Sequence record: NC_133119.1
Reading direction: 5' to 3' (one strand)
DNA from: Escherichia phage EscoHU1
Length of the DNA stretch: 64,000 nucleotides
Every line of letters begins with the position of its first letter. Positions within the stretch are counted from its first letter, which is position 1. The position numbers were made by a program, and so were the translations under genes. The notes below the pieces were generated by a model, which did no database searches, had not been told where the DNA came from, and saw only the letters and a list, made by a program, of their open reading frames with translations. Shown here piece after piece: positions 1-64,000 of the stretch.

Positions 1-61
1 GCCCAGAGGTTCCCTAGATGAGAATGAGTCTCATTACCGCCCCGGTACTTAGCAAGCTAAT

Positions 62-96
62 AGTCACACCATGTTATCATTACACAGTGTGACTAT
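62..96. other. Hairpin at window left edge (8-bp stem AGTCACAC/GTGTGACT, 15-nt loop) followed by T-run on plus strand
   Basis: Inverted repeat read directly; function unknown. Confidence 0.3.
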
Positions 97-110
97 TTTA
101 TTTTTAATTG

Positions 111-845
111 TTAGGCAACTTTTAATTTATCAATGAATTGTTGCGGCGTGGTACTATATTCCGCGCGTTCTTCCTCGGTCATACCTTCCCAACACATTTT
201 TAAACGTTCGGCTAGGAATTGATAATCGTTATCATCATCTAACGATTCATCAATAAAGGTTTCACCGATCAATGTTACCCCGATTGATAGGATATCGTTA
301 ACGGCTTGAGCGTCCAGCGTTTTAAATCCAGCATTTGCCGCCGCCGATAATACACCTTTATGATCATCAATCATTGTAAAATCAGCGTTCGGGTATAGCT
401 GTTTAAACAGTTCAAAGTAATAAGATTTATATACAGCGTCTTTGCTGTGGTATATTTCGCTAACCTTATCCGCATCAAAGTATTTATGCAAAGTATCGCG
501 GGAAAATACGCGAATATTACTATTTCCGCGCCCTCTTAGACTTTGTTTACGCAAGAAATAATAATCAGATTTACCCATTAAGCGAGCGGTACAAATAAGG
601 TTTAAGGTATTGGGATCATTCATACATTGGCGCATATATTCAACCAATGGTAATAAGGAATCCTGCATAATTAATTCATGTTTGCAGGCTTCGCGGGAAT
701 ACTTAACTAAATCTAAATTCCCGTTATCGTCAAAGCAAGGCGCTACACGATGGAAAGAATTTATAATCGTTCCGTCTAAATCCCAAATCATAACGCGGGA
801 AATATGCGGGAAAGTGTGGGTAATATTCATGTTGACTTGATTCAT
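111..845 (-). CDS. dmp: 5'-deoxyribonucleotidase (HAD-family phosphatase), T5 dmp-like
   Basis: 244 aa ORF; HAD motif IWDLDGTI near N-terminus; size and leftmost position match T5 dmp. Confidence 0.75.
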   Translation of the reverse strand: MNQVNMNITHTFPHISRVMIWDLDGTIINSFHRVAPCFDDNGNLDLVKYSREACKHELIMQDSLLPLVEYMRQCMNDPNTLNLICTARLMGKSDYYFLRKQSLRGRGNSNIRVFSRDTLHKYFDADKVSEIYHSKDAVYKSYYFELFKQLYPNADFTMIDDHKGVLSAAANAGFKTLDAQAVNDILSIGVTLIGETFIDESLDDDNDYQFLAERLKMCWEGMTEEERAEYSTTPQQFIDKLKVA

Positions 846-932
846 TTGTTACATTCTCCATTTAAGGGATTTAGGTTAATTCAATCTTGCCAGCTAATTA
901 TATTAGATTAGCTGGCAATGTTCAATTAACTA

Positions 933-1325
933 TTAGAACGCCAGACCAAAAGCGAGAGCATCGGCGATAAAGCTAAGATCTTCACCATGTACACTAGAGC
1001 GAATCCCCGCGCAAGTGTAAACCATCGCGCTAGCTTCGGGATTGCAAACCGGACACGGCTTAACAACCGCAAACGCTAGACCGGATTTAAGCGCATCAAT
1101 AATAATTGTTTGCACTGTCAAAGTATCAGCGTAAACGCCTTTTGCTTTTGTATGGCTTGCCACTTTGCCGGTATCATAAGCAAAGGTAGTAACCTGCAAA
1201 GCGTCGTTATAATTCAGCAAATCAAAATTAACTTGCCCCGCTTCGACGTGGTAACGTTCGCCATTAGAATAAACTAGAACGATGGAAGAAGTAGCACGAT
1301 CAAAAGGAATGTTTTGGTTTTTCAT
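933..1325 (-). CDS. hypothetical pre-early protein
   Basis: 130 aa ORF, no overlap. Confidence 0.5.
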   Translation of the reverse strand: MKNQNIPFDRATSSIVLVYSNGERYHVEAGQVNFDLLNYNDALQVTTFAYDTGKVASHTKAKGVYADTLTVQTIIIDALKSGLAFAVVKPCPVCNPEASAMVYTCAGIRSSVHGEDLSFIADALAFGLAF

Positions 1326-1359
1326 GTTTATGACTCCAGATTATTTATATTTACGGGAT

Positions 1360-1638
1360 TTATTGAAAAAATACGTTTAAAGATAAATCAATTTTACGAA
1401 AGTATGTTTCGTCGCCGTCTTTCCTTTCTTGATTAAGGTAATCGCCTGTCATTACCTGAATAGAATCTTTTCCGAAAAAGATCATATTTTCGCCAATATT
1501 ACTATCCCATACGGCATACATTCCCGCGTACATCCCACGGGTAACTAAATAAACGAAACTATCAAAAGACATTTCAGACCATGCAATATCTTCTAAACAA
1601 TTGCTATCGGGGATAGATATATTAATTTTACTAGCCAT
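1360..1638 (-). CDS. hypothetical pre-early protein
   Basis: 92 aa ORF. Confidence 0.45.
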   Translation of the reverse strand: MASKINISIPDSNCLEDIAWSEMSFDSFVYLVTRGMYAGMYAVWDSNIGENMIFFGKDSIQVMTGDYLNQERKDGDETYFRKIDLSLNVFFQ

Positions 1639-1690
1639 TTAATAAACCTTTTATTAATGGCGGTATATTTCAACCGCCGATTAAATTTAA

Positions 1691-3355
1691 TTATGCAAAG
1701 AATTTACCGTTTTTGAAATCAATCAAAGTACGTTGCCCGTTTGCATAGGTAATTAAATGCGTTTGCGTCCAGCTTGACGCGCCCACGTTGTAACCCATAT
1801 CAAGCGACCCCGCCACGCCAGCGGTATAAACGCCGCCGTAAATGCTAGCCGTATGAGTATGACCAGTGTTAAGGCGTCCAAGTTTCTTAAACTGCTTAGG
1901 ATTGCCCCGACTGCCGTTAATGCCATTGTGACCATGTACGCCGCACTCAATGCCAGCGATTTTAAATGACTGGTCAGTAGTCAGGAAAATAGCGTTAAAT
2001 TCGCAACCTGCAACGTTTCTAAGCGCGTAATCTAGCACGTTAAAGGTATCATCCTTTTCAGCAATAGCGGCGTAAATCGCAGCGTTTAGACGGTGATACA
2101 ATTCCGCGTTTGCGGGATCGTCTTTAATGTTAGCGTTACGATCATCAAGCCAGCGTGAAAGAGCTAAATCATGGTTAGATTCCACAATGATTGTTTGAGA
2201 GAAATCACGCTCCATTGATTCTAATACGCGTCCAGTATCGATAAGATCATCAATAACTTTATCACGTCCTGCGGCGTACTGTTTAGCAAGGAATACACCA
2301 CTAGCGCGGTTGTGATGGTTGCGCGATGTAAAATCATGCACATCATGAATAAACTGATATTTAGGCTTGAGAATATCAAGCAAGCTGTTTTCACTAGCCC
2401 ATGATGCAACGGCGCAATCATCATCTAATTTTTCGGCGTGAATATCGCCATATTGCAAGCCTAGAACATGATCGGACGTTTTATAACATCCGGTAGGAGT
2501 AGCGCAAACATTCAAATCATAGAACATTCCGCTTTCATCCATTGTTTCAAGCTGGCGAACGAAAAATTCTCCGTCGTCGTCGAACTCCACCAGCAAAGCG
2601 CCGAAATTATGCAGAGCCTCAGCTTTTTGACCTGCTTTCTGCTGAATGTAGTTTTTAAGCGTAGCCGTTCCGGTTGAATACATACGGCGCACTACTTCAC
2701 CTTTTAACGCTGGCACACTTTCAGCGGTGATTTTAGCGTGACCTATTGCCAGCCCTTCAATATTTAAAGCCGTGGCGGTTTCTGCGAATCCTGAAAGCGG
2801 ATAATCTGCCGTTGGTAAAACGTTAATTTCAGCCATGAAAGCAAAGCGGCGGTTATTCAGGAAAACATTTTTATCGCAGATATATTTATCAAATGCGGGA
2901 TCGTATTTGATTCCTTCTGCACCTTCCCCGTTCTGGAATCCATTTTTATTATAAATGAATTTACTAATCAGCAATTCAGCACCGATATATTCAGCAAATT
3001 TTTCCAGACTTGCTAAAAAGTTTTTATGCGGGAAAGTATTATTTTGAATCGACGTTAGAATAAAACGGCGACCGGATTTAACTTCCCATTGTTCAACGGT
3101 ACTAGAAACAATTCCCGCCGCTTCGGGGCGATCATCATTTTTAATCGCCTTTTCAGCTTTTGCCGCTTTCGGTTTCGCTGGCTTGTTTGCTTCCAGCCAA
3201 TCACAAATCGCGGTTGAATGTTTCGGCGTATCATAAACAGCTTTTGAAATATCGTCGCAAACTTCCAATTTAGTAGCGCGTAAACGCTTACCGTAGAAAT
3301 TAAAATCAGCGGCCATTTTCAAAATTTGAGCTTGTTTTTCTGCGGAAATATTCAT
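1691..3355 (-). CDS. A1: A1-like pre-early protein (calcineurin-like metallophosphoesterase motifs)
   Basis: 554 aa ORF; GDIHAE and ESNHDL motifs; size and position match T5 A1. Confidence 0.7.
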   Translation of the reverse strand: MNISAEKQAQILKMAADFNFYGKRLRATKLEVCDDISKAVYDTPKHSTAICDWLEANKPAKPKAAKAEKAIKNDDRPEAAGIVSSTVEQWEVKSGRRFILTSIQNNTFPHKNFLASLEKFAEYIGAELLISKFIYNKNGFQNGEGAEGIKYDPAFDKYICDKNVFLNNRRFAFMAEINVLPTADYPLSGFAETATALNIEGLAIGHAKITAESVPALKGEVVRRMYSTGTATLKNYIQQKAGQKAEALHNFGALLVEFDDDGEFFVRQLETMDESGMFYDLNVCATPTGCYKTSDHVLGLQYGDIHAEKLDDDCAVASWASENSLLDILKPKYQFIHDVHDFTSRNHHNRASGVFLAKQYAAGRDKVIDDLIDTGRVLESMERDFSQTIIVESNHDLALSRWLDDRNANIKDDPANAELYHRLNAAIYAAIAEKDDTFNVLDYALRNVAGCEFNAIFLTTDQSFKIAGIECGVHGHNGINGSRGNPKQFKKLGRLNTGHTHTASIYGGVYTAGVAGSLDMGYNVGASSWTQTHLITYANGQRTLIDFKNGKFFA

Positions 3356-3463
3356 AACTAAATCAACTCCTATAAAGGGATAAATATTAATACTGGCAAT
3401 ATTGCCAAATATAACGCCTTGCCTGAAGTGAGGACAATTTAAAAGGCGTTATAATTTGCAATA

Positions 3464-3709
3464 TTATTCTAGAATTGGCATAAGACTAGAACTAAACCCG
3501 CAACTAATAGCCAGCGTTAAAAATATAATCGCCAGATATTTTTGTTTATTAGCTTGACGTTTAAACATATCAGCGGCATAAGCTGAATTAATGCCGATAA
3601 TAGAGATTATATATTTGCCGTAATTAAATATAAATATAGCGGCAACTATAAATAAACCTAAAATAAACGCTTCACTAGGAAAGAAAATCATTTTAATAAC
3701 TCCGGTCAA
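3464..3709 (-). CDS. small hydrophobic protein
   Basis: 81 aa ORF with two hydrophobic segments. Confidence 0.4.
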   Translation of the reverse strand: MTGVIKMIFFPSEAFILGLFIVAAIFIFNYGKYIISIIGINSAYAADMFKRQANKQKYLAIIFLTLAISCGFSSSLMPILE

Positions 3710-3720
3710 AGGGAAATTAT

Positions 3721-3740
3721 AGCGGGGAATATTCCCCGCT
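3721..3740. terminator. hairpin AGCGGGGAATATTCCCCGCT between minus-strand genes
   Basis: Perfect palindrome; same motif family as 7003-7023. Confidence 0.4.
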
Positions 3741-3749
3741 AATTAAAAT

Positions 3750-4166
3750 TTATTCACCTGCGGCCTGTTTCACTTCCTCCGCTACGCCTAACAATTGCGC
3801 CACGGCTTCCAGCGTTTCCAGTTTTGCACTTTCCAGACTTGCCAGATCATCAGCGTCTTTAATAACGCCAGCATCAATGGCATGTTTAGCCATAACGCGC
3901 ACATAGTGAGCTTTACGGACACTAGACCCGCCGCCAACTTTACGCGGTTTATCGCTTTTCTGGTACGCTTTTGCGCTTGTCAGTTTAGAACGTACAGACA
4001 CCGGACTAGCAGCGCCAACGGCGGCGGCAATTTCTTTTAAGCCGTCACTATTCGCAAACTCAATCCCGCTTTTAGCGACCATTTCAGAATACATAGAAAC
4101 AGCCTTTTCGGTGTTTTCTTCGTTCCAAGAAAATTTTGCGGTTTTTTCGGTTTTAACGTTAGACAT
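3750..4166 (-). CDS. A2: A2-like pre-early protein
   Basis: 138 aa basic/acidic ORF directly downstream of A1; size matches T5 A2. Confidence 0.55.
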   Translation of the reverse strand: MSNVKTEKTAKFSWNEENTEKAVSMYSEMVAKSGIEFANSDGLKEIAAAVGAASPVSVRSKLTSAKAYQKSDKPRKVGGGSSVRKAHYVRVMAKHAIDAGVIKDADDLASLESAKLETLEAVAQLLGVAEEVKQAAGE

Positions 4167-4266
4167 AATTTAATACTCCATTCAATTATTAATTAAGGGA
4201 TTATGATTAACTAATGTTAATCCATATATTCCCCATATTTCAGGGGAATATAAAAGTAACACTAAT

Positions 4267-4518
4267 TTATGCTATGGCTTGCCATTTATCATCTTTCTGA
4301 ATGACCTTTACAACGTCGCCAGATTTAACACGGACGTTATAAATCGGCTTGCCGTTGTTGCTACGTTCCGTTTCCGCGTAAACCGCTTCGATTTTATCGA
4401 AAGGATCAAGCGCCGCACCTTTGATACGTTCGGCTTTTCCGGTTAATTCATCAGTTTTAGTTACAAAAGGAATGAAAACAGATTGACCTACTTTCGGCGC
4501 GGTAATAACGTTTTGCAT
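4267..4518 (-). CDS. hypothetical protein
   Basis: 83 aa ORF. Confidence 0.45.
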   Translation of the reverse strand: MQNVITAPKVGQSVFIPFVTKTDELTGKAERIKGAALDPFDKIEAVYAETERSNNGKPIYNVRVKSGDVVKVIQKDDKWQAIA

Positions 4519-4682
4519 TTTTAATACTCCGGTTTATTGGGGATTATTCCACAATAGCGCCTCGATACTTTGAAACGCTATTAGATTATAATCCGCTAGG
4601 AGTTAGCCTAAACATTACCGTTATCCAAATTTTTAAAGAGCAGTTACTACGGGGAACATCTTAAAACCTATCGGCTAGCGTG

Positions 4683-4901
4683 TCAAGCGTTTTTTAAACT
4701 TTTTTCGATTTGATGTGAGTTATATAAATCAATCATTATATTACGCCACACCATTTCCAGCCCTTGTTGCTTGCCTTTCTTGTATTGCTTGAATCTGTAT
4801 TTTACAGATCGTTGCGCTACTGTCAACAAATTTTTTGTTCTGCTATCCAGTGGGCTAGCAGGTTTCGCACTAATCACTAAAGCGTTTTTTGATTTGATCA
4901 T
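4683..4901 (-). CDS. hypothetical basic protein
   Basis: 72 aa ORF. Confidence 0.3.
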   Translation of the reverse strand: MIKSKNALVISAKPASPLDSRTKNLLTVAQRSVKYRFKQYKKGKQQGLEMVWRNIMIDLYNSHQIEKSLKNA

Positions 4902-5287
4902 TATCGTCGATTCCTTATATTATATAAGTTTACCGCCGATAGGCTTTAAGATATTCCCTAATTTTTAAAGAGCATGGCGGTAAACTTCCCCGCCGTTGTA
5001 GTCTGGCCTTTCGTTTCCGTCTTGCCGTCCTACGAGATAAATAATAGGTTATTCCCGAAAATGGCGCAAGCATATTTTTGTAAAGAAACGTAAAGAAAAC
5101 CACTACTCGCAAACGTCCAGCGGCGCACTAAATTTAATGAAACGGGCGCGCGAATAACACCAAAACAACCATTTTAGCAAGTAATTTTTTCATTTATATT
5201 TGCTTTGCCCTACTTGACAAAATCTAAAATCCTCGTGGTGAGGTTTTCTCGGTGTACCCCTTATGATTGCCTATCTTTTCCTTTGAG

Positions 5288-5319
5288 GCGCTTAGAATCG
5301 CTTACAGAGCGTTTTAGAC
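5288..5319. repeat. 32-bp repeat copy 1 (GCGCTTAGAATCGCTTACAGAGCGTTTTAGAC)
   Basis: Near-identical copy at 9065-9096. Confidence 0.6.
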
Positions 5320-5647
5320 CCTGTTAATAACTTATACAAAAAGCAAAAATGAAATTTAATGAATTATCCACTTGATTTTTCAAAAAAGTATTTTCTGCTG
5401 TTATTTTTCATTGACAAATAAGTTTAGGCGTGTATCAGACCCTTAGCAGACTAACAATCGCTAGGATGATAATCACGCTGGTGGATTGTAACAGCCGAAA
5501 CAGTTAGCAGACTATTAATACTCTAAAAACCTATTAGCCAACTAACTATTTCATATTATATAATATACTTATAAATTAAAGAGAAATAATAACTATAAGA
5601 AACTATCGGCTAAGTGAGAACCACTATCATTTAGGTTATTCACAAAG

Positions 5648-5656
5648 TTATCCACA
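5648..5656 (+). promoter_or_regulatory. DnaA box TTATCCACA
   Basis: Perfect 9-mer consensus. Confidence 0.5.
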
Positions 5657-5696
5657 GCACAAAATAACTTGACGCAATAGGCGACGTTTTGGCGAC

Positions 5697-5705
5697 TTAT
5701 CCACA
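5697..5705 (+). promoter_or_regulatory. DnaA box TTATCCACA
   Basis: Perfect 9-mer consensus, 49 bp from the first. Confidence 0.5.
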
Positions 5706-5725
5706 GACTTATGTACAGGTTATCC

Positions 5726-5745
5726 TACTGTATAAATATACAGGG
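5726..5745. promoter_or_regulatory. LexA-box-like palindrome (CTGT-N8-ACAG core)
   Basis: TACTGTATAAATATACAGGG; core CTGTATAAATATACAG fits the SOS box. Confidence 0.45.
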
Positions 5746-5992
5746 TAGAATGGTAGCAGTAACAACCGCAATCAAATTTAAGCGGCCTAAAACGCGTTCT
5801 AAGCGGTTTTTCAGCATTACCCCTTATTATAATAAAGCCTTGTGTACGCTTACAGAGAGCTAGAAATAGAAAACGCGCGGTTAGCACAAAAATAGGCAGT
5901 AGGCAAGGAATAAAAAACCTTTTCTTTTTTCTTGCCCCTAGCGAACAAATATCTATATCATTCACTCACCGATTAACGAGGGAGACAAAGAA

Positions 5993-6994
5993 ATGTCTAC
6001 TGTAAGAATTGCAGTACCAACAAACGCAACTATTATTAAAGGTAGTTTGCGCAACCTGCTAGATGGTAGTAGTGCGGCAAGTATTCAGCACACCGCCGCA
6101 ATGGTTGAAAAAATTCACGAGGATATTTTAGATAATAATGATACTCATTATTCAGTCGATGATTTCACGCTATTACTAGACCAGACAAGGGCGCTAGTAA
6201 TTTTCAACCGTGATTATCACATTTTCCGTAATAGTCGTGGAACTGATATTGATTTTATCATTGTTGGTTATAGTGAGTCTCATAATGGTTACATTGCGCG
6301 ATTATATAACGTGCAAGAAAAAGAGCAGGTAACAGCAACAAAAGTAAATAGTATCAGGCTTGATAGTGTCGGGTCGTTATTAAATAGTATCTGGCGCGAA
6401 TTATCGTCAAGCTATAAAGGCGCGGATAGTGACGCAATCGAAACAACTGGCGTATTGTGTTTTGAACGCGCTAGCGGTAACATGTTGATTCCTGACGATT
6501 ATTTAGGGTACGGGAATGAATCAAACGTTGCAAACGCTGGATTTACATTAAAACCGCTTGACAACGTAGCAAAACAGGCTGTAGAATCTCAAACTTCAAG
6601 CGCAAATGCGCAAACTACTGAAAATAAAGGAAATATTATGTCTAAAGTATCTTCTATCGTTGCTGCTAATAAATCCGCCGTTGTAAACGCTGCTAAATTG
6701 GAAGCGGGTAAAATTGCACTGACTCAAATCACAAAAGTAGCGGCGAAAAAAGCGCCGTTTATGATTAAAGGGTATATTGATACGCCGATTGGTCGCGTAG
6801 TGATCGCTAACCTGCTGAGTGTAGCGGTTGACCAGTACGCCCCGACTAATGCGAAAGCGAAAGCGGTAGCAGGCGCGGCAATGGAAGCGGCAATGTTGGA
6901 AATGGTACAGAGTTTCAATATTGCGGAAATGATCGATGAAATGGTAAAAGGTATTGACATTTCTACTTTTACCAATAACACCGAAAGCGAGTAA
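5993..6994 (+). CDS. hypothetical protein (plus-strand gene in terminal-repeat region)
   Basis: 333 aa ORF; GAGGGAGA RBS 8 nt upstream of ATG. Confidence 0.55.
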   Translation: MSTVRIAVPTNATIIKGSLRNLLDGSSAASIQHTAAMVEKIHEDILDNNDTHYSVDDFTLLLDQTRALVIFNRDYHIFRNSRGTDIDFIIVGYSESHNGYIARLYNVQEKEQVTATKVNSIRLDSVGSLLNSIWRELSSSYKGADSDAIETTGVLCFERASGNMLIPDDYLGYGNESNVANAGFTLKPLDNVAKQAVESQTSSANAQTTENKGNIMSKVSSIVAANKSAVVNAAKLEAGKIALTQITKVAAKKAPFMIKGYIDTPIGRVVIANLLSVAVDQYAPTNAKAKAVAGAAMEAAMLEMVQSFNIAEMIDEMVKGIDISTFTNNTESE

Positions 6995-7002
6995 TAATAA
7001 CT

Positions 7003-7023
7003 AGCGGGGATTATTTCCCCGCT
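7003..7023 (+). terminator. rho-independent terminator
   Basis: AGCGGGGA-TTATT-TCCCCGCT hairpin then TTTACTATTT. Confidence 0.55.
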
Positions 7024-7059
7024 TTACTATTTCCCTGCTAATTAATAGGAGACTAATTA

Positions 7060-7554
7060 ATGTCAGAAGAAAAATATGGCTTTTCGCTAGAAAGTGTGAA
7101 TGAAGCTAAACACGATATGATCGTTTTAGTTGATTGTCATACTGGTTATTGCGGGGAGGGCTGGACGGAAGAACATTTTGTTCCCGCTGGCTGTGATCTG
7201 GATGCTTTCGCAAACGAACACGCATATGATAATGCTTCTCGTTTCGGTAGCGATGGGGAAGAAGATGAAGAAACAGGGGAATGGATTGAAAATGATAATG
7301 TATATGCGAGTCTTTATCATTATCAATTGAGTAAGTCCGGTACTTATGTAAATGGCGGCGATCCTATTAATATCGTTATGAAACTAATTATTAAACACGG
7401 TGGCGCGGAAATAATTGGTAACAAGGCGTTATTATACGCAAACCGATTAAAACAGCTTGTTTATATTCCTGATAATTCCCGTTGGGATGAATATGCCGTT
7501 TTACAGAAAGAATTAAAACGCTGTTTCGGCGTGGAAGCATTAGAAATAGTCTAA
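7060..7554 (+). CDS. hypothetical acidic protein
   Basis: 164 aa ORF. Confidence 0.5.
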   Translation: MSEEKYGFSLESVNEAKHDMIVLVDCHTGYCGEGWTEEHFVPAGCDLDAFANEHAYDNASRFGSDGEEDEETGEWIENDNVYASLYHYQLSKSGTYVNGGDPINIVMKLIIKHGGAEIIGNKALLYANRLKQLVYIPDNSRWDEYAVLQKELKRCFGVEALEIV

Positions 7555-7663
7555 TGTAAAGTTTTGTAAAGGTCGCTTTAATCGGCGGCCTTTTTTGTTA
7601 TAATGCCTTTACACCGAAACGGTGGATTGAAAATTTTCCCAAAATTTTTTGGAGGCGTTAAAA

Positions 7664-7894
7664 ATGGTTGCTTTCTCTTCTTCTGACTCTCTTTTCACTG
7701 GTAAAGGTTGGGTATCTAATCGCTGGATCATTGATCAAATGGTTTCGGAATTTGGGATAGGTAAAACTTATGTTACTATTCAGGCGCTTTATGATAATGA
7801 TCAGATTGACCAGCAAACCGCCGGATTTTTGCTGGACACGTTGAAATCAGAACATTGCACCAAAAAGCAAGCGGCAAAAATCGTTTTAATGTAA
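7664..7894 (+). CDS. hypothetical protein
   Basis: ATG preceded by GGAGG; start trimmed from track ORF 7649. Confidence 0.45.
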   Translation: MVAFSSSDSLFTGKGWVSNRWIIDQMVSEFGIGKTYVTIQALYDNDQIDQQTAGFLLDTLKSEHCTKKQAAKIVLM

Positions 7895-7947
7895 TTAATA
7901 ACGGGGCGTTACTTTCGCCCCTCATTCCCTAACTAGGAGTTAAGCAA

Positions 7948-8160
7948 ATGTTAAAGAATGTTTCCCTTGCCCGTTCTAAAGGTTTTAAGCTGGTGGATGT
8001 TAACACGTTCGAGCGTCCAGATTGTAAAATCGAATATGTAGCACGCAACAAAAACGCTTTCCGTGTTACAGAAAAGAAATTTGACAAGCGCGGAAATTTG
8101 GTAGCCGAAACGGTTAAACACTTTGCCACCTTTTACGCTGCGTTTCGTGGGGTGTTATGA
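7948..8160 (+). CDS. hypothetical protein
   Basis: 70 aa ORF with AGGAG RBS. Confidence 0.45.
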   Translation: MLKNVSLARSKGFKLVDVNTFERPDCKIEYVARNKNAFRVTEKKFDKRGNLVAETVKHFATFYAAFRGVL

Positions 8161-8269
8161 GATCCTTATATATTGCTCTAGCGTTTGCTACCGTTGGCGT
8201 TGTATGTTCCGTCGCCGCATTTGTTTTAAAAATGTACCTGATATTTTCCCAGCTTTAGGAGCTTGACAA

Positions 8270-8617
8270 ATGGTTATTTACGAGGGCAATCGTTTTGTTG
8301 CTAATTGCCGTCCGGCATTATTAGCAAACTATTTAAATCAGCTTTCACCAGTTTATAAAGGTGTGGTTAATATCTATGAAGGCAAAGCACATTATAAAAT
8401 TTCTGCCGTTGTCGCTCGCGAGCTTGCCTTTCAGTTTCTTACTTTTAACTCATGCGATATTCAGGTTATGGGTGAGTCATTAGTAGCAGAAAATGAAAAT
8501 GAATTTATTGACATTTTCCGCAAAGTATGTACCGAGCGCCTGATTATGAAAGGCGCATATATTCAATCAACCGCTGATAGTATTGAAACAGCGTTTCGAA
8601 AAATTGCATATGAATAG
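8270..8617 (+). CDS. hypothetical protein
   Basis: 115 aa ORF with AGGAG RBS. Confidence 0.5.
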   Translation: MVIYEGNRFVANCRPALLANYLNQLSPVYKGVVNIYEGKAHYKISAVVARELAFQFLTFNSCDIQVMGESLVAENENEFIDIFRKVCTERLIMKGAYIQSTADSIETAFRKIAYE

Positions 8618-8740
8618 CTGGTGGCGTAAAACGCAAAGTCACAAATCTAATAATACCGCTGGGAAACATTCCCAGCGTTTACGATTTGGTAATGGCTTCA
8701 CAATGATATTGATAATCATTCTCATTCTAGGAGCAATGGC

Positions 8741-8980
8741 ATGGCTGTAAGAATTTTACGATATGTAGAACGTAAAGAAACCGATATTATGCAGCATCAT
8801 TTAACTGATGCGCAATATGCGCAATTTTTAGAAATGCAGAAAAGCGGAGCTAGTACGGCGGCGCTAGGGGCGTGGATCAATTCAGTTTCAATATGTACGC
8901 ATTTTGATTCATACGGATATACGCCAGCCGAAACCGTCCAGATCTTTGACGACTACGAGAAGGAATACATAGCAGACTAA
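8741..8980 (+). CDS. hypothetical protein
   Basis: 79 aa ORF with AGGAG RBS. Confidence 0.45.
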   Translation: MAVRILRYVERKETDIMQHHLTDAQYAQFLEMQKSGASTAALGAWINSVSICTHFDSYGYTPAETVQIFDDYEKEYIAD

Positions 8981-8986
8981 TAATAA

Positions 8987-9008
8987 CGGGGCGCAACTAC
9001 CGGCCCCG
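8987..9008 (+). terminator. rho-independent terminator
   Basis: CGGGGC-loop-GCCCCG hairpin then CCTTTTCT. Confidence 0.55.
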
Positions 9009-9064
9009 CCTTTTCTGGCCTTCCTCAAATTTCCCCTTGTAAAATACCTCCTCCAAAAATAAAC

Positions 9065-9096
9065 GCGTTAGAATGCGTTACAGAGCGTTTTAGAGC
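9065..9096. repeat. 32-bp repeat copy 2
   Basis: Matches 5288-5319. Confidence 0.6.
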
Positions 9097-9124
9097 TATA
9101 TTAGAGCTATTCACTACACAGGAA

Positions 9125-9144
9125 TACTGTATAAATATACAGTA
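9125..9144. promoter_or_regulatory. LexA-box-like palindrome TACTGTATAAATATACAGTA
   Basis: 20-mer one base from E. coli SOS-box consensus TACTGTATATATATACAGTA. Confidence 0.5.
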
Positions 9145-9152
9145 GAATAACC

Positions 9153-9173
9153 TGTTGATAAGTCTGTTGATAA
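9153..9173 (-). promoter_or_regulatory. tandem DnaA-box-like 9-mers (TTATCAACA x2)
   Basis: TGTTGATAAGTCTGTTGATAA on plus strand; one mismatch to consensus each. Confidence 0.4.
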
Positions 9174-9264
9174 CGCCTCAAAATCGCTAGGATTTTGTCA
9201 GGTCAAATCGTGCTGTTAATAAACCTGTGAATAAATTAAATAACAGTGTTTCTCACTTCACTTT

Positions 9265-9415
9265 GTAAATGCGAGTCATTCTCGTTATCATTCGCGTTTC
9301 CCTTCCTAAATGCAAATCATTCTCATTCGTATTCCGGTAGTCAAATGATAACCATTCTCATTCGCATTCAACTTCTCAAATGCGAATCAATCTCATTATC
9401 ATTCGCATTTTGGCA
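9265..9415. repeat. about 4 direct repeats (~38 bp unit, AAATGCGAATCATTCTCATT...CATTCGC)
   Basis: Units start near 9269, 9310, 9343, 9381; each has internal TGCGAAT/ATTCGCA inverted repeat. Confidence 0.6.
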
Positions 9416-9447
9416 GGCAGGGCATTTTCATTTTGCCCTGCGCTTTT

Positions 9448-10049
9448 GTGCAAATCCGACATTTGCCCCCACGGATTACGTGCCAGCGTGCATGTGCGAA
9501 TCCGACAATTTTTGGTAGTGTGCAAATCCGATGGCAAATATTTTTTATATGTGCGAATCCGACAATGAATTTTCCTAAAAACTCCAGCAATCACGAGTGC
9601 GGCTCGATTCCTGTGGAATTAGCTAGAATATGCGCAGAACCGACAAGCGTTAAGGTGTGCGAATCCGACAAGATTTTTGTGACTTCGATGAGAGGGTGTG
9701 TAATTGTGTGAGTTTGTGGGAGAGTTGATGCAGCGAGAGAAAATTAGAGGAGAAACTGGAGGGTGCAGCTGTGGTGGCGTGAAACGCCTGGTTTGCTGCG
9801 TTTTTGGGGATAATGTGGGATGTTTTGGGATAATTGGGCATGGAGCGAGATAAAGTGAAATTTTATTAGCAAAATGGGGCAAAATCGCTTGACAAGTGAA
9901 AATTCCTGTGGCTCTAAAAACTCAGGCAAACATGGGCCTTCGGCCCGAAATAATGCTGCTATTTTCAGTGTTCATAAAAACTTTGGAGACTCCTATCAAT
10001 GTGCAAATCCGACCATAAATTTCTAGAAACACAGTGTGCAAATCCGACA
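9448..10049. repeat. iteron array: 14-mer GTGCRAATCCGACA in at least 8 copies (presumed first-step-transfer / injection-stop region)
   Basis: Copies at 9448, 9494, 9519, 9551, 9633 (variant), 9657, 10001, 10036; irregular spacing. Confidence 0.65.
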
Positions 10050-10445
10050 GTAATTTCCAGACTGACAAGAGTCAATTATTTTTCCTAGAAATAACCGCCC
10101 TCCCTATAACCGCCCTGTATTAAACCGCCTATTGCTGGAGTTTCTAGGAACATGAAAACCGCCTGAGTTGGCGAGAGAAACAGATTTAAAGTTTAGTGTA
10201 AACTCTAGAGTTAGTGCTCAACTATTCCTAGAAACTTAGGAGTCTAGAGGAAAGTATTGTGCCATCCTAGCAGATGAGCGGCAACCGGTGTATCATCTTG
10301 AACACAAATATTGCCTTTAAATATTATAAGGTAAGTAAAAGTTAATATACCCCCATTTCATGAGAGTTAGCCCCTCTAGGCGCGTGCGATTTAGTACTAT
10401 CATTTTGGTTCTCGTGAGAAAGAACATATTCTAGAACCACTCCTG
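10021..10445. repeat. dispersed TTCTAGAAA-like palindromic motifs
   Basis: Copies near 10021, 10085, 10143, 10235, 10431. Confidence 0.35.
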
Positions 10446-10596
10446 ACGTCGGAACCTATCAATGTTTTTCTTTGAGAAATGCTATTATAATCTACGGCCT
10501 AGAGGTAAAAACAAGTTGATGTTTTTAATCTATGAGATTATTATAACACATTATTCTCACGAATGTCAAGCATATTTCGTTACTTTTAAATTTTTG

Positions 10597-11325
10597 TCAT
10601 GAGTTTGGAGTTGGGTAAATTTTTATGCAACCTTGACTTAATAGATATTCTTCTGCCTCCACAGCCTTAACGTTGAATATCTCTTTTGCTCCATCGAATT
10701 TATAATGGTTAGCAAATTTGTTCTCGAAGAATTTATGTGCTTGATGCTCTAGTTTATAAGCAAGTTCTTTCGATCCTTTCTTATATTGATAGATACCAAA
10801 TACTTCCATATCTTCGAAACCAGGCACACGCAGTTTATCATACTCTAGATTCTTAAACCTTTGATGTGGCTCTCTAGAAACTCCAATCTTTGTCTTTAAT
10901 TTCTTCCTAGACTGATCTTTATTAGAGAAAATATAGAGATATGTAGGAAACTGAACATCCTCTTCTATTTCAGGTTTCTCTATAGGTGTGTTGAGGTTGC
11001 TTTCTCTAGCACATTGTAAACAGCCGTGCCCCTCTAAGTGGGATCTAGCAGTTTGCATAAAATAACCTTTATGCTTGTAACACCATATCTCTACTAGTTG
11101 GGTGGCTGTTTTATACTTAACTCTTTCGTACCCATATTCTTCTTTCTGGACTTTCAAAGCTTTCTTAATAAAGATAAGGTTTAATGCTTCTTGCTGGAAG
11201 TCTGGGTGAAGTTGTCTAATCTTTGTTATATTGGTAGAACCATTTGACTTCAAAAAGTTTTTAAGAGGAAACTTCCTGGCTTCCTCTCGTAGCTTTTCAT
11301 TTATCTCACTGCGTAAATCATCCAT
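10597..11325 (-). CDS. GIY-YIG-like (T5orf172-type) domain protein with N-terminal Cys/His motif
   Basis: 242 aa ORF; PTYLYIFSNKD...KIGVS resembles GIY-YIG/T5orf172 core; HLEGHGCLQCA. Confidence 0.45.
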   Translation of the reverse strand: MDDLRSEINEKLREEARKFPLKNFLKSNGSTNITKIRQLHPDFQQEALNLIFIKKALKVQKEEYGYERVKYKTATQLVEIWCYKHKGYFMQTARSHLEGHGCLQCARESNLNTPIEKPEIEEDVQFPTYLYIFSNKDQSRKKLKTKIGVSREPHQRFKNLEYDKLRVPGFEDMEVFGIYQYKKGSKELAYKLEHQAHKFFENKFANHYKFDGAKEIFNVKAVEAEEYLLSQGCIKIYPTPNS

Positions 11326-12043
11326 CTTTATTAACCTTTAGAATAACTCCTTTTGATGTCATGAAAAGGAATGTCGCTAAATAAGACGCTTCAGAGTTAA
11401 GGGAGGAATAATCCACATTTCCCCTAGGTCTAGTATCTTGTTCAGAGTCAAGAATTGTTGATACATCAAACTTAACAGACTTCGCAATTATTAGGGCTTG
11501 ATCTTGATCACGTAAGATCTCATAATGAGCTGCTAGCAGTGTTGGAGTAGCCTCAACATTGCTATCGATTATACTTAAGTGTAATTGTGCAAGTGTAGAT
11601 ACTATTCCTAGCTTTAGCTCAGACAATGATGAATATGGAGCTGCTGTGAACTTTTGAAGTCTAGGAAGATGGTCATACTCACATTTCTTCGGTGGGATCA
11701 TTAAGATGTTAGGATAACATTCTAATGCTGTCTTTGCTGATCCTTCCTTAAAACGTGGGAGTTCTATATCTGCAAATACATGATATGAATTAGCCGAGAA
11801 TCCTTTAATAGTTGGATCTACTGTTTGGATTAGGCGACGTAAACTTATGTAAGAAGCTGCTAAGGTAACTTCTTCGCAATCTTTATTATACTTAGGCTGT
11901 CCACTGGCGTCTAAGTATGCTGGATAAAATTCTGAACAAAATGCTACTGCATGGGCTTCTAATTCATTAAGTTCAGAGACACGTTTGCCGTTACAGCCCT
12001 TTGCGAGGCTGATAATTTCTGCTAAGTTCTTTTTAATACTCAT
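11318..12043 (-). CDS. hypothetical protein
   Basis: 241 aa ORF, 8-nt overlap with downstream gene. Confidence 0.5.
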   Translation of the reverse strand: MSIKKNLAEIISLAKGCNGKRVSELNELEAHAVAFCSEFYPAYLDASGQPKYNKDCEEVTLAASYISLRRLIQTVDPTIKGFSANSYHVFADIELPRFKEGSAKTALECYPNILMIPPKKCEYDHLPRLQKFTAAPYSSLSELKLGIVSTLAQLHLSIIDSNVEATPTLLAAHYEILRDQDQALIIAKSVKFDVSTILDSEQDTRPRGNVDYSSLNSEASYLATFLFMTSKGVILKVNKDG

Positions 12044-12651
12044 TAACGACCTCTACCAGCTTTATCTGCATCAATAGCTTCGAACACTTTCGTTAACATT
12101 TCTTCAAGCTCTCCTTCTTTGCTAGGATTGCTCAAACGGATAGTGTATGAATTCCTAGAAACTCCGGAGTCTTCTTGTGCTCCGCGATCTTTTGCAAAGC
12201 TCATCATTGCAACGCCAGCTTTATTACACTCGTCTACGCTAGATGCTTCCCCAAACTTATATGATTGTGTATTGCTTACCACGCCACCACAAGGAACATT
12301 GTGCAAATCCGACATTAATCTTTTATCAGAATTAGTCAGAGCAGTAATATGCCAAGGATCAGTACGAGGAATAGTTGTAGTACTCGGGCGGTTCACCTCA
12401 GTCTTCACAAGTTTGTATCCAGCATCGATTAGTGCATTAATCAGATTATCAGCTGGGATGCGAGCCGTGCCGAAGATCTTACGAGCATTCATGAGCTTAG
12501 CCTGAAACTCTTTACAAGCCTGAATATCAATGTGCAAAAACGACAGTTGCATAGATTTAAACTGTACTGTAGCAGTCAGATCTTTAAAGCTGTAATCCCA
12601 TGTATCAAGTTCATGATCTGCAACTACTTTAATGGTTTGTTGTGTAAACAT
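12043..12651 (-). CDS. hypothetical protein (iteron-like 14-mers inside coding sequence)
   Basis: 202 aa ORF; GTGCAAATCCGACA at 12301 and variant at 12532. Confidence 0.5.
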   Translation of the reverse strand: MFTQQTIKVVADHELDTWDYSFKDLTATVQFKSMQLSFLHIDIQACKEFQAKLMNARKIFGTARIPADNLINALIDAGYKLVKTEVNRPSTTTIPRTDPWHITALTNSDKRLMSDLHNVPCGGVVSNTQSYKFGEASSVDECNKAGVAMMSFAKDRGAQEDSGVSRNSYTIRLSNPSKEGELEEMLTKVFEAIDADKAGRGR

Positions 12652-12836
12652 TATCTATTCTCCGGTTTATCTAATAGCTTACGAGCTGCGATATTATGTT
12701 GTTTAATTTCTCGGTTAAGAATCTCATTCTCACTATTCAATTCTAGATTCTTAACATTGAGGCGACTGCATACAATTATCAAGCCTAGAATGGTTAAGAG
12801 TGAGCCACCTAGTAATACAAGAAGTAGTGTTTCCAT
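12651..12836 (-). CDS. small membrane protein
   Basis: 61 aa ORF with N-terminal TM segment. Confidence 0.35.
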   Translation of the reverse strand: METLLLVLLGGSLLTILGLIIVCSRLNVKNLELNSENEILNREIKQHNIAARKLLDKPENR

Positions 12837-12866
12837 AGCTTATCCCTTATTTTAGTATACACGAAA

Positions 12867-12890
12867 GGCCAGAACAATTAAGTCCTGGCC
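12867..12890 (-). terminator. hairpin GGCCAG-loop-CTGGCC after gene stop
   Basis: Inverted repeat; weak T-run. Confidence 0.35.
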
Positions 12891-12897
12891 TCTAGGA

Positions 12898-13281
12898 TTA
12901 GTGAAGTTGCTTGCCGTTTAAGGCCATATCAGCAGTTTCCAGAAGAGATTCGGTAATCTCACGAGAAACTAGATATTCATCAATTGAGTGGCGGCGTTTA
13001 AAGGCATAAGCATTAACAATCAGATCTAGAGCACCAAGAACATCATGAACAGTTACTTCTTCATCATTATCTAGCTCTTCTTGGGTAATCTCGATTAACT
13101 GGCCAACTGCCATTAAAAGCCCAAGAATATCTGCTGTTTCACTTGCCACCAGCGGATTAGCACATCCTACTGTAAGATCGAAAGCATGATTGACAATTGA
13201 CTGCCCATCAACGCTTCCTTCCTCAATCTGCTTCTCCAACTGCTTCATCTGCTCTAGCACTGGATTTTTCTTTTGTGTCAT
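12898..13281 (-). CDS. hypothetical protein
   Basis: Start moved to internal Met (MTQKKNPV) to reduce overlap. Confidence 0.45.
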   Translation of the reverse strand: MTQKKNPVLEQMKQLEKQIEEGSVDGQSIVNHAFDLTVGCANPLVASETADILGLLMAVGQLIEITQEELDNDEEVTVHDVLGALDLIVNAYAFKRRHSIDEYLVSREITESLLETADMALNGKQLH

Positions 13282-13690
13282 GGTAAAGATTTCCTGTATC
13301 AGTGGGAAGGAATGCCGATTGTGCCTTCGGCGGATGTTGTTTAGCAATCCAGTTGAGGATCAGTACACGGCTAGGAACGATATCGGTGTTATACCAGAAG
13401 TCATGAACCCAATGTCGTGCATCTTCGAACTTACCGAACTTATACGCTTTCTTAAACAGTTCAAAACCAAAACAATCAGGTGCAAAATCTACATCACGAT
13501 AAGGAATTACCTTAGAACCGGTGAGATCTTGAATCGCTGCGTTAATCTCTGTATGTGAGAACTTCGTCTCATGGAAAGTATTAAAGAAGCGGTAGTTAAA
13601 ACGTCCGTTCGTTTCGACAAACAACTGGATGAATAAATCATTAAATTGGCCATCAAACCAGTAATTCTGTAATCTTTGCAGTGCTGTCAT
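13223..13690 (-). CDS. hypothetical protein
   Basis: 155 aa ORF. Confidence 0.5.
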   Translation of the reverse strand: MTALQRLQNYWFDGQFNDLFIQLFVETNGRFNYRFFNTFHETKFSHTEINAAIQDLTGSKVIPYRDVDFAPDCFGFELFKKAYKFGKFEDARHWVHDFWYNTDIVPSRVLILNWIAKQHPPKAQSAFLPTDTGNLYHDTKEKSSARADEAVGEAD

Positions 13691-13887
13691 TTACGAACTC
13701 CATTTATTGCTGCGATAACGCCTTCATACATGAAAGGAAGAACTTGTGAAATGTGGAAATCTTGAACTGTCCAACCAGCTTCTTGGTACATAATGTTAAT
13801 GATTGCACAACTTAACATAAAGGCTGGTAGAACTATAAAGTAATCCCACGTTGCTTTCTGCAAGTTAGGGTTATAAAAATTAATCAT
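13687..13887 (-). CDS. small membrane protein
   Basis: 66 aa ORF. Confidence 0.4.
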   Translation of the reverse strand: MINFYNPNLQKATWDYFIVLPAFMLSCAIINIMYQEAGWTVQDFHISQVLPFMYEGVIAAINGVRK

Positions 13888-13987
13888 CTATTTTTAAGTC
13901 TCCGTATTACTTTGGCCTGCTCAACGATTATGAAAACGGCAACCACTAAACCGAAGATTAGGATTGCCGTAACAGTTGTTAAATCAA

Positions 13988-14320
13988 TCAAGGTAGACGC
14001 CAAACGTAATGGGCTGTCCAAAGTGTTTCTGGTTCATCGTCATGATGCATCACTAGGGACTCTGGAGAATAACTATTAGCCAGTTCTTTACGAACCATTT
14101 CACGTTCTTCACCAGTTTCAATATTTTTAACAATCACTTTCATATTAAGAGGGGTTAGCTCAGAAAGCGGTCGCCATAAGTCTTCCAGATCTGTTTTAGT
14201 TTTATTCTGGATGGATTGCAGGACTTCTAGTGTCTGTGGGTCTACGTTAATAAACCCACGTTCAGTAACAAAACCTAGAAACTCGTCCAGCAGGGTTAGT
14301 TCACTAAAATTAAGCTTCAT
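13988..14320 (-). CDS. hypothetical protein
   Basis: 110 aa ORF. Confidence 0.5.
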   Translation of the reverse strand: MKLNFSELTLLDEFLGFVTERGFINVDPQTLEVLQSIQNKTKTDLEDLWRPLSELTPLNMKVIVKNIETGEEREMVRKELANSYSPESLVMHHDDEPETLWTAHYVWRLP

Positions 14321-14555
14321 CTTTCAGAATATCCTCGATCATGTCAGAAGATTGCTGTAGTTCGTCTACAATGTGTTTAACGTCAGTTTTTGTTACTTTA
14401 CCGGCCAACATCGTGAACAGCATAGCAACGATGATGATTGGAACTGGCAGAACAAACAGTGCTACTTTACCAACGTTCTTTGGAGTCCAGGTGTGATACT
14501 TAGTAACCAGAATACCAACAATAACCAGATAAAAAGCTAAGATAATTAACATCAT
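14310..14555 (-). CDS. membrane protein
   Basis: 81 aa ORF, two TM segments. Confidence 0.45.
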   Translation of the reverse strand: MMLIILAFYLVIVGILVTKYHTWTPKNVGKVALFVLPVPIIIVAMLFTMLAGKVTKTDVKHIVDELQQSSDMIEDILKDEA

Positions 14556-14833
14556 TTCTTAATCTCCGTGATTACCTGAGCGCGCAGGACTTTAATAGGA
14601 AGTTTAGTGTTACCAACAAGAGTTTCAATATTCGTTAGCTTTTCTTTAAGGAGATCTGAGCGTCTTTGCGTGTCCTCGATATCTTTTTCAGCAGCTATAT
14701 ATTTTTCCCAAAGCGCATTGTTGGTGGCCTTCATTGCTTCCATATTTTTATTAGCATTAAGAATGCCAATGATTCCACCAATTGCTGCTAAAGTAGTGAG
14801 AACCAGCAATCCAATTAAAATTTCTGTAATCAT
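14552..14833 (-). CDS. membrane-anchored coiled-coil protein
   Basis: 93 aa ORF. Confidence 0.45.
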   Translation of the reverse strand: MITEILIGLLVLTTLAAIGGIIGILNANKNMEAMKATNNALWEKYIAAEKDIEDTQRRSDLLKEKLTNIETLVGNTKLPIKVLRAQVITEIKK

Positions 14834-15228
14834 TTAAATACTCCGTTGCCACATTCAATATATGGGCTTATAGTTCTATAAAACGTGATTTTTTCTAAAG
14901 ATTGGTCAATTGATTTACAAAATCTTTTGGCCTCTTCAATTTGATGCTTTATTTCTTCCAAGTCTTTCATAACGTGTGCATCTTTTACTTCAGCACCGGA
15001 ATATTTTGAGAGAGCTATATCAAACTCTGCTTGATTAAGCACAAGGTTTGCTTCTGCGAGCATTTTATTACGTTTTGCTTGTTCTTTGATTTCCGGGCTA
15101 ATGTACACTTGTTCAAGAGCTTCTTTCTTCTCATGCTGATTAAGCATGATGTCACTAACACCGAGTGTGATAGCTAGAGAGACTAGGGCATTCAGCCCTA
15201 GTACAAGTAAGAATTTTCCATTAGTCAT
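14830..15228 (-). CDS. membrane-anchored protein
   Basis: 132 aa ORF. Confidence 0.45.
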   Translation of the reverse strand: MTNGKFLLVLGLNALVSLAITLGVSDIMLNQHEKKEALEQVYISPEIKEQAKRNKMLAEANLVLNQAEFDIALSKYSGAEVKDAHVMKDLEEIKHQIEEAKRFCKSIDQSLEKITFYRTISPYIECGNGVFK

Positions 15229-15497
15229 TATTTCTTACCTTTCAGTTGCTTAACTTCACGCTCAAAAGATGCTGCACGACGTTCGGCAGTTGCTTGATGC
15301 TCTTTCGCAAAACGTGCTTCCTGTTTTGCGAGGTTGAATGCCATAGCATTCTTGTTCAGAGAATCGTACATCTTTTTCATTGCCGGAATAGACATCTTCA
15401 TGAGCTGACCTTCAAAACCCTGCATATCGAGGAGAATTGCCAGAACGTTAGCCATTTCAGTTTTAGTCATGTTTTCCATTAGAATTTCCTCTCTCAT
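15228..15497 (-). CDS. hypothetical protein
   Basis: 89 aa ORF, first gene after promoter. Confidence 0.5.
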   Translation of the reverse strand: MREEILMENMTKTEMANVLAILLDMQGFEGQLMKMSIPAMKKMYDSLNKNAMAFNLAKQEARFAKEHQATAERRAASFEREVKQLKGKK

Positions 15498-15511
15498 TAA
15501 TTTATGAACTT

Positions 15512-15540
15512 ATTATACAGAATTTTAAAGCTAAAAGCAA
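15512..15540 (-). promoter_or_regulatory. early sigma70 promoter (-35 TTGCTT, 17 bp, -10 TATAAT)
   Basis: Hexamers read on minus strand; A-rich upstream; RBS and ATG downstream. Confidence 0.7.
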
Positions 15541-15557
15541 CTGAATTTTTTATTTAC

Positions 15558-15989
15558 TTACCAATCGTTAACGAAACCTGAGAACTCAGAAGCAAATACT
15601 AACTCAAATTTCTCAGCAATTTCAGGATGATCCTTACAGATCAGTTCGATGCACTTCTCAGGTTCCATACCATCTTCTTCAGGATCACCGTAATACTTGT
15701 CCCAAAGATCATCAGGAATAACTTGCTCAGCTAGATCTTGGAAGTTCACTAACTGATAGCGTGGAGTATCCTCATTAATAAAGATCTCATGCAATTCCTC
15801 AGATACTTCTCCCTTATAATCGGAAATTAGCAGAGCATTGCAAGCAAAACATTCCCACATCATCAAACGCTCAGAAATCGGGTTCGATTTGTCTTGAACA
15901 TAGGACTGAAAGACTGCCTTAAAAGTAGATTTAACTTGCTCAAACTTATCTGCTGTTGCGATTAAAAGTGCTTTATCAATCTTTTGCAT
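15558..15989 (-). CDS. hypothetical protein
   Basis: 143 aa ORF. Confidence 0.5.
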   Translation of the reverse strand: MQKIDKALLIATADKFEQVKSTFKAVFQSYVQDKSNPISERLMMWECFACNALLISDYKGEVSEELHEIFINEDTPRYQLVNFQDLAEQVIPDDLWDKYYGDPEEDGMEPEKCIELICKDHPEIAEKFELVFASEFSGFVNDW

Positions 15990-16019
15990 TTTGATTCCTT
16001 CTCATCAATTTATAAAGTA

Positions 16020-16048
16020 ATTATACAGAAAACTAAGCATTTTAGCAA
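16020..16048 (-). promoter_or_regulatory. early sigma70 promoter (-35 TTGCTA, -10 TATAAT)
   Basis: 17-bp spacer. Confidence 0.7.
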
Positions 16049-16150
16049 ATGAAGTTTTAAAATAAAAGGCCTAAGCCTAGGCCCGTAAAGAAAGAGATAA
16101 GAACTACTATCCCTATTGCTATAAATATCTCACGAGCCATGCCATCAAAA

Positions 16151-16741
16151 TCAAACATTGATATCTCCTCTCAATACCGCTGCCACATCTTCATCGATTT
16201 GGAGTACTTCACCAGTAGTGCAGTTAACCACTTTATCATAGCTTGTGAATTTGCCAGACACAATATCCTCTAGAGGAATAGGAGTCTTGCTCATCTCAAA
16301 AGAGACGTTGATATAACGTGGGTCACGCACAGAATTAGTGTGCACATGTCCGTGAATGTTTAGCCTACCACGAAGTTCTGCTTCGTGCAATGGACAATGT
16401 GACAGCCAAAACTTCTTGCCACCACCTGTTTGCTTACCTAGAGCCTGAATATCATCATAAACGTCTACAAGATCTTTAATATGCAGACCCTGACGCTCAG
16501 CATCGTGGTTTCCCATAATTAGTTGGTTAGGCACGTTGTGGATAACCGACTTCAACTTGGCCAACCCTTCTCGCCCCACGGCACTATCTCCTAGCAGCAC
16601 AAGTTTTGTACGCTTGCCAATGTGCTTGGACAAAGTATCTAGGATATACTCATCGTGCTCTTTCATGTTCTTAAACCAGGGGCGAAAACGAAGAATCCCT
16701 GGGTGGTCTAAGTGGAGTTCACTCCAGAATTTAACTTTCAT
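16151..16741 (-). CDS. calcineurin-like metallophosphoesterase
   Basis: 196 aa; GDSAVG, GNHD, HGHVH motifs. Confidence 0.65.
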   Translation of the reverse strand: MKVKFWSELHLDHPGILRFRPWFKNMKEHDEYILDTLSKHIGKRTKLVLLGDSAVGREGLAKLKSVIHNVPNQLIMGNHDAERQGLHIKDLVDVYDDIQALGKQTGGGKKFWLSHCPLHEAELRGRLNIHGHVHTNSVRDPRYINVSFEMSKTPIPLEDIVSGKFTSYDKVVNCTTGEVLQIDEDVAAVLRGDINV

Positions 16742-16947
16742 TATTTATTCCTTACACATGTGGATGTAATAGTATAACTATCGTAGAATATACCTTTTGT
16801 GAGTCCAATTTGAATACTGGAATAATCTAGCTCACCTCCAGCTACATCACATAAGTGTTTTGTATCTTCTGCAGTAAATCTCATATTATCGTCGTAGGAA
16901 TCACATCCAGCTAGTATTAGTACTGATAATAGTAGTAATCTCTTCAT
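16741..16947 (-). CDS. putative lipoprotein
   Basis: 68 aa; signal peptide with LAGC lipobox. Confidence 0.5.
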   Translation of the reverse strand: MKRLLLLSVLILAGCDSYDDNMRFTAEDTKHLCDVAGGELDYSSIQIGLTKGIFYDSYTITSTCVRNK

Positions 16948-17315
16948 TACAGAACTTCCTCCGCATATTTATTCCAACCCTGACAATAACTACTAATACC
17001 ACGAAGTTTGAATATTTCATCATAAACCTCATGGTGCTCTTTCGCTTCTTGGTAGCCTTTGTCAACCTCTTCCTGTCGTGCTTGTTCAAATTCAACACGA
17101 TTCTCTAGCATCTTCCAGACTTCTTCGTACTCTGGCCAATCATGCTCTACTACGACTGTTTTAAGATCCTCTTTACCACGTTGTGCTCGACTATACCATA
17201 GTTTGGACAAGATATGCTCCAAAGTAGTAAAGTTACTTTGAGTGATATGCCCTAATTCTATGGCTTTCTCAATATCAGATAGCTTTATAACTACATAACG
17301 TTCTTCACGTTCCAT
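16947..17315 (-). CDS. hypothetical protein
   Basis: 122 aa ORF. Confidence 0.5.
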   Translation of the reverse strand: MEREERYVVIKLSDIEKAIELGHITQSNFTTLEHILSKLWYSRAQRGKEDLKTVVVEHDWPEYEEVWKMLENRVEFEQARQEEVDKGYQEAKEHHEVYDEIFKLRGISSYCQGWNKYAEEVL

Positions 17316-18193
17316 TATAGAATCCTCTGTACACCACAGCTATCATTTTTATCTGTGGTAAATGTCATGATTTTACCGGCTTCATCATTAAGTTGCGCAA
17401 CCGTCAACTGCCCGTTGAAAACACCGCCAGTATCGAGATAAACACGGTTCTTGTACAGAATTGGGTAAGGAACACCAGTGTGACCATGGAATACGAAATC
17501 TACACTTTCAACTTCTGGCACTTCCACAGTCAGTTCATCTTTAAATCCTGCATAACGCTGGAAATAGGGGTGCTCTGCACCTTGCTTAGACAGATGAAAA
17601 CCAATTTCCTGAATTACATCACGATCCCATAGATATGGCTCAATGTAATAACTAGGATGATCATTAGGATCATTTTCACTTGCAGCGATATGATCAATAA
17701 TATCGTCCCAATTAGGTGTATGTACATCTAATCCCGCATCTTTATATCGGAATGGTATTCCACCATGAACAACACCATATTTCTTGCCACGATGGAGTAC
17801 AGTCATGAATACTGGCATTTTAACTGCCATATCTTCTGCGATACCTTTAATTGTATCGGTATCCAGATCATTCATTGCCCACATTCCACCATTATACATC
17901 CAGTTGGCATAATCCCCGGCAATCATAAACTGATCATGGTTGCCACGAACGCTACGGAAGCGTGGGTTATATAAGAATTTGGCTAGAACCTGTAAGTTCT
18001 GCGGGCCACGGTCAATTAAGTCGCCAACACAGACAACATAGTCACGCTTTTCTTTATATCCTGCTAGTTTAAGAGCATCTTCCAGCATATCATTACAGCC
18101 GTGAATATCTCCTACGAAGAACAGGTTAACATCGTCTGGTACTACTAACATTTCGTGCAGGTTAAATTCTTTTTTCATTATCGAGTCATCCAA
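17315..18193 (-). CDS. Ser/Thr protein phosphatase (PPP family)
   Basis: 292 aa; GDIHG, GDLIDRG, GNHD motifs. Confidence 0.8.
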   Translation of the reverse strand: MDDSIMKKEFNLHEMLVVPDDVNLFFVGDIHGCNDMLEDALKLAGYKEKRDYVVCVGDLIDRGPQNLQVLAKFLYNPRFRSVRGNHDQFMIAGDYANWMYNGGMWAMNDLDTDTIKGIAEDMAVKMPVFMTVLHRGKKYGVVHGGIPFRYKDAGLDVHTPNWDDIIDHIAASENDPNDHPSYYIEPYLWDRDVIQEIGFHLSKQGAEHPYFQRYAGFKDELTVEVPEVESVDFVFHGHTGVPYPILYKNRVYLDTGGVFNGQLTVAQLNDEAGKIMTFTTDKNDSCGVQRIL

Positions 18194-18558
18194 TTAGTGT
18201 GTTTTTCAGCTTCTGTATCATTTGGCTCAAAGACAACGTGACAGTCTACTGCTTCCCAGAAAGATTGACGGATGATAGCATTTTGTTCTGCAATATCCAA
18301 TTCTTCCCATTCTTCAAGTGTTTCTAAATCTGTATCAACTTCGGTATCACAGCCCACCAGCCCCAAAGTAACAACAATAGTAACACGGCCTTCACGTTCT
18401 TCGGGATAAGCCTCAGCATATTCCCAAGCAGCCTGTTCAACATAGTATTCTTGCTCCGATTTAGACAAAGAGTTATACTTTTCTTCTGTGATTCCCATCT
18501 CTACAGCTCGAGTACCACAGACCACGTTGTTATGTATTATAAGATATGCGTAATTCAA
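18178..18558 (-). CDS. hypothetical acidic protein
   Basis: 126 aa ORF. Confidence 0.5.
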   Translation of the reverse strand: MNYAYLIIHNNVVCGTRAVEMGITEEKYNSLSKSEQEYYVEQAAWEYAEAYPEEREGRVTIVVTLGLVGCDTEVDTDLETLEEWEELDIAEQNAIIRQSFWEAVDCHVVFEPNDTEAEKHTNWMTR

Positions 18559-18589
18559 TGTGATACTCCTCTCATCAATTTATACATAT

Positions 18590-18618
18590 ATTATATCAAA
18601 ATTTTTAGCAGAAAGCAA
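18590..18618 (-). promoter_or_regulatory. early sigma70 promoter (-35 TTGCTT, -10 TATAAT)
   Basis: 17-bp spacer. Confidence 0.7.
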
Positions 18619-18628
18619 GTAATAAAAA

Positions 18629-18652
18629 ACCCAGATCAGCTAAGATCTGGGT
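18629..18652 (-). terminator. rho-independent terminator
   Basis: ACCCAGATC-loop-GATCTGGGT then T-run on minus strand. Confidence 0.55.
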
Positions 18653-18660
18653 TAGATTTA

Positions 18661-18951
18661 TTAATCTTCTGGATTATCTTCCAGGAAGTTTTTGATTGCA
18701 TCGTGCATAGTTTCTTTACGGAGCTGACGACCAATCAGAATGTGGTTGGCTTCCACACGACCATTAGGGAGACGATCTGCTAGAACTACTACAGGAACCT
18801 GACGAACGCCAAATTTCTGCATAAGTTCTGTGTTATCAGTCTCTTTATGAACTTCTAGACTGTAGTCCTGTACTACTTTATCAAATACAGGCTCGAACAT
18901 TTTGCACGGATTGCAGGTAGATCCCTTTAATAGATATACTAATTTACTCAT
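18661..18951 (-). CDS. thioredoxin/glutaredoxin-like protein (CxxC)
   Basis: 96 aa; CNPC motif near N-terminus. Confidence 0.5.
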   Translation of the reverse strand: MSKLVYLLKGSTCNPCKMFEPVFDKVVQDYSLEVHKETDNTELMQKFGVRQVPVVVLADRLPNGRVEANHILIGRQLRKETMHDAIKNFLEDNPED

Positions 18952-19354
18952 GTTTATTAATGGCCTCCAAAAATGCCTTCATCACTTTAACAGTTGCAGT
19001 GCTAAGATCTAAGGTAGCACCTAAGCACTCAGATACAGCAGCCTGATAAGGGGCTTTTAGCCTGCCTTCCGGTACTTGTACTTTCTTATAGGTTTTCTTT
19101 TTGACTTTATCCAGCATCGTTTCAAGAACATTGAGAGGCAACTTCTGACCTTCAATATTCACGCCAAGCTCTTCCATTAGCATGGTATTTAAGTCAATAC
19201 GAGTAAGTTTCTTGCCCTTGCTAGACATACGAATTCCCGCCTTTTTCTCAAGTTTTGCACGCTCTGGTGAATCGAGGTCACGTAATGCGATGTTCAATTC
19301 ATACGGAGCCATATTGTAATGGTTAGCCATCTGAGTATAGTAACGATCTGACAT
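18944..19354 (-). CDS. hypothetical protein
   Basis: 136 aa ORF. Confidence 0.5.
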   Translation of the reverse strand: MSDRYYTQMANHYNMAPYELNIALRDLDSPERAKLEKKAGIRMSSKGKKLTRIDLNTMLMEELGVNIEGQKLPLNVLETMLDKVKKKTYKKVQVPEGRLKAPYQAAVSECLGATLDLSTATVKVMKAFLEAINKHE

Positions 19355-19397
19355 TTGTGAAACTCCTCTGATTCAATTTATACAAATATTATATAAA

Positions 19398-19426
19398 AAT
19401 TTCAGCGGAAAGTCAACTACTTTTTT
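19398..19426 (-). promoter_or_regulatory. early sigma70 promoter (-35 TTGACT, -10 TATAAT)
   Basis: 17-bp spacer. Confidence 0.7.
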
Positions 19427-19429
19427 ATA

Positions 19430-19846
19430 TTAGTGTGCTTGATGTGGGAATCTCTTCCTAACTAAGTACATAGTTATTGGATATATTGAATACATAAGTA
19501 TAGGGGAGAAAAGGGTGAAATAAGCCGTGACTCCCCCAGCTAACATTAGTGGTATCAATGCTAGAGTAAGGGCCATAAGAATCATACCGAATGAGACAGC
19601 CAGGGCTACTGTGATGCAGTTCTCTAACTCCATCCAAAGCCAACAATATTTCGTATTCCTCTGGCAGTTGCATTTGCAAACGCCGAATGTGCCCATAATT
19701 ATATACTCTAGCCCATGAACGACTTTCTTTAATGTATCATTTTGGGTAACTAGTGCGACAACAGTGAGAATTATCATTAAGATGAAAATTACTAGGCTTA
19801 TTTTCCATATTCCTAGTAATATCATGGTGAATAGTTCTGCAAACAT
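19430..19846 (-). CDS. multi-pass membrane protein (Cys-rich loop)
   Basis: 138 aa, 3-4 TM segments. Confidence 0.45.
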   Translation of the reverse strand: MFAELFTMILLGIWKISLVIFILMIILTVVALVTQNDTLKKVVHGLEYIIMGTFGVCKCNCQRNTKYCWLWMELENCITVALAVSFGMILMALTLALIPLMLAGGVTAYFTLFSPILMYSIYPITMYLVRKRFPHQAH

Positions 19847-19892
19847 GGCTTTCTCCTATCATTAAGTTTTTAAAGCCCCCTTTGCTTTAAAA

Positions 19893-19912
19893 GGCGGGAA
19901 TTACCCCGCCTT
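19893..19912 (-). terminator. rho-independent terminator after endolysin gene
   Basis: GGCGGG-AATTA-CCCCGCC hairpin then T-run on minus strand. Confidence 0.5.
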
Positions 19913-19921
19913 GATTTATTA

Positions 19922-20335
19922 TCAGACTAATTCTACGTGACCACCGTCGTAAGTACCACGATCGATCTCATCATGATAATCACCAGAACTATTCCAGTCG
20001 GCACCAAAACGAAGTTTGACACCAAGTTCCTTACCGGCTTGTTCAAAAGCCTTCTTAACAGCCCAAAATGCTTCCAGATCTTTCCAATCAATCTTTCCAT
20101 TAATATATGGTGCAAAATCGATAGCGTCTCCAGTTACATGCTTACTCTTGCTAGGGTCTTTCAAAAATGAAGTACCATTAGCAATGTTTTGGGCACTTTG
20201 TGCTACTGTACGAATACCCTGTACGATTGTGAAATCATATGGAGATAATTCTAAAGCCCTACGAGCTACCTTCTGTAGCTCGGGCTTAACAGTTGCTAAT
20301 TGTTTTTCGCTATTTTTACCAAATTTAAAACTCAT
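19922..20335 (-). CDS. lys: endolysin, L-alanyl-D-glutamate peptidase-like
   Basis: 137 aa; HVTGDAIDF and DGGHVE Zn-peptidase motifs; size matches T5 endolysin. Confidence 0.8.
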   Translation of the reverse strand: MSFKFGKNSEKQLATVKPELQKVARRALELSPYDFTIVQGIRTVAQSAQNIANGTSFLKDPSKSKHVTGDAIDFAPYINGKIDWKDLEAFWAVKKAFEQAGKELGVKLRFGADWNSSGDYHDEIDRGTYDGGHVELV

Positions 20336-20988
20336 ATAGATCTACCTAATGATCTTTGCTGCGGTGAGCAAAGCTTTGTTAAGTACTCATTAAATTGTTC
20401 CGAGTCAGCTGTATCTACGGGTTTATCCTTCCAGGCAATACCTATGTATCCAGCATAGATATTATTTAGGTTGAAATACGGACAAGTGTAGACGTAATTA
20501 AAAGTAACGTTCTTAAACGCGGGTATATTTGACCCCATATATTTATTTACTTTTACACTTAAATCCGAAGCATAGTTAAAGCCTTCCAGGTGACGTCTAT
20601 AAAGTTCAGACGTCTTGTTTACTGCTTTATCGGCCAAGTCAGCCCTATCCAATTGCGCATTGCTTTCCCATGCAATAATGTTCGAATAATCGTTTATAGC
20701 ATCGGGTTTATACTTGACTACAAAAACAGCATCCGCACCCGTCTGAGAGAAAAGAACCATGCTCTTTTCTCGTGCTACATTAGGAAAGTTATCTATCCTT
20801 TGGGTTTGAACATCCTGTAAAACCGCAGACGTGGAGAAAGTCTTTAAAAATGACATCACCTCGCTAGTGTTACTTACAAACAAGAAAATAATGACAGCAA
20901 CTAAGATAGTTAGCAGACGTTTTAGTAGCGAAGCTGGATCTTTCGCTTCTTGGAGCAGTACCGTTAATAGTTGTAGAAACTTTTCCAC
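20332..20988 (-). CDS. putative holin / membrane protein upstream of endolysin
   Basis: 218 aa with one TM segment; stop overlaps lys start. Confidence 0.45.
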   Translation of the reverse strand: MEKFLQLLTVLLQEAKDPASLLKRLLTILVAVIIFLFVSNTSEVMSFLKTFSTSAVLQDVQTQRIDNFPNVAREKSMVLFSQTGADAVFVVKYKPDAINDYSNIIAWESNAQLDRADLADKAVNKTSELYRRHLEGFNYASDLSVKVNKYMGSNIPAFKNVTFNYVYTCPYFNLNNIYAGYIGIAWKDKPVDTADSEQFNEYLTKLCSPQQRSLGRSI

Positions 20989-21112
20989 TTGTAACCTCCT
21001 CTAACCATTACCATTATACTAATTCTAGAGGAAAATTACAATGTGTTTTTAAAGATCACTTATGGAGCACAATTTTTTGTCGTTGTCAAGAAGAATTTTA
21101 GGCAAAAGAAAA

Positions 21113-21134
21113 GCCAGAGTCGTTAAACTCTGGC
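21113..21134 (-). terminator. rho-independent terminator
   Basis: GCCAGAGT-loop-ACTCTGGC then TTTTCTTTTG on minus strand. Confidence 0.55.
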
Positions 21135-21144
21135 TTAAAACTAC

Positions 21145-21744
21145 TTACACTTCTCCATGTTCTTCTGGGTGCGGAGCTTGAGCTTTACTATATTGCTCTT
21201 TGCGATAATTCGCCAAAATTTCAATACGCTTATTGATTTCTTTGCTGTTGAGGTAGATATTCTTATTCTCTTTTACCATGTCCTCGATCTCGTCAATAGA
21301 GAAGAACGGGAAGTAAACATCGAGCATCATATCTTCTACAAACTGGTTGTAAGATTCATAGGCTTTCTTGATTTCTTGACCTTTCTCACAGAATCCGCCA
21401 GAGAACGTATGCCCCATAAGCGTAGCATGTGGATGTACAACCCAACCGTGGCAAGACAGGAAGATTGTGCAGTAAGCAGAAGCACTAGGACCGAGCAGGT
21501 GTCCAATAACCGTTCCACGACAGTTAGCGATTAAGTTAGATAGTTGTGCAGCAGTATCAACGTAACCACCAGGCCCATTAATCATCAGATTAATTTCATC
21601 ATCTTCACCAGCCTGCATCAGTATCATGGATAGGTCACGATACTCATCCGGTGAGCCTAATTCTTCATCAAAGAAAAAGGTATATTCGTTAGATTGGCGA
21701 ACAGTGTGAAACAGGTTAGTCTTTTCTTCTTTCTTATTAGTCAT
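21145..21744 (-). CDS. ClpP-like serine protease
   Basis: 199 aa; GPGGYVD and GPSASA segments resemble ClpP/S14 fold. Confidence 0.5.
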   Translation of the reverse strand: MTNKKEEKTNLFHTVRQSNEYTFFFDEELGSPDEYRDLSMILMQAGEDDEINLMINGPGGYVDTAAQLSNLIANCRGTVIGHLLGPSASAYCTIFLSCHGWVVHPHATLMGHTFSGGFCEKGQEIKKAYESYNQFVEDMMLDVYFPFFSIDEIEDMVKENKNIYLNSKEINKRIEILANYRKEQYSKAQAPHPEEHGEV

Positions 21745-21756
21745 AGTGATCCTTAA

Positions 21757-22509
21757 TTATCCAACTAGTGGTTCTAGCTCTAAGTCACAGAAGTGATACA
21801 CATCGGTACGAAGTGCATCAAGTCCGTTGAAGGTATTCTCAAATTTATGAGAAATGTATTTTTCAGGAATACCGCTTTCAGACGGATGATCTGTCTCGAT
21901 GCGATACTTATTAGTAATACCAGATTCAACCTTAATAAGCATGGAATCCATATCTAGAGTATTGGTTTCCATGATTAGCTCTCCCTCATTGGGGAAACGC
22001 ACATCGGTAACGATTGCGACGTCTGGGTCGTCTTTATCGATGGATTGCTCCAGAATTATGAGCCAAATGCGTTCATGCACCAGCTGCCTTCCTAACTCAG
22101 TACCTACAAGCTGTAGCATTTTTCTTGGGGAGATAAACACGCTATACAGCGCATCATCAGCTTGCCCAATTAACTGCTGAGGATCAAGGTATTTTCCTTC
22201 AAAAATCGGCCAAACGTACGAGAAGTCCTCAAACTTATCGATACCATACTTAAACCATACGTCTCTAGCTCGCTCCAATTGAGATTGTGTGACCGTAAAC
22301 CATTGGTCAATCTCTTTTCCCCTGCGCTCTCCCAGAAACTCTGGAGTTACCCCGAGGATTACGGATGCAAGTTCGTAAACTGGTTTAGCAAAACTGTAAC
22401 GACGGGATAAACACGTTGGGAACGTGTCATTACACCAGTCAATCATTAATTCTGCAACGGTATCTTTTCCCGCACCAGCCTCACCATGTAAACCGACTAA
22501 TACTGACAT
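21757..22509 (-). CDS. dnk: deoxynucleoside monophosphate kinase
   Basis: 250 aa; P-loop GEAGAGKDT; size matches T5 dNMP kinase. Confidence 0.7.
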   Translation of the reverse strand: MSVLVGLHGEAGAGKDTVAELMIDWCNDTFPTCLSRRYSFAKPVYELASVILGVTPEFLGERRGKEIDQWFTVTQSQLERARDVWFKYGIDKFEDFSYVWPIFEGKYLDPQQLIGQADDALYSVFISPRKMLQLVGTELGRQLVHERIWLIILEQSIDKDDPDVAIVTDVRFPNEGELIMETNTLDMDSMLIKVESGITNKYRIETDHPSESGIPEKYISHKFENTFNGLDALRTDVYHFCDLELEPLVG

Positions 22510-22862
22510 TAATCTTTCCTATTTGTAATGGGTGGATAGTAAACTAAGCAACGTTTTTCTTGTAAATCTTGACGATAGAAGCAAACCATACCAGTCAGTC
22601 GTGAAATGTAAGAGTAAACTGCTTCCTCGCATTTTGCTTTTGCATTCCAATCTTTGTAAGGTACAACAACTACTACGCCATCTTCGCCATTTGTAGCTAA
22701 TTTCTTTTCGAATTTGAAATCAAAGCTACACGGCTGAAGTCCTTTAGGCCAGTCAACATGGGCTTGCTTTAACTCGTGTGAAGGCTCTGGTTTTATTTCT
22801 TCTGCACAGCCTGTGATTGTGATTGCGGCTGCGAGCAGTACTCCAAGTTTCCAGTTAAACAT
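22509..22862 (-). CDS. putative lipoprotein
   Basis: 117 aa; lipobox ITGC. Confidence 0.5.
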   Translation of the reverse strand: MFNWKLGVLLAAAITITGCAEEIKPEPSHELKQAHVDWPKGLQPCSFDFKFEKKLATNGEDGVVVVVPYKDWNAKAKCEEAVYSYISRLTGMVCFYRQDLQEKRCLVYYPPITNRKD

Positions 22863-23242
22863 GCTAATCTTTCCTCGAACTCCTTACTCTGCTTTTTAGC
22901 AATTAATGTAACCAATCCAGGCTTTGCAGCTATAATGTCTTGACGACTAAGTGCTTTATCAAGCTGACTAATTTTCTTGTCTAGATCTGCTTGGGAAACA
23001 TTATTCATTGTGAAATACTGATTCATACGAGTTTCACGAAGTTCACTCTCAGCTTTCACATTATTAAGGGAAGTCTCTAGGGACGTAATCTTTTTAGTAG
23101 CTACTGCAAGATCACCTGCTAGAGTCTCAACCTTATTTACTAAGTGATAAGCACCGAATCCGATGCCTATCGCTAGACCTGCTCCCAGGATATACCACTT
23201 ACCTTGCCATATTCCTGAAAGAAGTTTTTGTATCAAATCCAT
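22793..23242 (-). CDS. membrane-anchored coiled-coil protein
   Basis: 149 aa ORF. Confidence 0.45.
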   Translation of the reverse strand: MDLIQKLLSGIWQGKWYILGAGLAIGIGFGAYHLVNKVETLAGDLAVATKKITSLETSLNNVKAESELRETRMNQYFTMNNVSQADLDKKISQLDKALSRQDIIAAKPGLVTLIAKKQSKEFEERLACLTGNLEYCSQPQSQSQAVQKK

Positions 23243-23897
23243 GTGCTGCTAACCTGTCTTTATCTGATACGGTAATCATATCAGGCTCACCAGTTCCTAG
23301 TACACCGAAGATATACTGTTCGAGAACTTGGTGTAAACGGTATAAGTTACTTTCAATTTCCTGCCACGGAATACCTGACTGGTGGAAACGAATGTTTGTC
23401 TGAATTACGAAGTTACGAACATCATCGTTATCGTTCTTCTTAATACCTTTCACATATGCAATTGGTACGCGCAGTTCAGATAAGATACGTTCTGCTTTAG
23501 GTTTTGCTTCAACCAACATATCTCGCATGGTTTCACGAACATCACCACGATTCTTGTCTAGTAAGTAAGAACGGGCATGTAATCCCATTTCTTCCATTTT
23601 ATCAAATACAGCATCGATGTTGAACGTTTTGAAACTGAATGCCGGATGCCAGCAGGACAGCTCATGTAACCAGTAAACTTCACCTGCAATAAACAGCGGA
23701 TTTACTGAGTATTCGAAATCACCACGGAAGGATAAGGAACCTTCACGAAACACCTGACGATTATGAACAATATTCTTTTCTACATCGTCGGTTACTTTTA
23801 CTAGCAGCTCTTCAGTTTTACGCTCCCAGACACGATCTGGATCAAATAAACTATTCTGCAAATCGTATACATCATTGAACTTTGAAATGATTCTCAT
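23199..23897 (-). CDS. hypothetical protein
   Basis: 232 aa ORF. Confidence 0.5.
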   Translation of the reverse strand: MRIISKFNDVYDLQNSLFDPDRVWERKTEELLVKVTDDVEKNIVHNRQVFREGSLSFRGDFEYSVNPLFIAGEVYWLHELSCWHPAFSFKTFNIDAVFDKMEEMGLHARSYLLDKNRGDVRETMRDMLVEAKPKAERILSELRVPIAYVKGIKKNDNDDVRNFVIQTNIRFHQSGIPWQEIESNLYRLHQVLEQYIFGVLGTGEPDMITVSDKDRLAAHGFDTKTSFRNMAR

Positions 23898-23928
23898 AAA
23901 TTATCCTTTTGCCTCAATCTATAAACAT

Positions 23929-23957
23929 ATTATACAATACTTGTGGCATCTGAGCAA
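23929..23957 (-). promoter_or_regulatory. early sigma70 promoter (-35 TTGCTC, -10 TATAAT)
   Basis: 17-bp spacer. Confidence 0.6.
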
Positions 23958-23979
23958 CTGAAATTTTATTACAAAAATA

Positions 23980-24006
23980 GCCCAGTCGCAAAATTGCAGG
24001 CTGGGC
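23980..24006. terminator. hairpin terminator (GCCCAG-loop-CTGGGC)
   Basis: T-rich on both sides. Confidence 0.5.
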
Positions 24007-24042
24007 TTTGTCATTATTATTCTTGCTAGGAGGTGATTATCA

Positions 24043-24432
24043 TCACTCTTGTTTACTTAATTCTCTAGCACGACGTAGCGATCCAGCGGTTCTCCATAGT
24101 TTAATGTCGTCAACAACTTCTTTGTAGGGAGCAATAGTAAGACCTAGCGGCCCCGCTACCAACAGTCCAAAGAAACCAATTACACGCATGTAAAGCAAGC
24201 ATTCTTTGGGAGTCATTGACTGGACAGCCTGTCTTTCCTCAGCACTGTCGAACTCGTGTTCTTGATCGTCTAAACGTAGGTACTTAATAAACCATTCAGC
24301 AGAATATTCATCCAGATGACGAATAACTGCAATAGCATAGCCTAAACCAATAATAAACCATGCTGCTACAATGAATAAAATAAAGCTCATGATATCTCCA
24401 GTTAAAGTTGAGGTCAGCGACCAACTCACCAC
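24043..24432 (-). CDS. membrane protein
   Basis: 129 aa ORF. Confidence 0.45.
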   Translation of the reverse strand: MVSWSLTSTLTGDIMSFILFIVAAWFIIGLGYAIAVIRHLDEYSAEWFIKYLRLDDQEHEFDSAEERQAVQSMTPKECLLYMRVIGFFGLLVAGPLGLTIAPYKEVVDDIKLWRTAGSLRRARELSKQE

Positions 24433-24506
24433 TTACCGCACTAAGGGGCACGACTCCCTTATCCGTAACAGTTGCAGGTGACGCAACTCGGTCCTACGCG
24501 AGTTCT

Positions 24507-24791
24507 TTACTTGCTCTGCATTTCAGCGCGAAACTTTTTCATCTTACGAGTTTTACGGAAGAAGAAGTAAGTAGCTACTGGCCCGAACAAGGTGTCCATG
24601 ATAAGCATACCTGACATAATGAATTTGAACATCTTTTCATCGTCAAATTCTGCTAATTCTGGTGGACGATATTTGTTTATAACATAAAGAATAACATCTT
24701 TATTTTTAGAGATATACAGATCATCAATCAGGCTGTAAATCGCGACAACTGCACCAATAACAAACCACAAAGCAAATGGAGAGATAATCAT
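24507..24791 (-). CDS. membrane protein
   Basis: 94 aa ORF. Confidence 0.4.
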   Translation of the reverse strand: MIISPFALWFVIGAVVAIYSLIDDLYISKNKDVILYVINKYRPPELAEFDDEKMFKFIMSGMLIMDTLFGPVATYFFFRKTRKMKKFRAEMQSK

Positions 24792-25081
24792 TTAAGATCC
24801 TTTTCATCAATTAGAATAGTAACAAACAATGGTACACAACCTGGGCACAAATCTTTACCAAACTTTTCCATCACATCCCAAAGTGGTAAAGTAATCACAC
24901 CATTCTTAACTCTAGGATCTGTATACTCAGCTATTCGTTTATTTGCAAAATCAGTAGCTAAATCTGAGTTATGCTCGTAGCTATAATCAGTCCAGAATTT
25001 AACATGATCCTTTCTAAGATATTCTAGTACAGCATCAGTTGCTGGAATCTGTACTAGACTGTTGAGATTTAGCTCTTTCAC
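24788..25081 (-). CDS. hypothetical protein
   Basis: 97 aa ORF. Confidence 0.45.
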   Translation of the reverse strand: MKELNLNSLVQIPATDAVLEYLRKDHVKFWTDYSYEHNSDLATDFANKRIAEYTDPRVKNGVITLPLWDVMEKFGKDLCPGCVPLFVTILIDEKDLK

Positions 25082-25454
25082 GTTCTTCTCTCCGACGTTT
25101 GCGTTCTTTCATCATGTAAGCTGCTACAACTTCATGGTAGTAGTCGTTAATGTTACCTTCAGGCAAGAAATGCTTAATCGTTTCTAGCTGGCAGACAACA
25201 CGGTAAAGATGTTTATTTGGTAAACATAATTTCATGCCCATAACAAATCCAGAGAAGCCTGGAACACTGAACATGGGTTGGGCTTCTACGTTGCCCTCTG
25301 GATTGATACTAAGTTCAATCGAGATGCCCATTTTCATGCTATAAAGCTGACAGCCTTCACCCTTGCCAAATCTTGACCAAACAGTGAAGTCCTCATCTAT
25401 CTGATCTTGGATTTCTTCGACTGCATGTTTAATTCTAGGGTCTAAATTACTCAT
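25035..25454 (-). CDS. hypothetical protein
   Basis: Start moved to internal Met to limit overlap. Confidence 0.4.
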   Translation of the reverse strand: MSNLDPRIKHAVEEIQDQIDEDFTVWSRFGKGEGCQLYSMKMGISIELSINPEGNVEAQPMFSVPGFSGFVMGMKLCLPNKHLYRVVCQLETIKHFLPEGNINDYYHEVVAAYMMKERKRRREERERAKSQQSSTDSSN

Positions 25455-25812
25455 CTTCACCTTCAAAGCCGCAGTCATAACGGCAAGTAAAAGAATCAGA
25501 ACTATTAGTACGTTGAGTAGTGATTTCACCACGTTTACTAACAGTAATAGCCGGAGTAGAGAAGTTTTTATTAGTATAGATTTCTACTTTGCCATTACGT
25601 TCTTTAACATCACGTACTTTACCATATTCGGTGGTAATGCCGTTCTGCTGAACTTTAACATTACCATTTTTCATAGAAACTTTGGTAGATGCCAGAGAAC
25701 CGAAACTAACTGCTGAGATTACTAGAGCAATAATAAACTTATTCATCTTCATCGTCCTCTTTACAGTCACGGCATACATCATAATCATTGAAAGAATGTT
25801 CGTGAGCTTCAC
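25447..25812 (-). CDS. secreted protein (signal peptide)
   Basis: 121 aa ORF. Confidence 0.45.
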   Translation of the reverse strand: MKLTNILSMIMMYAVTVKRTMKMNKFIIALVISAVSFGSLASTKVSMKNGNVKVQQNGITTEYGKVRDVKERNGKVEIYTNKNFSTPAITVSKRGEITTQRTNSSDSFTCRYDCGFEGEDE

Positions 25813-26020
25813 ACCACCAAGAACAAGAATCGCACAAGAAAATTTCTGTTTTCTCTATTGCCTGTCCAAGCAGTTCGTCTGCTTCATCTTCTGTAATTTT
25901 CAAACTACAAACATCAGCAACACGTTTAACAATCATTTTACCTGCTTCATGATAAGACATACAAGTCCCAACAACATCATGCTCAAGTACGTGAACAGCA
26001 CAGTCTAGTCGAGTTTTCAT
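25739..26020 (-). CDS. Cys-rich acidic protein
   Basis: 93 aa ORF. Confidence 0.45.
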   Translation of the reverse strand: MKTRLDCAVHVLEHDVVGTCMSYHEAGKMIVKRVADVCSLKITEDEADELLGQAIEKTEIFLCDSCSWWCEAHEHSFNDYDVCRDCKEDDEDE

Positions 26021-26050
26021 TTCAAAGCCCTCTCATCAATTTATATAAAT

Positions 26051-26079
26051 ATTATATCAAAAGGAGAGGGTTTTAGCAA
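26051..26079 (-). promoter_or_regulatory. early sigma70 promoter (-35 TTGCTA, -10 TATAAT)
   Basis: 17-bp spacer. Confidence 0.7.
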
Positions 26080-26096
26080 ATGAATTATTTACGAAA

Positions 26097-26492
26097 TTAG
26101 TCGTAGCACCACCATAACCCACGCTTACGCAGATCATGATCGCGATTATAGTCGTAATTTTCTGGATCTTTCATCACACGATGAAGTTCGCGACGGTTTC
26201 CCTGACGAACCATTTTGTTAGAATGCCACTTAACATTCCTACTAACAGAATCCCACCAGTGCCCATCTTTCTTCTCGTTACGGATGATATTTTCCTGAAT
26301 CTCCTTCTCAATTTCATCCCAAGTTTTAGCCCATGCTTCATTGGATCGAACTTGATAATACTTCCACTGCTTACCATCCCTATCCGTGTAGATATACGGA
26401 ATACGGATATTAGTGCTATGAAAATTATAAGTAGAACGATGTGCATCACGCCAGTGACGATCACCAGATTGTTTACGATATGTACGGCTCAT
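26097..26492 (-). CDS. hypothetical basic protein
   Basis: 131 aa ORF. Confidence 0.45.
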   Translation of the reverse strand: MSRTYRKQSGDRHWRDAHRSTYNFHSTNIRIPYIYTDRDGKQWKYYQVRSNEAWAKTWDEIEKEIQENIIRNEKKDGHWWDSVSRNVKWHSNKMVRQGNRRELHRVMKDPENYDYNRDHDLRKRGLWWCYD

Positions 26493-26550
26493 ATTACCTC
26501 CATTAAGTCTTTTAAATTAACTTAATGTGGGCGAACTTCAAAATATAACA

Positions 26551-26736
26551 TCAGTAATCTCCGTTGTCGTTGTATACTACCCCACTGCTCGGGAGTTCTT
26601 CTACTGTCACATCCTCGAATTCTATAGAACTTCTATGGTTTCTAGCCAGTTCGATTGCTTCTTCTGCAGTTTCTGCAACGACAATAGCTGTACCACCTAA
26701 CCACAGGCCGCTATAGTTCACTTTAAAAATTTTCAT
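26551..26736 (-). CDS. hypothetical protein
   Basis: 61 aa ORF. Confidence 0.4.
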   Translation of the reverse strand: MKIFKVNYSGLWLGGTAIVVAETAEEAIELARNHRSSIEFEDVTVEELPSSGVVYNDNGDY

Positions 26737-26761
26737 TTCGAAAATCCTACATACAAGAAAA

Positions 26762-26789
26762 CCCCAGACTACTTATTCAATAGCTGGGG
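26762..26789 (-). terminator. hairpin terminator (CCCCAG-loop-CTGGGG)
   Basis: T-runs on both sides. Confidence 0.5.
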
Positions 26790-26800
26790 TTTATTATTAA

Positions 26801-27100
26801 TTAGATAATTTCGACAATATCCTGAGTTACAAAACCGTCGAATTCATCAGAGATACCACCTGTAAAGGTGATGCCCATAATCATTGCATCCATCTTTTTA
26901 ATCTCCGAGATTTTCATACCTGCTTTACTATTCTTATAGTATTTGCGAGGATTCCCACACATCCAACAAGAACAGATGCAAGGAGTGGTAGTGATAATGC
27001 CTAACCGCTTAGGACTTTCTTCATGTGGGAAGACTGTCCAATACTTTTTGCGATTGTTTTTCACACGTTGCCGGTGATGGCGTCTTAATGCTCGATCCAC
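26801..27100 (-). CDS. hypothetical protein
   Basis: 99 aa ORF. Confidence 0.45.
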   Translation of the reverse strand: MDRALRRHHRQRVKNNRKKYWTVFPHEESPKRLGIITTTPCICSCWMCGNPRKYYKNSKAGMKISEIKKMDAMIMGITFTGGISDEFDGFVTQDIVEII

Positions 27101-27181
27101 ACATTTCTCCTAAAACTTGGGAGATAAATGGAGTTTGCTCGACTACCTTGCGTAGCTGGGAGAAATCGTATCCAAACCCCA

Positions 27182-27550
27182 TTATATCGCCTGAGTAAAT
27201 GTACGACTAATAACGTCGTTCTGTTGTTCACGCGTCAATGCGTTAAATCGAACAGCATAGCCAGAGACACGGATGGTCAACTGAGGATATTTTTCAGGAT
27301 GTTTCTGTGCATCCAAAAGCTGATCACGGCTTAACACATTGACATTTAGGTGCTGACCACCCTCGACTTGAGGAACCACTTCCACATCTACAATGCGAAA
27401 GGCCTCAGGGTCAAAGTGAGGTGTGATACCTTCTAGATCTTCGACTAGAACTTTCTGTTTAAGTTCACCATCTTTAGAATATAGTTGAATGATCTGATTG
27501 TTATGAACAATGTTAATTACGCCAGACTTAAGACTTTGATATGCTTTCAT
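27182..27550 (-). CDS. grcA: autonomous glycyl radical cofactor (GrcA/YfiD-like)
   Basis: 122 aa; C-terminus [12 protein letters not shown]...[20 protein letters not shown] matches glycyl-radical domain; T4 Y06I is an analogous phage case. Confidence 0.8.
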
Positions 27551-27922
27551 TAGATCTCCCTGATGTTAGAATTTGGCTCAGCTTTTTGTTAACCCAGAAG
27601 CAAGATAAAAACTGGAAGGCAGGCTTGCTTATTATCTAATCACTAGCTACTGTTGGGGTGCTAGCATTCCGGTGAGATTGATGGTCTCGATTAGATAAAT
27701 AAGCACTGGAACTTTGATTTTAACGTTGCGATCTTCCAGGTCTGTTGCAACTACGTGATTGCTCACGCTAAGACAATGGCTATCTAAAGCCCTAGCTTCT
27801 ACATTTATACTCCTGGATAGCATGGAGTTGCAGTCTACTTCCTGCTGTCACGCCCGGCCATTTATAGAATGTGGACTCTCTTCTCAGCAGGATCTGGTAC
27901 AATGACCTGATCCTCTGTTTAG

Positions 27923-27995
27923 TAGTTAGTAGTGGATTTGAACCACTGTAGTCACTCCGTATGAAGGAGGTGCATAACCACTCTGCCAACTAACT
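27923..27995 (-). tRNA. tRNA, anticodon CAU (Met or Ile2); CCA not encoded
   Basis: Manual fold: acceptor AGTTAGT/ACTAACT, T-loop TTCAAAT, loop TTCATAC. Confidence 0.65.
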
Positions 27996-28001
27996 ATAAT
28001 T

Positions 28002-28077
28002 TGGTACTCCGACTTGGGATCGAACCAAGATTTGACGATTATCGGTCGCCTGTTCTAACCGTTTGAACTATCGGAGC
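28002..28077 (-). tRNA. tRNA-Ile (GAU), tentative
   Basis: Acceptor GCTCCGA/TCGGAGT, CCA encoded; loop CCGATAA (C33 unusual). Confidence 0.6.
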
Positions 28078-28078
28078 A

Positions 28079-28372
28079 TTACATCATTTCGTCTAAGTAA
28101 GAGGTATACTGGTATTTAGCTTCTCCAGTTTTATCTACTTCGACTTCTGTTCTAGGTACTTTTCGTACCAGACCATGAATCATCTTATAGTTAATAGACT
28201 TAGATGGTTCGTGATCTTTTGGAAATACTTGTTTAACCGTTACTACTTTGAAGCCTTCACGAGGTGTTAGCACAACAACTTGATCACCCTCTTTGATTTT
28301 CCAAGACTCAGGAAATTCGTAAGTGTAGCGTTGACCACCCGTTTGGAATACGACAGAAAGATAACGTTTCAT
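28079..28372 (-). CDS. hypothetical protein
   Basis: 97 aa ORF downstream of promoter. Confidence 0.45.
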   Translation of the reverse strand: MKRYLSVVFQTGGQRYTYEFPESWKIKEGDQVVVLTPREGFKVVTVKQVFPKDHEPSKSINYKMIHGLVRKVPRTEVEVDKTGEAKYQYTSYLDEMM

Positions 28373-28402
28373 TTGGTTTCCCTCTCATTAATTTATATAA
28401 AT

Positions 28403-28431
28403 ATTATAACAAGAAATAAGAGAGAAGGCAA
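28403..28431 (-). promoter_or_regulatory. early sigma70 promoter (-35 TTGCCT, -10 TATAAT)
   Basis: 17-bp spacer. Confidence 0.6.
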
Positions 28432-28446
28432 ATGAATTTTTAAATT

Positions 28447-28521
28447 TGGTGCTCCCACCAGGAATCGAACCCGGTTCAGATGCTTACAAGGCAACTGCAT
28501 CGCCAGCAATGCTTTAGGAGC
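28447..28521 (-). tRNA. tRNA-Thr (UGU)
   Basis: Full cloverleaf, loop CTTGTAA, CCA encoded. Confidence 0.7.
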
Positions 28522-28688
28522 AATAAACCCGTTATTTCAACGGAATTTCTTTTTCAAATACAGGAGACTTATCAGACATTACTGTCATAGCCAACTGTTG
28601 TAAGAATTCGAAGGAGAGTTTTAAACGTTCTTCACCCAACTCAACCTCAACGCACTTCATTTGTTTATCTACCTTTAGCTTTAGATTA

Positions 28689-28910
28689 TCAGCCATCTTC
28701 GGGTTCTCTTTGCTCAGCTATTGCTAGCCAGTCTGGTAAAAGAAACTTAGTACGAAATTCCTCATATGTTTCTTCTGGATGAAAACTATAGCCTTGCTTT
28801 TCATCATTTAATAAAACCGAACCATCTTCTTGCTCATAAGCTCGATATGTTTCACCAATAATTAAAACTCGTCTATTAGGGTTTTTATTACGAAACTCAA
28901 AAACGTGCAT
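28689..28910 (-). CDS. hypothetical protein
   Basis: 73 aa ORF. Confidence 0.4.
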   Translation of the reverse strand: MHVFEFRNKNPNRRVLIIGETYRAYEQEDGSVLLNDEKQGYSFHPEETYEEFRTKFLLPDWLAIAEQREPEDG

Positions 28911-28926
28911 AACGTTTCCTTATATT

Positions 28927-29001
28927 TGGTGCGGGATACGAGAGTCGAACTCGTGTCTACTGGTTGGAAGCCAGTTATTCTAGCCACTGAACTAATCACG
29001 C
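28927..29001 (-). tRNA. tRNA-Gly (UCC)
   Basis: Loop CTTCCAA, T-loop TTCGACT, CCA encoded. Confidence 0.75.
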
Positions 29002-29007
29002 ATAAAT

Positions 29008-29083
29008 TGGCTGGAGAAGGAGGAATCGAACCTACCATTAACGGAGTCAAAGGCCGTTGTGCTAACCGTTACACTACTCTCCA
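29008..29083 (-). tRNA. tRNA-Gln (UUG)
   Basis: U1:A72, G73, loop CTTTGAC. Confidence 0.7.
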
Positions 29084-29089
29084 AGTATT

Positions 29090-29165
29090 TGGCTGGGATG
29101 CCACGGATCGAACGTGGGACCTTCGGAGTCAGAGGCCGACGATCTGCCAATTGATCTACATCCCA
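29090..29165 (-). tRNA. tRNA-Gln (CUG)
   Basis: U1:A72, G73, loop CTCTGAC. Confidence 0.7.
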
Positions 29166-29172
29166 ATAATTT

Positions 29173-29373
29173 TTATTCTACAGGAACCGTGGCAATTGGA
29201 TCTGGTTCTTCTAGACGTTTACCATTATGATCAACACGAATAATACCACAACCTTCACAGATTACAACAGCACCATAGCCTTCTTTAACTTCAGCTTCTG
29301 TAATCAGACCAGAAAGATCACCAGTATCTTTGCCCCACATATCGATAGAGCATTCTTTGCAGAAATCAGCCAT
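29173..29373 (-). CDS. small Cys-containing protein
   Basis: 66 aa ORF. Confidence 0.4.
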   Translation of the reverse strand: MADFCKECSIDMWGKDTGDLSGLITEAEVKEGYGAVVICEGCGIIRVDHNGKRLEEPDPIATVPVE

Positions 29374-29397
29374 ATTTTAGTTCCTATATAAGTTAAT

Positions 29398-29472
29398 TGG
29401 TGCATCCTCAGGGAATCGAACCCCGATCGTAAAGTTCGTAGCTTTACATTCTTTCCATTGAAATAAGGACGC
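29398..29472 (-). tRNA. tRNA-Arg (ACG)
   Basis: Anticodon stem TAAAG/CTTTA, loop CTACGAA. Confidence 0.75.
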
Positions 29473-29478
29473 AATATT

Positions 29479-29555
29479 TGGGGTGGCTAGTGGAATTCGA
29501 ATCCACATAGGCCTGATTCACAATCAGGATCATTAACCAATTATGATATAGCCAC
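29479..29555 (-). tRNA. tRNA-His (GUG)
   Basis: GTGGCTATA...TAGCCACCCCA closely matches E. coli tRNA-His ends; loop TTGTGAA. Confidence 0.85.
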
Positions 29556-29588
29556 AATTGAAAACTCGCAGGGTTAGCGAAACCATCC

Positions 29589-29768
29589 TCAAATAGCATT
29601 TTCTAGAATACTAATCAAGTTATCTTCTATTGCACGAAGCTCAAGACGAGTACGAATTTTCAATTGTGGCGGCTCTCCGAAACTCATCACACTAACAACT
29701 AGTTGATTACACCTGTATTCTCGCCCAGGAAATTCTCTAGAAAGGTGCACCGTTACTCTTTGAGCCAT
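29589..29768 (-). CDS. possible small protein (59 aa, below ORF-track cutoff)
   Basis: ATG..TGA frame found by hand; weak RBS. Confidence 0.25.
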   Translation of the reverse strand: MAQRVTVHLSREFPGREYRCNQLVVSVMSFGEPPQLKIRTRLELRAIEDNLISILENAI

Positions 29769-29774
29769 TGAATA

Positions 29775-29905
29775 TCAAGAAGCAGAAGGACTTGAACCTT
29801 CACGAGATAGACCATTTATCTCAGCCTCGTTTTCGGGTATCTTATGAGGAGTGGATGTTCCCCTTACGCCCTTTAGGAAGCCCCGTCTACCGATTCCGGC
29901 ATACT
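29775..29905 (-). other. tRNA-like element (class-II-type D-arm and T-arm but no closable acceptor stem); pseudogene or stable RNA
   Basis: GCCGGAATCGGTAGACGG and GAAGGTTCAAGTCCTTC arms about 85 nt apart. Confidence 0.3.
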
Positions 29906-29913
29906 TCAAGATT

Positions 29914-30003
29914 TGGCAGAAGATAATGGAGTCGAACCATCACCATATCACTACAGCGGGCCGGTTTTCAAGACCGGTTACGTACCACTACGTCCTATCT
30001 TCT
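29914..30003 (-). tRNA. tRNA-Ser (UGA)
   Basis: 90 nt with long variable arm; ACCGGTCTTGAAAACCGG as in E. coli tRNA-Ser; G73. Confidence 0.8.
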
Positions 30004-30358
30004 ATTGTTCGTATATTACAAAGTTTACAGATTCAGAGTAATAACCATTACTAGAACCATGCCATTTAACGGTTACACAGCCTTTAGCTGTGGCAAACTT
30101 ATACCATGTATGGGTTACTGAATCCCAATCTTCTGTAGCGTGTGTGATTACTTCCTCTGCTTCTATGATTGGATAACCTAAAAGGTCATGTAAATCACCA
30201 ATAATATCATCTATATGAACATCTTCACAGCAGTCCTGCTCATGATAAAACTTATAGTTCTTACCATCAGTACAAATGAAGATAAGAGTATCTTGGTCTT
30301 GGCATACACTAGTAAAAATTTTGCCAAGCATTTCATTATAGATTGTCACTTCTGACAT
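30002..30358 (-). CDS. hypothetical acidic protein
   Basis: 118 aa ORF. Confidence 0.45.
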   Translation of the reverse strand: MSEVTIYNEMLGKIFTSVCQDQDTLIFICTDGKNYKFYHEQDCCEDVHIDDIIGDLHDLLGYPIIEAEEVITHATEDWDSVTHTWYKFATAKGCVTVKWHGSSNGYYSESVNFVIYEQ

Positions 30359-30380
30359 ATTAGTTTCCTAGTAAGTTGTT

Positions 30381-30470
30381 TGGCGGAAGAAGAGAGATTC
30401 GAACTCTCAAGCCGTTTTACCAGTCAGCCACTTTCCAAGCGGTTTTCGTCACCTATCGATTTGCTCTTCC
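30381..30470 (-). tRNA. tRNA-Ser (GGA), tentative
   Basis: 90 nt, T-arm GAGAGTTCGAATCTCTC, G73, CCA; loop TTGGAAA; D-arm atypical. Confidence 0.55.
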
Positions 30471-30644
30471 GTAGATCTCAGGATTAAATCATAAACTTCA
30501 TTAGCGGATACTGGAAGTATGAGATTATACATCTTTTGGTCATACCTCTGACCATACTCTATAAACACATACTCTTTAGTTAATGTATTAACAGCTAACC
30601 AGATATCAGTTATAGGAGTTTTCATCATGAGTTAATCCAATGTT

Positions 30645-30725
30645 TGGTAGGGATGGAGGGACTCGAACCCACACCCGAAGACTAGAACCTAAATCTAGCG
30701 CGTCTGCCAATTTCGCCACATCCCC
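30645..30725 (-). tRNA. tRNA-Leu (UAG)
   Basis: Leu-type D-arm GCGAAATTGGCAGACGC; stem CTAGA/TCTAG, loop TTTAGGT. Confidence 0.7.
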
Positions 30726-30732
30726 ATTTTAT

Positions 30733-30951
30733 TTAGTTAGAAATAAATAGTAACCCTGCAACAATGGAACCTATGCCACTGAATACCATTATCAGCATAG
30801 CTTCTAAGCTGATAAAGCGGACGTTATATGGAGCGCCCCAAGAATAATCAGTAAAGAAAGTTTTCTTTTCTTTAGCTAAATCTTTAATAGTTCTAAAATA
30901 GATAGCTAGTGCTAAAGCTGCAAGAACTACAGAGGCTGCTAAGAATACCAT
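30733..30951 (-). CDS. small membrane protein
   Basis: 72 aa, two TM segments. Confidence 0.4.
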   Translation of the reverse strand: MVFLAASVVLAALALAIYFRTIKDLAKEKKTFFTDYSWGAPYNVRFISLEAMLIMVFSGIGSIVAGLLFISN

Positions 30952-30969
30952 ATTATTTCCTTAATTTGT

Positions 30970-31045
30970 TTGGTGGAGTCACTCAGAATTGAACTGAGTT
31001 CCACTGCTTGCAAGGCAGTAAGTTTAACCAAATAACCTATGACCC
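30970..31045 (-). tRNA. tRNA-Ala (UGC)
   Basis: G3:U70 pair, loop CTTGCAA, 3' end GACTCCACCA. Confidence 0.8.
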
Positions 31046-31050
31046 CGAAT

Positions 31051-31129
31051 TTGGTGGAGAATAAGAGATTCGAACTCTTCTGATATCCTCGGTGCAAGCG
31101 AGGTGTCCACTCCAAGCAGACCCATTCCC
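31051..31129 (-). tRNA. second tRNA with anticodon UGC (Ala-like, enlarged D-loop)
   Basis: 79 nt; G3:U70; loop CTTGCAC. Confidence 0.55.
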
Positions 31130-31392
31130 CAAAATCTTTAAGTTTACTAAGGCTATTAGCTCGGTGTGCGTATTACCCTCAGACATTAGCCAGTAGAGGA
31201 TAACCGCTCTTCACAAACCCGATACACTATTCAGTTGCCGCTGAATCTAGTGGACTAATCTAGAACTTATTGCAAAGTATCCCCCGCCATTAGGGGTCTA
31301 ATTGCAATTGTGCTTTTTGGCAGCCAGTCCTAGGTCGAGCTAATACCTTAGTGAACTTTGATGAGGATTTCTCCTCATCAATTTATATAAAT

Positions 31393-31421
31393 ATTATAAC
31401 AAGAAATTAAGCATCAAGCAA
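31393..31421 (-). promoter_or_regulatory. early sigma70 promoter (-35 TTGCTT, -10 TATAAT)
   Basis: 17-bp spacer. Confidence 0.7.
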
Positions 31422-31773
31422 GTACATTTTTAGCGATTTCTTGTAGTTCCTTAACGTCGCTAACGAAAAGGTAATCAGAGCTTCCAGAGTGCATACTCTG
31501 CATAACCACACCATCCTCTGGTGCATCTTCCTTCAAAGTAAGTCCTAACCAGAACTTGGCAAAACTAGGTGTTACCTCACCTTGACTTGCCTTGAACACA
31601 TCGCCTTCTGTGATCTCTTGACCAGTAGAGAGTCCCATGTACGGTACGTTCAGATCAATATCTTTGTAGAATTCAGCTAGATCTTGTTCGAAGTCCCAAC
31701 CTTTAGAGATAGCGAACTCCATTGTTACATGACCGAAATAGCCTTGAACCTTGCTTGATAATTGCATTTGCAA
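31414..31773 (-). CDS. hypothetical protein
   Basis: 119 aa ORF. Confidence 0.45.
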   Translation of the reverse strand: MQMQLSSKVQGYFGHVTMEFAISKGWDFEQDLAEFYKDIDLNVPYMGLSTGQEITEGDVFKASQGEVTPSFAKFWLGLTLKEDAPEDGVVMQSMHSGSSDYLFVSDVKELQEIAKNVLA

Positions 31774-31792
31774 TTCCTTATTTTGAGTTAAT

Positions 31793-31866
31793 TGGTACTC
31801 GGTGATAGAATCGAACTATCGCAACCGCCGTGTAAAGACGGGGTTCTCCCATTAAACTAACCGAGC
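31793..31866 (-). tRNA. tRNA-Val (UAC)
   Basis: Stem CCGTC/GGCGG, loop TTTACAC, CCA encoded. Confidence 0.7.
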
Positions 31867-31999
31867 AAAAGACGTCCTATAATATAGGCTTCAACTACAA
31901 ATTCACAGAAACCTGCTAAAAACATACCTATTGTAAAATCGGCAGAGAATACATAGGAATCTTTTATTTTCTGCTTCATTAAGTAAAACCAGATAGTCA

Positions 32000-32317
32000 T
32001 TAAAATCTCTCCATTCTAAAGCCAATGAAGTAAGGTGCATTACATGGAACATGCTTAAGATCTTTAAGAGTAATTTTACGTCCTAAGCGTCGTTCCATAC
32101 AAGTGAAACATAGAACAATATCTTTGGGCTGCTCTTTTCTTATCTGATCCCATACCCAATCTTCAACCATACACATTTCATGGTATTGTTCACAGTCTCG
32201 ACAATAATGACACTGATGTTCTGGTACTTTTTGATTTTTAATACACAGTTCAGTAAAGCGTTTTCCTGCTCTGCCAGACATTTCTGATATTGTTTCTAGA
32301 ACTTTGTTAATATTCAT
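32000..32317 (-). CDS. Cys-rich zinc-finger-like protein
   Basis: 105 aa; CHYCRDC and CFTC motifs. Confidence 0.45.
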   Translation of the reverse strand: MNINKVLETISEMSGRAGKRFTELCIKNQKVPEHQCHYCRDCEQYHEMCMVEDWVWDQIRKEQPKDIVLCFTCMERRLGRKITLKDLKHVPCNAPYFIGFRMERF

Positions 32318-32334
32318 AACAAATTCCTTTAAAT

Positions 32335-32412
32335 TGGTTGACCGTCTGGGATTCGAACCCAGAACCTACGAGGTAAAAGCTCGGTACTCTTATCCAGTTG
32401 AGTTAACGGTCA
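32335..32412 (-). tRNA. tRNA-Lys (UUU)
   Basis: Loop CTTTTAC; T-arm CTGGGTTCGAATCCCAG. Confidence 0.7.
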
Positions 32413-32600
32413 ATTTAATACATGTATACTTCTTTAATAGAGTAGACTTTCAAGTAAGGATGATTAATACCAAATTCCGCCATCACTTCGTTTTCATCTT
32501 TACCGTAGTGCGCTAGTGGATACTTCTTACGATCTTTGCTAGAACGTAAATCACTTACCTTTAAACGAAATAATTTCATTTCGAAATCCTTCTATTAAAT

Positions 32601-32678
32601 TGGAAGCGGGTGCAGGAATCGAACCTACCTCTTTCTAGCTTATGAGACTAGCGATCTCTACCAGAGATCTAACCCGCA
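32601..32678 (-). tRNA. tRNA, anticodon CAU (Met/fMet/Ile2), 1:72 mismatch
   Basis: Loop CTCATAA; acceptor position 1 unpaired. Confidence 0.6.
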
Positions 32679-32684
32679 ATTATT

Positions 32685-32761
32685 TGGTCTCCAATGAAGG
32701 ACTCGAACCTTCAACCCCACCGCCCCAAACGGTGTACTCTAGCCAATTGAGCTAATCGGAG
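32685..32761 (-). tRNA. tRNA-Pro (UGG)
   Basis: C1:G72, stem CACCG/CGGTG, loop TTTGGGG. Confidence 0.8.
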
Positions 32762-32793
32762 AATATTCTTTGTTAACTCACTTTATAAAATAT

Positions 32794-32822
32794 ATTATAC
32801 AGACATTTAAGTATAATAGCAA
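32794..32822 (-). promoter_or_regulatory. early sigma70 promoter (-35 TTGCTA, -10 TATAAT) preceding tRNA-Pro
   Basis: 17-bp spacer. Confidence 0.7.
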
Positions 32823-32978
32823 ATGAGTTTTTAATAAATTTACTTATTGCGTAGGCCACCTGGAGGGTTCAAGCCCCACGGCTGACAAAGAAGTTTGCGA
32901 GACTTCTCTTAAATGCCAGAATAGACCCGCCGATCTATCGGAACCTACTCGATAAGTAAACTTTCATTTACTTACTTA

Positions 32979-33365
32979 TTATGTGCTGTGTATTTCTCGA
33001 TGACAATTCGCACACACTAAAATACATTTCTGTAATTCTTCTCTCAGCTTATCCCTGGAAATACCAGAGGATCTGAATTGACTAATATTATAGTCTTTTG
33101 AGTTTTCATCAATATGATGAAAATCCAGAGCTTGTTTGCATTTATTATACCCACAAATAGAACATTCTAATATAGGGAAGTATTCTGCAATAATAGAATC
33201 AACAGTTTCACGTCTTTTTGCATTTTCGCTAATCTTACATGTTGGCTTCCACTTTTGTTTACCCGAGGGATATATTCCATTAGTATAGAAATATTCCTTG
33301 GTTAGTGGGTGTTCCACACCACAGTTTTTACAAAACTTGTATTCCATAGCTCCTCGAACAGTCAA
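32979..33365 (-). CDS. HNH homing endonuclease
   Basis: 128 aa; DFHHIDENSKDYN...CANCHREIH. Confidence 0.7.
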   Translation of the reverse strand: MTVRGAMEYKFCKNCGVEHPLTKEYFYTNGIYPSGKQKWKPTCKISENAKRRETVDSIIAEYFPILECSICGYNKCKQALDFHHIDENSKDYNISQFRSSGISRDKLREELQKCILVCANCHREIHST

Positions 33366-33483
33366 TCTAGGCAGGACTTGAACCTGCTATCACTTGTGCG
33401 GATTTACGAGAACCATTCTTTCACTCGAATCGAACGAGCTTCTACCCTCGGCAAGCTGGTGCCCCCTCTCCACCACGCTAGAA
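33366..33483 (-). other. tRNA-like element with two T-arm-like hairpins, no canonical cloverleaf
   Basis: GCAGGTTCAAGTCCTGC and GCTCGTTCGATTCGAGT on minus strand. Confidence 0.25.
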
Positions 33484-33491
33484 TGTTTATT

Positions 33492-33567
33492 TGGTACACC
33501 CACTAGGACTTGAACCTAGAACCCTCCGCTTAAGAGGCGGTAGCTCTAACCATTGAGCTATGGATGT
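33492..33567 (-). tRNA. tRNA-Lys (CUU), tentative
   Basis: D-stem GCTC/GAGC, loop CTCTTAA, A73. Confidence 0.55.
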
Positions 33568-33678
33568 ATATTAGTCCATTGTACATCTACAAAAGAAACC
33601 CCATTTACCGCAGTGTGGACACTGTCCTCCAGAGTTTCTAGCAAAGGATTTGAACTTCATTCAACACTCCTTTAAAGT

Positions 33679-33755
33679 TGGCGCGACCGATGGGATTCGA
33701 ACCCACATTCTCTCCCGTGACAGGGGAGTACCATTACCAAGCCAGCCCCGATCGC
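33679..33755 (-). tRNA. tRNA-Asp (GUC)
   Basis: Stem CTCCC/GGGAG, loop CTGTCAC, G73. Confidence 0.8.
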
Positions 33756-33764
33756 ATAATTTGT

Positions 33765-33950
33765 TTACTCAGCTTTGAGTTTTTCGATAGCTTCCTTAAC
33801 CTCTTTTAGAGCTTCACGACGTGCATTCTGTTGCTGCATATCTTGTATTAACGTCAGTTTTTGGTTTTCAATTTCTTGATCCCAGACCTTAATATTATTA
33901 ATTAGATTATCACGATCAGCTTCTAGTCGAGCAATTGCACGAGTTGTCAT
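33765..33950 (-). CDS. small coiled-coil protein
   Basis: 61 aa ORF. Confidence 0.4.
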   Translation of the reverse strand: MTTRAIARLEADRDNLINNIKVWDQEIENQKLTLIQDMQQQNARREALKEVKEAIEKLKAE

Positions 33951-33977
33951 ATCTATTTCCTCAGTTGTTAATGAAAT

Positions 33978-34060
33978 TGGCGGGCCGTGTAGGATTCGAA
34001 CCTACGTTGTCTTTCGACATGGATTAACAGTCCACCGCCAAACCGCTTGGCTAACGACCC
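33978..34060 (-). tRNA. tRNA-Asn (GUU) with 13-nt variable arm
   Basis: Anticodon arm TGGACTGTTAATCCA as E. coli tRNA-Asn; G73; 83 nt. Confidence 0.65.
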
Positions 34061-34067
34061 TAAAATT

Positions 34068-34143
34068 TGGACGACCGCATGAGATTCGAACTCACATAAG
34101 GAGGTTTTGCAGGCCTCCGCCTAAGCCATTCAGCCAACGGTCG
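34068..34143 (-). tRNA. tRNA-Cys (GCA)
   Basis: Loop CTGCAAA, U73, 3' end GTCGTCCA. Confidence 0.7.
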
Positions 34144-34321
34144 ATTTATCTTGTTTTTCGAGATCAACGAACTCTAAATCGTTGAAGTCTCCTAGAGTAC
34201 GGGAGTAATAACCGTCTCCAGCATCATAGCCTGATTTACCACACTTACACATCTTAAACTCACGTAGACGTGTAAAGATATGTTCAGAGCCACAACACTT
34301 AAATTTAACTAACTTTTTCAT
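34130..34321 (-). CDS. small zinc-ribbon-like protein
   Basis: 63 aa; CxGS...CKC; 3' end overlaps tRNA-Cys by about 14 nt. Confidence 0.35.
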   Translation of the reverse strand: MKKLVKFKCCGSEHIFTRLREFKMCKCGKSGYDAGDGYYSRTLGDFNDLEFVDLEKQDKSTVG

Positions 34322-34560
34322 CCAACACGCTCCGGTAAATCTTCGAGTTTATATTGAGTAGCCACATTAGCAGCATCTAGTAACAAACCCATATGTTTAA
34401 GAATTCTAGTGATAGCCTCGCCTTCTGCTTCTTCTACAAAGCAACGTAGTTGCATGAAGTCAATACCACCATCCATACCAGAGAAAATGTTAAGTAAGCG
34501 AAGCATTACCAGCTTACGTTCTTTTAATTCTTGTTCTGTCATGTTGCTTCTCCAGTTCAA
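34318..34560 (-). CDS. hypothetical protein
   Basis: 80 aa ORF. Confidence 0.4.
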   Translation of the reverse strand: MNWRSNMTEQELKERKLVMLRLLNIFSGMDGGIDFMQLRCFVEEAEGEAITRILKHMGLLLDAANVATQYKLEDLPERVG

Positions 34561-34571
34561 TTTATGTAATA

Positions 34572-34600
34572 ATTATACAGAACTTTAAGCGGTTAAGCAA
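34572..34600 (-). promoter_or_regulatory. early sigma70 promoter (-35 TTGCTT, -10 TATAAT)
   Basis: 17-bp spacer. Confidence 0.7.
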
Positions 34601-34880
34601 CTACATTTTTCAGAAATATGATGCCTTTCTTTTTCTTCTTATATTTCCATGTTAATGGATTCTGTCGATTATGAACGCTTGAGATCTTTGTCTCGTCAAA
34701 GTTCTTCAGTACCATGTAATCACAGGCCAACTGTTCCAGTGGGATGTGATCTCCGTCAAAAGCATAAACATAAGGCTGTTGACTGGCACGATAATGATAT
34801 ACTTTGTTAATTCTGCGTTTCAGTGACTTATCCGCACAGTAAATAAAGAAGTTTTCAGGATGCATCAGCATCTCCTTCAA
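34593..34880 (-). CDS. hypothetical protein
   Basis: 95 aa ORF. Confidence 0.4.
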   Translation of the reverse strand: MKEMLMHPENFFIYCADKSLKRRINKVYHYRASQQPYVYAFDGDHIPLEQLACDYMVLKNFDETKISSVHNRQNPLTWKYKKKKKGIIFLKNVVA

Positions 34881-34882
34881 AT

Positions 34883-34957
34883 TGGTGCACCCCGTTGGTA
34901 ACGATCCAACCTCTCAAGCTCTTCAGGCAAGCGCTAATCCATCTCAGCTAAAGGTGC
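34883..34957 (-). tRNA. tRNA-Phe-like (GAA), two U-U mismatches in anticodon stem, non-canonical T-loop
   Basis: Acceptor GCACCTT/GGGGTGC + ACCA; loop CTGAAGA; T-loop ATCGTTA. Confidence 0.5.
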
Positions 34958-34963
34958 AAATAT

Positions 34964-35043
34964 TGGCAAACCTACTAGGACTCGAACCTAGACCGTACGG
35001 TTTTGGAGACCGACATGCTGTCCAGTAACACTCTAGGGATGCA
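34964..35043 (-). tRNA. tRNA-Trp-like (CCA), 5' acceptor strand does not pair
   Basis: TCGGTCTCCAAAACCGT arm, T-arm, G73-CCA like E. coli tRNA-Trp; 5' half aberrant. Confidence 0.4.
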
Positions 35044-35048
35044 GAAAT

Positions 35049-35125
35049 TGGCGTCCTGTGCGGGGATCGAACCCGCAAATCCTACCTTGAAAGGGTAGTG
35101 ACTTTACCAGTTTGTCTAACAGGAC
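35049..35125 (-). tRNA. tRNA-Glu (UUC)
   Basis: GTCCTGT...ACAGGACGCCA ends, loop CTTTCAA. Confidence 0.8.
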
Positions 35126-35132
35126 TTAAATT

Positions 35133-35223
35133 TGGTGTTGGATGATGGAGTCGAACCACCCGAGACCCTTCCGAGTCGGCAGATTTACAGTCTGCTTCGC
35201 TACCTCTACGATACTAATCCAAC
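35133..35223 (-). tRNA. tRNA-Tyr (GUA)
   Basis: 91 nt; anticodon arm GCAGACTGTAAATCTGC identical to E. coli tRNA-Tyr. Confidence 0.85.
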
Positions 35224-35348
35224 ATATTTGAATGAAAAGTAAGTCGGTTAAACTCAAGGTGGAATATTTCAGGAAATCCTGACTTTACCCCTAAAAGCAA
35301 CTCGCTTAGTTACTTCTCATTCAGATATGTTTTCCAAATTAGATAACT

Positions 35349-35377
35349 ATTATACCAAGTTTTGAAGGACTGAGCAA
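35349..35377 (-). promoter_or_regulatory. early sigma70 promoter (-35 TTGCTC, -10 TATAAT) preceding tRNA-Tyr
   Basis: 17-bp spacer. Confidence 0.6.
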
Positions 35378-35413
35378 GTCAAATTTTAAAGAACTTGCTC
35401 AGTGCTATATCAG

Positions 35414-35689
35414 TTACTCGAAGCTAGGAGTGACACTCAGTTTGAATGGAAGCTCGAACACTTCTTCATAATCATCATTGAGCGTAATTACACGACCTTC
35501 TAGCTTAGTCATGGTGATTTCGATATCAGCCCTTGCATCAGGAGCCATACCAGCTTCCACACATTTAGCTTTGACTTCCGGCAGAAGTTCTACATCGTAG
35601 AAATAAAGCCATTCAATCTCACCCTCCCAGCCACCCCAGGATTTACAAACAGCACTTTCAACACCAGTTGCAGTAACACGTTTTGACAT
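35414..35689 (-). CDS. hypothetical acidic protein
   Basis: 91 aa ORF. Confidence 0.45.
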   Translation of the reverse strand: MSKRVTATGVESAVCKSWGGWEGEIEWLYFYDVELLPEVKAKCVEAGMAPDARADIEITMTKLEGRVITLNDDYEEVFELPFKLSVTPSFE

Positions 35690-35719
35690 TCGTTAACCCC
35701 TTCATCAATTTATATAACT

Positions 35720-35749
35720 ATTATATCAGAAATCTTAAGTAAAAAGCAA
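35720..35749 (-). promoter_or_regulatory. early sigma70 promoter (-35 TTGCTT, 18 bp, -10 TATAAT)
   Basis: Hexamers read on minus strand. Confidence 0.65.
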
Positions 35750-35779
35750 GTACATTTTTAAAATTTCTGCTTGGAGGAG

Positions 35780-36052
35780 TTAAACTCCTGATTCTTCAGC
35801 CAGATCAAGCCCAACCAACGTGATTGCCATAATAGCTGCGCCATGTTCTTTCTCTCCTAGCTCTTTGGCTTGAGTGAGAATATTGAGGAATTGCTTTTGA
35901 AAATCTGCAACTTCTTCTGTCATGCCTGCTTCAGCAATAATTCCTTTCAGCATAAAGCGTTGTGCTGTAATTTCAGGATTAGCCATTTGTTTTCTCCAGT
36001 TATTTAGAATGTAAGCCAAACTTAGGATCATAGCGATCGTAAGTCGTACCAT
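35780..36052 (-). CDS. hypothetical protein
   Basis: 90 aa ORF. Confidence 0.45.
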   Translation of the reverse strand: MVRLTIAMILSLAYILNNWRKQMANPEITAQRFMLKGIIAEAGMTEEVADFQKQFLNILTQAKELGEKEHGAAIMAITLVGLDLAEESGV

Positions 36053-36137
36053 TAGTTGAAGCCTTGATGCTATGAAAACGACAGTACATAAATTTACGTA
36101 GTGCTTTCTTAATAGCTTTCATTTTATTTCCTTAATT

Positions 36138-36214
36138 TGGTAGGGGTGGTGGGATTCGAACCCACAAAACCCGAATTTTAAGTCCGGTACCTATGCCAAT
36201 TCGATTACACCCCC
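36138..36214 (-). tRNA. tRNA with anticodon UAA (Leu by anticodon) in class-I frame
   Basis: 77 nt; stem CCGGA/TTCGG, loop CTTAAAA, 5-nt variable loop. Confidence 0.6.
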
Positions 36215-36223
36215 ATGTAATCT

Positions 36224-36571
36224 TTAGAGTTCGTAACCCTGAATATATCGAGCAAAACCAGTAATCTCGAACTGAATTGCCCATGCTACTTCCATATGCT
36301 CAATCTTACTAAAATGAGCGTCAGACTGTTCTAGGAAATAACGAGAGATTATAGGGAACTCAATGTCAAAATCTTCCTTATCCATACCATAGAAGAAGTT
36401 TCCAGAAATATTACGAACTTCACGAAAGAAATCCTCAATCTGAAAATCCATCAGAGGATAAGTATATTCCTCTTTGCTATCATCCGTTTGGAAGAAGCGG
36501 AAATGCACAAGGCAAGAGCCAATCAGATTTACTGCTGGAGTAGTGTAAATATCCATGTTAACCTCGATCAA
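36224..36571 (-). CDS. hypothetical acidic protein
   Basis: 115 aa ORF. Confidence 0.45.
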   Translation of the reverse strand: MIEVNMDIYTTPAVNLIGSCLVHFRFFQTDDSKEEYTYPLMDFQIEDFFREVRNISGNFFYGMDKEDFDIEFPIISRYFLEQSDAHFSKIEHMEVAWAIQFEITGFARYIQGYEL

Positions 36572-36743
36572 TATCTAGAGAAATTCCAAATTCTGGATTA
36601 ATACCAGAACCATTACATGCTGCACATTCCCACTCTTCAAAACGCATATCGCCAGGTTCAGCATCATTAATAGTACCTGTTCCATGGCAGTGAGCACACA
36701 TGCACTCTTCTAGTTCTTGTTTAAGCTCTTGAAACTTAGACAT
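36558..36743 (-). CDS. small Cys-rich protein
   Basis: 61 aa; CAHCHGTG...CAACNGSG. Confidence 0.4.
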   Translation of the reverse strand: MSKFQELKQELEECMCAHCHGTGTINDAEPGDMRFEEWECAACNGSGINPEFGISLDIDRG

Positions 36744-36760
36744 ATAGTCTCCTAGTTAAT

Positions 36761-36838
36761 TGGTGGCTCCCGGAGGATTCGAACCTACCTACCTTTCGCT
36801 TATGAGGCGACGGCTCATACCAAATGAGCTTGAGAACC
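36761..36838 (-). tRNA. tRNA, anticodon CAU (third CAU species)
   Basis: Acceptor GGTTCTC/GGGAGCC, loop CTCATAA, CCA encoded. Confidence 0.65.
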
Positions 36839-36843
36839 AAATT

Positions 36844-36915
36844 TGGAGGAAGATGCCAGACTCGAACTGGCACACCGTGTCTCCACAGCTACTGGCTGTT
36901 TAGCAAACAGCTCCC
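36844..36915 (-). other. tRNA-like element (T-arm, acceptor, CCA) with truncated anticodon region
   Basis: GCCAGTTCGAGTCTGGC + ATCTTCC-T-CCA; only about 16 nt between D-arm and T-arm. Confidence 0.3.
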
Positions 36916-36951
36916 TTACCTTTAGGGTTAATCTTCCAAATTTATGAATAT

Positions 36952-36980
36952 ATTATATTAGAAATTTAGCTTCATGGCAA
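36952..36980 (-). promoter_or_regulatory. early sigma70 promoter (-35 TTGCCA, -10 TATAAT)
   Basis: 17-bp spacer; overlaps stop of upstream gene. Confidence 0.6.
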
Positions 36981-37431
36981 GAAAATTTTTCAAGTTTTCT
37001 GTATTCATTTCATCTAAATCCATGAGGGAAGTAAACCCATTTAGTTTTTTAGCAAACTTCTCACCAGCAGAATCATTATCGCCTACGGCTACTACTTTAA
37101 AAGGTTGTAATTTTAGCTGCTTTAGCAATGCTTTGCTAGGGGAAGATCCTAGCATTGCTAGTGCGGGATATCCCGCGTTGTGTAGTGCCACAGCTTTAAA
37201 TACAGATTCTGCAACTAATACTAGGTCTTCATTACCTGTAAGAGTTTCTAAACCCCATAGACATTGAGTAGAAGAATGCGTAAAATATTTAGCTTCAGAA
37301 GGACATTTTCCATGACCTTTAGCTGCACTAGGGTTATATGTTTGATATCCACGTAACATGCCAGAGAAATCATACAGTGGAACTGTTAACCATCCATGTG
37401 GAGAGCCAACAGTGATACTTACCACTATCAA
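36958..37431 (-). CDS. hypothetical protein (possible Toprim-like fold)
   Basis: 157 aa; LVLVAESV...VVAVGDNDSAGEKF. Confidence 0.4.
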   Translation of the reverse strand: MIVVSITVGSPHGWLTVPLYDFSGMLRGYQTYNPSAAKGHGKCPSEAKYFTHSSTQCLWGLETLTGNEDLVLVAESVFKAVALHNAGYPALAMLGSSPSKALLKQLKLQPFKVVAVGDNDSAGEKFAKKLNGFTSLMDLDEMNTENLKNFLAMKLNF

Positions 37432-37505
37432 AGCCCCTAGATAAAAGATGTTGTTTTAACTCGTCAACAGTCATATATGACTCCTATCTATAATTTATAG
37501 AATAT

Positions 37506-37534
37506 ATTATATAGAAAATTTCGGCATTAAGCAA
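37506..37534 (-). promoter_or_regulatory. early sigma70 promoter (-35 TTGCTT, -10 TATAAT)
   Basis: 17-bp spacer. Confidence 0.7.
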
Positions 37535-37542
37535 GTGAAATT

Positions 37543-37839
37543 TTACTGAACACTGCACTGATACACTTGTTTGATACGTGTCACTGACTTCTTAGTTGGA
37601 TTGATAGAAGAACCTTGCCACCAACGTGATTCTGAGCTGAGAACAGCACCAGGAACAGCTTGTTCTTTTGGCAGAACAATATCAAAACATTGCTCACCCA
37701 TATTATCTTTAATGTGTGACCAAATATCCAAAGTAAATCGTTCTAACTTATTACAAACCTGAACTTGACAAAGTTCCTGTTGCGGAGCAGCAAATACAGA
37801 AGTAGATACTAGAGTCAATGCAAGTACAATGCGTTTCAT
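37543..37839 (-). CDS. secreted protein (signal peptide)
   Basis: 98 aa; MKRIVLALTLVSTSVFAAP. Confidence 0.45.
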   Translation of the reverse strand: MKRIVLALTLVSTSVFAAPQQELCQVQVCNKLERFTLDIWSHIKDNMGEQCFDIVLPKEQAVPGAVLSSESRWWQGSSINPTKKSVTRIKQVYQCSVQ

Positions 37840-37869
37840 GTTTGATTCCTCTCTCGAATTTATAAATAT

Positions 37870-37898
37870 ATTATACAGAAATTTTCTATATTAAGCAA
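37870..37898 (-). promoter_or_regulatory. early sigma70 promoter (-35 TTGCTT, -10 TATAAT)
   Basis: 17-bp spacer. Confidence 0.7.
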
Positions 37899-37916
37899 GT
37901 GAAAATTTCTGTATAA

Positions 37917-37937
37917 TAGCCCTCGCTTAGAGGGCTA
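37917..37937 (-). terminator. hairpin terminator (TAGCCCTC-GCTTA-GAGGGCTA)
   Basis: Directly after PnuC-like stop. Confidence 0.45.
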
Positions 37938-37945
37938 TAACTACT

Positions 37946-38638
37946 TTATTTGTTAACGCGTACAAAGTATCCTTTATAGGCTCCAAGAATGGAGTTACCT
38001 AAGAATACTAGCCACATTGCTAGGATTGCATAAGATGCACCTGTAGATTGAGCAGTTACAAGCCAAATGTATACAGTACCAATGTTAATAGCAATCCAGA
38101 TCAGCCATTGTTCAGCATATTGCTTGACCATAAGCCACATAGCAATCACACTACCAACCGCAGTAAATGCATCGAGCATCGGGAATGGATCAGCTGTAGT
38201 AGCAAGGAAGCTACCGTAACCTAAAGTAGCTACTGCTAGAACCCCTAGAGTCAGCAAAGCTTGGGCTTTAGTCAGAATCTTAGTTGGAACATCTGGCAGA
38301 TTACTTGGCTTATTTTTATGCCATAAGTACATTCCGTAGAACTGCATAGGAACGTAGTACAATAGGTTTAATGCTGCGTTACCATAAAGATCTGCATTTA
38401 AAGCTGTAATACCATAGGTAAGAACACCAACTAAGCCCCAAATATAGTTGGAAACGCGTCCTTTTGCAACCAAAATAACACAAACTACGTTGGTTATCGC
38501 AGTAGCCCAATCTAGAGGTGTACCATTATAGTTAGCTAAACTAATGAAGGCAACCGCTATGAACAGCCACAGATATTCCAGAGGTTTCCAGTTTTTAAAG
38601 TCATTTACGAGATAGTTAGTCATATTAAAACTCTCCAA
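37946..38638 (-). CDS. pnuC: nicotinamide riboside/NMN transporter PnuC-like
   Basis: 230 aa multi-TM; family resemblance (WLFIAVAFISL...YGMYLW). Confidence 0.65.
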   Translation of the reverse strand: MESFNMTNYLVNDFKNWKPLEYLWLFIAVAFISLANYNGTPLDWATAITNVVCVILVAKGRVSNYIWGLVGVLTYGITALNADLYGNAALNLLYYVPMQFYGMYLWHKNKPSNLPDVPTKILTKAQALLTLGVLAVATLGYGSFLATTADPFPMLDAFTAVGSVIAMWLMVKQYAEQWLIWIAINIGTVYIWLVTAQSTGASYAILAMWLVFLGNSILGAYKGYFVRVNK

Positions 38639-39680
38639 CGTTAAAGTGATGAATCAGCCAGTCTACTGCGTTTACTGCTTCGTCCATACGAACTTTGTAG
38701 TCCGGGGAGTCGATGTAAACAGTACGCCCTTCAGGGAACTGATTTGGAAATTCTTTCTTCATCTGCTCGAACAGTTCAGAAGTAATTGAACGATCGGAGT
38801 TAATACGTAAACCATCATCTACCCACTTGACAGTAGGCGCTAGAACAATTACTAAATCGTAATGTTCTTCTTTTGCAATTGCTGTAACCACAGGGTTCTT
38901 ACGATGTTCATAAAGTCTGTGGTAGAACTCAGTAATAAAAGCATTTGTATCCACAAACATGATCTTATTTGCAGTACGTTCTGCTTCAAATTCTAGCTCT
39001 TTGTGTCTGAACGCAATTTTACTATAATCTTCGCTGGTAAGCAGATTTTCGTTACCAACTAGATCAACTTCACAATACGTTCGGCCATATTCTTCTACCC
39101 ACGAAGTGTTGTATAGCTTCGCAAGGTATTTTGTTAAAGTAGTCTTTCCCGAGCTTTCAGTCCCAATGATTACAACCTTACGCACGTAATCTTTACGAAC
39201 TACGCTAGGAAGAAACTCCCAATACTTCATAAGATCATTACGAATCATTGTAGCTGAGATTGGAACACGAGTCCGATCAGAATCTACAATATAATGACCA
39301 AACTTCGGCAGATATTTCTTATATTCTGCATCATAGTCTAGTTCGCTAGAGAAAATGGTGATCTCAGGCAAATGTCCATAATTTTCATTAAGGATTCTAG
39401 CATATTCCGGCCAACCATTCGGATATTCAGGAATATCATCTTCAATAATGTACTCTACCGAAACGTGCTCAATATCCGCGTAAGTTTGTTCTAACCAACG
39501 AAGTCGATTCTTTAACTGTAATACTTCCTGATCACGTGTGTTCTGCTTATCCAGCCAACGATTATCATGACTAACTACAACAATAACTCGTTCACACATA
39601 GTTGCTGCTGTGTTTATTAGGTTAATATGACCACGCGTTAATGGTGCGAACTTACCAATTACTAGACCAGTCTTAATCAT
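38625..39680 (-). CDS. nadR: NadR-like bifunctional NMN adenylyltransferase / ribosylnicotinamide kinase
   Basis: GKFAPLTRGH nucleotidyltransferase motif + P-loop GTESSGKTT; start set at MIKTGLVIGKF after GAGG RBS. Confidence 0.7.
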   Translation of the reverse strand: MIKTGLVIGKFAPLTRGHINLINTAATMCERVIVVVSHDNRWLDKQNTRDQEVLQLKNRLRWLEQTYADIEHVSVEYIIEDDIPEYPNGWPEYARILNENYGHLPEITIFSSELDYDAEYKKYLPKFGHYIVDSDRTRVPISATMIRNDLMKYWEFLPSVVRKDYVRKVVIIGTESSGKTTLTKYLAKLYNTSWVEEYGRTYCEVDLVGNENLLTSEDYSKIAFRHKELEFEAERTANKIMFVDTNAFITEFYHRLYEHRKNPVVTAIAKEEHYDLVIVLAPTVKWVDDGLRINSDRSITSELFEQMKKEFPNQFPEGRTVYIDSPDYKVRMDEAVNAVDWLIHHFNVGEF

Positions 39681-39710
39681 ATTTGATTCCTCTCTCAAAT
39701 TTATAAATAT

Positions 39711-39739
39711 ATTATACAGAGAATTTAGCATTCAAGCAA
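39711..39739 (-). promoter_or_regulatory. early sigma70 promoter (-35 TTGCTT, -10 TATAAT)
   Basis: 17-bp spacer. Confidence 0.7.
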
Positions 39740-39855
39740 TCGAATTTTTTAACTTTTTAGAGGAAAATCGCAGGGCACTTAAGGGTAGCAGATGAGTGGT
39801 GAGGACCAGAAATTGTTACCCCAATAAAAATCCGGGGGCAATTTTTAAAGACCCC

Positions 39856-39884
39856 TTGACATTTTCGCTGGGATAGGATAAAGT
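39856..39884 (+). promoter_or_regulatory. candidate plus-strand promoter (-35 TTGACA, -10 TAAAGT)
   Basis: 17-bp spacer; -10 is weak. Confidence 0.3.
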
Positions 39885-39945
39885 ATATGTTATGGATGAG
39901 TGATCAAAGAGACACACATTTTCTATATACTAGGAGGTGTCAAAA

Positions 39946-40974
39946 ATGACAGAAGAAGTAGCTAAGAAACCTGAATCTCTAAGTGAAGTAGCAGCAGAAC
40001 TGCATCGTCACGAAGAATCAGACAAGAAAAAGTGGGAAAAGCTTAAAGCTCAAGAGCGAGCTGACGAGCATCATTATCATCATCACCATCATGAACACTA
40101 TGAGGAAGATGATGAAGACGACGAAGAAGAAGATGAACATGAACATCATGGTTATCACAAATATGGAGAAAGAAAAATGCAAGAACCAGTAAACGTATTC
40201 ACTAACGGCTTCCCTGGCCTGATGGGTGGTTACCCAGCTAACGCAGGTGCTTTCGGTGGAGAAGGTATGGGTCTATTCGGAGCTATCCTAATCGGTGCTC
40301 TATTAACAGGCGGATTCGGTGGATTTGGTGGATTTGGCGGACGTGGAGCAGGTGCTGTGGCTGAATTAACTGGTGTAGAAACTGTTCTGAGTAACCAAAA
40401 TACGTCAAGTATCCTATCTGCAATCAATACTGCTCGTACTGAAGCTAACCAGGGAACTGGTGCTGTTCTAAGCGCAGTAAATGGTGTAGGTGCTGCAGGT
40501 GCTGCTAGCACTCAGCAGATTCTGACTTCTCTGTACGGTACTGGTGCTAACCTGTCCAATCAGATCTGTCAGGAAACTCGTAGCGTTATTCAGGGTCAGT
40601 TTGACCTGTCTCGCCAGATCGATCAGTCCTTCGCGGCTAACCAGATCGCTCGTGCTCAAGACAAGTTTGATGCTGCTCAGATCGCTTTCCAGCAGACTAT
40701 TCAGACTAACAACCAGTTCGCTGCTGTAGCTGCACAGGCGTGCGCTAACCAGAACGCTCTGGAACGTCAGATCGCTGAATGTTGCTGTGAACTTCAGACT
40801 GCAATCGCTGGTGTAACTACTGCGCGTATTCAGGATGAATTAGATGAATGCCGTCTGCGTGAAGCAATCGCTGCAGGTAATGGTGCTAATGGTCAGGTAA
40901 TCAACCAAATCGCTGTAAGTCTTGGTGCTATCACTCAGACTCTAGCTGGTCTGCAGGCTAAACTGCCGGCTTAA
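39946..40974 (+). CDS. low-complexity protein: His/acidic-rich N-terminus, Gly-rich segment, Q/A-rich C-terminus
   Basis: AGGAGG RBS then ATG (track's GTG start at 39937 trimmed); HHYHHHHHEHYEEDDEDDEEEDEHEHH; GGFGGFGGFGG. Confidence 0.55.
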   Translation: MTEEVAKKPESLSEVAAELHRHEESDKKKWEKLKAQERADEHHYHHHHHEHYEEDDEDDEEEDEHEHHGYHKYGERKMQEPVNVFTNGFPGLMGGYPANAGAFGGEGMGLFGAILIGALLTGGFGGFGGFGGRGAGAVAELTGVETVLSNQNTSSILSAINTARTEANQGTGAVLSAVNGVGAAGAASTQQILTSLYGTGANLSNQICQETRSVIQGQFDLSRQIDQSFAANQIARAQDKFDAAQIAFQQTIQTNNQFAAVAAQACANQNALERQIAECCCELQTAIAGVTTARIQDELDECRLREAIAAGNGANGQVINQIAVSLGAITQTLAGLQAKLPA

Positions 40975-40996
40975 TAATTAAGGGGAGGAGCCCATT

Positions 40997-41431
40997 ATGA
41001 GTAAATATGGTTTTGTGAACAACGGATTTAATCAACAAATGGGCTCCCAGCAGCCCGTTCCGGGTCTAGATAACCCTTACTTACAACAGTTGCAACAGCG
41101 TTTGGCAGAAGCACAAAATATGCAACAGCAGTTCCAACAACCTGGAACTGCTAACCCTATGCAGATGATGCAACAGCAAATGGTAGGGCAGCCGCAAATG
41201 CCTCAACAAATGCAGCCTCAGATGCAGCAAATGCAACAAATGCCTCAACAGCAGCAAGTTCAACAACTCCAACATCCGCAGGTATCTGCGGAAGGACAGG
41301 CTGTTCTAGCCCTTTTCGAAGACTTCGCTAAAACAGAGGATGGGAAGCAACTTGTATCGCTTATGGGTAAGTTTAACAGCTTCTGTCAGAGTCAGGTTGC
41401 AAAAGCTCAGAATGGGGGTAATAACTCCTAA
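40997..41431 (+). CDS. Gln-rich protein
   Basis: 144 aa; GGAGG RBS; long Q/M/P repeats. Confidence 0.5.
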   Translation: MSKYGFVNNGFNQQMGSQQPVPGLDNPYLQQLQQRLAEAQNMQQQFQQPGTANPMQMMQQQMVGQPQMPQQMQPQMQQMQQMPQQQQVQQLQHPQVSAEGQAVLALFEDFAKTEDGKQLVSLMGKFNSFCQSQVAKAQNGGNNS

Positions 41432-41440
41432 GGAGAAATT

Positions 41441-41635
41441 ATGTGTTGTAGAAAACCTGTGTCATGCTGTCCTATGCCTGTAGCACGTTGTTGCTCTCCA
41501 GCAATGTTTACACAAATACCGGTGTTCAATCCCTTTGCCTTTAAGCCTACTCTTATCCTGCCCCCTAGAGTAGATTTTCAGTCAAGATTGGTCTCCCGTA
41601 TGGGTGGTTGCTGTACACCGAGAGTATGGTTCTAA
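41441..41635 (+). CDS. small Cys-rich protein
   Basis: 64 aa; AGGAG RBS; 9 Cys. Confidence 0.4.
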   Translation: MCCRKPVSCCPMPVARCCSPAMFTQIPVFNPFAFKPTLILPPRVDFQSRLVSRMGGCCTPRVWF

Positions 41636-41648
41636 ACCAAAAAACAAA

Positions 41649-41673
41649 AGCCCCTACGTCTTTTGACTAGGGG
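41649..41673. terminator. bidirectional rho-independent terminator
   Basis: GCCCCTA-loop-TAGGGGC with T-runs on both sides. Confidence 0.65.
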
Positions 41674-41682
41674 CTTTCTTGT

Positions 41683-42213
41683 TTATAAATTTAAGTAATC
41701 TAGAGAAGGTATCACACCATCAAATTCTTCTAGGATAGCAAACTCTCCAGCAAATTCTTTCCTCATTTCGTTAGCTTTTGCTATCGCACTTCCAAGATCT
41801 TCGTAACCAAAAGATCCTCCTGATCTTTTAATACCTTCCTTATCTCTTATTAATACTCTCCATTTTTGCCTGTTCTTCTCCCAGCATACATTAGCATACC
41901 CAGACTTAGACTTTAATTTCTTATTTCTTTGATTTTGAGAATCTGTAGATTCTCTTAGATTGTCCCATGCATTATTATTTCTAATCCTATCTTTATGATC
42001 GACCATGCTAGGTAGGTATCCTTTTACATAAAGGAATGCTAGAACATGGGCTAAGTACATTTTTCCAGAGATCTGAATTCTGATATATCCATCAGATGTT
42101 AGGCTTCCCGCAATGCTGCCGGCCTTCTTGTTTCCTCTACTAACCTTATATGTAAACAATCCAGTTTCTTGATCATAGTCAAAAAGCTCTTTCAATTTTT
42201 CTTGAGTTAACAT
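41683..42213 (-). CDS. HNH endonuclease with AP2-like DNA-binding domain
   Basis: 176 aa; YLAHVLAF...VDHKDRIRNNNAWDNLR; C-terminal GYANVCWEK...RSGGSFGYEDLGSAIAKANEMR. Confidence 0.7.
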   Translation of the reverse strand: MLTQEKLKELFDYDQETGLFTYKVSRGNKKAGSIAGSLTSDGYIRIQISGKMYLAHVLAFLYVKGYLPSMVDHKDRIRNNNAWDNLRESTDSQNQRNKKLKSKSGYANVCWEKNRQKWRVLIRDKEGIKRSGGSFGYEDLGSAIAKANEMRKEFAGEFAILEEFDGVIPSLDYLNL

Positions 42214-42287
42214 AAGTTCCTTAAATACAGAAAAGCCCTGCGCTCTCCAGGGAACGCAGGGCTTACTTCAGAGATTACATGCTGGTA

Positions 42288-43232
42288 TTACTTATTACGC
42301 ATATCCATGATCATCTGGCCATCGTAACCAGTTCCCACTACTGTTTGCGGTACACCACCTTGGTATTTTTCAGCACGAAGCATTTCAACTTCCAGCTGCT
42401 TCCAACGAATCATTTCAGGAGTAATGGTACGTTGCAGAGCGGCGTTAGCTTCAGCTTCTTTCTTAGCTGCGTACAGTTTAGCATCTGCGTCACGTTCGTT
42501 AGCTACTGCCATGTTTTCACGAGCAGAGCGATCTGCTTCAGCTTGCTTAACTTTCTGCTGTGCTTCTTGTTCAACACGAGCCAGTTCAGCTTTTGCTGCG
42601 TTAACTTGTTCTTCACGAACTTTTGTGTTCTGTACCTGTTCCATAATTACCGGTGGCAGAGTAATATCCTGAAGGAATACTTGCTTAACGGTGTAACCAT
42701 AAGGGCGCGCATACTCTTCTACTTCTTGCTGAATAGCAGTTTGCAGTTGAGCCTGAATCTTAGCGTCGAACAGATCTTGTGCTTTTGGTACAGACTTACC
42801 AAACTCACGAATCGTAGATAGCATCTTCTCTTCAACGTATTTGTTAAGAGCTTGATCCTGAGTACCTGCGTTAACACGGTTCATAGGAGCTTTAGCTCCA
42901 TCAAACTGTAACATAACGGTAATGTCAACAGTAGACTTAAACTTATCCTGGCTAGGAACCTGAAGTTTATCCAGTTTCATAGAAATATCTTTCGTACTAA
43001 AAGTATCAAAAGAGGCTAATGGGTTAACAATATGGAAGCCTGGCAATACAGGATTCGGGCTAACTTTACCCAGGAAAGTTTGAGTCTTAACAGTACCATC
43101 CTGAACAACTGTATAGGAATTGAGAGCCAGAATAAGAGCACCAAGACCAACAGCAGCACCAACACCCCAACGTTTAATAGTACGAATTACTTTTTGCTCA
43201 GAAGTCAGTTCTTTAGTGTTTTTAGTAAACAT
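42288..43232 (-). CDS. SPFH/band-7 (stomatin/prohibitin/HflK-like) membrane protein
   Basis: N-terminal TM then SPFH-like core and long coiled coil; start moved to MFTKNTKEL to clear the tRNA. Confidence 0.65.
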   Translation of the reverse strand: MFTKNTKELTSEQKVIRTIKRWGVGAAVGLGALILALNSYTVVQDGTVKTQTFLGKVSPNPVLPGFHIVNPLASFDTFSTKDISMKLDKLQVPSQDKFKSTVDITVMLQFDGAKAPMNRVNAGTQDQALNKYVEEKMLSTIREFGKSVPKAQDLFDAKIQAQLQTAIQQEVEEYARPYGYTVKQVFLQDITLPPVIMEQVQNTKVREEQVNAAKAELARVEQEAQQKVKQAEADRSARENMAVANERDADAKLYAAKKEAEANAALQRTITPEMIRWKQLEVEMLRAEKYQGGVPQTVVGTGYDGQMIMDMRNK

Positions 43233-43265
43233 ATATTTCCTTTGTTTAGTTACAGTTAATAAAAT

Positions 43266-43340
43266 TGGCCGAGGTGACAGGATTCGAACCTGCATAAAGG
43301 AATTTAGAAGACTCCTGCCTATCCCTTAGACTACACCCCG
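43266..43340 (-). tRNA. tRNA-Arg (UCU)
   Basis: Loop CTTCTAA, T-arm GCAGGTTCGAATCCTGT, G73-CCA. Confidence 0.75.
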
Positions 43341-44199
43341 TTTAGGTATTTTTAAGAACTCTCGTAAAAGTCCATAAAAATACCCGACGGTAGGTAGGGT
43401 CAGCCCCCTCAGATTAAGCTCTGCAGCCCTTCCGTCAGACAATATCTTCCAGTTTAAGTCAGGGTGACTTTGTGGTTATGTTCTCCGTATGTGAAGAACT
43501 CGGTTAGGCTTAGGTCATGACTCCCAGCCTGCTGCTGCCGCTCAACAGGAATTATCGCGAATTACCTGTACTATTGGGCACCATTAGTGACATCTCTCAT
43601 GTCAGCATTTCCCACTCTCATATTCACGCGGTCTGTTAGAATCGCACCTCCGATTTTCGATGCGAAGCTGGATGCCTAGTCTCTAGGTTAAACGGGGCAC
43701 ACACTAGGCAGTGATCCCGAGTTCCGAGTTTGGTTGAGGCCGTCAGGTTTCCTCGTGGTTTAGCTGTTTCGATTCTAACCTAATACTGATCAGGCGGTGT
43801 ACCTCCTGAACCGTCATAGTATGTACTACAGCAGCGAATGCTTATCCGGTATAAGCCCGAGTTATCTGATTCTTTCCGACCGCAGGATTCGAACCTGCAT
43901 CTTCCACCAGTTACGGTTTGATATTACCGTTTATACTAGGACGGCAGTGTTATCACATAAGTCAGTTCGACACCCCACTAACATAAACTAGAGAAGAGTT
44001 TACGAGATTTCGGGACAGCTCCCGAGTTTTCCGCAGATTTTCAGTTCCCTATCAATAGCAATAAGCGTTAGCTCGTAGCCTCTCTCAGAGTACTTACTAG
44101 TCTCCAACTCACCGACTCTATTCAGTGGAATAGCTATCCTAGTAGGAATCACTAAACTCACTCAGCGTAATCGGCTCGCTGTTCTCTAATTTATGAATC
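43341..44199 (-). ncRNA. candidate structured non-coding RNA / long leader (GC-richer ORF-free island)
   Basis: About 860 nt with no ORF of 60 aa or more on the transcribed strand; immediately downstream of promoter 44200-44228; T-arm-like hairpin at about 43875-43895. Confidence 0.35.
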
Positions 44200-44228
44200 T
44201 ATTATACAGAATTTTGAAGCGTTTAGCA
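44200..44228 (-). promoter_or_regulatory. early sigma70 promoter (-35 TTGCTA, -10 TATAAT) reading into the ORF-free island
   Basis: 17-bp spacer. Confidence 0.7.
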
Positions 44229-44237
44229 AATCAATTT

Positions 44238-44681
44238 TTAATTAAATTCGCCAGCAACCTGAGCAGCAATGCCACCATCGTAACGACCAGGAAACTCTTC
44301 CTTAATCGCTTTCATCAGCATACCCTTTGTAATCCCAGGATTCAACTTAACTAATTCTGCAAAGTATTTGCGAATCTCAGAATCAGATAACTGAGGCGGC
44401 AGATACTGTTGTAGCCATTTGTTCAGTATATATTCATACTGAGCAGACTGCAAGCTATAATTATCAAGGTCTTGACCGTGAAGTTTAGCTTTCGTCTGAT
44501 TAATGCTTTTCAGTTGAGCTTTTAGATAAGATACAAACTGTTCAGAAGTAATGAAGTCTTTATCAACACGCTGAAGATCTCCGATTATGGTCTGGTAGCT
44601 TTTAGCTACTTCTTTATCAGAACCATCAACCTTAGATTCCTGCAAAGCCCTACGCAAAACATCTAGAATATTCTCTTCCAT
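44238..44681 (-). CDS. GatB/YqeY-domain-like protein
   Basis: 147 aa; C-terminus GMLMKAIKEEFPGRYDGGIAAQVAGEF. Confidence 0.5.
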   Translation of the reverse strand: MEENILDVLRRALQESKVDGSDKEVAKSYQTIIGDLQRVDKDFITSEQFVSYLKAQLKSINQTKAKLHGQDLDNYSLQSAQYEYILNKWLQQYLPPQLSDSEIRKYFAELVKLNPGITKGMLMKAIKEEFPGRYDGGIAAQVAGEFN

Positions 44682-44689
44682 TATTTAAT

Positions 44690-44851
44690 TCCCAGTGCTT
44701 GGTTAAAAGATTGTTCTGTCATAACTGCCGAGACTTTGGCGAAATCAAACTTCTTAGGGTTTGTAGTAATTTCAGCAACGTTAGTAGTTTTAACTGTTTT
44801 CGTAGTACGGATACCACGAGTATTAACACCAATAATTACAACTGATTTCAT
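44690..44851 (-). CDS. possible small protein (about 55 aa)
   Basis: ATG after GAGAGG RBS downstream of promoter 44883-44911; below ORF-track cutoff. Confidence 0.35.
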
Positions 44852-44882
44852 ATTTCGCTTCCTCTCATTAATTTATGAAAGT

Positions 44883-44911
44883 ATTATACAGAAATTTAAG
44901 TCTTTAAGCAA
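44883..44911 (-). promoter_or_regulatory. early sigma70 promoter (-35 TTGCTT, -10 TATAAT)
   Basis: 17-bp spacer. Confidence 0.7.
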
Positions 44912-44919
44912 TCGAATTT

Positions 44920-45387
44920 TTAAGTTTTCTTAACCACAGGCTTATAGAACGTATGACCTTGAATCTTCGTTGTTTTCTTAAACTTCTTTGTCCAGTACGG
45001 TTTATCTTTACCACTATGAAAGTATAACGCTCCATGTGTTGGATCTTGTGGTAAATCAACGTAGTATATCACTCTAGCTAAATTCTTAGCAACTTGCCAA
45101 GCCTCATCGGTTTTATCAACTTTTGGTCTCTTGGCCACCCAAGAGAACTGGTTAGACTGATATACTACTTTACAGTAAGAATCAGGAAAAGTACCAGAGT
45201 TAACACGGTTTTTAGTAACCTGTGCAACTGCGATCATTCCTTTAGTGCCCTCACCTCGTGCTTCGAAGTAGATGTTTTTTGCAATGCAATCAATCTGCTT
45301 TGAGTCGTAGGTCGCATGACTATTGAAGCTATAGGTTAGGGCAGCTATTAAAAGCAAAGCTGCCTTCATTTTATTTACTCCGGCCAA
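44920..45387 (-). CDS. secreted cell-wall hydrolase (SleB/CwlJ-like)
   Basis: 155 aa; signal peptide; YFEARGEG...AVAQVTKNR. Confidence 0.55.
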   Translation of the reverse strand: MAGVNKMKAALLLIAALTYSFNSHATYDSKQIDCIAKNIYFEARGEGTKGMIAVAQVTKNRVNSGTFPDSYCKVVYQSNQFSWVAKRPKVDKTDEAWQVAKNLARVIYYVDLPQDPTHGALYFHSGKDKPYWTKKFKKTTKIQGHTFYKPVVKKT

Positions 45388-45692
45388 TCGTACTCAATAC
45401 GATTAGGGCTTTCTTGATACCCTTCGTCTAGGAGATCATTACGCATGGTCTCTTTAGCTACTGGGTTCGAGGTTACTAGTACCACTTTCTTGGGTCTCTG
45501 ACCAAATTCTAGGAGTAAACGAAGAATTTGATAACCTTCCATACCATCTACAGCCAGATCGTTATCCATATAAACGAAATGACCGGTGGTATCGGTTTTA
45601 TTCAGAAACTCAACAGCGGCTTCGGGGGTTCGAATGATAATGTCCATTCCATGAAGGTTACGCACATCATCAATCAGAATATGAAAAATCAT
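45375..45692 (-). CDS. hypothetical protein
   Basis: 105 aa ORF. Confidence 0.45.
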   Translation of the reverse strand: MIFHILIDDVRNLHGMDIIIRTPEAAVEFLNKTDTTGHFVYMDNDLAVDGMEGYQILRLLLEFGQRPKKVVLVTSNPVAKETMRNDLLDEGYQESPNRIEYDWPE

Positions 45693-45722
45693 AATAGCCT
45701 CGTCTCATCAATTTAAAAATAT

Positions 45723-45751
45723 ATTATACAGAAAACTAAACTAATTAGCAA
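45723..45751 (-). promoter_or_regulatory. early sigma70 promoter (-35 TTGCTA, -10 TATAAT)
   Basis: 17-bp spacer. Confidence 0.7.
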
Positions 45752-46131
45752 ATACATTTTTAAATTGAGAGACTAGTAAACCGATAAACAGCCTAGAGGC
45801 GCCACAGGCCATATCTTATGAGCCATGTACCTTTGATCTAGGGTTTGAATCATCAACGAATACTTTGCATCTTTTAGCTTTAGAAGGTTAGAAGTTTGAG
45901 TTCTTTTAACTTTTCAGCTTTCATACTTGAGCGTTGATCTTTGAAGTTGTGTTGGTACTACCAACGACCGTTTTTACAGTTCAGCTTAAGAGGCTGGTGT
46001 AATAAACATAATCTCCAATAGATTATACTTTATAGTATGGTCAGCGGTCTTATTTAACCTCGTATTTCAACCGCTGCTGCGAGGTAAGATGCTTGGGCTT
46101 TCGTCTACCGATTTACTAGTCTTTTAAATTA

Positions 46132-46770
46132 TTACTCTACTTCGATGAAAGTAGAGGCGTTGGACTCAGACAGAACAAAGTCAACGTTAGTTGCAAAGTC
46201 CTGGTATTCTTCGTCGTGTTGCTTGATCAGCTTTTCTAGCTCCAGCGGATCGATCAGGAACGGAGTGTTCTTGAGTTCCAGCAGGTTAAGCTGCATCTTA
46301 ACTTCATCCTCGGAAGTCTTCTTGTCGCGGGTAGCCATGGTATCCTGCAGACGCTCATACTTGGCGTCAAACTGAGCCTTCTGAGTGTTAAACTTAACAG
46401 TAGCAGCATGGAACTGCTTACGCATGTTAGCCAGCAACTGAGCTTTGAGTTCCATAGAACGCTTAGCTTCGATTGCTTCCGCAACAGTCATAGAGCGAGA
46501 ACCGATCTCTACAACAGTTTCAGCATTGCTCTTGATCAGCGCTGCTTTCAGATGATCACGCTGGGTCATCATATCCAGCAGAGACTGGAAATCAGTTTTA
46601 ATACGAGTAGACAGAGCATCTACTTCGATTGCAGCACCAACGACAACTTGATTCTTGTCTTTACCTTCACCAACAGCAATCAAAAGCTGTTGTTCAGTAG
46701 CTTTACGGATTTTAGCTTCCAGAGACTTGATAGTTGCCAGAGCACGAGTTTTAGAGATACGAGTAGACAT
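46132..46770 (-). CDS. hypothetical coiled-coil protein
   Basis: 212 aa ORF. Confidence 0.5.
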   Translation of the reverse strand: MSTRISKTRALATIKSLEAKIRKATEQQLLIAVGEGKDKNQVVVGAAIEVDALSTRIKTDFQSLLDMMTQRDHLKAALIKSNAETVVEIGSRSMTVAEAIEAKRSMELKAQLLANMRKQFHAATVKFNTQKAQFDAKYERLQDTMATRDKKTSEDEVKMQLNLLELKNTPFLIDPLELEKLIKQHDEEYQDFATNVDFVLSESNASTFIEVE

Positions 46771-46824
46771 TATTTGCTTCCTTATATGAAGTTTGAGATT
46801 TGAATTTGTTTTAAAAACGGTCTA

Positions 46825-47007
46825 TTACAGACCGATTGCCAGCAGAGTGCGCAGAACAGTATCAGAACTGTTATCAATATTCGGATTGGCGCGATTCAGT
46901 ACGTTAAAGATTTTCTGGATGCCGGACTGACGTTCAGCCATATGACGCAGACCCAGGTTACGTTTTGCTACTTTACCATTTTTACGGACGTTTTTAGATA
47001 CTGGCAT
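46825..47007 (-). CDS. small basic protein
   Basis: 60 aa ORF. Confidence 0.35.
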   Translation of the reverse strand: MPVSKNVRKNGKVAKRNLGLRHMAERQSGIQKIFNVLNRANPNIDNSSDTVLRTLLAIGL

Positions 47008-47047
47008 AATTGTTTTCCTTTTGTTGTTCTCTCAAATTTATGAATAT

Positions 47048-47076
47048 ATTATACAGGATTTTGGAGCTGAAAGCAA
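47048..47076 (-). promoter_or_regulatory. early sigma70 promoter (-35 TTGCTT, -10 TATAAT)
   Basis: 17-bp spacer. Confidence 0.7.
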
Positions 47077-47077
47077 A

Positions 47078-47779
47078 TCAAATTTTGATTTTTTCGATCA
47101 TGACGGCTACACAATAACTTTCAACTAAAGCATCGAATGCTGGATCATGCTTCACAGGATAGATTCCATAACGAATGGTGTCCATCTTTTCCATTTTAGC
47201 TTTTGCCCAGCTAGCACCTTCGGCTTCTAGATCTTTATAGCTATAACCAGCTTGCATCCACTGATTACGGAAAGATCGAACGTTACCTAAGTTCCAGAAT
47301 TTCCACGGAACTATTTCTTCATGGGTTCCGGCATGGAACGTATTTGCAGAGTAGATTGTCATATCAAACTCTGGGCCATTGCCGTAATACAGAGCATTAT
47401 CTCCTAGAGACAATTCCATAATGTTCTGAGCCATAGAGAAGGCAGCATAATTAGAGCCTACGTCATTAGTGCAGTGATGCTTACCATCACGGAAGGCAAT
47501 CAGTTTAGGATTACGACCATTTAGAGCCTCCATAATATGGAGCGCAGATGGACTGTTTTTAGCTTGATCCATCCAGAATGCAATAGTAGAGGCAGTTACC
47601 TTAGCACCCGCATTAAGCTGATCTTGAACGTCTAGAGTAACGAATACCAGATCAGGATCTTTATCAATTCCGTGCATCGCTACAAAAGCGAAAGAAGGCA
47701 TTGCAATATGAGTAGTACCGCAATTTCCTGGAGTACCTAGAGATTCAATGTCCAGCATACCAAAGGGCTTGAATTTCAT
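47078..47779 (-). CDS. hypothetical protein, possible DEDD-type exonuclease
   Basis: 233 aa; N-terminal MLDIESLG motif; assignment tentative. Confidence 0.4.
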   Translation of the reverse strand: MKFKPFGMLDIESLGTPGNCGTTHIAMPSFAFVAMHGIDKDPDLVFVTLDVQDQLNAGAKVTASTIAFWMDQAKNSPSALHIMEALNGRNPKLIAFRDGKHHCTNDVGSNYAAFSMAQNIMELSLGDNALYYGNGPEFDMTIYSANTFHAGTHEEIVPWKFWNLGNVRSFRNQWMQAGYSYKDLEAEGASWAKAKMEKMDTIRYGIYPVKHDPAFDALVESYCVAVMIEKIKI

Positions 47780-47809
47780 AATTATGTCCTTTATTGTTGT
47801 AGAAAGCTA

Positions 47810-48022
47810 TTAAAGAGCTGTCTCTTTAATAGAATCCCACTGTTTGGGGTCTTTCAGAGGAAGTTCCTCTTCTTCAAACAGGTCTGTTCCATTTTCGTTA
47901 ACATCCCAGTTTTCTTCCATGATCTCTTCTAGAAGCTCATGTTTAGAAAGACGAGTGTAGTCTCTAGCAGATTTATGAGTGCTAGCACGATTAAAATCAT
48001 TCTTTGCAACGAAGTTACGCAT
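47810..48022 (-). CDS. hypothetical protein
   Basis: 70 aa ORF. Confidence 0.4.
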   Translation of the reverse strand: MRNFVAKNDFNRASTHKSARDYTRLSKHELLEEIMEENWDVNENGTDLFEEEELPLKDPKQWDSIKETAL

Positions 48023-48039
48023 AGTTTCTCCAAATAAGA

Positions 48040-48053
48040 GGGGCTTTCGCCCC
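48040..48053 (-). terminator. short hairpin terminator (GGGGC-TTTC-GCCCC)
   Basis: After stop of gene 48064-48279. Confidence 0.4.
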
Positions 48054-48063
48054 CTGATTTAAA

Positions 48064-48279
48064 TTACTTGCCCAGCAGTTTAAGGATATTTTCCTTAATA
48101 GTTTGAGCAGATTTTTCACTCTTATTGGTTTCAGCCAGTTTCAGAGCGAGTTCTTCCTGCTGTTTCTGAATATCAGCAGCAGTTTTCTGGTCAGCTTCAA
48201 TACGAGCTTGAAGTTCATCAGTAATAGTGGTAAAGGAAGCAACGATTTCAGTAACGGAACGTGGTTTCTTAGAGAACAT
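48064..48279 (-). CDS. small coiled-coil protein
   Basis: 71 aa ORF. Confidence 0.4.
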   Translation of the reverse strand: MFSKKPRSVTEIVASFTTITDELQARIEADQKTAADIQKQQEELALKLAETNKSEKSAQTIKENILKLLGK

Positions 48280-48315
48280 AAAAATATCCTTAATTAGTCA
48301 GAGAAAGAGTTAATA

Positions 48316-48331
48316 TATGGGGCTTTCGCCC
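48316..48331 (-). terminator. short hairpin (TGGGGC-TTTC-GCCCCA)
   Basis: After stop of gene 48341-48856. Confidence 0.35.
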
Positions 48332-48340
48332 CATTAATCA

Positions 48341-48856
48341 TTACTTCGCTTTACGCTTACGAGCAGGTTTAGCGGATTTACGCTCAGAAGCACCAGTAAA
48401 CTTAATACCGATACCATAGCACAGAGCGCGAACGTTGTCACGGCTATACTCTACACCGAAAATATTCGGTTTAACGGAGCCAAACTGTCCACGGGATTCA
48501 CGCATTACGTCAGCCATTGGCTTACGCTTCTGATTGACTGCTTTTTCATAGTCTTTCAGAGCCATACCGTTGCGGGCGAACATCTCAGCACCGCCGTTAA
48601 AGCTCAGAGTTACTGGTACAGACTTATGACCTTCACCTTTTATGAACACAACCTGCTTAGCAGTTGCGCGAGTAGAGTTCTTGGCCTTCGGCTTCTGGCG
48701 AACCGGAGCCGGAGACTTCAGGGCAGTCTGAGCCTGAGCATCAGTAGGATGCTTACGCAGATGACGTTCCAGACGAGTCTTACGATTGGCTTCGGTCTGA
48801 GTGAAAGTTTTAACTGCCGGAGCTGCCTGAGTTTTTGCGTTTTTCTGCTTAGCCAT
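48341..48856 (-). CDS. basic, probably nucleic-acid-binding protein
   Basis: 171 aa, Lys/Arg-rich termini. Confidence 0.45.
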   Translation of the reverse strand: MAKQKNAKTQAAPAVKTFTQTEANRKTRLERHLRKHPTDAQAQTALKSPAPVRQKPKAKNSTRATAKQVVFIKGEGHKSVPVTLSFNGGAEMFARNGMALKDYEKAVNQKRKPMADVMRESRGQFGSVKPNIFGVEYSRDNVRALCYGIGIKFTGASERKSAKPARKRKAK

Positions 48857-48894
48857 TATTTGTTTTCCTTTTTGTTGATCAATTTATGAGATAT

Positions 48895-48923
48895 ATTATA
48901 CGAAATTTTGAAGCGTTTAGCAA
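48895..48923 (-). promoter_or_regulatory. early sigma70 promoter (-35 TTGCTA, -10 TATAAT)
   Basis: 17-bp spacer. Confidence 0.7.
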
Positions 48924-48939
48924 ATGAATTTTTTAAAAA

Positions 48940-49218
48940 TTATCTGCCGATCATCTTAGCTTGTTCCTCACTGGAAACGTACTGATAACCACCCTTGTTA
49001 TATGCAGGAGCAGTACACAGTTTCTTGCGCTCAATTTCTTCTTGAGCTTTGCGTTCCCTTTCGGCTAATTCTTCATCTAGGTAAACTAGACGTTGCTCCG
49101 GAGGTGGTGGAAGCCTAGTTTCTGGCTCACCAATATTTGCCTTTCTGATCTGACGCGGAGATTGTGCGCGTTTTCTCAAAGGTTTAAATCCTAATGAGTT
49201 TGAGTTGTAAATTCGCAT
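48940..49218 (-). CDS. hypothetical protein
   Basis: 92 aa ORF. Confidence 0.4.
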   Translation of the reverse strand: MRIYNSNSLGFKPLRKRAQSPRQIRKANIGEPETRLPPPPEQRLVYLDEELAERERKAQEEIERKKLCTAPAYNKGGYQYVSSEEQAKMIGR

Positions 49219-49245
49219 AAAGCCCTCCTCACTTTCAATACGAAT

Positions 49246-49274
49246 ATTATACTAAATTCGAGGGCTTTAAGCAA
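49246..49274 (-). promoter_or_regulatory. early sigma70 promoter (-35 TTGCTT, -10 TATAAT) inside a 9-bp inverted repeat
   Basis: AAAGCCCTC...GAGGGCTTT flanks the -10. Confidence 0.6.
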
Positions 49275-49294
49275 GTGAATTTTTAAATTATTTA

Positions 49295-49783
49295 TTACAT
49301 CTCAGCAAGTTCTTGCTCAGTAATTACAGTATTGCATAGAGCATCAACTTCTTCGTTACCACGAATACCTGAGTGACCTTTAACCTTAACAAAGGTTGGG
49401 TTAGTATCATGGAAATTAATATACTGTTGAGTTAGTTTAAACGCTTCTTGCCAGAGTTCTAGATTAAGAGGAGTTTCACCATCTCCTTTCTTCCATCCTT
49501 TCTTCTGCCAAGACCACATCCAGCTTTCCATACCATTTTTGCAGTAAGCAGAATCAGTGTAGATAATTACTGGACGATTATCTTTCTTAGTAGACCAACG
49601 AAGAACTTCAACAATTGCAGTAAGTTCCATTTCGTTATTAGTAGTTTTATGGCTGAAGCCAGATTTAGAGCCAATACGATCATCATTATCATTATAGACA
49701 ACGAATCCCCACGCACCTAAACCAGGATTGCCCTTACATGCACCATCTGTATATATGTGGAAAACCGACATTATTTGCTCCAA
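49295..49783 (-). CDS. rnh: ribonuclease H (RNase HI)
   Basis: 162 aa; TDGACKGNPG, ELTA, TDS, KGHSG..NEEVD motifs. Confidence 0.8.
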   Translation of the reverse strand: MEQIMSVFHIYTDGACKGNPGLGAWGFVVYNDNDDRIGSKSGFSHKTTNNEMELTAIVEVLRWSTKKDNRPVIIYTDSAYCKNGMESWMWSWQKKGWKKGDGETPLNLELWQEAFKLTQQYINFHDTNPTFVKVKGHSGIRGNEEVDALCNTVITEQELAEM

Positions 49784-50040
49784 TCAATTTCAAGCCAAAA
49801 ACCTTCACGCTGCTCATACTTAGCTTCCACAACATAACCTAGTTTGCTAAGTTTTTGCATGACGCTATTTCTAGCATTTTCTGAATATTCAGTCAATCCC
49901 TGGATGTGACAGTTAAATTCTTTATCTTTGATGGCTTTGTCAATCTCTACGGCAATAAGTGACTCTAAGTCAATTACTTCCTTTTTAATACTAGCAATAG
50001 TATTTTGTTTTGCTTCTAAAGCAGATAAAAGAATAGACAT
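49771..50040 (-). CDS. hypothetical protein
   Basis: 89 aa ORF. Confidence 0.45.
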   Translation of the reverse strand: MSILLSALEAKQNTIASIKKEVIDLESLIAVEIDKAIKDKEFNCHIQGLTEYSENARNSVMQKLSKLGYVVEAKYEQREGFWLEIDWSK

Positions 50041-50294
50041 TATTTTTCACCTTCTATAATGACCCTAGTCGCTGGTGGAACTGGCGGCATAGGTGGGATA
50101 CGTGGATGACCTCTCTGTGCATCATTTGGTGCTCTTGGTGGTTCAAGTCTAATTGCCCTTAATTCCTTTTCTAGGAATTGTTCTAACGCCCGTTCTATGA
50201 AATGATCGAAAGGTAAATGGTAATACTGAGACAGAGCTAAGAACCTGCGTTCTTGACTTTGTGTTAAATAAACTTTCTTTTTAAAGAGTCCCAT
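50040..50294 (-). CDS. hypothetical protein
   Basis: Start set at MGLFKKK after GGAGA RBS; track ORF extends into promoter. Confidence 0.45.
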   Translation of the reverse strand: MGLFKKKVYLTQSQERRFLALSQYYHLPFDHFIERALEQFLEKELRAIRLEPPRAPNDAQRGHPRIPPMPPVPPATRVIIEGEK

Positions 50295-50318
50295 AAGTGT
50301 CTCCAATTTATAAAATAT

Positions 50319-50347
50319 ATTATATTTTAATTTCACTCAGTAAGCAA
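50319..50347 (-). promoter_or_regulatory. early sigma70 promoter (-35 TTGCTT, -10 TATAAT)
   Basis: 17-bp spacer. Confidence 0.7.
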
Positions 50348-50364
50348 ATGAAATTTAAATATAA

Positions 50365-50380
50365 TAGCCCCGAAGGGCTA
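50365..50380 (-). terminator. hairpin terminator (TAGCCC-CGAA-GGGCTA)
   Basis: Directly after thyA stop. Confidence 0.45.
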
Positions 50381-50386
50381 TTTGAA

Positions 50387-51241
50387 TTAGACTGTGAATG
50401 GGTATGCAATAGCAGGATGGTGTTCATAGCCACGAACAGTAAAATCATCTTTATTTACCCACGTTAATACATCATCCAAAGTTTGGATATTTGGATTGAT
50501 TTCTAAAGTAGGAGATGCAAAAGGTTCACGATCGAATTGCTTGTGTTCCAGCAGAACATTATACTGATCTTCATAGATATGAAGATTAATAATCTTTTGA
50601 CGAGCAATACCTGGCTTAAGACCTGTAATCTGTGCCATAATAGCTAGAAGTGCATAGCATTGCACCATATTAAATACTTGGCCCAGCAAGAAATCATTAG
50701 ACCTCTGGAAAGAGTTTAGGTATAGTGTATCACCTAAAATAGAGAATTGATGGGTATGCATACACGGACGTAGGCATCCTTTACGAAATTCCCCAGGGTT
50801 CCAAAAAGTTAAAATTTCTCCACGATCGTCAATCCCTCTTTTCAAATTATGATAGACTTTGGCTAACTGATCAAATACCATACCATCAGAATTAGTCCAA
50901 TGACGTCCTTGAACACCATAGACTCGTCCCATATCATCCTCGCCTTTACGGAATGGATTACCTAGCCAGGCAATATTTTCATTTGCATTAGCATTCCATG
51001 TATTAACACCAATAGCGCGGAATTGTGCTGCTGAGTCGTACCCACGGAGATATCCGATCATTTCCATTATTGCTTGTTTAGCAAATGCTTTACGAGTAGT
51101 TACTAGCGGCAGTTCTCCTGCTCCTACGTTAAAGGTAAAGTCTGCATCAATAATGGTTAGGCAACGAACCCCTGTTCTAGGATTCGTTACCCATACACCC
51201 TCTTCAAGAATACGTTTTCCAGTTTCAATATATTGCTTCAT
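50387..51241 (-). CDS. thyA: thymidylate synthase
   Basis: 284 aa; [10 protein letters not shown] and PCMHTHQF active-site region. Confidence 0.85.
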
Positions 51242-51768
51242 TTAAATATCACCAATTCTTGTAAGAATGAAAGCGTTTTATCTGCATTCTGTCCTGCCAC
51301 ATAGTCCATTCTAGTTGCCATTGAATTAGTTAAAGTAATATGATGATGCAGATGTACATCAGCAGATAATGGTGTGGCTGAAGTAATAGTAGAGATATAC
51401 GCCATATCTAGATGATTTTTGACATACATTTCAAGAAGCAGAGTTGCTCCCCCTAATACTACAGTTACCTCTTCCTTGAGAAAATCAGGCAGACGGTATC
51501 CAATGTTGCTTATGCGTGTAGCTGATCTTATAGAGTTCGGTAGTGGTCTATTTGCATAAATAAATAGGTCAGAATCTCCTAGTATTCTTTTTTGCAGAGT
51601 CTCAGGGAATGCTAACCAAGTTCCTGCTCCTACAATAATATTGTCAGGTGCCAGAGAATCCAATGTAGCATAGAAGATATCTAGTTCTTCTTTGAAAGAA
51701 CCCCAGGGGAGCTTACCATTGAGGCCGAACTCCCCATTCGGCCCAGTTGCATAGATTGCTGTTATCAT
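51238..51768 (-). CDS. frd: dihydrofolate reductase
   Basis: 176 aa; [19 protein letters not shown]-terminus; overlaps thyA start. Confidence 0.7.
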
Positions 51769-52913
51769 TAGAACATATCCTCAAATTCGTTGCCAAGATC
51801 TTTCAGAGTATCAGCAGAGGTTTCAGTTACTTGACCTACACGGTACGCTGCACCAATCTGAATCTCTTGTGGAGCAGGTTGTAAAGATGTAGTATCCAAC
51901 CAGTTCATAATCCACGGAATAGGGTTCTTAGTAATTACAGGTAAGTGGCTTGGCCATTCTACACCAATGTGCATAAATGCGTTACGTCCTACAAAGTAAA
52001 GGTATTCTTCAAGCAATTCTGCGTTCAAACCAATCAGACTGCGGCCTTTAAAGATAAAGTGGCCCCATTCAATCTCAGTTTTCAGAGTTTTTAGGAGTTG
52101 TGCTGGTGCTTTAGCTAATGCTTCATCTACCAGATCTTTATCAAACTGCTGGAACATAATCTGGATGATAGCTTTAGACATTTGAGTATGTAGAGCTTCA
52201 TCTTTAGCGATTAATTGCAGGTTCTTAGCAATACCTTGCAGAATATCGTTCTCTGCTAGAGCAAAGGTACATGCAAAGGATGCGTAGAACTGCATTGCTT
52301 CCAGACCGTAGATTGCAAAGTAAGCATCTAACAGCTTAGCCTGAGTTTCACGTTTAACTTCAGGGAACTCAGTTTCTGGATAAGTATTATCACCACGATG
52401 ATCACGTACTGCAAGGAAATACTGACCTAACAGATACAATTCATCAAACAGTTCAACAGAATCTGCGATACGTGCAAATGCTTCTTGGTTTTTAGTTACA
52501 GAATCAATAAATTCTGCTGGATCAGTCAGAACGTTACGAATAATATTACTATACGCACGGCTGTGCAGATCTTCGAAGTAGCTCCACTGCTTGAGCATAC
52601 CCTCCAATTCAGGACGGCTTACAAGCGGCATAATAGCTGCTTCAGGAGCACGGCTAATGAAAGAATCTGTTTGGGTCTGCCATGCTAAGTTCAGGAGAGT
52701 AATTTCCTGAATATCACGCGGGAGGTTTGGCCATTGTTTCTTATCGGCTTCCAGACTGATTTCAGTTTCAGTCCAAAATTGAGAACGTTGCAGAAGTGCT
52801 AGACGCTCAAGTTCAGGATGTGCTACACGAACGTAATCTGCGATACCAAGAGAATCGCCCAGGAAAAGGTCAGCGTTAGTATGATCCCAATTCAGGTTTA
52901 GTAAAGTAGTCAT
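51768..52913 (-). CDS. nrdB: ribonucleotide reductase small subunit (class Ia beta)
   Basis: 381 aa; position directly downstream of nrdA and family resemblance. Confidence 0.8.
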   Translation of the reverse strand: MTTLLNLNWDHTNADLFLGDSLGIADYVRVAHPELERLALLQRSQFWTETEISLEADKKQWPNLPRDIQEITLLNLAWQTQTDSFISRAPEAAIMPLVSRPELEGMLKQWSYFEDLHSRAYSNIIRNVLTDPAEFIDSVTKNQEAFARIADSVELFDELYLLGQYFLAVRDHRGDNTYPETEFPEVKRETQAKLLDAYFAIYGLEAMQFYASFACTFALAENDILQGIAKNLQLIAKDEALHTQMSKAIIQIMFQQFDKDLVDEALAKAPAQLLKTLKTEIEWGHFIFKGRSLIGLNAELLEEYLYFVGRNAFMHIGVEWPSHLPVITKNPIPWIMNWLDTTSLQPAPQEIQIGAAYRVGQVTETSADTLKDLGNEFEDMF

Positions 52914-52944
52914 TGATTTTCCTCTTTCTCACTATTTCAGGAAT

Positions 52945-52973
52945 ATTATAGCAAATCTGGTAGCGATTAGCAA
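52945..52973 (-). promoter_or_regulatory. early sigma70 promoter (-35 TTGCTA, -10 TATAAT) before nrdB
   Basis: 17-bp spacer. Confidence 0.7.
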
Positions 52974-52991
52974 GTAAAATTTCAAAGAAAA

Positions 52992-53011
52992 AGGAGACCC
53001 GAAGATCTCCT
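52992..53011. terminator. hairpin terminator (AGGAGA-loop-TCTCCT) with T-runs on both sides
   Basis: After nrdA stop. Confidence 0.5.
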
Positions 53012-53019
53012 TGTTTTTA

Positions 53020-55350
53020 TTATAACTGACAGCCTCCTGATGCACAGCCTACTGCTTCTTCACCAGCTCCACCACCATTTTCAGTATTAAAATTAGCATA
53101 ATACCAAGTTTTTATACCATACTTAACAGCGATCATGAAGTCACGAACTACTACTGGGCCTGGAATGATTTCATTCTCGAATTTAGAGTAGTCATAATAC
53201 GACTGGAAGCTTGAAGACTGATTCAGGAACTTCTGGTAAACAGCATTCCACTTAATATACTCTACCCTATCAATGTCATAAGCCAGTTTATAGCTCATTA
53301 ATGTATCCCAATCAGTTGCACCTGGAGCAATTGCAATTACTTTATTCACTGCACTACCCTTGATAGATACAATCTTACGAGGCGGTTCAATAGAGTTAGT
53401 AACACCTAGCAGTACAGAGGAACTTTCACCCGGCATCTGAGCAGTCAGAACGGAGTTACGCATACCATATTTCAGGATATCTGCACGTAGAGATTCCCAA
53501 TCCATTTCTAGATCTACAGTTACCAGTTCATCAACAGTTTTCTTGTACGTGTCGATTACCAGAGTTCCTTGTGAAGGCTTAGTACGATTAAACCAGTCAC
53601 ATGCACCTTGTTCTTTAGCCAGACGTACAGAGGCTTTATGCAGGAAGTAGGACAGCTTTTCAGCTTCACGGTGAATCCAGTTACGGGCTTCAACACCTTC
53701 GTAAGCCAAACCTTCTGCTGCCATTGCACCTGCTGCGTTCATCAGGCCAATACCAACGTTTCGACGTTTCTTAGCCGTGTATTCCATAGTTGGGAATGGG
53801 TAATCCTGAATCTCGATGATTGTATCAACGAATTTCAGAAGAATGTAGCAAGTTTTCTCCCATTCAGCCAGAGATTCCATACGACCTAGTACAACACCAC
53901 CTAAGTTACACAGAGATACTTCACCAATATCTTCTGGACGCATATCGTCTAACTGATCTTGGGTCTTATACAGCTCCGTAATGTGATGGAATGGACGGGT
54001 TGGCTGAGTAATTTCAACACAAAGGTTGGTCATACGAATCGGGTCAAGGAAGTTACCATGACGGTTAGATTCACCAATGTGATGAGCATACATACGCCCT
54101 GTTTCCATACGGATACGTAACCAAGTATCTAGGATTTCTTTTGCAGAGATTCTAGGAGCTGCTGGAATTGTTTTTCCTTCGTGGTCGATCTTTGTAAGAG
54201 ATGCCACACGTTTCTCCGCTGCCACGTAGATTTCTTCAAACTTAGCCTCATCTTCTCCATAAAACGCTTCATGAACTTCTGGTGCGTAGAAGTAGGACAT
54301 TAGCGTAATATCTTCGTTTTTCAGGTAACGTTTTAACAGAAGGTTGTTAAAGCTCAGAGAGTAATCCATCTTATCGATTTTATTCTCGTCTGTAGCACGT
54401 TGCTGCTTAACCTGCATCAACTGAATGATTTCAGGATCGAAGTATGGGTAAGACACAGTAGCAGAACCACCACGGGTTTGCTGAGTGTTAGCTTTTACTG
54501 ATCGGTCAATGTGTCGATAATATGGCAGTTTTCCGGAATGCGGGAATGCCCCATTTCGCACCGGATCAGCAATTGATCGGCTTTCAAGATGATACCCGAT
54601 TCCCGCTCTGGCCGCGACCATTTTGAATACGATGTGCTCGGCTGTGTCGATGCTGTCCAGTGTGTCAGTGGAATCCACGAGGCAGCAACTAGCAAATCCA
54701 CGGTCACTAGAGCGCAGACCAACCAGTGGCGGCGTAGGAACGTTGATTTTGTGGAGTGACATTGCGTTGTAGAGGTCGATTGCATCTAGGATTGTCCAGT
54801 TAGGTTGAGATAACATCGCCATTGCCATACCCATGTAGGCAAACTGCGGGGTTTCATAAATTTCACCAGTTGCAATATTACGACGGGAATACTTGTCGAA
54901 GAACTGTTTCAGTCCACCACTAGTGAATAAACGATCGCGATCATGATCAATAACTTGGTTCAGAGCGTCAAACTGATCATCGCTAATCCATGCACTCATG
55001 TCTTCCCAAGCGCCGACACGAACCATATGATCGTGGAAGAAACGCAGAGAAGGAGGTTCAAAGGAATCATATAGGCGTTTACGCATCTGCGCAAGACGTA
55101 ATTCCTTTGCTACAGTATCATATGCTGGGTTGTCTTTGATAAGACCTTCAGCGGCTTTAATTAACACATCTTGGAGTGTATCGGAGTCTACAACACCTTT
55201 GGGCAGATTTTTCAGGGCAGCCATAACTACGGCAGACCAACTTACGTCAGTATCTTTACATGCCCACGCAGCCCAATCATTGAGTTTTTCAGGAGCAAAG
55301 TCCTGAACAGTACCGTCACGTTTAATTACTTTTTCGATACGATGGCTCAT
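53020..55350 (-). CDS. nrdA: ribonucleotide reductase large subunit (class Ia alpha)
   Basis: MSHRIEKVIKRDGT start aligns with E. coli NrdA N-terminus; AAGGAAAG RBS; track's 35-aa extension trimmed. Confidence 0.85.
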   Translation of the reverse strand: MSHRIEKVIKRDGTVQDFAPEKLNDWAAWACKDTDVSWSAVVMAALKNLPKGVVDSDTLQDVLIKAAEGLIKDNPAYDTVAKELRLAQMRKRLYDSFEPPSLRFFHDHMVRVGAWEDMSAWISDDQFDALNQVIDHDRDRLFTSGGLKQFFDKYSRRNIATGEIYETPQFAYMGMAMAMLSQPNWTILDAIDLYNAMSLHKINVPTPPLVGLRSSDRGFASCCLVDSTDTLDSIDTAEHIVFKMVAARAGIGYHLESRSIADPVRNGAFPHSGKLPYYRHIDRSVKANTQQTRGGSATVSYPYFDPEIIQLMQVKQQRATDENKIDKMDYSLSFNNLLLKRYLKNEDITLMSYFYAPEVHEAFYGEDEAKFEEIYVAAEKRVASLTKIDHEGKTIPAAPRISAKEILDTWLRIRMETGRMYAHHIGESNRHGNFLDPIRMTNLCVEITQPTRPFHHITELYKTQDQLDDMRPEDIGEVSLCNLGGVVLGRMESLAEWEKTCYILLKFVDTIIEIQDYPFPTMEYTAKKRRNVGIGLMNAAGAMAAEGLAYEGVEARNWIHREAEKLSYFLHKASVRLAKEQGACDWFNRTKPSQGTLVIDTYKKTVDELVTVDLEMDWESLRADILKYGMRNSVLTAQMPGESSSVLLGVTNSIEPPRKIVSIKGSAVNKVIAIAPGATDWDTLMSYKLAYDIDRVEYIKWNAVYQKFLNQSSSFQSYYDYSKFENEIIPGPVVVRDFMIAVKYGIKTWYYANFNTENGGGAGEEAVGCASGGCQL

Positions 55351-55471
55351 TTGGCTTTCCTTTTTGTAGTTATCAGGATTTAGGAAATAGTTTACTTTAT
55401 TCTCAGTCATTTGGCAAATAAAATTTTCTGATAGAAAAGGCCCAAGTATTTTCATACCCAGGCCTTCTATA

Positions 55472-55714
55472 TTACCAGTCTAGTTTTTCGGCTTGATTAA
55501 TTACTTTTGCTTTCGCATTTGCCCTCAAAAGAATATCTACTGATGTTGAAAGTTCATTATAATTAAAAGGCCGATTTGGATTAGAGGCTACAATTTTCCA
55601 CGCTAGGGTAGTCTTAGGACTTTCTTCCCCTTCCTTACGTGTAATCATATTAGCAGCACTCAGTGAAGTACGGTGGATCTTAGTTTTGCGGTGCAGATGT
55701 ACGACGTTTCCCAT
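55472..55714 (-). CDS. hypothetical protein
   Basis: 80 aa ORF. Confidence 0.4.
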   Translation of the reverse strand: MGNVVHLHRKTKIHRTSLSAANMITRKEGEESPKTTLAWKIVASNPNRPFNYNELSTSVDILLRANAKAKVINQAEKLDW

Positions 55715-55715
55715 A

Positions 55716-56477
55716 TTACACCTTCCCCATATCCTTAAAGATATCGTAGAATGCTTTAGACTCTGGTGAGCGAACGTTGTCGATCAGTTCGATCATAGAG
55801 AAAGGGGAGTTTTCGTACTTCTCATAGACTTCCATAAGAAGTGCTAGACCTGAATCACCCTTGATGTCTTTCTGAGCTATATCCCCACAGATAATTAAAC
55901 GACAATCTTGTCCTACACGAGTCAAGAGACAGACCATTGCTTCAACGGAGATATTCTGAGCTTCATCGACAATTACATAGGAGTTGTTGAAAGTTCGGCC
56001 ACGGGCGTGTTCGATAGCCAGGAATTTGATTTTCTGACGTTCGACATATCCTTTGTAGGCGTGATCACCGATTGCCCATTTCATGCCATCGGCTATTGGT
56101 TCCAACCAAGGCTCTAGCTTTTCTGCTAGATCACCTGGGAGCATACCAAGAGATTTACCTAGAGGTTCGTTCGGACGCACGAGGATCACTTGCTCAATAT
56201 CTGAGTGAATGTCTACGAGTTCCTGAGCTGCAAGAACGGATGGGATAAAGGTTTTACCAGTACCTGGTTCACCGATACCCACAGTCACTGTGTTATTCTT
56301 GATCATATTGATATATGATTTTTGCTCACAGTTTTTACCAACTAGGGATTTAGCAACTGGATTGGCATAATCACCAGAGAAATCTGCTTGAATTACGTTA
56401 CTCTCGTACTTGTTGCCACGCTTTCTTGAACCATTGCGGTTCTCTCTTTTTTGACGTGCTTTTCCCATAAATAACAC
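55716..56477 (-). CDS. phoH: PhoH-like ATPase
   Basis: 253 aa; P-loop GEPGTGKT and PhoH-type downstream motifs. Confidence 0.8.
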   Translation of the reverse strand: MLFMGKARQKRENRNGSRKRGNKYESNVIQADFSGDYANPVAKSLVGKNCEQKSYINMIKNNTVTVGIGEPGTGKTFIPSVLAAQELVDIHSDIEQVILVRPNEPLGKSLGMLPGDLAEKLEPWLEPIADGMKWAIGDHAYKGYVERQKIKFLAIEHARGRTFNNSYVIVDEAQNISVEAMVCLLTRVGQDCRLIICGDIAQKDIKGDSGLALLMEVYEKYENSPFSMIELIDNVRSPESKAFYDIFKDMGKV

Positions 56478-56541
56478 TCCTATAGTGTACTTCGCTAACA
56501 GAGGATCAACAAAAAGATCTTGTTTATCAACTTACAAATAT

Positions 56542-56570
56542 ATTATACCAATATATGTGGTAGAAAGCAA
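56542..56570 (-). promoter_or_regulatory. early sigma70 promoter (-35 TTGCTT, -10 TATAAT) before phoH
   Basis: 17-bp spacer. Confidence 0.7.
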
Positions 56571-56762
56571 CTACAATTTTAAATAAGCCTATGATATTGC
56601 ATTTAAATAAAAAATTTGCTTGCTTTTATTGGGAAATGTATGGTACTAGATAATCATTTTATATCGCGTACACGGGGGCGTGATTATACTATTTTTAGTA
56701 GAGGTTGGCAAATAAAATTTTTTGACTCAGATCAATTTACAGAATGTTATAGTAAAATATTG

Positions 56763-56791
56763 TTGACATCCGCCTTCGAATGAGTTATAAT
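56763..56791 (+). promoter_or_regulatory. consensus sigma70 promoter (-35 TTGACA, 17 bp, -10 TATAAT) before nrdD
   Basis: Both hexamers perfect; AAGGAGAG RBS and ATG at 56821. Confidence 0.8.
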
Positions 56792-56820
56792 AGTAGTCTT
56801 AGTTAGAGAAGGAGAGTATA

Positions 56821-58695
56821 ATGAATCGCAATGAAGAACTAAAGTATAAAGGAATGCAGTCCTTGATTAGAAACTGCAAAGAAATTATCGAAGGATCAGC
56901 AGATGAAGAGCTACTCTTTAATAATGCGAACAAACCAAGTGAACGTTTCCCTACACAAAGGGATATGCTTGCAGGGGAATTGAGTAAATATCTGATTCTG
57001 GAAGAAATGCCAATCCAGATTCGAAATGCTCACATGATTGGTGATATTCACTTCCATGATGCTGATTACGCTGCGTTAGGTATGACTAACTGTTGCCTGG
57101 TTGCTTTGGAAGATATGTTGAAGAATGGTATGAAGGTTGGTAATGCTGAAATCAGTACACCAAACTCTATTACTACTGCGGCTGCTATCACAGCTCAGAT
57201 TATCACTCAGGTTAGCTCCCATCAATATGGTGGTACTTCTGTAGACCGATTAGATGAAGTACTGGCTCCTTATGTTCGTAAGTCTTATGATAAGAATCAT
57301 GCGTTTGCAAAGCGTTGGACTAAGGATGAAGCCAAAGCATCTGTAATGGCTACGGAAATGACTGAGAAAGAAGTTTACGATGCCTGTCAAGGTCTAGAGT
57401 ATGAAATCAATACGATGTTCAACTCTAATGGTCAGAGTCCATTTATTACCTTTGGTTTTGGTCTAGGAACTTCCTGGGAAGCACGTCTTGTACAGAAAGC
57501 AATCTTAGAAGTGCGTATGGATGGTTTGGGTATCAATAAACGTACAGCTATCTTTCCTAAACTGGTATTTGTTTTGCGTGATGGCGTAAATATGAAACCT
57601 GGTGATGTTAACTATGATATCAAGAAGTTAGCTATGAAATGTACTGCTGAACGTATATATCCTGACTACATCAGTTATGATAAGGTTGTAGAAGTTACGG
57701 GAGACTACAAAGTCTCTATGGGCTGTCGTTCATTCCTGGCTGCTGCGGAAGATGGTGAAACTTCTGGTCGTAACAACTTAGGCGTTGTTTCCGTAAACCT
57801 TCCTCGAATCGCTATCGAAGCGGAAGGAAATATTGATATATTCTTCGATCTGCTTGAGCTGCGTGTGGATACCGCGTTAAAAGCATTGGAGTGGAGGGTT
57901 GATCGCTTAAAATACATTCAAGCTAAAGCTGCGCCCATCCTCTATATGTCAGGAGCCTTTGGATTACGTCTGGGGCCAGATGAATATGTATTTGATCATT
58001 TCTACAAGCGTGCTTCTGTATCTCTAGGATATATTGGTTGCCACGAAATGTTGCAGCTCATGTTTGGTAAAGATGTAGATACAATGTCTGAGTCTTGTAC
58101 CAAGTTCGTTCAACGTGTGCTACAATATATGCGTGATCGTGCTGATCAGAAGAAGGAAGAGACTCAACTAGGGTATAGTCTGTATGCTACACCATCTGAA
58201 TCTCTATGTGATCGCTTCTGTCGCCTAGACCGTGAGTATTTCCCAGAGCATGAAGATATTCTGGCTAAAGGATATTACACTAATTCCCATCACCTTGATG
58301 TGGAACGTAAGGTTGCTCCAAATGTGAAGTTTGATTATGAGTCTAACTTTACTCCTATTGCTTCTGGTGGGTGCATTTCCTATGTGGAATTACCGGATAT
58401 GAAACGATTCCCTGATGCACTGGAATGGGTTATTAACTATGCTGCAAGTAAAGTTCATTACTTCGGTATTAATACTCCAGTAGACTCTTGTGGGGAATGT
58501 GGGTTCTTGGGTGAAACTATAGCTTCTGAGGATGGTTTCAAATGCCCAATTTGTGGCAATCATGATCCTGAGACTCTTGAGGTAACTCGTCGAGTTTGTG
58601 GATATCTTGGAAATCCAGGTGCTCGTCCATTTAACCCAGGTAAACAACATGAGGTTATGGGTCGAGTGAAACATCAGGACATTCGCGCTAAATAA
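56821..58695 (+). CDS. nrdD: anaerobic ribonucleoside-triphosphate reductase (class III)
   Basis: 624 aa; C-terminal Cys cluster and glycyl-radical motif TRRVCGYLG. Confidence 0.85.
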   Translation: MNRNEELKYKGMQSLIRNCKEIIEGSADEELLFNNANKPSERFPTQRDMLAGELSKYLILEEMPIQIRNAHMIGDIHFHDADYAALGMTNCCLVALEDMLKNGMKVGNAEISTPNSITTAAAITAQIITQVSSHQYGGTSVDRLDEVLAPYVRKSYDKNHAFAKRWTKDEAKASVMATEMTEKEVYDACQGLEYEINTMFNSNGQSPFITFGFGLGTSWEARLVQKAILEVRMDGLGINKRTAIFPKLVFVLRDGVNMKPGDVNYDIKKLAMKCTAERIYPDYISYDKVVEVTGDYKVSMGCRSFLAAAEDGETSGRNNLGVVSVNLPRIAIEAEGNIDIFFDLLELRVDTALKALEWRVDRLKYIQAKAAPILYMSGAFGLRLGPDEYVFDHFYKRASVSLGYIGCHEMLQLMFGKDVDTMSESCTKFVQRVLQYMRDRADQKKEETQLGYSLYATPSESLCDRFCRLDREYFPEHEDILAKGYYTNSHHLDVERKVAPNVKFDYESNFTPIASGGCISYVELPDMKRFPDALEWVINYAASKVHYFGINTPVDSCGECGFLGETIASEDGFKCPICGNHDPETLEVTRRVCGYLGNPGARPFNPGKQHEVMGRVKHQDIRAK

Positions 58696-58701
58696 TGAAT
58701 C

Positions 58702-58726
58702 AGCCAGGTTGCTAGTCGACCTGGCT
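58702..58726 (+). terminator. rho-independent terminator after nrdD
   Basis: AGCCAGGT-loop-ACCTGGCT then TTTTATTTTATTT. Confidence 0.7.
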
Positions 58727-58793
58727 TTTATTTTATTTGCTTTCGAGCTAAAACTTATGTATAATTGATTTATAAATTTGAGAGGAGAAAGCT

Positions 58794-59075
58794 ATGAGCG
58801 AATTGCTTCCGAAAGTAGATGTTTCCCATCTTGGAGAGCCTAGTGAAGAACGTAAGGCTCTAGATTGGTTGGGCGGATTTGATTATCGTCGTGTTGTTGC
58901 AACATGGAATGATAAGAAAGTTAAGAAGTTTCGGATACATTATGTAGGTAAAGACAAGTGGCTCTGGATTGATTATGAAGAATCGAAGGGGTCTACTAAG
59001 GCTGTGAAAATTTATCGTATGTATGGGTATTATTATGCTCACTGTGATAAGAATGAATTTACAGTACAGAACTAA
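58794..59075 (+). CDS. hypothetical protein
   Basis: 93 aa; GAGGAG RBS. Confidence 0.45.
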   Translation: MSELLPKVDVSHLGEPSEERKALDWLGGFDYRRVVATWNDKKVKKFRIHYVGKDKWLWIDYEESKGSTKAVKIYRMYGYYYAHCDKNEFTVQN

Positions 59076-59084
59076 GGAACAAGA

Positions 59085-59288
59085 ATGAAAAACGTAAAAC
59101 ATCTTAAGTATCGCTTAATTTACAACGGACGTATGGAAACAGAAGATCTAGCTCAGCTAGCGATCAATTCAGATGAAGTTACAGTTCGTGCTTTGTCCAT
59201 CGAGAAGCTGCGTGCTTCTTACGAAAATCGTATTATGGAATTGGAGGAAAAACTTTATGGACTTCTTGAATCAGAATCTAAAAAGTAA
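59085..59288 (+). CDS. hypothetical protein
   Basis: 67 aa ORF. Confidence 0.4.
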   Translation: MKNVKHLKYRLIYNGRMETEDLAQLAINSDEVTVRALSIEKLRASYENRIMELEEKLYGLLESESKK

Positions 59289-59451
59289 TTTAGAAAATAT
59301 GCTTATGGAGCAGTGGAATGCTGGGTATAATGCTGGAGTAGCTACCTGTATTGCTGGTTTGGATATGCTTATTAAGCAAGAGAAGGTTCGCCCAGAAGAA
59401 GCAATTCTGCTCCAAAATATCATCGAAGGATTCAAGCAAGGAATCGTATAA
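59257..59451 (+). CDS. hypothetical protein
   Basis: GGAGG RBS then ATG; stop overlaps Sir2-like start. Confidence 0.4.
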   Translation: MDFLNQNLKSNLENMLMEQWNAGYNAGVATCIAGLDMLIKQEKVRPEEAILLQNIIEGFKQGIV

Positions 59452-60302
59452 TGCGTAGACTAATCGTTGTTAGTGGTGCAGGTTTGAGTGTAGATAGTGG
59501 TGTTCGTGCTTTCCGTACTGATACTGCTAGTGGGAAATCCTTGTGGGATGAGTACGATCTAGAGGAAGTATGTAGCTTGCCTAACTTTGAAGCTGGCTTC
59601 CGTCGCTTCTGTGGTGAAGATGACCCTAACTACTTCAGTGCTCGTTTCCCTGGCATTGATGAAGATGGTAACGATCTGTATCTCAAGACTCATGAGTTCT
59701 ACAACATGCGTCGTCAGGAATTACAGACTGTTGAGCCTAACATTGCCCATCTGCGAATTGCAGAATGGTTCCAGCGTTATGGTGCGGATAGCGTGAAGAA
59801 CTTCACTACTAACGTTGATGACCTTCTGGAACGTGCTGGTATCCCTCGTGATGAAATCATTCACGCTCACGGGTACTTGAAAGAGGTGATCTATCGTCAG
59901 GGTCGCAACCAAATCATCGAAGATGTTGGGTATACTGCGATTGCCCCTGAGGATTACGAATGGGTAAAACCAAACGTAACATTCTTTGGTGAGACGGCTC
60001 CGTGGTATATGGGTCAGATTAACCTGTTTGATACACTTACTAGCAATGATATGGTTATTGTAGTAGGTTGTAGCAACCAAGTAATCGACTTCAACTGGGA
60101 GCTATTTCCTGCTGTATGTCGTGGAACTAAGATGATGGTTGTTAACCCACAAGTTCGTTATGACGAACAGCTTGAGTATGAGAAACGTGGTGTTACTGTA
60201 TGGCGTGCTGGAGCTGCCGAAGTTTTTGGTAACAAACAATTCATTGGCCAAGTTGAAGCTTTTATGGAAGGAACTATTTATGCACCAGAAAAGCATAGGT
60301 GA
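59451..60302 (+). CDS. Sir2-like (sirtuin-family) NAD-dependent enzyme, no obvious zinc ribbon
   Basis: 283 aa; GAGLSVDSGVRAFR, TTNVDDLLERAG, HAHG, VTFFGE. Confidence 0.65.
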   Translation: MRRLIVVSGAGLSVDSGVRAFRTDTASGKSLWDEYDLEEVCSLPNFEAGFRRFCGEDDPNYFSARFPGIDEDGNDLYLKTHEFYNMRRQELQTVEPNIAHLRIAEWFQRYGADSVKNFTTNVDDLLERAGIPRDEIIHAHGYLKEVIYRQGRNQIIEDVGYTAIAPEDYEWVKPNVTFFGETAPWYMGQINLFDTLTSNDMVIVVGCSNQVIDFNWELFPAVCRGTKMMVVNPQVRYDEQLEYEKRGVTVWRAGAAEVFGNKQFIGQVEAFMEGTIYAPEKHR

Positions 60303-60442
60303 TCTTTTAGTATGGCCGGACGGTAGTTGGTGCTACCGTTTCGAATTTGCTACCGATGACTTCTCATGGAAGAGTGATGATTTCTGTGTTATCTACGAAG
60401 ATACAGCAGAATGGAAAGAATTCCTGATTAAGGAGGGAGAAT

Positions 60443-60628
60443 ATGGTGAAGAAGATTTTTAAGGGTATCTGGAAAGGTCTAGTATGGTTTGTCAACCTAA
60501 TTGGTGTGATTACCATTTATTCTCTGTTCCTATCTGTTATATGGGGTAAAGGTGAACTGAAGGTTCCAGTTCCTTTTACTGATGAAGTTAAAGTCTGGAC
60601 GTGGGATGCTACTGGTGGAAATAAGTAA
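60443..60628 (+). CDS. small membrane protein
   Basis: 61 aa with TM segment. Confidence 0.4.
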   Translation: MVKKIFKGIWKGLVWFVNLIGVITIYSLFLSVIWGKGELKVPVPFTDEVKVWTWDATGGNK

Positions 60629-61121
60629 TACTCCTGTGATTTTCCTGGATATTGATGGGGTGCTCAATTCGAGCATCTCTCACCATCATGCCCCAGATAA
60701 TGAAAAGCTGTTCTTTGGCAGTGATTGGGTTTATAAACCATTACTCCAGGCTTTTCAGAACTTCCTTAAACCTTCTCCAATAATGATTGTTGGGGTATCT
60801 TCATGGTTTTCTGTACGAAACGAGATGGAGAACGTTCAGATTATGACCGGGCTCGGTTTGATCGATCGTTTCCTTGGTACAACAGATTTTACTGGAGGTG
60901 GTTTATCTCGAGGTAATTCTGTCTTACGTTTCGTAGAAAAACATAAGCTCAAGCATTGGTGCGTCCTAGATGATGCTGGTGCTATGATGTACCAATTTCC
61001 TACTGTTATTGTAAATGGCAGGACTGGAATAAACCTTCAAGATTTAAATGCTATCAGCTATATGCTGGAATTTAGTCCAGATCTTGAAATGTGTAAGGCT
61101 CTTCAGAAACTTAAGGTATAA
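60582..61121 (+). CDS. HAD-like hydrolase
   Basis: FLDIDGVLN motif; true start may be the internal Met at 60606. Confidence 0.45.
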   Translation: MKLKSGRGMLLVEISNTPVIFLDIDGVLNSSISHHHAPDNEKLFFGSDWVYKPLLQAFQNFLKPSPIMIVGVSSWFSVRNEMENVQIMTGLGLIDRFLGTTDFTGGGLSRGNSVLRFVEKHKLKHWCVLDDAGAMMYQFPTVIVNGRTGINLQDLNAISYMLEFSPDLEMCKALQKLKV

Positions 61122-61123
61122 GC

Positions 61124-61552
61124 ATGTTCAATAATATTTTCATGAAAGAGGTAAATCCTATGCTTCTCAACTTCTGGTGCTCTCTCCCTAATGGTATGTA
61201 TAATGAAACCATCAATCTGCTCAAGATTTGGTGTGAGAATAACGATATCTTCTTATCCTTTAAAGGCCCGCTAGAGGAAGCTCCGTGTATTGGAGTTAGC
61301 GTGGATTTAGGGGAGGGAGTAGAAGAGATTGTAGACTGGAAAGAACTCGATGAAATGGGTCTGGTTTTTGCCTTGAACCATAAGCTGTTTATGCCTGCAA
61401 ATCACCGTCTTATTGTAAATTATCGCACTGGTGAAGCTCCTGCTTTCCAGGTAAATGAACGTGAGGGCTGGTCATATTCGCCCGAGGAAGTAAATGAGGG
61501 GATTCAGAAACTTCGTCGTTTCGGATATATGATCCCAGGTTTAACTGCTTAA
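61124..61552 (+). CDS. hypothetical protein, tandem paralog A
   Basis: 142 aa; C-terminal half similar to next ORF. Confidence 0.5.
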   Translation: MFNNIFMKEVNPMLLNFWCSLPNGMYNETINLLKIWCENNDIFLSFKGPLEEAPCIGVSVDLGEGVEEIVDWKELDEMGLVFALNHKLFMPANHRLIVNYRTGEAPAFQVNEREGWSYSPEEVNEGIQKLRRFGYMIPGLTA

Positions 61553-61561
61553 GGAGGCAGA

Positions 61562-61957
61562 ATGGAACAAGTATTTTGGCGTCAGATAGATCCTAGTTTG
61601 GTAGAGCGTGCTGAGGGGCTCCTTGCACGTTGGTTGGGGGTTGACAAGGTTAGTGTAACATTTCCGTTTACTTCTGTAACAGACCCTAGTGTAGGTGTCT
61701 TTGTGGACGAAAATGAAGATGATGGTTGGGAAGCTGACTGGAATGAATTGTCCAGCATGGGCTTGATTGTTGCCCTCAACTTCTCTATATTCCATCCACG
61801 TGGCTTAGCCATTACACGTGACCCCGAAACTGGTGAATCCCCTTATCTTTTGCAAGTAGAAGATGATATTTGGGAGTACACCGAAGATATTCTCGAAGAA
61901 GCTAAAGGTCAATTAAATCGCATTGGAATCTATGTCCCAGGCCTAAATGATGATTGA
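61562..61957 (+). CDS. hypothetical protein, tandem paralog B
   Basis: 131 aa; GGAGG RBS; shares ...GL[IV][FV]ALN...[IM]PGL with previous ORF. Confidence 0.5.
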   Translation: MEQVFWRQIDPSLVERAEGLLARWLGVDKVSVTFPFTSVTDPSVGVFVDENEDDGWEADWNELSSMGLIVALNFSIFHPRGLAITRDPETGESPYLLQVEDDIWEYTEDILEEAKGQLNRIGIYVPGLNDD

Positions 61958-61980
61958 TTTTCATTAGCTCAATCCTGATT

Positions 61981-62001
61981 ACCGAGTCAAAATGACTCGG
62001 T
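61981..62001 (+). terminator. rho-independent terminator
   Basis: ACCGAGTCA-AAAT-GACTCGGT then TTTCTCT. Confidence 0.65.
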
Positions 62002-62062
62002 TTTCTCTGTGCTCAAGGACACTGATAGCACCTTCGGAAAAATTTTACTTGCAGGATGCTCA

Positions 62063-62075
62063 AAATCTTGATATA
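62063..62075 (+). promoter_or_regulatory. candidate extended -10 promoter (TGATATAAT)
   Basis: TG-N-TATAAT read directly; no clear -35. Confidence 0.35.
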
Positions 62076-62573
62076 ATATTTATATTGAATTGAGAGACAT
62101 TAGTAAAAATTGATTTTGCTAATTTTTCTTGTTTACAATCCGCAATACGGAACAGTTAGGCTGCCCCATTAAGGGTTGTTTTAACTATTACTAGTGTTTA
62201 TACTGCATTAGTTAATTATCAATTAAGTGATCTGCGTACCCTGAATTCGGAAAGGTAAATCCAAACCGTGCATATTTAGCTCGTTATATAGGCAGAGTTT
62301 TATATGGGGGTGCGAACGAAAAGAGCAGCGAATGGTGACACGTCCAGTAGCCACCTACCAATAGGATAGTGAGGGCAATCAGAATCGGCTTAGCGGCCAA
62401 TGACCTAGGTTCTGATCTGGATAAGAGTTAAGAGAGCGCAGCACTGAGGTATGATAACTTATTCATACTGCTTGATGATGATTAATGTTTGTGTAAATGG
62501 TAGTAATAGTTGTTCTATTCTTCTGAATAGTCCTAAAGAAAGATATCCGAATAACCAACATAGGAGTATTGTT

Positions 62574-64000
62574 GTGTTCTCAATCCTACAAGGTCACGCA
62601 GGATTTTCCAGAGATAAAGCCACTGGCATCTGGAAAGAGATCAAAGTGGAAGATTACACCTTTGCAAAGCGATTCTCTAAAGAGCATCCAGAAGGTAAAC
62701 CAGCTTCCATGCCCTTCAAATTTGATGTACTTGAAGAACTTGACCCGCAAAACCTTGCTGAAATGTTACCTATCATGCGTCGTCTTACCAAAGACCCGCA
62801 TATTGTAGCTATTCGTGGTAAATGTTTAGCCCCAAAAGATAATGTGCGTCGTACCAGGGGAAACTTTAACGTATCCAATCCTAGTCATATTATTGCTATG
62901 GACGTGGATGGTATTGTAGATACTGGTGGTTATGACAAGTTTAATCTTGTTGGCATGGCACGTCATATTATTAAGATGTTGAATAGTATTAGCGAGGATA
63001 TGTTTCCTCTTGATGCAGGGTTTATTGCCCATGCATCGTCTTCGGCTGGATTAAAACCAGGTATCCGAATGCACTTAATGCTAGAATCTAATGTCAAGGT
63101 AACGCAGGGACAGTTAAAGTTCTTATTTACATCTATCAATGACAGTAGTAAGCAAAAGTATGGCTTTGATATTGCTGACTTAGCTTATTATTCTTCTGTT
63201 CAGCTTCACTATTTTGCAGATCCCTTATTTGATGATGGTATAGTCGATCCGTTTAAAGCGGAGAATAAACCACGTCTTGTATATGTTAAGGGTTCGAAGG
63301 TGAATCTACCTAATAACCTAGTTGACTTTGAAACAACTAGAGGTGAGTTTAAAGAAGAGTTCTACTCCTTACTTGATCAAATTAAAGGCAAGAAGGCTGC
63401 ATCTGATAAAGTGGAAGAAACCATCAGCGAACTAGAAGAAGCTGAGGATGGAGTGTACCTGCGTATTATCCCAAAACTTTATCACAGAGCGTTAGAAGAT
63501 GGTGTTGACTTTACGTGGTTAGAACGTGAGATTAAACCAGCTTTATCTGAGTATATTGCGACTAAAGATAATAGTCGTAATATTCAAGATTACTTTAATA
63601 ACGGTCGTAAGCAGGCTCTCAAAGCCTTTGTAAATAACTCCAAACGTGAGATTCCACCAAACTTAAAAGGTGTACCATTAAAACGTCTAGACACAGATTC
63701 TCCACCAGAAGTTCCGTACCTGAAAATTAACATTGTACCCCCAAAAGGACATTTAACATTTGTTAAGGCAAGTCTTGGTACGGGTAAAACTACAGCAGTA
63801 ACTAAGTGGCTAGATGCAGGTGTTCTTCCAGGAAACTTTATTGCAATCACAAATACTAGGGCACTTGTATCTTCTAACGCGAAGAAATTCGGTGCTGGTC
63901 AGTATGATAAGTCAGTTGATATGCTGAACTTCAAACGTGGTGCCATTGATCGTATGTCTTCAACTATTCACTCTATCCATAAGTTCAAGAGCTTTGTGGG
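62574..64000 (+). CDS. replication protein, primase-helicase-like, N-terminal part (runs off window)
   Basis: Open frame from GTG after TAGGAG RBS to window end; Walker A LGTGKTT near 63780; start uncertain. Confidence 0.5.
   Translation, partial: MFSILQGHAGFSRDKATGIWKEIKVEDYTFAKRFSKEHPEGKPASMPFKFDVLEELDPQNLAEMLPIMRRLTKDPHIVAIRGKCLAPKDNVRRTRGNFNVSNPSHIIAMDVDGIVDTGGYDKFNLVGMARHIIKMLNSISEDMFPLDAGFIAHASSSAGLKPGIRMHLMLESNVKVTQGQLKFLFTSINDSSKQKYGFDIADLAYYSSVQLHYFADPLFDDGIVDPFKAENKPRLVYVKGSKVNLPNNLVDFETTRGEFKEEFYSLLDQIKGKKAASDKVEETISELEEAEDGVYLRIIPKLYHRALEDGVDFTWLEREIKPALSEYIATKDNSRNIQDYFNNGRKQALKAFVNNSKREIPPNLKGVPLKRLDTDSPPEVPYLKINIVPPKGHLTFVKASLGTGKTTAVTKWLDAGVLPGNFIAITNTRALVSSNAKKFGAGQYDKSVDMLNFKRGAIDRMSSTIHSIHKFKSFV

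What the first reader, a model, noticed from the sequence alone, without database searches (positions are those of the whole stretch)
59451..60302. Sir2-like protein lacking the usual zinc-ribbon Cys pairs
The GAGLSxxSGxxxFR, TTNVD and HG motifs of the sirtuin fold are present, but I do not see the typical CxxC...CxxC zinc module. That is more like the SIR2 NADase domains used in defence systems than housekeeping deacetylases. In a phage genome it could be an NAD-consuming effector, an ADP-ribosyltransferase, or a decoy.
Basis: partly seen in the sequence, partly recalled or inferred. Interest (0 to 1): 0.5.

Follow-up and report, generated by a model that had tools for sequence, protein, structure and literature searches.

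The report
Zinc-free phage sirtuin, already described
This is the well-annotated "Sir2-like" gene of a T5-like phage; it belongs to a published phage sirtuin clade that lost the zinc-binding cysteines, keeps an intact NAD-using active site, resembles CobB-type sirtuins rather than defence NADases, and has an untested function predicted to be RNA repair.

Summary
ORF 59451-60302 (+) encodes a 283-aa SIR2-family protein (Pfam PF02146, E 1.4e-21; PHROG 2162, E 8e-107). It has GAGLS..FR, TTNVD and HG motifs and no CxxC.

The window is a T5-like phage. The gene is 98-99% identical to "Sir2-like" genes annotated in many records.

- No PADLOC defence model matches.
- The ribbon's beta-hairpin remains. 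The first Cys pair is substituted and the second lies in an 8-residue deletion.
- Zinc-less sequences form one large, mostly viral clade, sister to relatives with four Cys.

Both main points are published: zinc loss in phage Sir2 (Skliros 2016), and the clade with its predicted Tpt1/KptA-like RNA 2'-phosphate removal (Iyer 2022).

I reproduced the gene linkage. RNA-end-healing genes lie near 22 of 37 zinc-less phage-type loci, against 2 of 89 four-Cys loci. Here a HAD_SAK_2 phosphatase lies 313 bp downstream.

Function remains untested. RNA-repair ADP-ribosyl transfer is my leading reading (about 0.4); a CobB-like deacylase is the main rival.

The parts
59451..60302 (+). Sir2-like gene (283 aa), zinc-less phage-type sirtuin
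   Evidence: ORF listed. Pfam PF02146 E 1.4e-21. PHROG 2162 E 7.8e-107. 98-99% nt identity to annotated Sir2-like genes of T5-like phages. AF2 model with mean pLDDT 88.8.
59475..59516 (+). GAGLSVDSGVRAFR NAD-binding motif (residues 9-22)
   Evidence: Read from the sequence. G9, A10, G11, S13, S16, F21 and R22 are invariant in 50 homologues.
59592..59678 (+). Variable insertion in the helical module (residues 48-76), absent in many clade members
   Evidence: Gapped in many rows of alignment A1 and in about 90% of representatives. The model's confidence is somewhat lower here.
59805..59819 (+). TTNVD motif (residues 119-123), equivalent to canonical TQN(I/V)D with Q replaced by T
   Evidence: Position 120 is T in 74% of zinc-less representatives and Q in 84% of four-Cys representatives.
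59868..59873 (+). Catalytic His140-Gly141
   Evidence: 100% conserved in 54 zinc-less and 80 four-Cys representatives. Aligns with the catalytic HG of CobB.
59874..59966 (+). Remnant of the zinc ribbon (residues 142-172): a beta-hairpin 141-158 followed by a loop, with no Cys
   Evidence: DSSP strands 141-150 and 153-158 in the AF2 model. First Cys pair replaced and second pair deleted. The IGY/VGY and W-x-KPN motifs are shared with relatives that have four Cys.
59257..59451 (+). Small ORF (64 aa, PHROG 5827, unknown function) whose stop overlaps the Sir2 start; diverges together with the Sir2 allele
   Evidence: Only 34% identical to its SP15 counterpart while the flanking backbone is 90-97% identical.
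60280..60462 (+). Small ORF (60 aa, PHROG 5116, unknown function) overlapping the Sir2 3' end by 23 nt
   Evidence: 57% identical to its SP15 counterpart. Homologues follow Sir2 in other T5-like loci.
60443..60628 (+). Small ORF (61 aa, PHROG 11166, basic, pI 9.7)
60615..61121 (+). HAD_SAK_2 phosphatase (HAD domain of 'Swiss Army Knife' RNA repair proteins), the predicted partner of the sirtuin
   Evidence: Pfam PF18143 E 3e-19. The DxDG motif (FLDIDGVLN) is visible in the translation. It stays next to Sir2 even where gene order is inverted (L008, L010). It also sits next to more distant sirtuins in L129 and L158.
61124..61552 (+). DUF7415 protein a
   Evidence: Pfam PF24187 E 2.6e-35.
61562..61957 (+). 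DUF7415 protein b
   Evidence: Pfam PF24187 E 4.2e-28.
58702..58726 (+). Terminator-like hairpin after nrdD, the upstream boundary of the block
   Evidence: 10-bp stem followed by a T run.
61981..62001 (+). Terminator-like hairpin after the second DUF7415 gene, the downstream boundary of the block
   Evidence: 9-bp stem followed by a T run.

Best explanation
The gene encodes a catalytically competent, zinc-free member of a phage-specific sirtuin clade that descends from CobB-like (class III-type) sirtuins.

Shown:
- It has the sirtuin Rossmann fold.
- It keeps a complete set of NAD-binding and catalytic residues.
- The Cys4 site is lost while the hairpin scaffold is retained.
- In several unrelated phage lineages its homologues sit beside RNA-end-healing and ADP-ribose-phosphate-processing genes.

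Inferred mechanism, following the prediction of Iyer et al. 2022:
1. After a host nuclease cuts a tRNA or other RNA, leaving a 2',3'-cyclic phosphate, a phosphoesterase opens or trims the end. In this phage that would be the HAD_SAK_2 enzyme three genes downstream.
2. The sirtuin uses NAD+ to remove a 2'-phosphate in a Tpt1/KptA-like way. The phosphate oxygen attacks C1'' of NAD+ and releases nicotinamide.
3. His140 then activates the ribose 2''-OH to attack the phosphorus. [quoted passage not shown]

My confidence that this is an active NAD-consuming enzyme of this clade is about 0.9. My confidence in the RNA-repair chemistry is about 0.4, and that is the figure given below.
For: Identity:
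- Pfam SIR2 and PHROG 2162 both match.
- The gene is 98-99% identical to annotated T5-like phage genes.
- The AF2 model is confident, and its best matches are CobB, Sir2-Af1 and SIRT5.

Active site under selection:
- G9, A10, G11, S13, S16, F21, R22, N121, D123, H140, G141, E181, G206, S208 and N232 are invariant across 50 homologues with 59% mean column identity.
- H140, G141 and N121 are 100% conserved in 134 representatives clustered at 50% identity.

Gene context, checked here independently of the paper:
- HAD_SAK_2 lies at 60615-61121. It is still adjacent in T5-like contigs where the order is HAD then Sir2.
- rV5 and PVP-SE1 carry Rnl1, a cREC gene, a PNK-like kinase and Sir2.
- A metagenomic relative carries Metallophos, RNA_lig_T4_1, AAA_33 and Sir2.
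- A jumbo Asteriusvirus carries Sir2, a Nudt16-like Nudix and cREC.
- Census: 22 of 37 distinct zinc-less phage-type loci have such a neighbour within about 4-6 kb, against 1 of 26 viral and 1 of 63 bacterial four-Cys loci (Fisher p 9e-13 against the pooled four-Cys loci). Without the seed loci the count is 14 of 25.

Other:
- The Sir2-to-DUF7415 block is bracketed by two terminator-like hairpins.
- A prior publication makes the same prediction (PMC9503650, section 3.7.3).
- Sirtuin step 2 (His-assisted attack by the ribose 2'-OH) parallels Tpt1 step 2, whose mechanism is summarised in the abstract of PMC11417386. This parallel is my inference.
Against: - No biochemical or genetic data on this clade turned up in the paper library.
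- The protein and its whole clade are acidic: query pI 4.82, clade median 5.1. That is unusual for an RNA-binding enzyme.
- My phage-derived HMMs find no RNA ligase, PNK-like kinase or cREC gene in this 64-kb window. The T5-like version would therefore be a minimal two-enzyme system that depends on host ligation.
- Some clade members (phi92-like, Vibrio phage Va3, L013) have no recognisable RNA-repair neighbour.
- The acyl-lysine-tunnel residues (VxFFGE) and the class III Y84-x-x-R87 motif are retained, which fits a deacylase equally well.
- The census has limits. The neighbour HMMs were seeded from zinc-less loci, and many loci are phylogenetically related.
- DT57C has lost both genes and is viable. 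The module is therefore dispensable, and the loss says nothing about its chemistry.
Confidence: 0.4

Rival explanations
1. It is a CobB-like NAD-dependent protein lysine deacylase (deacetylase or desuccinylase). It would remodel host or phage proteins during infection, for example by activating acetyl-CoA synthetase or removing inhibitory acylations. The zinc ribbon would simply be replaced by packing of the remaining hairpin.
For: - All of the closest solved relatives are deacylases.
- The FGE loop, the hydrophobic VxFF residues, the catalytic His and the class III Y84-x-x-R87 motif are retained.
- An acidic enzyme (pI 4.8) would suit basic protein substrates.
- This is the standard database annotation.
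- It is the reading of Skliros et al. 2016, who also reported expression of the Vibrio-phage homologue 20 min after infection.
Against: - By established knowledge, the Cys4 zinc site is needed for activity in canonical sirtuins. Here one knuckle is substituted and the other deleted.
- The post-GTS 'VYPAAGF' strand, which pairs with substrate peptides in CobB-type enzymes, is replaced by 'VI(N/D)FNWELFP'.
- Q of TQNID is replaced by T, and T of GTS by C or S.
- A deacylase role does not explain the strong, repeated linkage to RNA ligase, PNK-like kinase, cREC, HAD_SAK_2 and Nudix genes.
Confidence: 0.3
2. It is a sirtuin-type mono-ADP-ribosyltransferase acting on a protein or small-molecule acceptor, in the manner of SirTM but without a macrodomain partner. 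The neighbouring phosphoesterases would process ADP-ribose-derived products.
For: - Intact NAD-cleaving residues.
- Nudt16-like Nudix and phosphoesterase neighbours could act on ADP-ribose adducts.
Against: - No macrodomain was found among the neighbours.
- It is closer to CobB and Sir2-Af1 than to SirTM.
- Nothing points to a specific acceptor.
Confidence: 0.12
3. One reading: it is a defence-type SIR2 NADase. It would be an NAD+-depleting effector used by the phage against the host or against competing phages.
For: - It lacks the zinc-binding cysteines, as defence SIR2 domains do.
- Its catalytic residues are intact.
Against: - No PADLOC model matches at E<=1, and the Pfam match is to SIR2 proper.
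- There is no sensor or partner domain, and the remnant ribbon hairpin is present.
- An unregulated NADase would deplete the NAD+ that the infected cell needs. A related T5-like phage (Bas30) is reported to rebuild NAD+ (PMC13464706).
Confidence: 0.08
4. It is an inactive remnant or a decoy that binds NAD+, or a host factor, without catalysis.
For: - Loss of the zinc site could destabilise a canonical sirtuin.
- The gene is dispensable in DT57C.
Against: - Every NAD-binding and catalytic residue is conserved over a deep, diverse clade.
- The AF2 model is confident and well packed.
- The gene is retained in about 1000 phage records.
Confidence: 0.03

Closest known systems
Phage zinc-less sirtuin clade (PHROG 2162; T5 'Sir2-like protein'; rV5, PVP-SE1 and KVP40-type Sir2/CobB), described by Skliros et al. 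2016 (PMC5107563) and Iyer et al. 2022 (PMC9503650)
   Same: Full-length match to PHROG 2162. 46-99% identity to these phage proteins. Same loss of the zinc ligands. Same 'type 3' neighbourhood with a HAD 'Swiss-army-knife' phosphatase that Iyer et al. describe for phage SP15.
   Different: Nothing essential differs. This allele is only about 51% identical to the T5/SP15 allele, although the flanking genes are 90-97% identical. It also carries a 29-residue insertion in the helical module that many members lack.
E. coli CobB, archaeal Sir2-Af1 and SIRT5 (canonical class III-type sirtuin deacylases)
   Different: No Cys4 zinc site: first pair substituted, second pair deleted. TQNID becomes TTNVD, GTS becomes GCS, and the 'VYPAAGF' strand becomes 'VIDFNWELFP'. 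It is viral, acidic, and linked to RNA-repair genes rather than to acetyl-CoA metabolism.
Tpt1/KptA RNA 2'-phosphotransferase
   Same: Proposed functional analogue only. It is an NAD+-dependent enzyme that sits beside RNA ligase and end-healing genes, with a two-step chemistry that sirtuin catalysis could mimic.
   Different: Unrelated fold with no sequence similarity. Tpt1 activity has not been shown for any sirtuin. This protein is acidic.
Defence SIR2 NADases (ThsA, DSR1/DSR2, SIR2-HerA, SIR2-APAZ/pAgo, Avs5)
   Same: Sirtuin-type Rossmann core, catalytic His and Asn, and no zinc-binding cysteines.
SirTM (macrodomain-linked ADP-ribosylating sirtuins)
   Different: No linked macrodomain. The canonical catalytic His is retained. 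It is closer to CobB.

Membership tests
Sirtuin / SIR2 family proper (Pfam PF02146) | Profile match above the curated threshold | tested here: met
   77.7 bits against a cut-off of 24, E 1.4e-21.
Sirtuin / SIR2 family proper (Pfam PF02146) | NAD-binding and catalytic motifs: GAGxS, (S/T)xxFR, (T)QN(I/V)D, HG, FGE, GTS, N | tested here: met
   All are present and conserved. There are two conservative departures: T120 for Q and C207 for T.
Canonical sirtuin deacylases (CobB / Sir2Tm / SIRT1-7 type) | Cys4 zinc ribbon (CxxC...CxxC) between HG and FGE | tested here: not met
   No Cys lies in residues 141-181. The first pair aligns to Y148 and G151 or N153, and the second pair lies in a deletion.
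Canonical sirtuin deacylases (CobB / Sir2Tm / SIRT1-7 type) | Overall fold: Rossmann domain plus a small helical/ribbon domain | tested here: met
Canonical sirtuin deacylases (CobB / Sir2Tm / SIRT1-7 type) | Peptide-pairing strand after GTS ('V-Y/x-P-A') | tested here: not met
   The query has V211-I-D-F214-N-W where CobB-type proteins have VYPAAGF. That this strand pairs with the substrate peptide is from established structural knowledge and was not tested here.
Canonical sirtuin deacylases (CobB / Sir2Tm / SIRT1-7 type) | NAD-dependent lysine deacylase activity | not testable with these tools
   Needs enzyme assays.
Defence-type SIR2 NADases (ThsA, DSR, SIR2-HerA, SPARSA, Avs5) | Match to defence-system SIR2 profiles | tested here: not met
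   PADLOC-DB gives 0 families at E<=1.
Defence-type SIR2 NADases (ThsA, DSR, SIR2-HerA, SPARSA, Avs5) | Fused or adjacent sensor/partner (SLOG, HerA, pAgo/APAZ, STAND, TIR partner) | tested here: not met
   Single-domain 283-aa protein. The neighbours are small ORFs, HAD_SAK_2 and DUF7415.
Defence-type SIR2 NADases (ThsA, DSR, SIR2-HerA, SPARSA, Avs5) | Closest structural neighbours are defence SIR2 domains | tested here: not met
Phage zinc-less sirtuin clade (PHROG 2162; 'RNA-repair sirtuins' of Iyer et al. 2022) | Full-length profile match and clade placement | tested here: met
   PHROG 2162 E 7.8e-107, residues 1-278. In an NJ tree the query groups with the T5, rV5, PVP-SE1, phi92-like, Vibrio-phage and jumbo-phage proteins, inside the zinc-less clade.
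Phage zinc-less sirtuin clade (PHROG 2162; 'RNA-repair sirtuins' of Iyer et al. 2022) | No zinc ligands, with the (D/N)(I/V)GY and W-x-KPNV(V/T)FFGE signature retained | tested here: met
Phage zinc-less sirtuin clade (PHROG 2162; 'RNA-repair sirtuins' of Iyer et al. 2022) | Neighbourhood with RNA-end or cyclic-phosphate processing genes | tested here: met
   HAD_SAK_2 (PF18143) lies 313 bp downstream, in the same terminator-bounded block. Clade-wide the figure is 22 of 37 loci.
Phage zinc-less sirtuin clade (PHROG 2162; 'RNA-repair sirtuins' of Iyer et al. 2022) | RNA 2'-phosphotransferase (Tpt1-like) activity | not testable with these tools
   This is a prediction only. No experimental paper was found.
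SirTM (class M ADP-ribosylating sirtuins) | Operon or fusion with a macrodomain | tested here: not met
   No macrodomain was found among the eight neighbouring ORFs.

The most novel reading that the evidence does not exclude
The zinc-free phage sirtuins would be the first sirtuins whose physiological substrate is nucleic acid. They would act as a sirtuin-fold analogue of Tpt1/KptA, either removing RNA 2'-phosphates or ADP-ribosylating RNA phosphate ends. Working with HAD_SAK_2, cREC, Rnl1 and PNK partners, they would repair tRNAs cut by host anticodon-nuclease defences. Loss of the zinc knuckle and remodelling of the peptide-pairing strand would be the changes that open the cleft to RNA. This idea was already predicted in 2022 from comparative genomics. 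What is missing is the experiment.
Probability: 0.33. Interest if true: 0.7.

Novelty: already known. Interest (0 to 1): 0.3.

Why it matters
As a sequence feature it is ordinary:
- The gene has been annotated as 'Sir2-like' since the T5 genome was sequenced.
- It occurs in about 1000 phage records.
- Its lack of zinc ligands and its predicted RNA-repair role are both published.

What remains open is the biochemistry. No member of this large clade has been assayed. If it proves to be an RNA 2'-phosphotransferase, it would extend sirtuin chemistry to nucleic acids. It would also add a component to phage counter-defence against tRNA-cleaving immunity. If it is a deacylase, it would show that the 'essential' sirtuin zinc site can be dispensed with. 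Either outcome can be reached with simple assays on a small, soluble-looking 32-kDa protein.

Tried and rejected
- **Domain fusions.** I looked for fusions among longer relatives that might reveal the function. Ten long representatives showed only SIR2, plus one with a WG_beta repeat. Uninformative.
- **Locating a close four-Cys relative.** Single-protein searches with P0140 in viral and genome collections found nothing. The alignment-based searches worked.
- **Phi92-like and Vibrio-phage neighbourhoods.** The neighbours have no informative Pfam hits. These lineages neither support nor contradict the RNA-repair link.
- **Other RNA-repair genes in the window.** I searched the whole 64-kb window for RNA ligase, PNK-like kinase, cREC, Metallophos and Nudix homologues using HMMs built from phage loci. 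Only HAD_SAK_2 was found.
- **NARP3 genes.** I looked for NadR-like and PnuC-like genes at the position suggested by the Bas31 annotation. The window differs there (a homing-endonuclease-like ORF and an SPFH/Band_7-like ORF), and I did not pursue it.
- **Experimental literature.** I searched for work on phage Sir2 and for T5 gene-fitness screens. Sir2 is not mentioned in the main texts. Supplements were not searched.
- **Zinc-free bacterial sirtuins.** A literature search on this topic gave nothing specific.
Full report
**1. What is there.**
The ORF at 59451-60302 (+) is real. It starts with an ATG that overlaps the stop codon of the preceding small ORF (TAATG), and an AAGGAA sequence sits 8 nt upstream. 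The 283-aa product matches Pfam SIR2 (PF02146, 77.7 bits against a cut-off of 24, E 1.4e-21). It also matches PHROG 2162 'Sir2 (NAD-dependent deacetylase)' over its full length (E 7.8e-107).

So are FGE (179-181), GCS (206-208, canonical GTS) and N232. The protein has four Cys (41, 54, 207, 223). None lies between HG and FGE, and there is no CxxC.

**2. Where the window comes from.**
The gene is 98-99.4% identical in DNA to genes annotated 'Sir2-like protein' or 'NAD-dependent deacetylase' in many T5-like phages (Demerecviridae, Tequintavirus). Examples are Salmonella phage JNwz02 and Escherichia phage DaisyDussoix (BASEL Bas31). By tblastn, 977 phage records carry a homologue. They include T5-like, rV5-like, PVP-SE1-like and phi92-like phages, KVP40-like Vibrio phages and jumbo phages.

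The local order is: nrdD, three small ORFs, Sir2, two small ORFs, HAD_SAK_2, then two DUF7415 genes. A perfect sigma-70 consensus promoter precedes nrdD. Terminator-like hairpins at 58702-58726 and 61981-62001 bracket the block that holds Sir2 and HAD_SAK_2.

**3. Is it 'defence-like'?**
No.
- PADLOC-DB returns nothing even at E<=1.
- The best PDB sequence hits are E. coli CobB (1s5p, E 1.7e-16), archaeal Sir2-Af1/Af2 and SIRT5.
- An AlphaFold2 model built on 50 homologues is confident (mean pLDDT 88.8, pTM 0.87).
- Foldseek's top 50 PDB hits are all canonical sirtuins, led by CobB at E 2e-15.

The protein is single-domain and has no sensor partner.

**4. Anatomy of the zinc loss.**
In the model, residues 141-150 and 153-158 form a beta-hairpin where the zinc ribbon sits in canonical sirtuins.

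A profile search of 1.84 billion cluster representatives found 5013 relatives at E<=1e-3. The nearest ones all lack Cys in this segment. From about E 1e-45 onward, relatives appear that have a complete CxxC...CxxC and the same family-specific motifs, for example P0140: HGELKKLWCMDCKNIFEIGYSKYDLKKCEKCGSKWIKPYIVFFGE.

In alignments, the first Cys pair of these relatives (100% and 99% Cys among 80 representatives) falls on query Y148 and on G151 or N153, depending on the alignment. The second pair falls in an 8-residue deletion between P166 and E167.

A rough NJ tree puts the zinc-less sequences in one large clade of about 50 representatives. It contains every phage protein I tested and is sister to the four-Cys group. 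A few isolated losses occur elsewhere. Four-Cys relatives occur both in bacterial genomes (Campylobacterota, Bacteroidota, and ordinary CobB of Kosakonia, Shewanella and others) and in large viral contigs.

So the zinc-less state is an old secondary loss inside a CobB-like lineage, with the scaffold kept. Changes that accompany it are Q to T in TQNID and T to C or S in GTS. The peptide-pairing 'VYPAAGF' strand of CobB reads 'VIDFNWELFP' here.

All NAD-binding and catalytic residues are invariant or nearly so. That argues against an inactive decoy.

**5. What is already published.**
Skliros et al. 2016 (PMC5107563) reported that the Sir2/CobB proteins of Vibrio phages phiSt2 and phiGrn1, and of KVP40, lack the zinc ligand in the small 'finger' domain. 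They proposed salt bridges as a substitute, measured expression at 20 min after infection, and favoured a deacetylase role.

- jumbo phages with 2H, Nudix, cREC and PIN genes;
- rV5/Mydo-type phages with T4-like RNA ligase, cREC, kinase, MazG and calcineurin-like genes;
- SP15-type (T5-like) phages with a 'Swiss-army-knife' HAD phosphatase.

They proposed that the sirtuin removes RNA 2'-phosphates as KptA does. I found no experimental test of either idea.

**6. Independent check of the context.**
- In this window, ORF 60615-61121 is HAD_SAK_2 (PF18143, E 3e-19).
- In two divergent T5-like metagenomic contigs the order is inverted (nrdD, HAD_SAK_2, small ORF, SIR2), yet the two genes stay adjacent.
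- rV5 and PVP-SE1 have RNA ligase 1, cREC (PF20274), an AAA_33 kinase and Sir2, with a phosphoesterase nearby.
- A metagenomic relative has Metallophos, RNA_lig_T4_1, AAA_33 and SIR2.
- A jumbo Asteriusvirus has Sir2, a Nudt16-like Nudix and cREC.

I built HMMs from these neighbours and scanned 173 fetched loci. 22 of 37 distinct zinc-less phage-type loci carry such a gene within the flanks. The figures are 1 of 26 for viral four-Cys loci and 1 of 63 for bacterial four-Cys loci (Fisher p 3e-6 and 9e-13). Excluding the loci that seeded the HMMs leaves 14 of 25.

Caveats: the loci are phylogenetically related, the HMMs are biased toward phage versions, and several lineages (phi92-like, Vibrio phage Va3, L013) show no such neighbour.

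**7. Mechanism.**
Shown: a sirtuin fold with an intact NAD-cleaving site, no zinc ligands, and repeated linkage to RNA-end and ADP-ribose-phosphate processing genes.

Inferred: the enzyme transfers ADP-ribose from NAD+ to a phosphate oxygen (an RNA 2'-phosphate). [quoted passage not shown] This would mirror Tpt1's two steps (abstract of PMC11417386). The HAD, cREC, Nudix and phosphoesterase neighbours would prepare the RNA end or clear the by-product.

Against this reading:
- The clade is uniformly acidic (query pI 4.82, median 5.1).
- This window has no RNA ligase, PNK-like kinase or cREC gene.
- The lysine-tunnel residues and the class III YxxR motif persist.

For these reasons a CobB-like deacylase remains a serious rival (about 0.3). 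I put the RNA-repair reading at about 0.4, other ADP-ribosyl transfer at about 0.12, a defence-like NADase at about 0.08 and a decoy at about 0.03.

**8. Verdict.**
Its 'not a housekeeping deacetylase, maybe an ADP-ribosyltransferase' leaning fits the leading published prediction.

The open and directly testable question is the substrate of this large zinc-free sirtuin clade. Interest as a scan finding is low to moderate.

Noticed in passing
window 59257-60462, compared with SP15 locus L007:3805-5155: The Sir2 gene and its two abutting small ORFs form a mosaic hot spot. Against T5-type phage SP15, NrdD is 97% and HAD_SAK_2 is 90% identical in protein. Sir2 is only 51.5% identical, and the flanking small ORFs are 34% and 57%. 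The window's allele is closer (60-64%) to those of Klebsiella T5-like phages and phi92-like myoviruses. This suggests cassette exchange or diversifying selection.
   Followed up: partly
L175:3468-3740 (Escherichia phage DT57C, NC_027356): The 'defective sir2' of DT57C is an in-frame fusion of Sir2 residues ~171-233 to HAD_SAK_2 residues 128-168. One deletion removed most of both genes and the small ORFs between them. The Sir2-HAD module is therefore dispensable for a viable T5-like phage.
   Followed up: yes
window 60615-61121; SP15 gp118 (L007:5142-5648): The HAD_SAK_2 phosphatase gene matches phrog_18062, which is labelled 'Sir2 (NAD-dependent deacetylase)'. It is accordingly annotated as Sir2 in RefSeq SP15. 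This is a propagated mis-annotation, since the protein is a HAD-fold enzyme by Pfam.
   Followed up: yes
window 61124-61552 and 61562-61957: Two tandem paralogous DUF7415 genes (PF24187, about 31% identical to each other, both very acidic with pI 4.0-4.7) close the Sir2-HAD block just before a terminator-like hairpin. Their function is unknown. They are conserved in T5-like loci, including DT57C, which lost Sir2 and HAD.
   Followed up: partly
window 27922-43340, minus strand: 28 tRNA genes, the typical large tRNA cluster of T5-like phages, covering most amino acids. This is relevant background if the Sir2-HAD module deals with tRNA damage.
   Followed up: no
window 56763-56791; 58702-58726; 61981-62001: A perfect 12/12 sigma-70 consensus promoter (TTGACA-17-TATAAT) lies upstream of nrdD. 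Two strong terminator-like hairpins bracket the small-ORF/Sir2/HAD/DUF7415 block. Terminator-like sites are enriched in the region (11 found against 4.2 expected).
   Followed up: no
loci L042, L053, L055, L058, L070, L071, L083, L087 (bacterial genomes); L143, L147, L148, L161, L165 (viral contigs): A second, separate group of sirtuins lacks the four zinc Cys. Its pattern is HGELxKxRS...(I/L)GD...DGxQL. It occurs in Bacteroidota, Marinobacter and some viral contigs, and shows no RNA-repair neighbours apart from one HAD_SAK_2 case (L158). Zinc loss in CobB-like sirtuins has therefore happened more than once and is not restricted to phages.
   Followed up: partly
window 39937-41431 and 41683-43295: There is an ORF with a His/Glu-rich and a Gly-rich segment (39937-40974) and a Gln-rich ORF (40997-41431). 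Next to them, the window differs from the Bas31 annotation at the matching position: it has a homing-endonuclease-like ORF (41683-42213, -) and an SPFH/Band_7-like ORF (42288-43295, -). I did not determine whether the NAD+-rebuilding NARP3 genes reported for the related phage Bas30 (PMC13464706) are present in this window.
   Followed up: no
clade-wide (proteins P0121-P0269 and alignment A1): The zinc-less clade is markedly acidic: median pI 5.1 with an interquartile range of 4.9-5.4, against a median of 6.3 for relatives that have four Cys. This is unexplained, and it sits uneasily with a direct RNA-binding role.
   Followed up: partly

What the first reader, a model, noticed from the sequence alone, without database searches (positions are those of the whole stretch)
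61124..61957. Tandem paralogous gene pair of unknown function
Two adjacent ORFs share a conserved C-terminal half but have divergent N-termini. This looks like a recent duplication followed by divergence, which is typical of specificity-determining or anti-defence genes.
Basis: seen in the sequence. Interest (0 to 1): 0.35.

Follow-up and report, generated by a model that had tools for sequence, protein, structure and literature searches.

The report
Ancient paralog pair, DUF7415 phage proteins
These two adjacent genes in a T5-like phage are real but very old duplicates (the T5.106/T5.107 pair) of a catalogued, uncharacterised phage family called DUF7415; they are kept under purifying selection, so this is an ordinary known gene pair of unknown function rather than a fast-evolving novelty.

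Summary
ORFs A (61124-61552, 142 aa) and B (61562-61957, 131 aa) are paralogs: 31% identity over 124 aa, E=2e-19. The C-halves are 37% identical and the N-halves are weakly but significantly similar.

The window is an Epseptimavirus-like T5 relative, and the genes are orthologs of T5.106 and T5.107. Both belong to Pfam DUF7415 and PHROG 2502.

The duplication is ancient, not recent. A-type and B-type clades both include Sugarlandvirus genes. Both copies occur in about 520 phage genomes, with dN/dS of about 0.05-0.25.

B keeps 14 of 16 conserved family positions. A keeps 6, and its replacements are conserved among A orthologs, which points to subfunctionalisation.

Single-domain relatives are moron-like genes in T4-, P2- and lambda-like phages. 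Some are fused to thymidylate kinase, a dATP/dGTP pyrophosphohydrolase or an ASCH domain.

My best guess, at low confidence, is a pair of acidic, non-catalytic binding proteins made early in infection, possibly partnering nucleotide-handling proteins. Function is untested. Interest is low to moderate.

The parts
58702..58726 (+). Intrinsic terminator after nrdD. It separates nrdD from the transcription unit that contains the pair.
   Evidence: 10-bp stem with 6 GC pairs plus a T-run. T5 has an annotated terminator at the equivalent place.
58737..58765 (+). Probable early promoter of the operon (TTGCTT, 17-nt spacer, TATAAT). The first small ORF starts at 58794.
   Evidence: Read directly from the sequence. 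It corresponds to the annotated T5 early promoter P31. The consensus scanner did not flag it because the -35 hexamer matches only 3 of 6.
59451..60302 (+). Sir2-like gene (T5.102 ortholog), an operon partner. The order Sir2, then DUF7415, then the origin-binding-protein gene is conserved across Demerecviridae lineages.
   Evidence: Pfam SIR2 at 77.7 bits. Synteny is shown.
60582..61121 (+). HAD_SAK_2 phosphatase-like gene (T5.105 ortholog), immediately upstream. Its stop lies 2 nt before the start of A.
   Evidence: Pfam PF18143 at 69.9 bits. Stitch annotates a start equivalent to 60606. dN/dS is 0.03-0.10.
61124..61552 (+). Paralog A (142 aa, T5.106 ortholog). It is the derived copy.
   Evidence: ORF. 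DUF7415 at 120.8 bits and PHROG 2502 at 198.7 bits. AF2 model pLDDT 85.9, with residues 1-12 disordered. dN/dS is 0.05-0.25.
61160..61321 (+). A N-terminal half (residues 13-66), predicted as strand, helix, then three strands. It is lineage-specific and evolves faster.
   Evidence: Secondary structure. It passes the Pfam DUF7415 threshold (68.9 bits) but is not matched by a profile of single-domain relatives or by hhalign. The N-half dN/dS is higher than the C-half dN/dS.
61325..61492 (+). A C-terminal DUF7415 domain (residues 68-123), degenerate relative to the family.
   Evidence: 42.8 bits against the single-domain profile. It keeps 6 of 16 conserved positions. The replacements (N to K, S to D, H to M, L to H, A to R) are 92-100% conserved among A orthologs.
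61551..61557 (+). Shine-Dalgarno AAGGAGG for B. It overlaps A's TAA stop (61550-61552) and lies 4 nt before B's ATG (61562).
   Evidence: Read from the sequence. Stitch annotates an RBS at the equivalent place.
61562..61957 (+). Paralog B (131 aa, T5.107 ortholog). It is the canonical copy and is very acidic (net charge -19).
   Evidence: ORF. DUF7415 at 97.8 bits and PHROG 2502 at 196.6 bits. AF2 model pLDDT 91.9 and pTM 0.85. Charge. dN/dS is 0.10-0.24.
61562..61729 (+). B N-terminal half (residues 1-56). It has the most relaxed constraint (omega 0.14-0.43) and an indel-rich loop at about residues 50-57 among orthologs.
   Evidence: for the halves and the alignment (columns 62-72). Pfam gives 43.9 bits, but the single-domain profile does not match it.
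61733..61894 (+). B canonical DUF7415 domain (residues 58-111): DWNELS..GL..LN...FHP.GLA..RDPETGES......D.WEY.
   Evidence: 84.9 bits against a profile built only from single-domain relatives. It keeps 14 of 16 positions that are >=80% conserved in the family.
61981..62010 (+). Intrinsic terminator that ends the operon, followed by a roughly 560-nt spacer before the origin-binding-protein gene (about 62574 onward, running off the window).
   Evidence: 9-bp stem with 5 GC pairs plus a T-run. Terminators are annotated at the equivalent place in Stitch and T5.

Best explanation
What is shown: A and B are the T5.106/T5.107 orthologs of an Epseptimavirus-like T5 relative. They form an ancient tandem duplication of a two-part protein. 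Each protein has a lineage-specific N-terminal half packed against a C-terminal DUF7415 domain, apparently forming one small alpha/beta unit. They are the last two genes of an early transcription unit (promoter near 58737, small ORFs, Sir2-like, HAD_SAK_2, A, B, terminator at 61981), and B has its own strong ribosome-binding site. The duplication predates the Markadamsvirinae/Sugarlandvirus split. Both copies are retained in about 520 sequenced genomes under purifying selection. B keeps the canonical DUF7415 signature, whereas A carries a different but conserved set of residues at the same positions. The copies are therefore subfunctionalised and non-redundant.

What is inferred: the proteins are non-catalytic, acidic binding modules made early in infection. 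B presents the ancestral binding surface (the DWN, N, HP-G and RDPETG-S loop positions). A presents a derived surface. The two probably act together, possibly as a hetero-oligomer. The partner is most likely a protein that handles nucleotides or nucleic acids, from either the phage or the host, because that is what the domain is fused to or wedged beside in other phages.
Against: No experiment or publication addresses the family; the searches for DUF7415, PF24187, the PHROG ids and T5.106/T5.107 found no paper. Binding, hetero-oligomerisation and partner identity are all inferred. I could not run a multimer prediction or inspect model coordinates. Many single-domain relatives sit where no nucleotide enzyme is nearby: between P2 gpL and gpX, after P2 gpA, and between lambda-like Nu1 and the large terminase. 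Most other fusion partners are uncharacterised. Non-structural phage genes are nucleotide-related so often that the association could be background. The mosaic phage C13 combines a T5-type A with an Epseptimavirus-type B, which argues against tight A-B co-evolution. Conserved polar residues (Asn, His, Ser, Asp, Arg) could instead mark a ligand-binding or catalytic site.
Confidence: 0.4

Rival explanations
1. Anti-defence or host-takeover inhibitor. In this reading, DUF7415 proteins are small acidic decoys that block a host immune or DNA/RNA-binding protein, and T5-like phages carry two diverged copies to cover two targets.
Confidence: 0.15
2. Small-ligand (nucleotide or NAD-derived) binding domain. 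In this reading, DUF7415 is a sensor, allosteric or sponge module for a nucleotide-like molecule, which would explain its attachment to nucleotide enzymes and its conserved polar pocket residues.
For: All three annotated fusion partners bind nucleotides or nucleosides: Tmk, a MazG-like dATP/dGTP PPase and ASCH. Neighbours include NrdD/NrdG, NudE/NUDIX, a Sir2-like (NAD-using) protein and a HAD phosphatase. Asn, His, Ser, Asp and Arg positions are invariant or nearly so.
Against: No similarity to any known nucleotide-binding fold. The domain is only about 55 aa and strongly acidic, which is unfavourable for binding anionic ligands without a metal. A has lost most of the conserved polar residues yet is still under purifying selection.
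Confidence: 0.12
3. Dedicated partner or regulator of the phage Sir2-like enzyme. In this reading, the B-type protein modulates or targets the Sir2-like protein encoded just upstream.
For: The order Sir2-like, then a two-domain DUF7415 gene, then obp is kept in six Demerecviridae lineages. This includes one that lacks both nrdD and HAD, where the DUF7415 start overlaps the Sir2 stop.
Against: Demerecviridae genomes are syntenic throughout, so adjacency carries little weight. None of the single-domain relatives examined lies near a Sir2 gene.
Confidence: 0.1
4. The database labels are right: B is a tail tube protein and A is an exonuclease, as some GenBank records annotate them.
For: Only the source names, such as 'putative tail tube protein' (JLBYU43, DU_PP_V, vB_Sen-E22) and 'exonuclease / Phage exonuclease (ACLAME 70)'.
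Against: There is no Pfam, PHROG, NCBIfam or PDB similarity to tail tube or nuclease families. No fold match was found. The genes lie in an early operon far from the structural module. From established knowledge, T5's tail tube is the much larger late protein pb6.
Confidence: 0.01

Closest known systems
T5.106 / T5.107 of phage T5 (NC_005859; ORF098 and the 'Aeh1ORF298c-like protein' in AY587007); Stitch gp113/gp114
   Same: These are orthologs at the same position: the last two genes of the early unit after Sir2-like and HAD, followed by a terminator and the origin-binding-protein gene. They are about 68-69% identical to T5 and 98-99% identical to Stitch.
   Different: Nothing substantive differs. 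The window's copies are simply the Epseptimavirus alleles. All are annotated as hypothetical proteins.
Pfam DUF7415 (PF24187) / PHROG 2502, 3954, 1812, 33705
   Same: Both proteins exceed the Pfam gathering score (120.8 and 97.8 bits against 27) and match PHROG 2502 end to end. Predicted folds match other DUF7415 proteins in BFVD.
   Different: Most family members are single-domain proteins of 60-100 aa. The T5-like proteins add an N-terminal half and a C-terminal helix plus a conserved PGL tail. Whether the N-half is a second DUF7415 repeat is unresolved: Pfam says yes, but independent profiles do not support it.
Single-domain DUF7415 genes of T4-like phages, e.g. Klebsiella phage PKO111 gp081 between nrdD and nrdG
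   Same: They share the core motif with B's C-domain (87-97 bits against the same profile) and are also early genes in a nucleotide-metabolism setting.
   Different: They are 72-86 aa with one domain and one copy, and are less acidic.
P2-like 'Orf91' proteins (ASCH/DUF3850 fused to DUF7415, e.g. Yersinia phage vB_YpM_50 gp02)
   Same: They carry a canonical DUF7415 domain (92.3 bits). The T5.106 RefSeq note itself cites similarity to an 'ORF91'.
   Different: The domain is fused to an ASCH domain, sits downstream of replication gene A in a temperate phage, and is not duplicated. P2's own Orf91 lacks the DUF7415 part.
Small acidic phage inhibitor proteins (Ocr, Ugi, anti-CRISPRs such as AcrIC4)

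Membership tests
Pfam DUF7415 (PF24187) | Whole-protein score above the curated gathering threshold (27 bits) | tested here: met
   A scores 120.8 bits and B scores 97.8 bits.
Pfam DUF7415 (PF24187) | Core motif of the single-domain family (DWN, S, GL, IN, LHP-GLA, G-S, D-W-Y) | tested here: met
   B's C-domain keeps 14 of 16 positions that are >=80% conserved and scores 84.9 bits against a profile built without T5-like sequences. A's C-domain keeps only 6 of 16 but still scores 42.8 bits, E=7e-15.
Pfam DUF7415 (PF24187) | Predicted fold shared with other members | tested here: met
   Every BFVD hit with E<=0.001 that carries a name is a DUF7415 protein. Two-domain members reach TM 0.8-0.98, and single-domain members align to about 65-72 columns at 30-43% identity.
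Two tandem DUF7415 repeats within each protein (four copies in the locus) | The N-terminal half is homologous to the C-terminal DUF7415 domain | tested here: inconclusive
   Each half alone passes the Pfam threshold: 68.9 and 56.6 bits for A, 43.9 and 57.8 bits for B. A profile built from single-domain members does not match either N-half. hhalign of N against C gives only 1.7-21% probability. The secondary-structure order (W, helix, hairpin, strand) is similar in both halves. The Pfam hit could reflect T5-like N-halves in its seed alignment. I had no access to coordinates for a superposition.
PHROG 2502 | End-to-end profile match | tested here: met
   A matches residues 11-142 to profile positions 2-134 of 134 (E=6e-59). 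B matches residues 1-130 to positions 4-134 of 134 (E=3e-58).
Recently duplicated, diversifying (arms-race) gene pair | Low synonymous divergence between the copies, or a lineage-restricted duplication | tested here: not met
   The copies are 31% identical at the protein level. Both the A and B clades contain Sugarlandvirus genes.
Recently duplicated, diversifying (arms-race) gene pair | Elevated dN/dS and patchy presence among relatives | tested here: not met
   Pairwise dN/dS is 0.05-0.25, with a half-gene maximum of 0.43 based on few substitutions. A is in 521 records and B in 523. Site-wise tests were not run.
Phage tail tube protein (label in some records) | Homology to a tail-tube family or fold, and location in the late structural module | tested here: not met
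Exonuclease (label in some records) | A recognisable nuclease domain or catalytic motif | tested here: not met
   No nuclease family in Pfam, NCBIfam or PDB, and no nuclease fold at a significant Z.
Anti-CRISPR AcrIC4-like | Significant structural similarity | tested here: not met
Known anti-phage defence proteins (PADLOC) | A profile match | tested here: not met
   No hit at E<=0.1 for A, B, HAD or Sir2-like.

The most novel reading that the evidence does not exclude
DUF7415 is a widespread, horizontally mobile phage module of about 55 aa, found in T4-, T5-, P2- and lambda-like phages of Gammaproteobacteria, with a fold unlike any solved structure. In this reading it docks onto, or regulates, nucleotide-handling enzymes or a conserved host hub, or it binds a nucleotide-derived ligand. 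T5-like phages would then have elaborated it into a two-gene, probably heteromeric, canonical-plus-derived pair working with their Sir2-like/HAD unit.
Probability: 0.2. Interest if true: 0.5.

Novelty: already known. Interest (0 to 1): 0.25.

Why it matters
As it stands, this is a correctly spotted but ordinary pair. The genes have been in the T5 genome records as T5.106/T5.107 (NC_005859) and ORF098 plus its neighbour (AY587007), and the family is catalogued as DUF7415. What this analysis adds is the following. The pair is ancient and subfunctionalised. B is the canonical copy and A the derived one. The core domain is a promiscuous phage module with no solved structural relative. Its fusions and neighbours lean towards nucleotide-handling enzymes. 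If a function were found, it would annotate hundreds of phage and prophage genes at once. It would also correct recurring mislabels such as 'tail tube protein' and 'exonuclease'.

Tried and rejected
- **Internal repeats:** I tested whether each protein is a tandem repeat of DUF7415. Pfam says yes for all four halves. Within-protein BLAST and Smith-Waterman, hhalign on two alignments and a profile of single-domain members do not support N-C homology. I leave this open.
- **PDB sequence searches:** only chance-level hits, such as LRR proteins and an Rhs protein.
- **NCBIfam and PADLOC:** no hits for A or B.
- **Literature:** the identifier searches ('DUF7415', 'PF24187', the PHROG ids, 'T5.106/T5.107') found no paper. 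General T5 searches and the phiR2-01 paper contained nothing on these genes.
- **Locus finding:** The search for related loci with the domain alignment failed because no stretch was conserved enough. One context look-up (P0283) was not on record.
- **nrdD as the conserved partner:** rejected. A terminator and promoter separate nrdD from the unit. One Demerecviridae lineage lacks nrdD but keeps Sir2 next to DUF7415. P2-like and lambda-like contexts have no nrd genes.
- **Direct RNA/DNA binding:** one source names a member 'RNA-binding protein', and ASCH, RnlA and HAD_SAK_2 are neighbours. I consider this unlikely because the proteins are strongly acidic.
- **Long repeat proteins in the profile search** (P0055, P0077, P0084, P0121, P0151): they match only a short 'DG-W-Y-xPD' hairpin-like segment many times and were discarded as unrelated.
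- **Spacer 61958-62573:** no Rfam family and no notable repeats.

Full report
**1. The observation**

BLASTP aligns A residues 17-140 to B residues 5-128 without gaps, at 31% identity and E=2e-19.

I compared the observed Smith-Waterman scores with 1000 shuffles:

| Region | z-score | Notes |
|---|---|---|
| Full length | 26.9 | |
| C-halves | 24.0 | 37% identity, E=1e-16 |
| N-halves | 6.7 | weak but significant |

No shuffle reached the observed score in any of the three tests.

B has an AAGGAGG Shine-Dalgarno at 61551-61557 that overlaps A's stop codon. A starts 2 nt after the stop of the upstream gene. An intrinsic terminator follows B at 61981-62001.

**2. What genome this is, and which genes**

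The region is 98-99% identical to Epseptimavirus-type T5-like phages such as Stitch, LVR16A and TrudiRoth. About 550 phage records match it. In Stitch the genes are gp113 and gp114. In T5 they are T5.106 and T5.107 (NC_005859), or ORF098 and the 'Aeh1ORF298c-like protein' (AY587007). All are annotated as hypothetical proteins.

The genes lie in the T5 early region, inside the nucleotide-metabolism cluster. On the minus strand are thyA, nrdB, nrdA and phoH. On the plus strand is nrdD.

A strong terminator at 58702-58726 and a TTGCTT-17-TATAAT promoter at 58737-58765 separate nrdD from a unit that runs to the terminator at 61981. This matches T5's annotated terminator and promoter P31. The unit contains three small ORFs, a Sir2-like gene (59451-60302), two small ORFs, a HAD_SAK_2 phosphatase-like gene (60582-61121), then A and B. 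Downstream, after about 560 nt, the origin-binding-protein gene begins and runs off the window.

**3. Family**

Both proteins exceed the Pfam gathering score for DUF7415 (PF24187), with 120.8 and 97.8 bits against a threshold of 27. Both match PHROG 2502 end to end. B also matches PHROGs 3954, 33705 and 1812 through its C-half. NCBIfam, PADLOC and PDB sequence searches give nothing meaningful. No paper in the library mentions DUF7415, PF24187, the PHROG ids or T5.106/T5.107.

Pfam reports two DUF7415 stretches per protein, and each of the four halves passes the threshold on its own (68.9, 56.6, 43.9 and 57.8 bits). That would make the locus four tandem domain copies. I could not confirm this independently:
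- A profile built only from single-domain relatives matches the two C-domains (B 84.9 bits, A 42.8 bits) but neither N-half.
- Profile-profile comparison of N-halves with C-halves, or with the single-domain family, gives only 1.7-21% probability.
- The predicted secondary-structure order is similar in both halves.

The question stays open. The Pfam hits on the N-halves may simply reflect T5-like N-halves in the seed alignment.

**4. Structure**

AlphaFold2 models are confident. B has pLDDT 91.9 and pTM 0.85. A has pLDDT 85.9 and pTM 0.82, with only residues 1-12 disordered. The two models share one architecture: strand, helix and three strands, then two helices, two strands and a C-terminal helix, followed by a conserved PGL tail.

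**5. Age and fate of the duplication**

The duplication is old. Klebsiella Sugarlandvirus phages have a tandem pair at the same place, and both genes are DUF7415 proteins. Gene 1 is A-like (72-75 bits to A, 28-30 to B). Gene 2 is B-like (62-76 bits to B, 44-52 to A).

In a neighbour-joining tree, the A clade groups Markadamsvirinae A, Sugarlandvirus gene 1 and three metagenomic relatives with 98% bootstrap support (50 replicates). Other Demerecviridae lineages have a single two-domain gene at this position: Hongcheonvirus, a 122-kb genome (JX195166) and two metagenomic contigs. Three of these group with B.

tblastn finds A in 521 phage records and B in 523 at >=80% coverage, with two places per record. 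The pair is therefore kept essentially everywhere in this clade.

**6. Selection**

I calculated Nei-Gojobori dN/dS on codon alignments of seven phages:

| Gene or region | dN/dS |
|---|---|
| A | 0.05-0.25 |
| B | 0.10-0.24 (up to 0.41 for near-identical pairs with very few changes) |
| HAD neighbour | 0.03-0.10 |
| Sir2-like | 0.10-0.26 |
| C-halves of A and B | 0.05-0.17 |
| N-halves of A and B | 0.12-0.43 |

dS is saturated for the most distant pairs. B's N-half also has an indel-rich loop among orthologs. Overall this is purifying selection with a more relaxed N-half. It is not gene-wide diversifying selection. Site-wise tests were not run.

**7. Asymmetry of the copies**

Sixteen positions are at least 80% conserved in the single-domain family. 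B keeps 14, and the two differences are conservative (I to L, L to F). A keeps 6. A's replacements are N to K, S to D, H to M, L to H and A to R, and they are 92-100% conserved among A orthologs. B therefore carries the ancestral signature, and A carries a different, constrained one. Together with universal co-retention, this points to subfunctionalisation or neofunctionalisation rather than redundancy or decay.

B is also unusually acidic, with net charge -19 (-14.5 per 100 aa). A is at -6.3 per 100 aa, the single-domain family median is -6.5, and 18 other window proteins have a median of -2.4 and a minimum of -7.6.

**8. The wider family**

An exhaustive profile search found 159 cluster representatives at E<=1e-3. 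A domain-profile search found 106 more proteins, almost all stand-alone proteins of 50-100 aa from phages and prophages of Gammaproteobacteria. They share a strongly conserved core: DWNELS..GLI.RIN.EILHPLGLA..RD.ETG.S.G.LV..DG.WEY.

Their genomic positions are very diverse:

| Host genome | Position of the DUF7415 gene |
|---|---|
| Klebsiella T4-like phage PKO111 | between nrdD and nrdG, overlapping both |
| Cronobacter phage GAP161 | one gene downstream of NudE |
| Aeromonas phage AsFcp_2 | directly after RNA ligase 1 (RnlA) |
| Pseudomonas P2-like prophages | between gpL and gpX |
| E. coli and metagenomic P2-like elements | just after replication gene A |
| A lambda-like element | between Nu1-like small terminase and large terminase |
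| Other phage contigs | among small unknown ORFs |

The annotated fusion partners are:
- thymidylate kinase (P0086, one contig);
- dATP/dGTP pyrophosphohydrolase PF04447 (P0171, 11 contigs, in a lambdoid early region);
- ASCH/DUF3850 in P2-like 'Orf91' proteins. Yersinia phage vB_YpM_50 gp02 has an ASCH part 97% identical to P2 Orf91 residues 1-75, followed by a DUF7415 domain at 92 bits.

These are shown. Other fusion partners are uncharacterised.

**9. How it most likely works**

Shown: the anatomy, operon placement, age of the duplication, co-retention, purifying selection, canonical-versus-derived asymmetry, acidity, absence of any catalytic family or known fold, and the promiscuous moron-like and fusion behaviour of the core domain.

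Inferred: A and B are non-catalytic binding proteins made early in infection. B presents the ancestral DUF7415 surface and A a derived one. They probably act together. The partner is probably a protein that handles nucleotides or nucleic acids, because all three annotated fusion partners and several neighbours are of that kind.

I put about 0.4 on this composite. The evolutionary and anatomical part is close to certain, and the mechanism is weak.

Points against the mechanism:
- Many relatives sit in structural or packaging operons with no such enzyme nearby.
- Nucleotide-related neighbours are common background in phage early regions.
- The mosaic phage C13 combines a T5-type A with an Epseptimavirus-type B, which argues against tight A-B co-evolution.
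- The conserved polar residues could mark a ligand site.

Rivals:
- an anti-defence or host-takeover inhibitor (0.15);
- a small-ligand binding module (0.12);
- a dedicated partner of the Sir2-like enzyme, supported only by conserved adjacency within Demerecviridae, including one lineage without nrdD or HAD where the genes overlap (0.1);
- the database labels 'tail tube protein' and 'exonuclease', which have no support (0.01).

**10. Novelty and verdict**

The genes and the family are already catalogued, so I rate the finding as already known. Interest is low to moderate (0.25). There is no surprise for a specialist, but this is a widespread, structurally unassigned phage domain whose function, once found, would annotate many genes.

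Noticed in passing
L029 (phage P2, NC_001895) 3317-3646; L030 (Yersinia phage vB_YpM_50) 2264-2719: P2 Orf91 (109 aa) is an ASCH/DUF3850 protein. Its first 75 residues are 97% identical to YpM_50 gp02 (151 aa), which continues into a canonical DUF7415 domain. P2's tail after residue 75 is unrelated and lies next to the tin/old cassette. P2 therefore seems to have lost the DUF7415 half, possibly when that cassette was acquired.
   Followed up: partly
L018 (record 'Campylobacter phage C13', MG065692) 254-1596, compared with window 60582-61957: This is a mosaic. C13's HAD and A genes are T5-type (dN to T5 of 0.03 and 0.10, against 0.09 and 0.19 to the window). Its B gene is Epseptimavirus-type (dN of 0.083 to the window, against 0.258 to T5). 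This implies a recombination breakpoint between, or at the junction of, A and B.
   Followed up: partly
window 59400-62200 (hit H1, and H37): The best DNA match (98.8%) is a record named 'Campylobacter phage A148'. C13 is similarly labelled (that record is marked UNVERIFIED) and its taxonomy line places it in Demerecviridae. A Campylobacter host for a T5-like enterobacterial phage looks like a labelling or contamination issue.
   Followed up: no
window 60582-61121, 61124-61552 and 61562-61957: Several annotations in public records look propagated and wrong. The HAD_SAK_2 gene is called 'Sir2 (NAD-dependent deacetylase)' in RefSeq T5 (T5.105) and in PHROG 18062. A is called 'exonuclease'. B is called 'tail tube protein'. 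None of these labels is supported by any profile or fold search.
   Followed up: yes
L015 (T5 AY587007) 4072-4491, compared with L017 (NC_005859) 4598-5026: The two T5 records differ at the N-terminus of the A ortholog. One is 139 aa and starts MYSLKKLIQYWLIFGV. The other is 142 aa, and related phages start MFNNVFSKEANPILVNFW. This suggests a frameshift or sequencing difference near codon 17 in one record. It inflates the N-half dN values that involve T5.
   Followed up: no
L033 4211-5489; L031 3330-5411; L013 3120-4881; L014 3222-4884: The order Sir2-like gene, then two-domain DUF7415 gene, then a spacer of about 400-600 nt, then the origin-binding-protein gene is conserved in every Demerecviridae lineage examined that includes this stretch. 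This holds even where nrdD and HAD are absent. In L033 the DUF7415 start overlaps the Sir2 stop.
   Followed up: partly
window 27922-43340 (- strand): ARAGORN tRNA genes here, including three tRNA-Met, two tRNA-Gln, two tRNA-Ala and three tRNA-Ser. This is the typical T5-like tRNA region.
   Followed up: no
window 61958-62573: This spacer of about 600 nt between the operon terminator and the origin-binding-protein gene has few ORFs. It has no Rfam match at E<=0.1. It contains only a weak 21-nt inverted repeat (62183-62203 and 62491-62511, 81% complementary). T5 annotates early promoter P32 in the equivalent region.
   Followed up: partly
proteins P0055, P0077, P0084, P0121, P0151: Very long repeat proteins (500-4900 aa) match profile positions of about 85-120 many times through a short 'EDG-W-Y-TPD...L' motif. 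This is probably a convergent hairpin-like repeat, as in VCBS or Ig-like adhesins, and not homology.
   Followed up: partly
L010/L011 6001-7663 (E. coli P2-like prophages): After gene A, in the region before the portal gene where phage P2 carries tin and old, a stand-alone DUF7415 gene (78 aa) is followed by a 67-aa ORF and a 298-aa ORF. Neither has a Pfam family. The 298-aa gene could be an uncharacterised cargo gene at this variable position.
   Followed up: no
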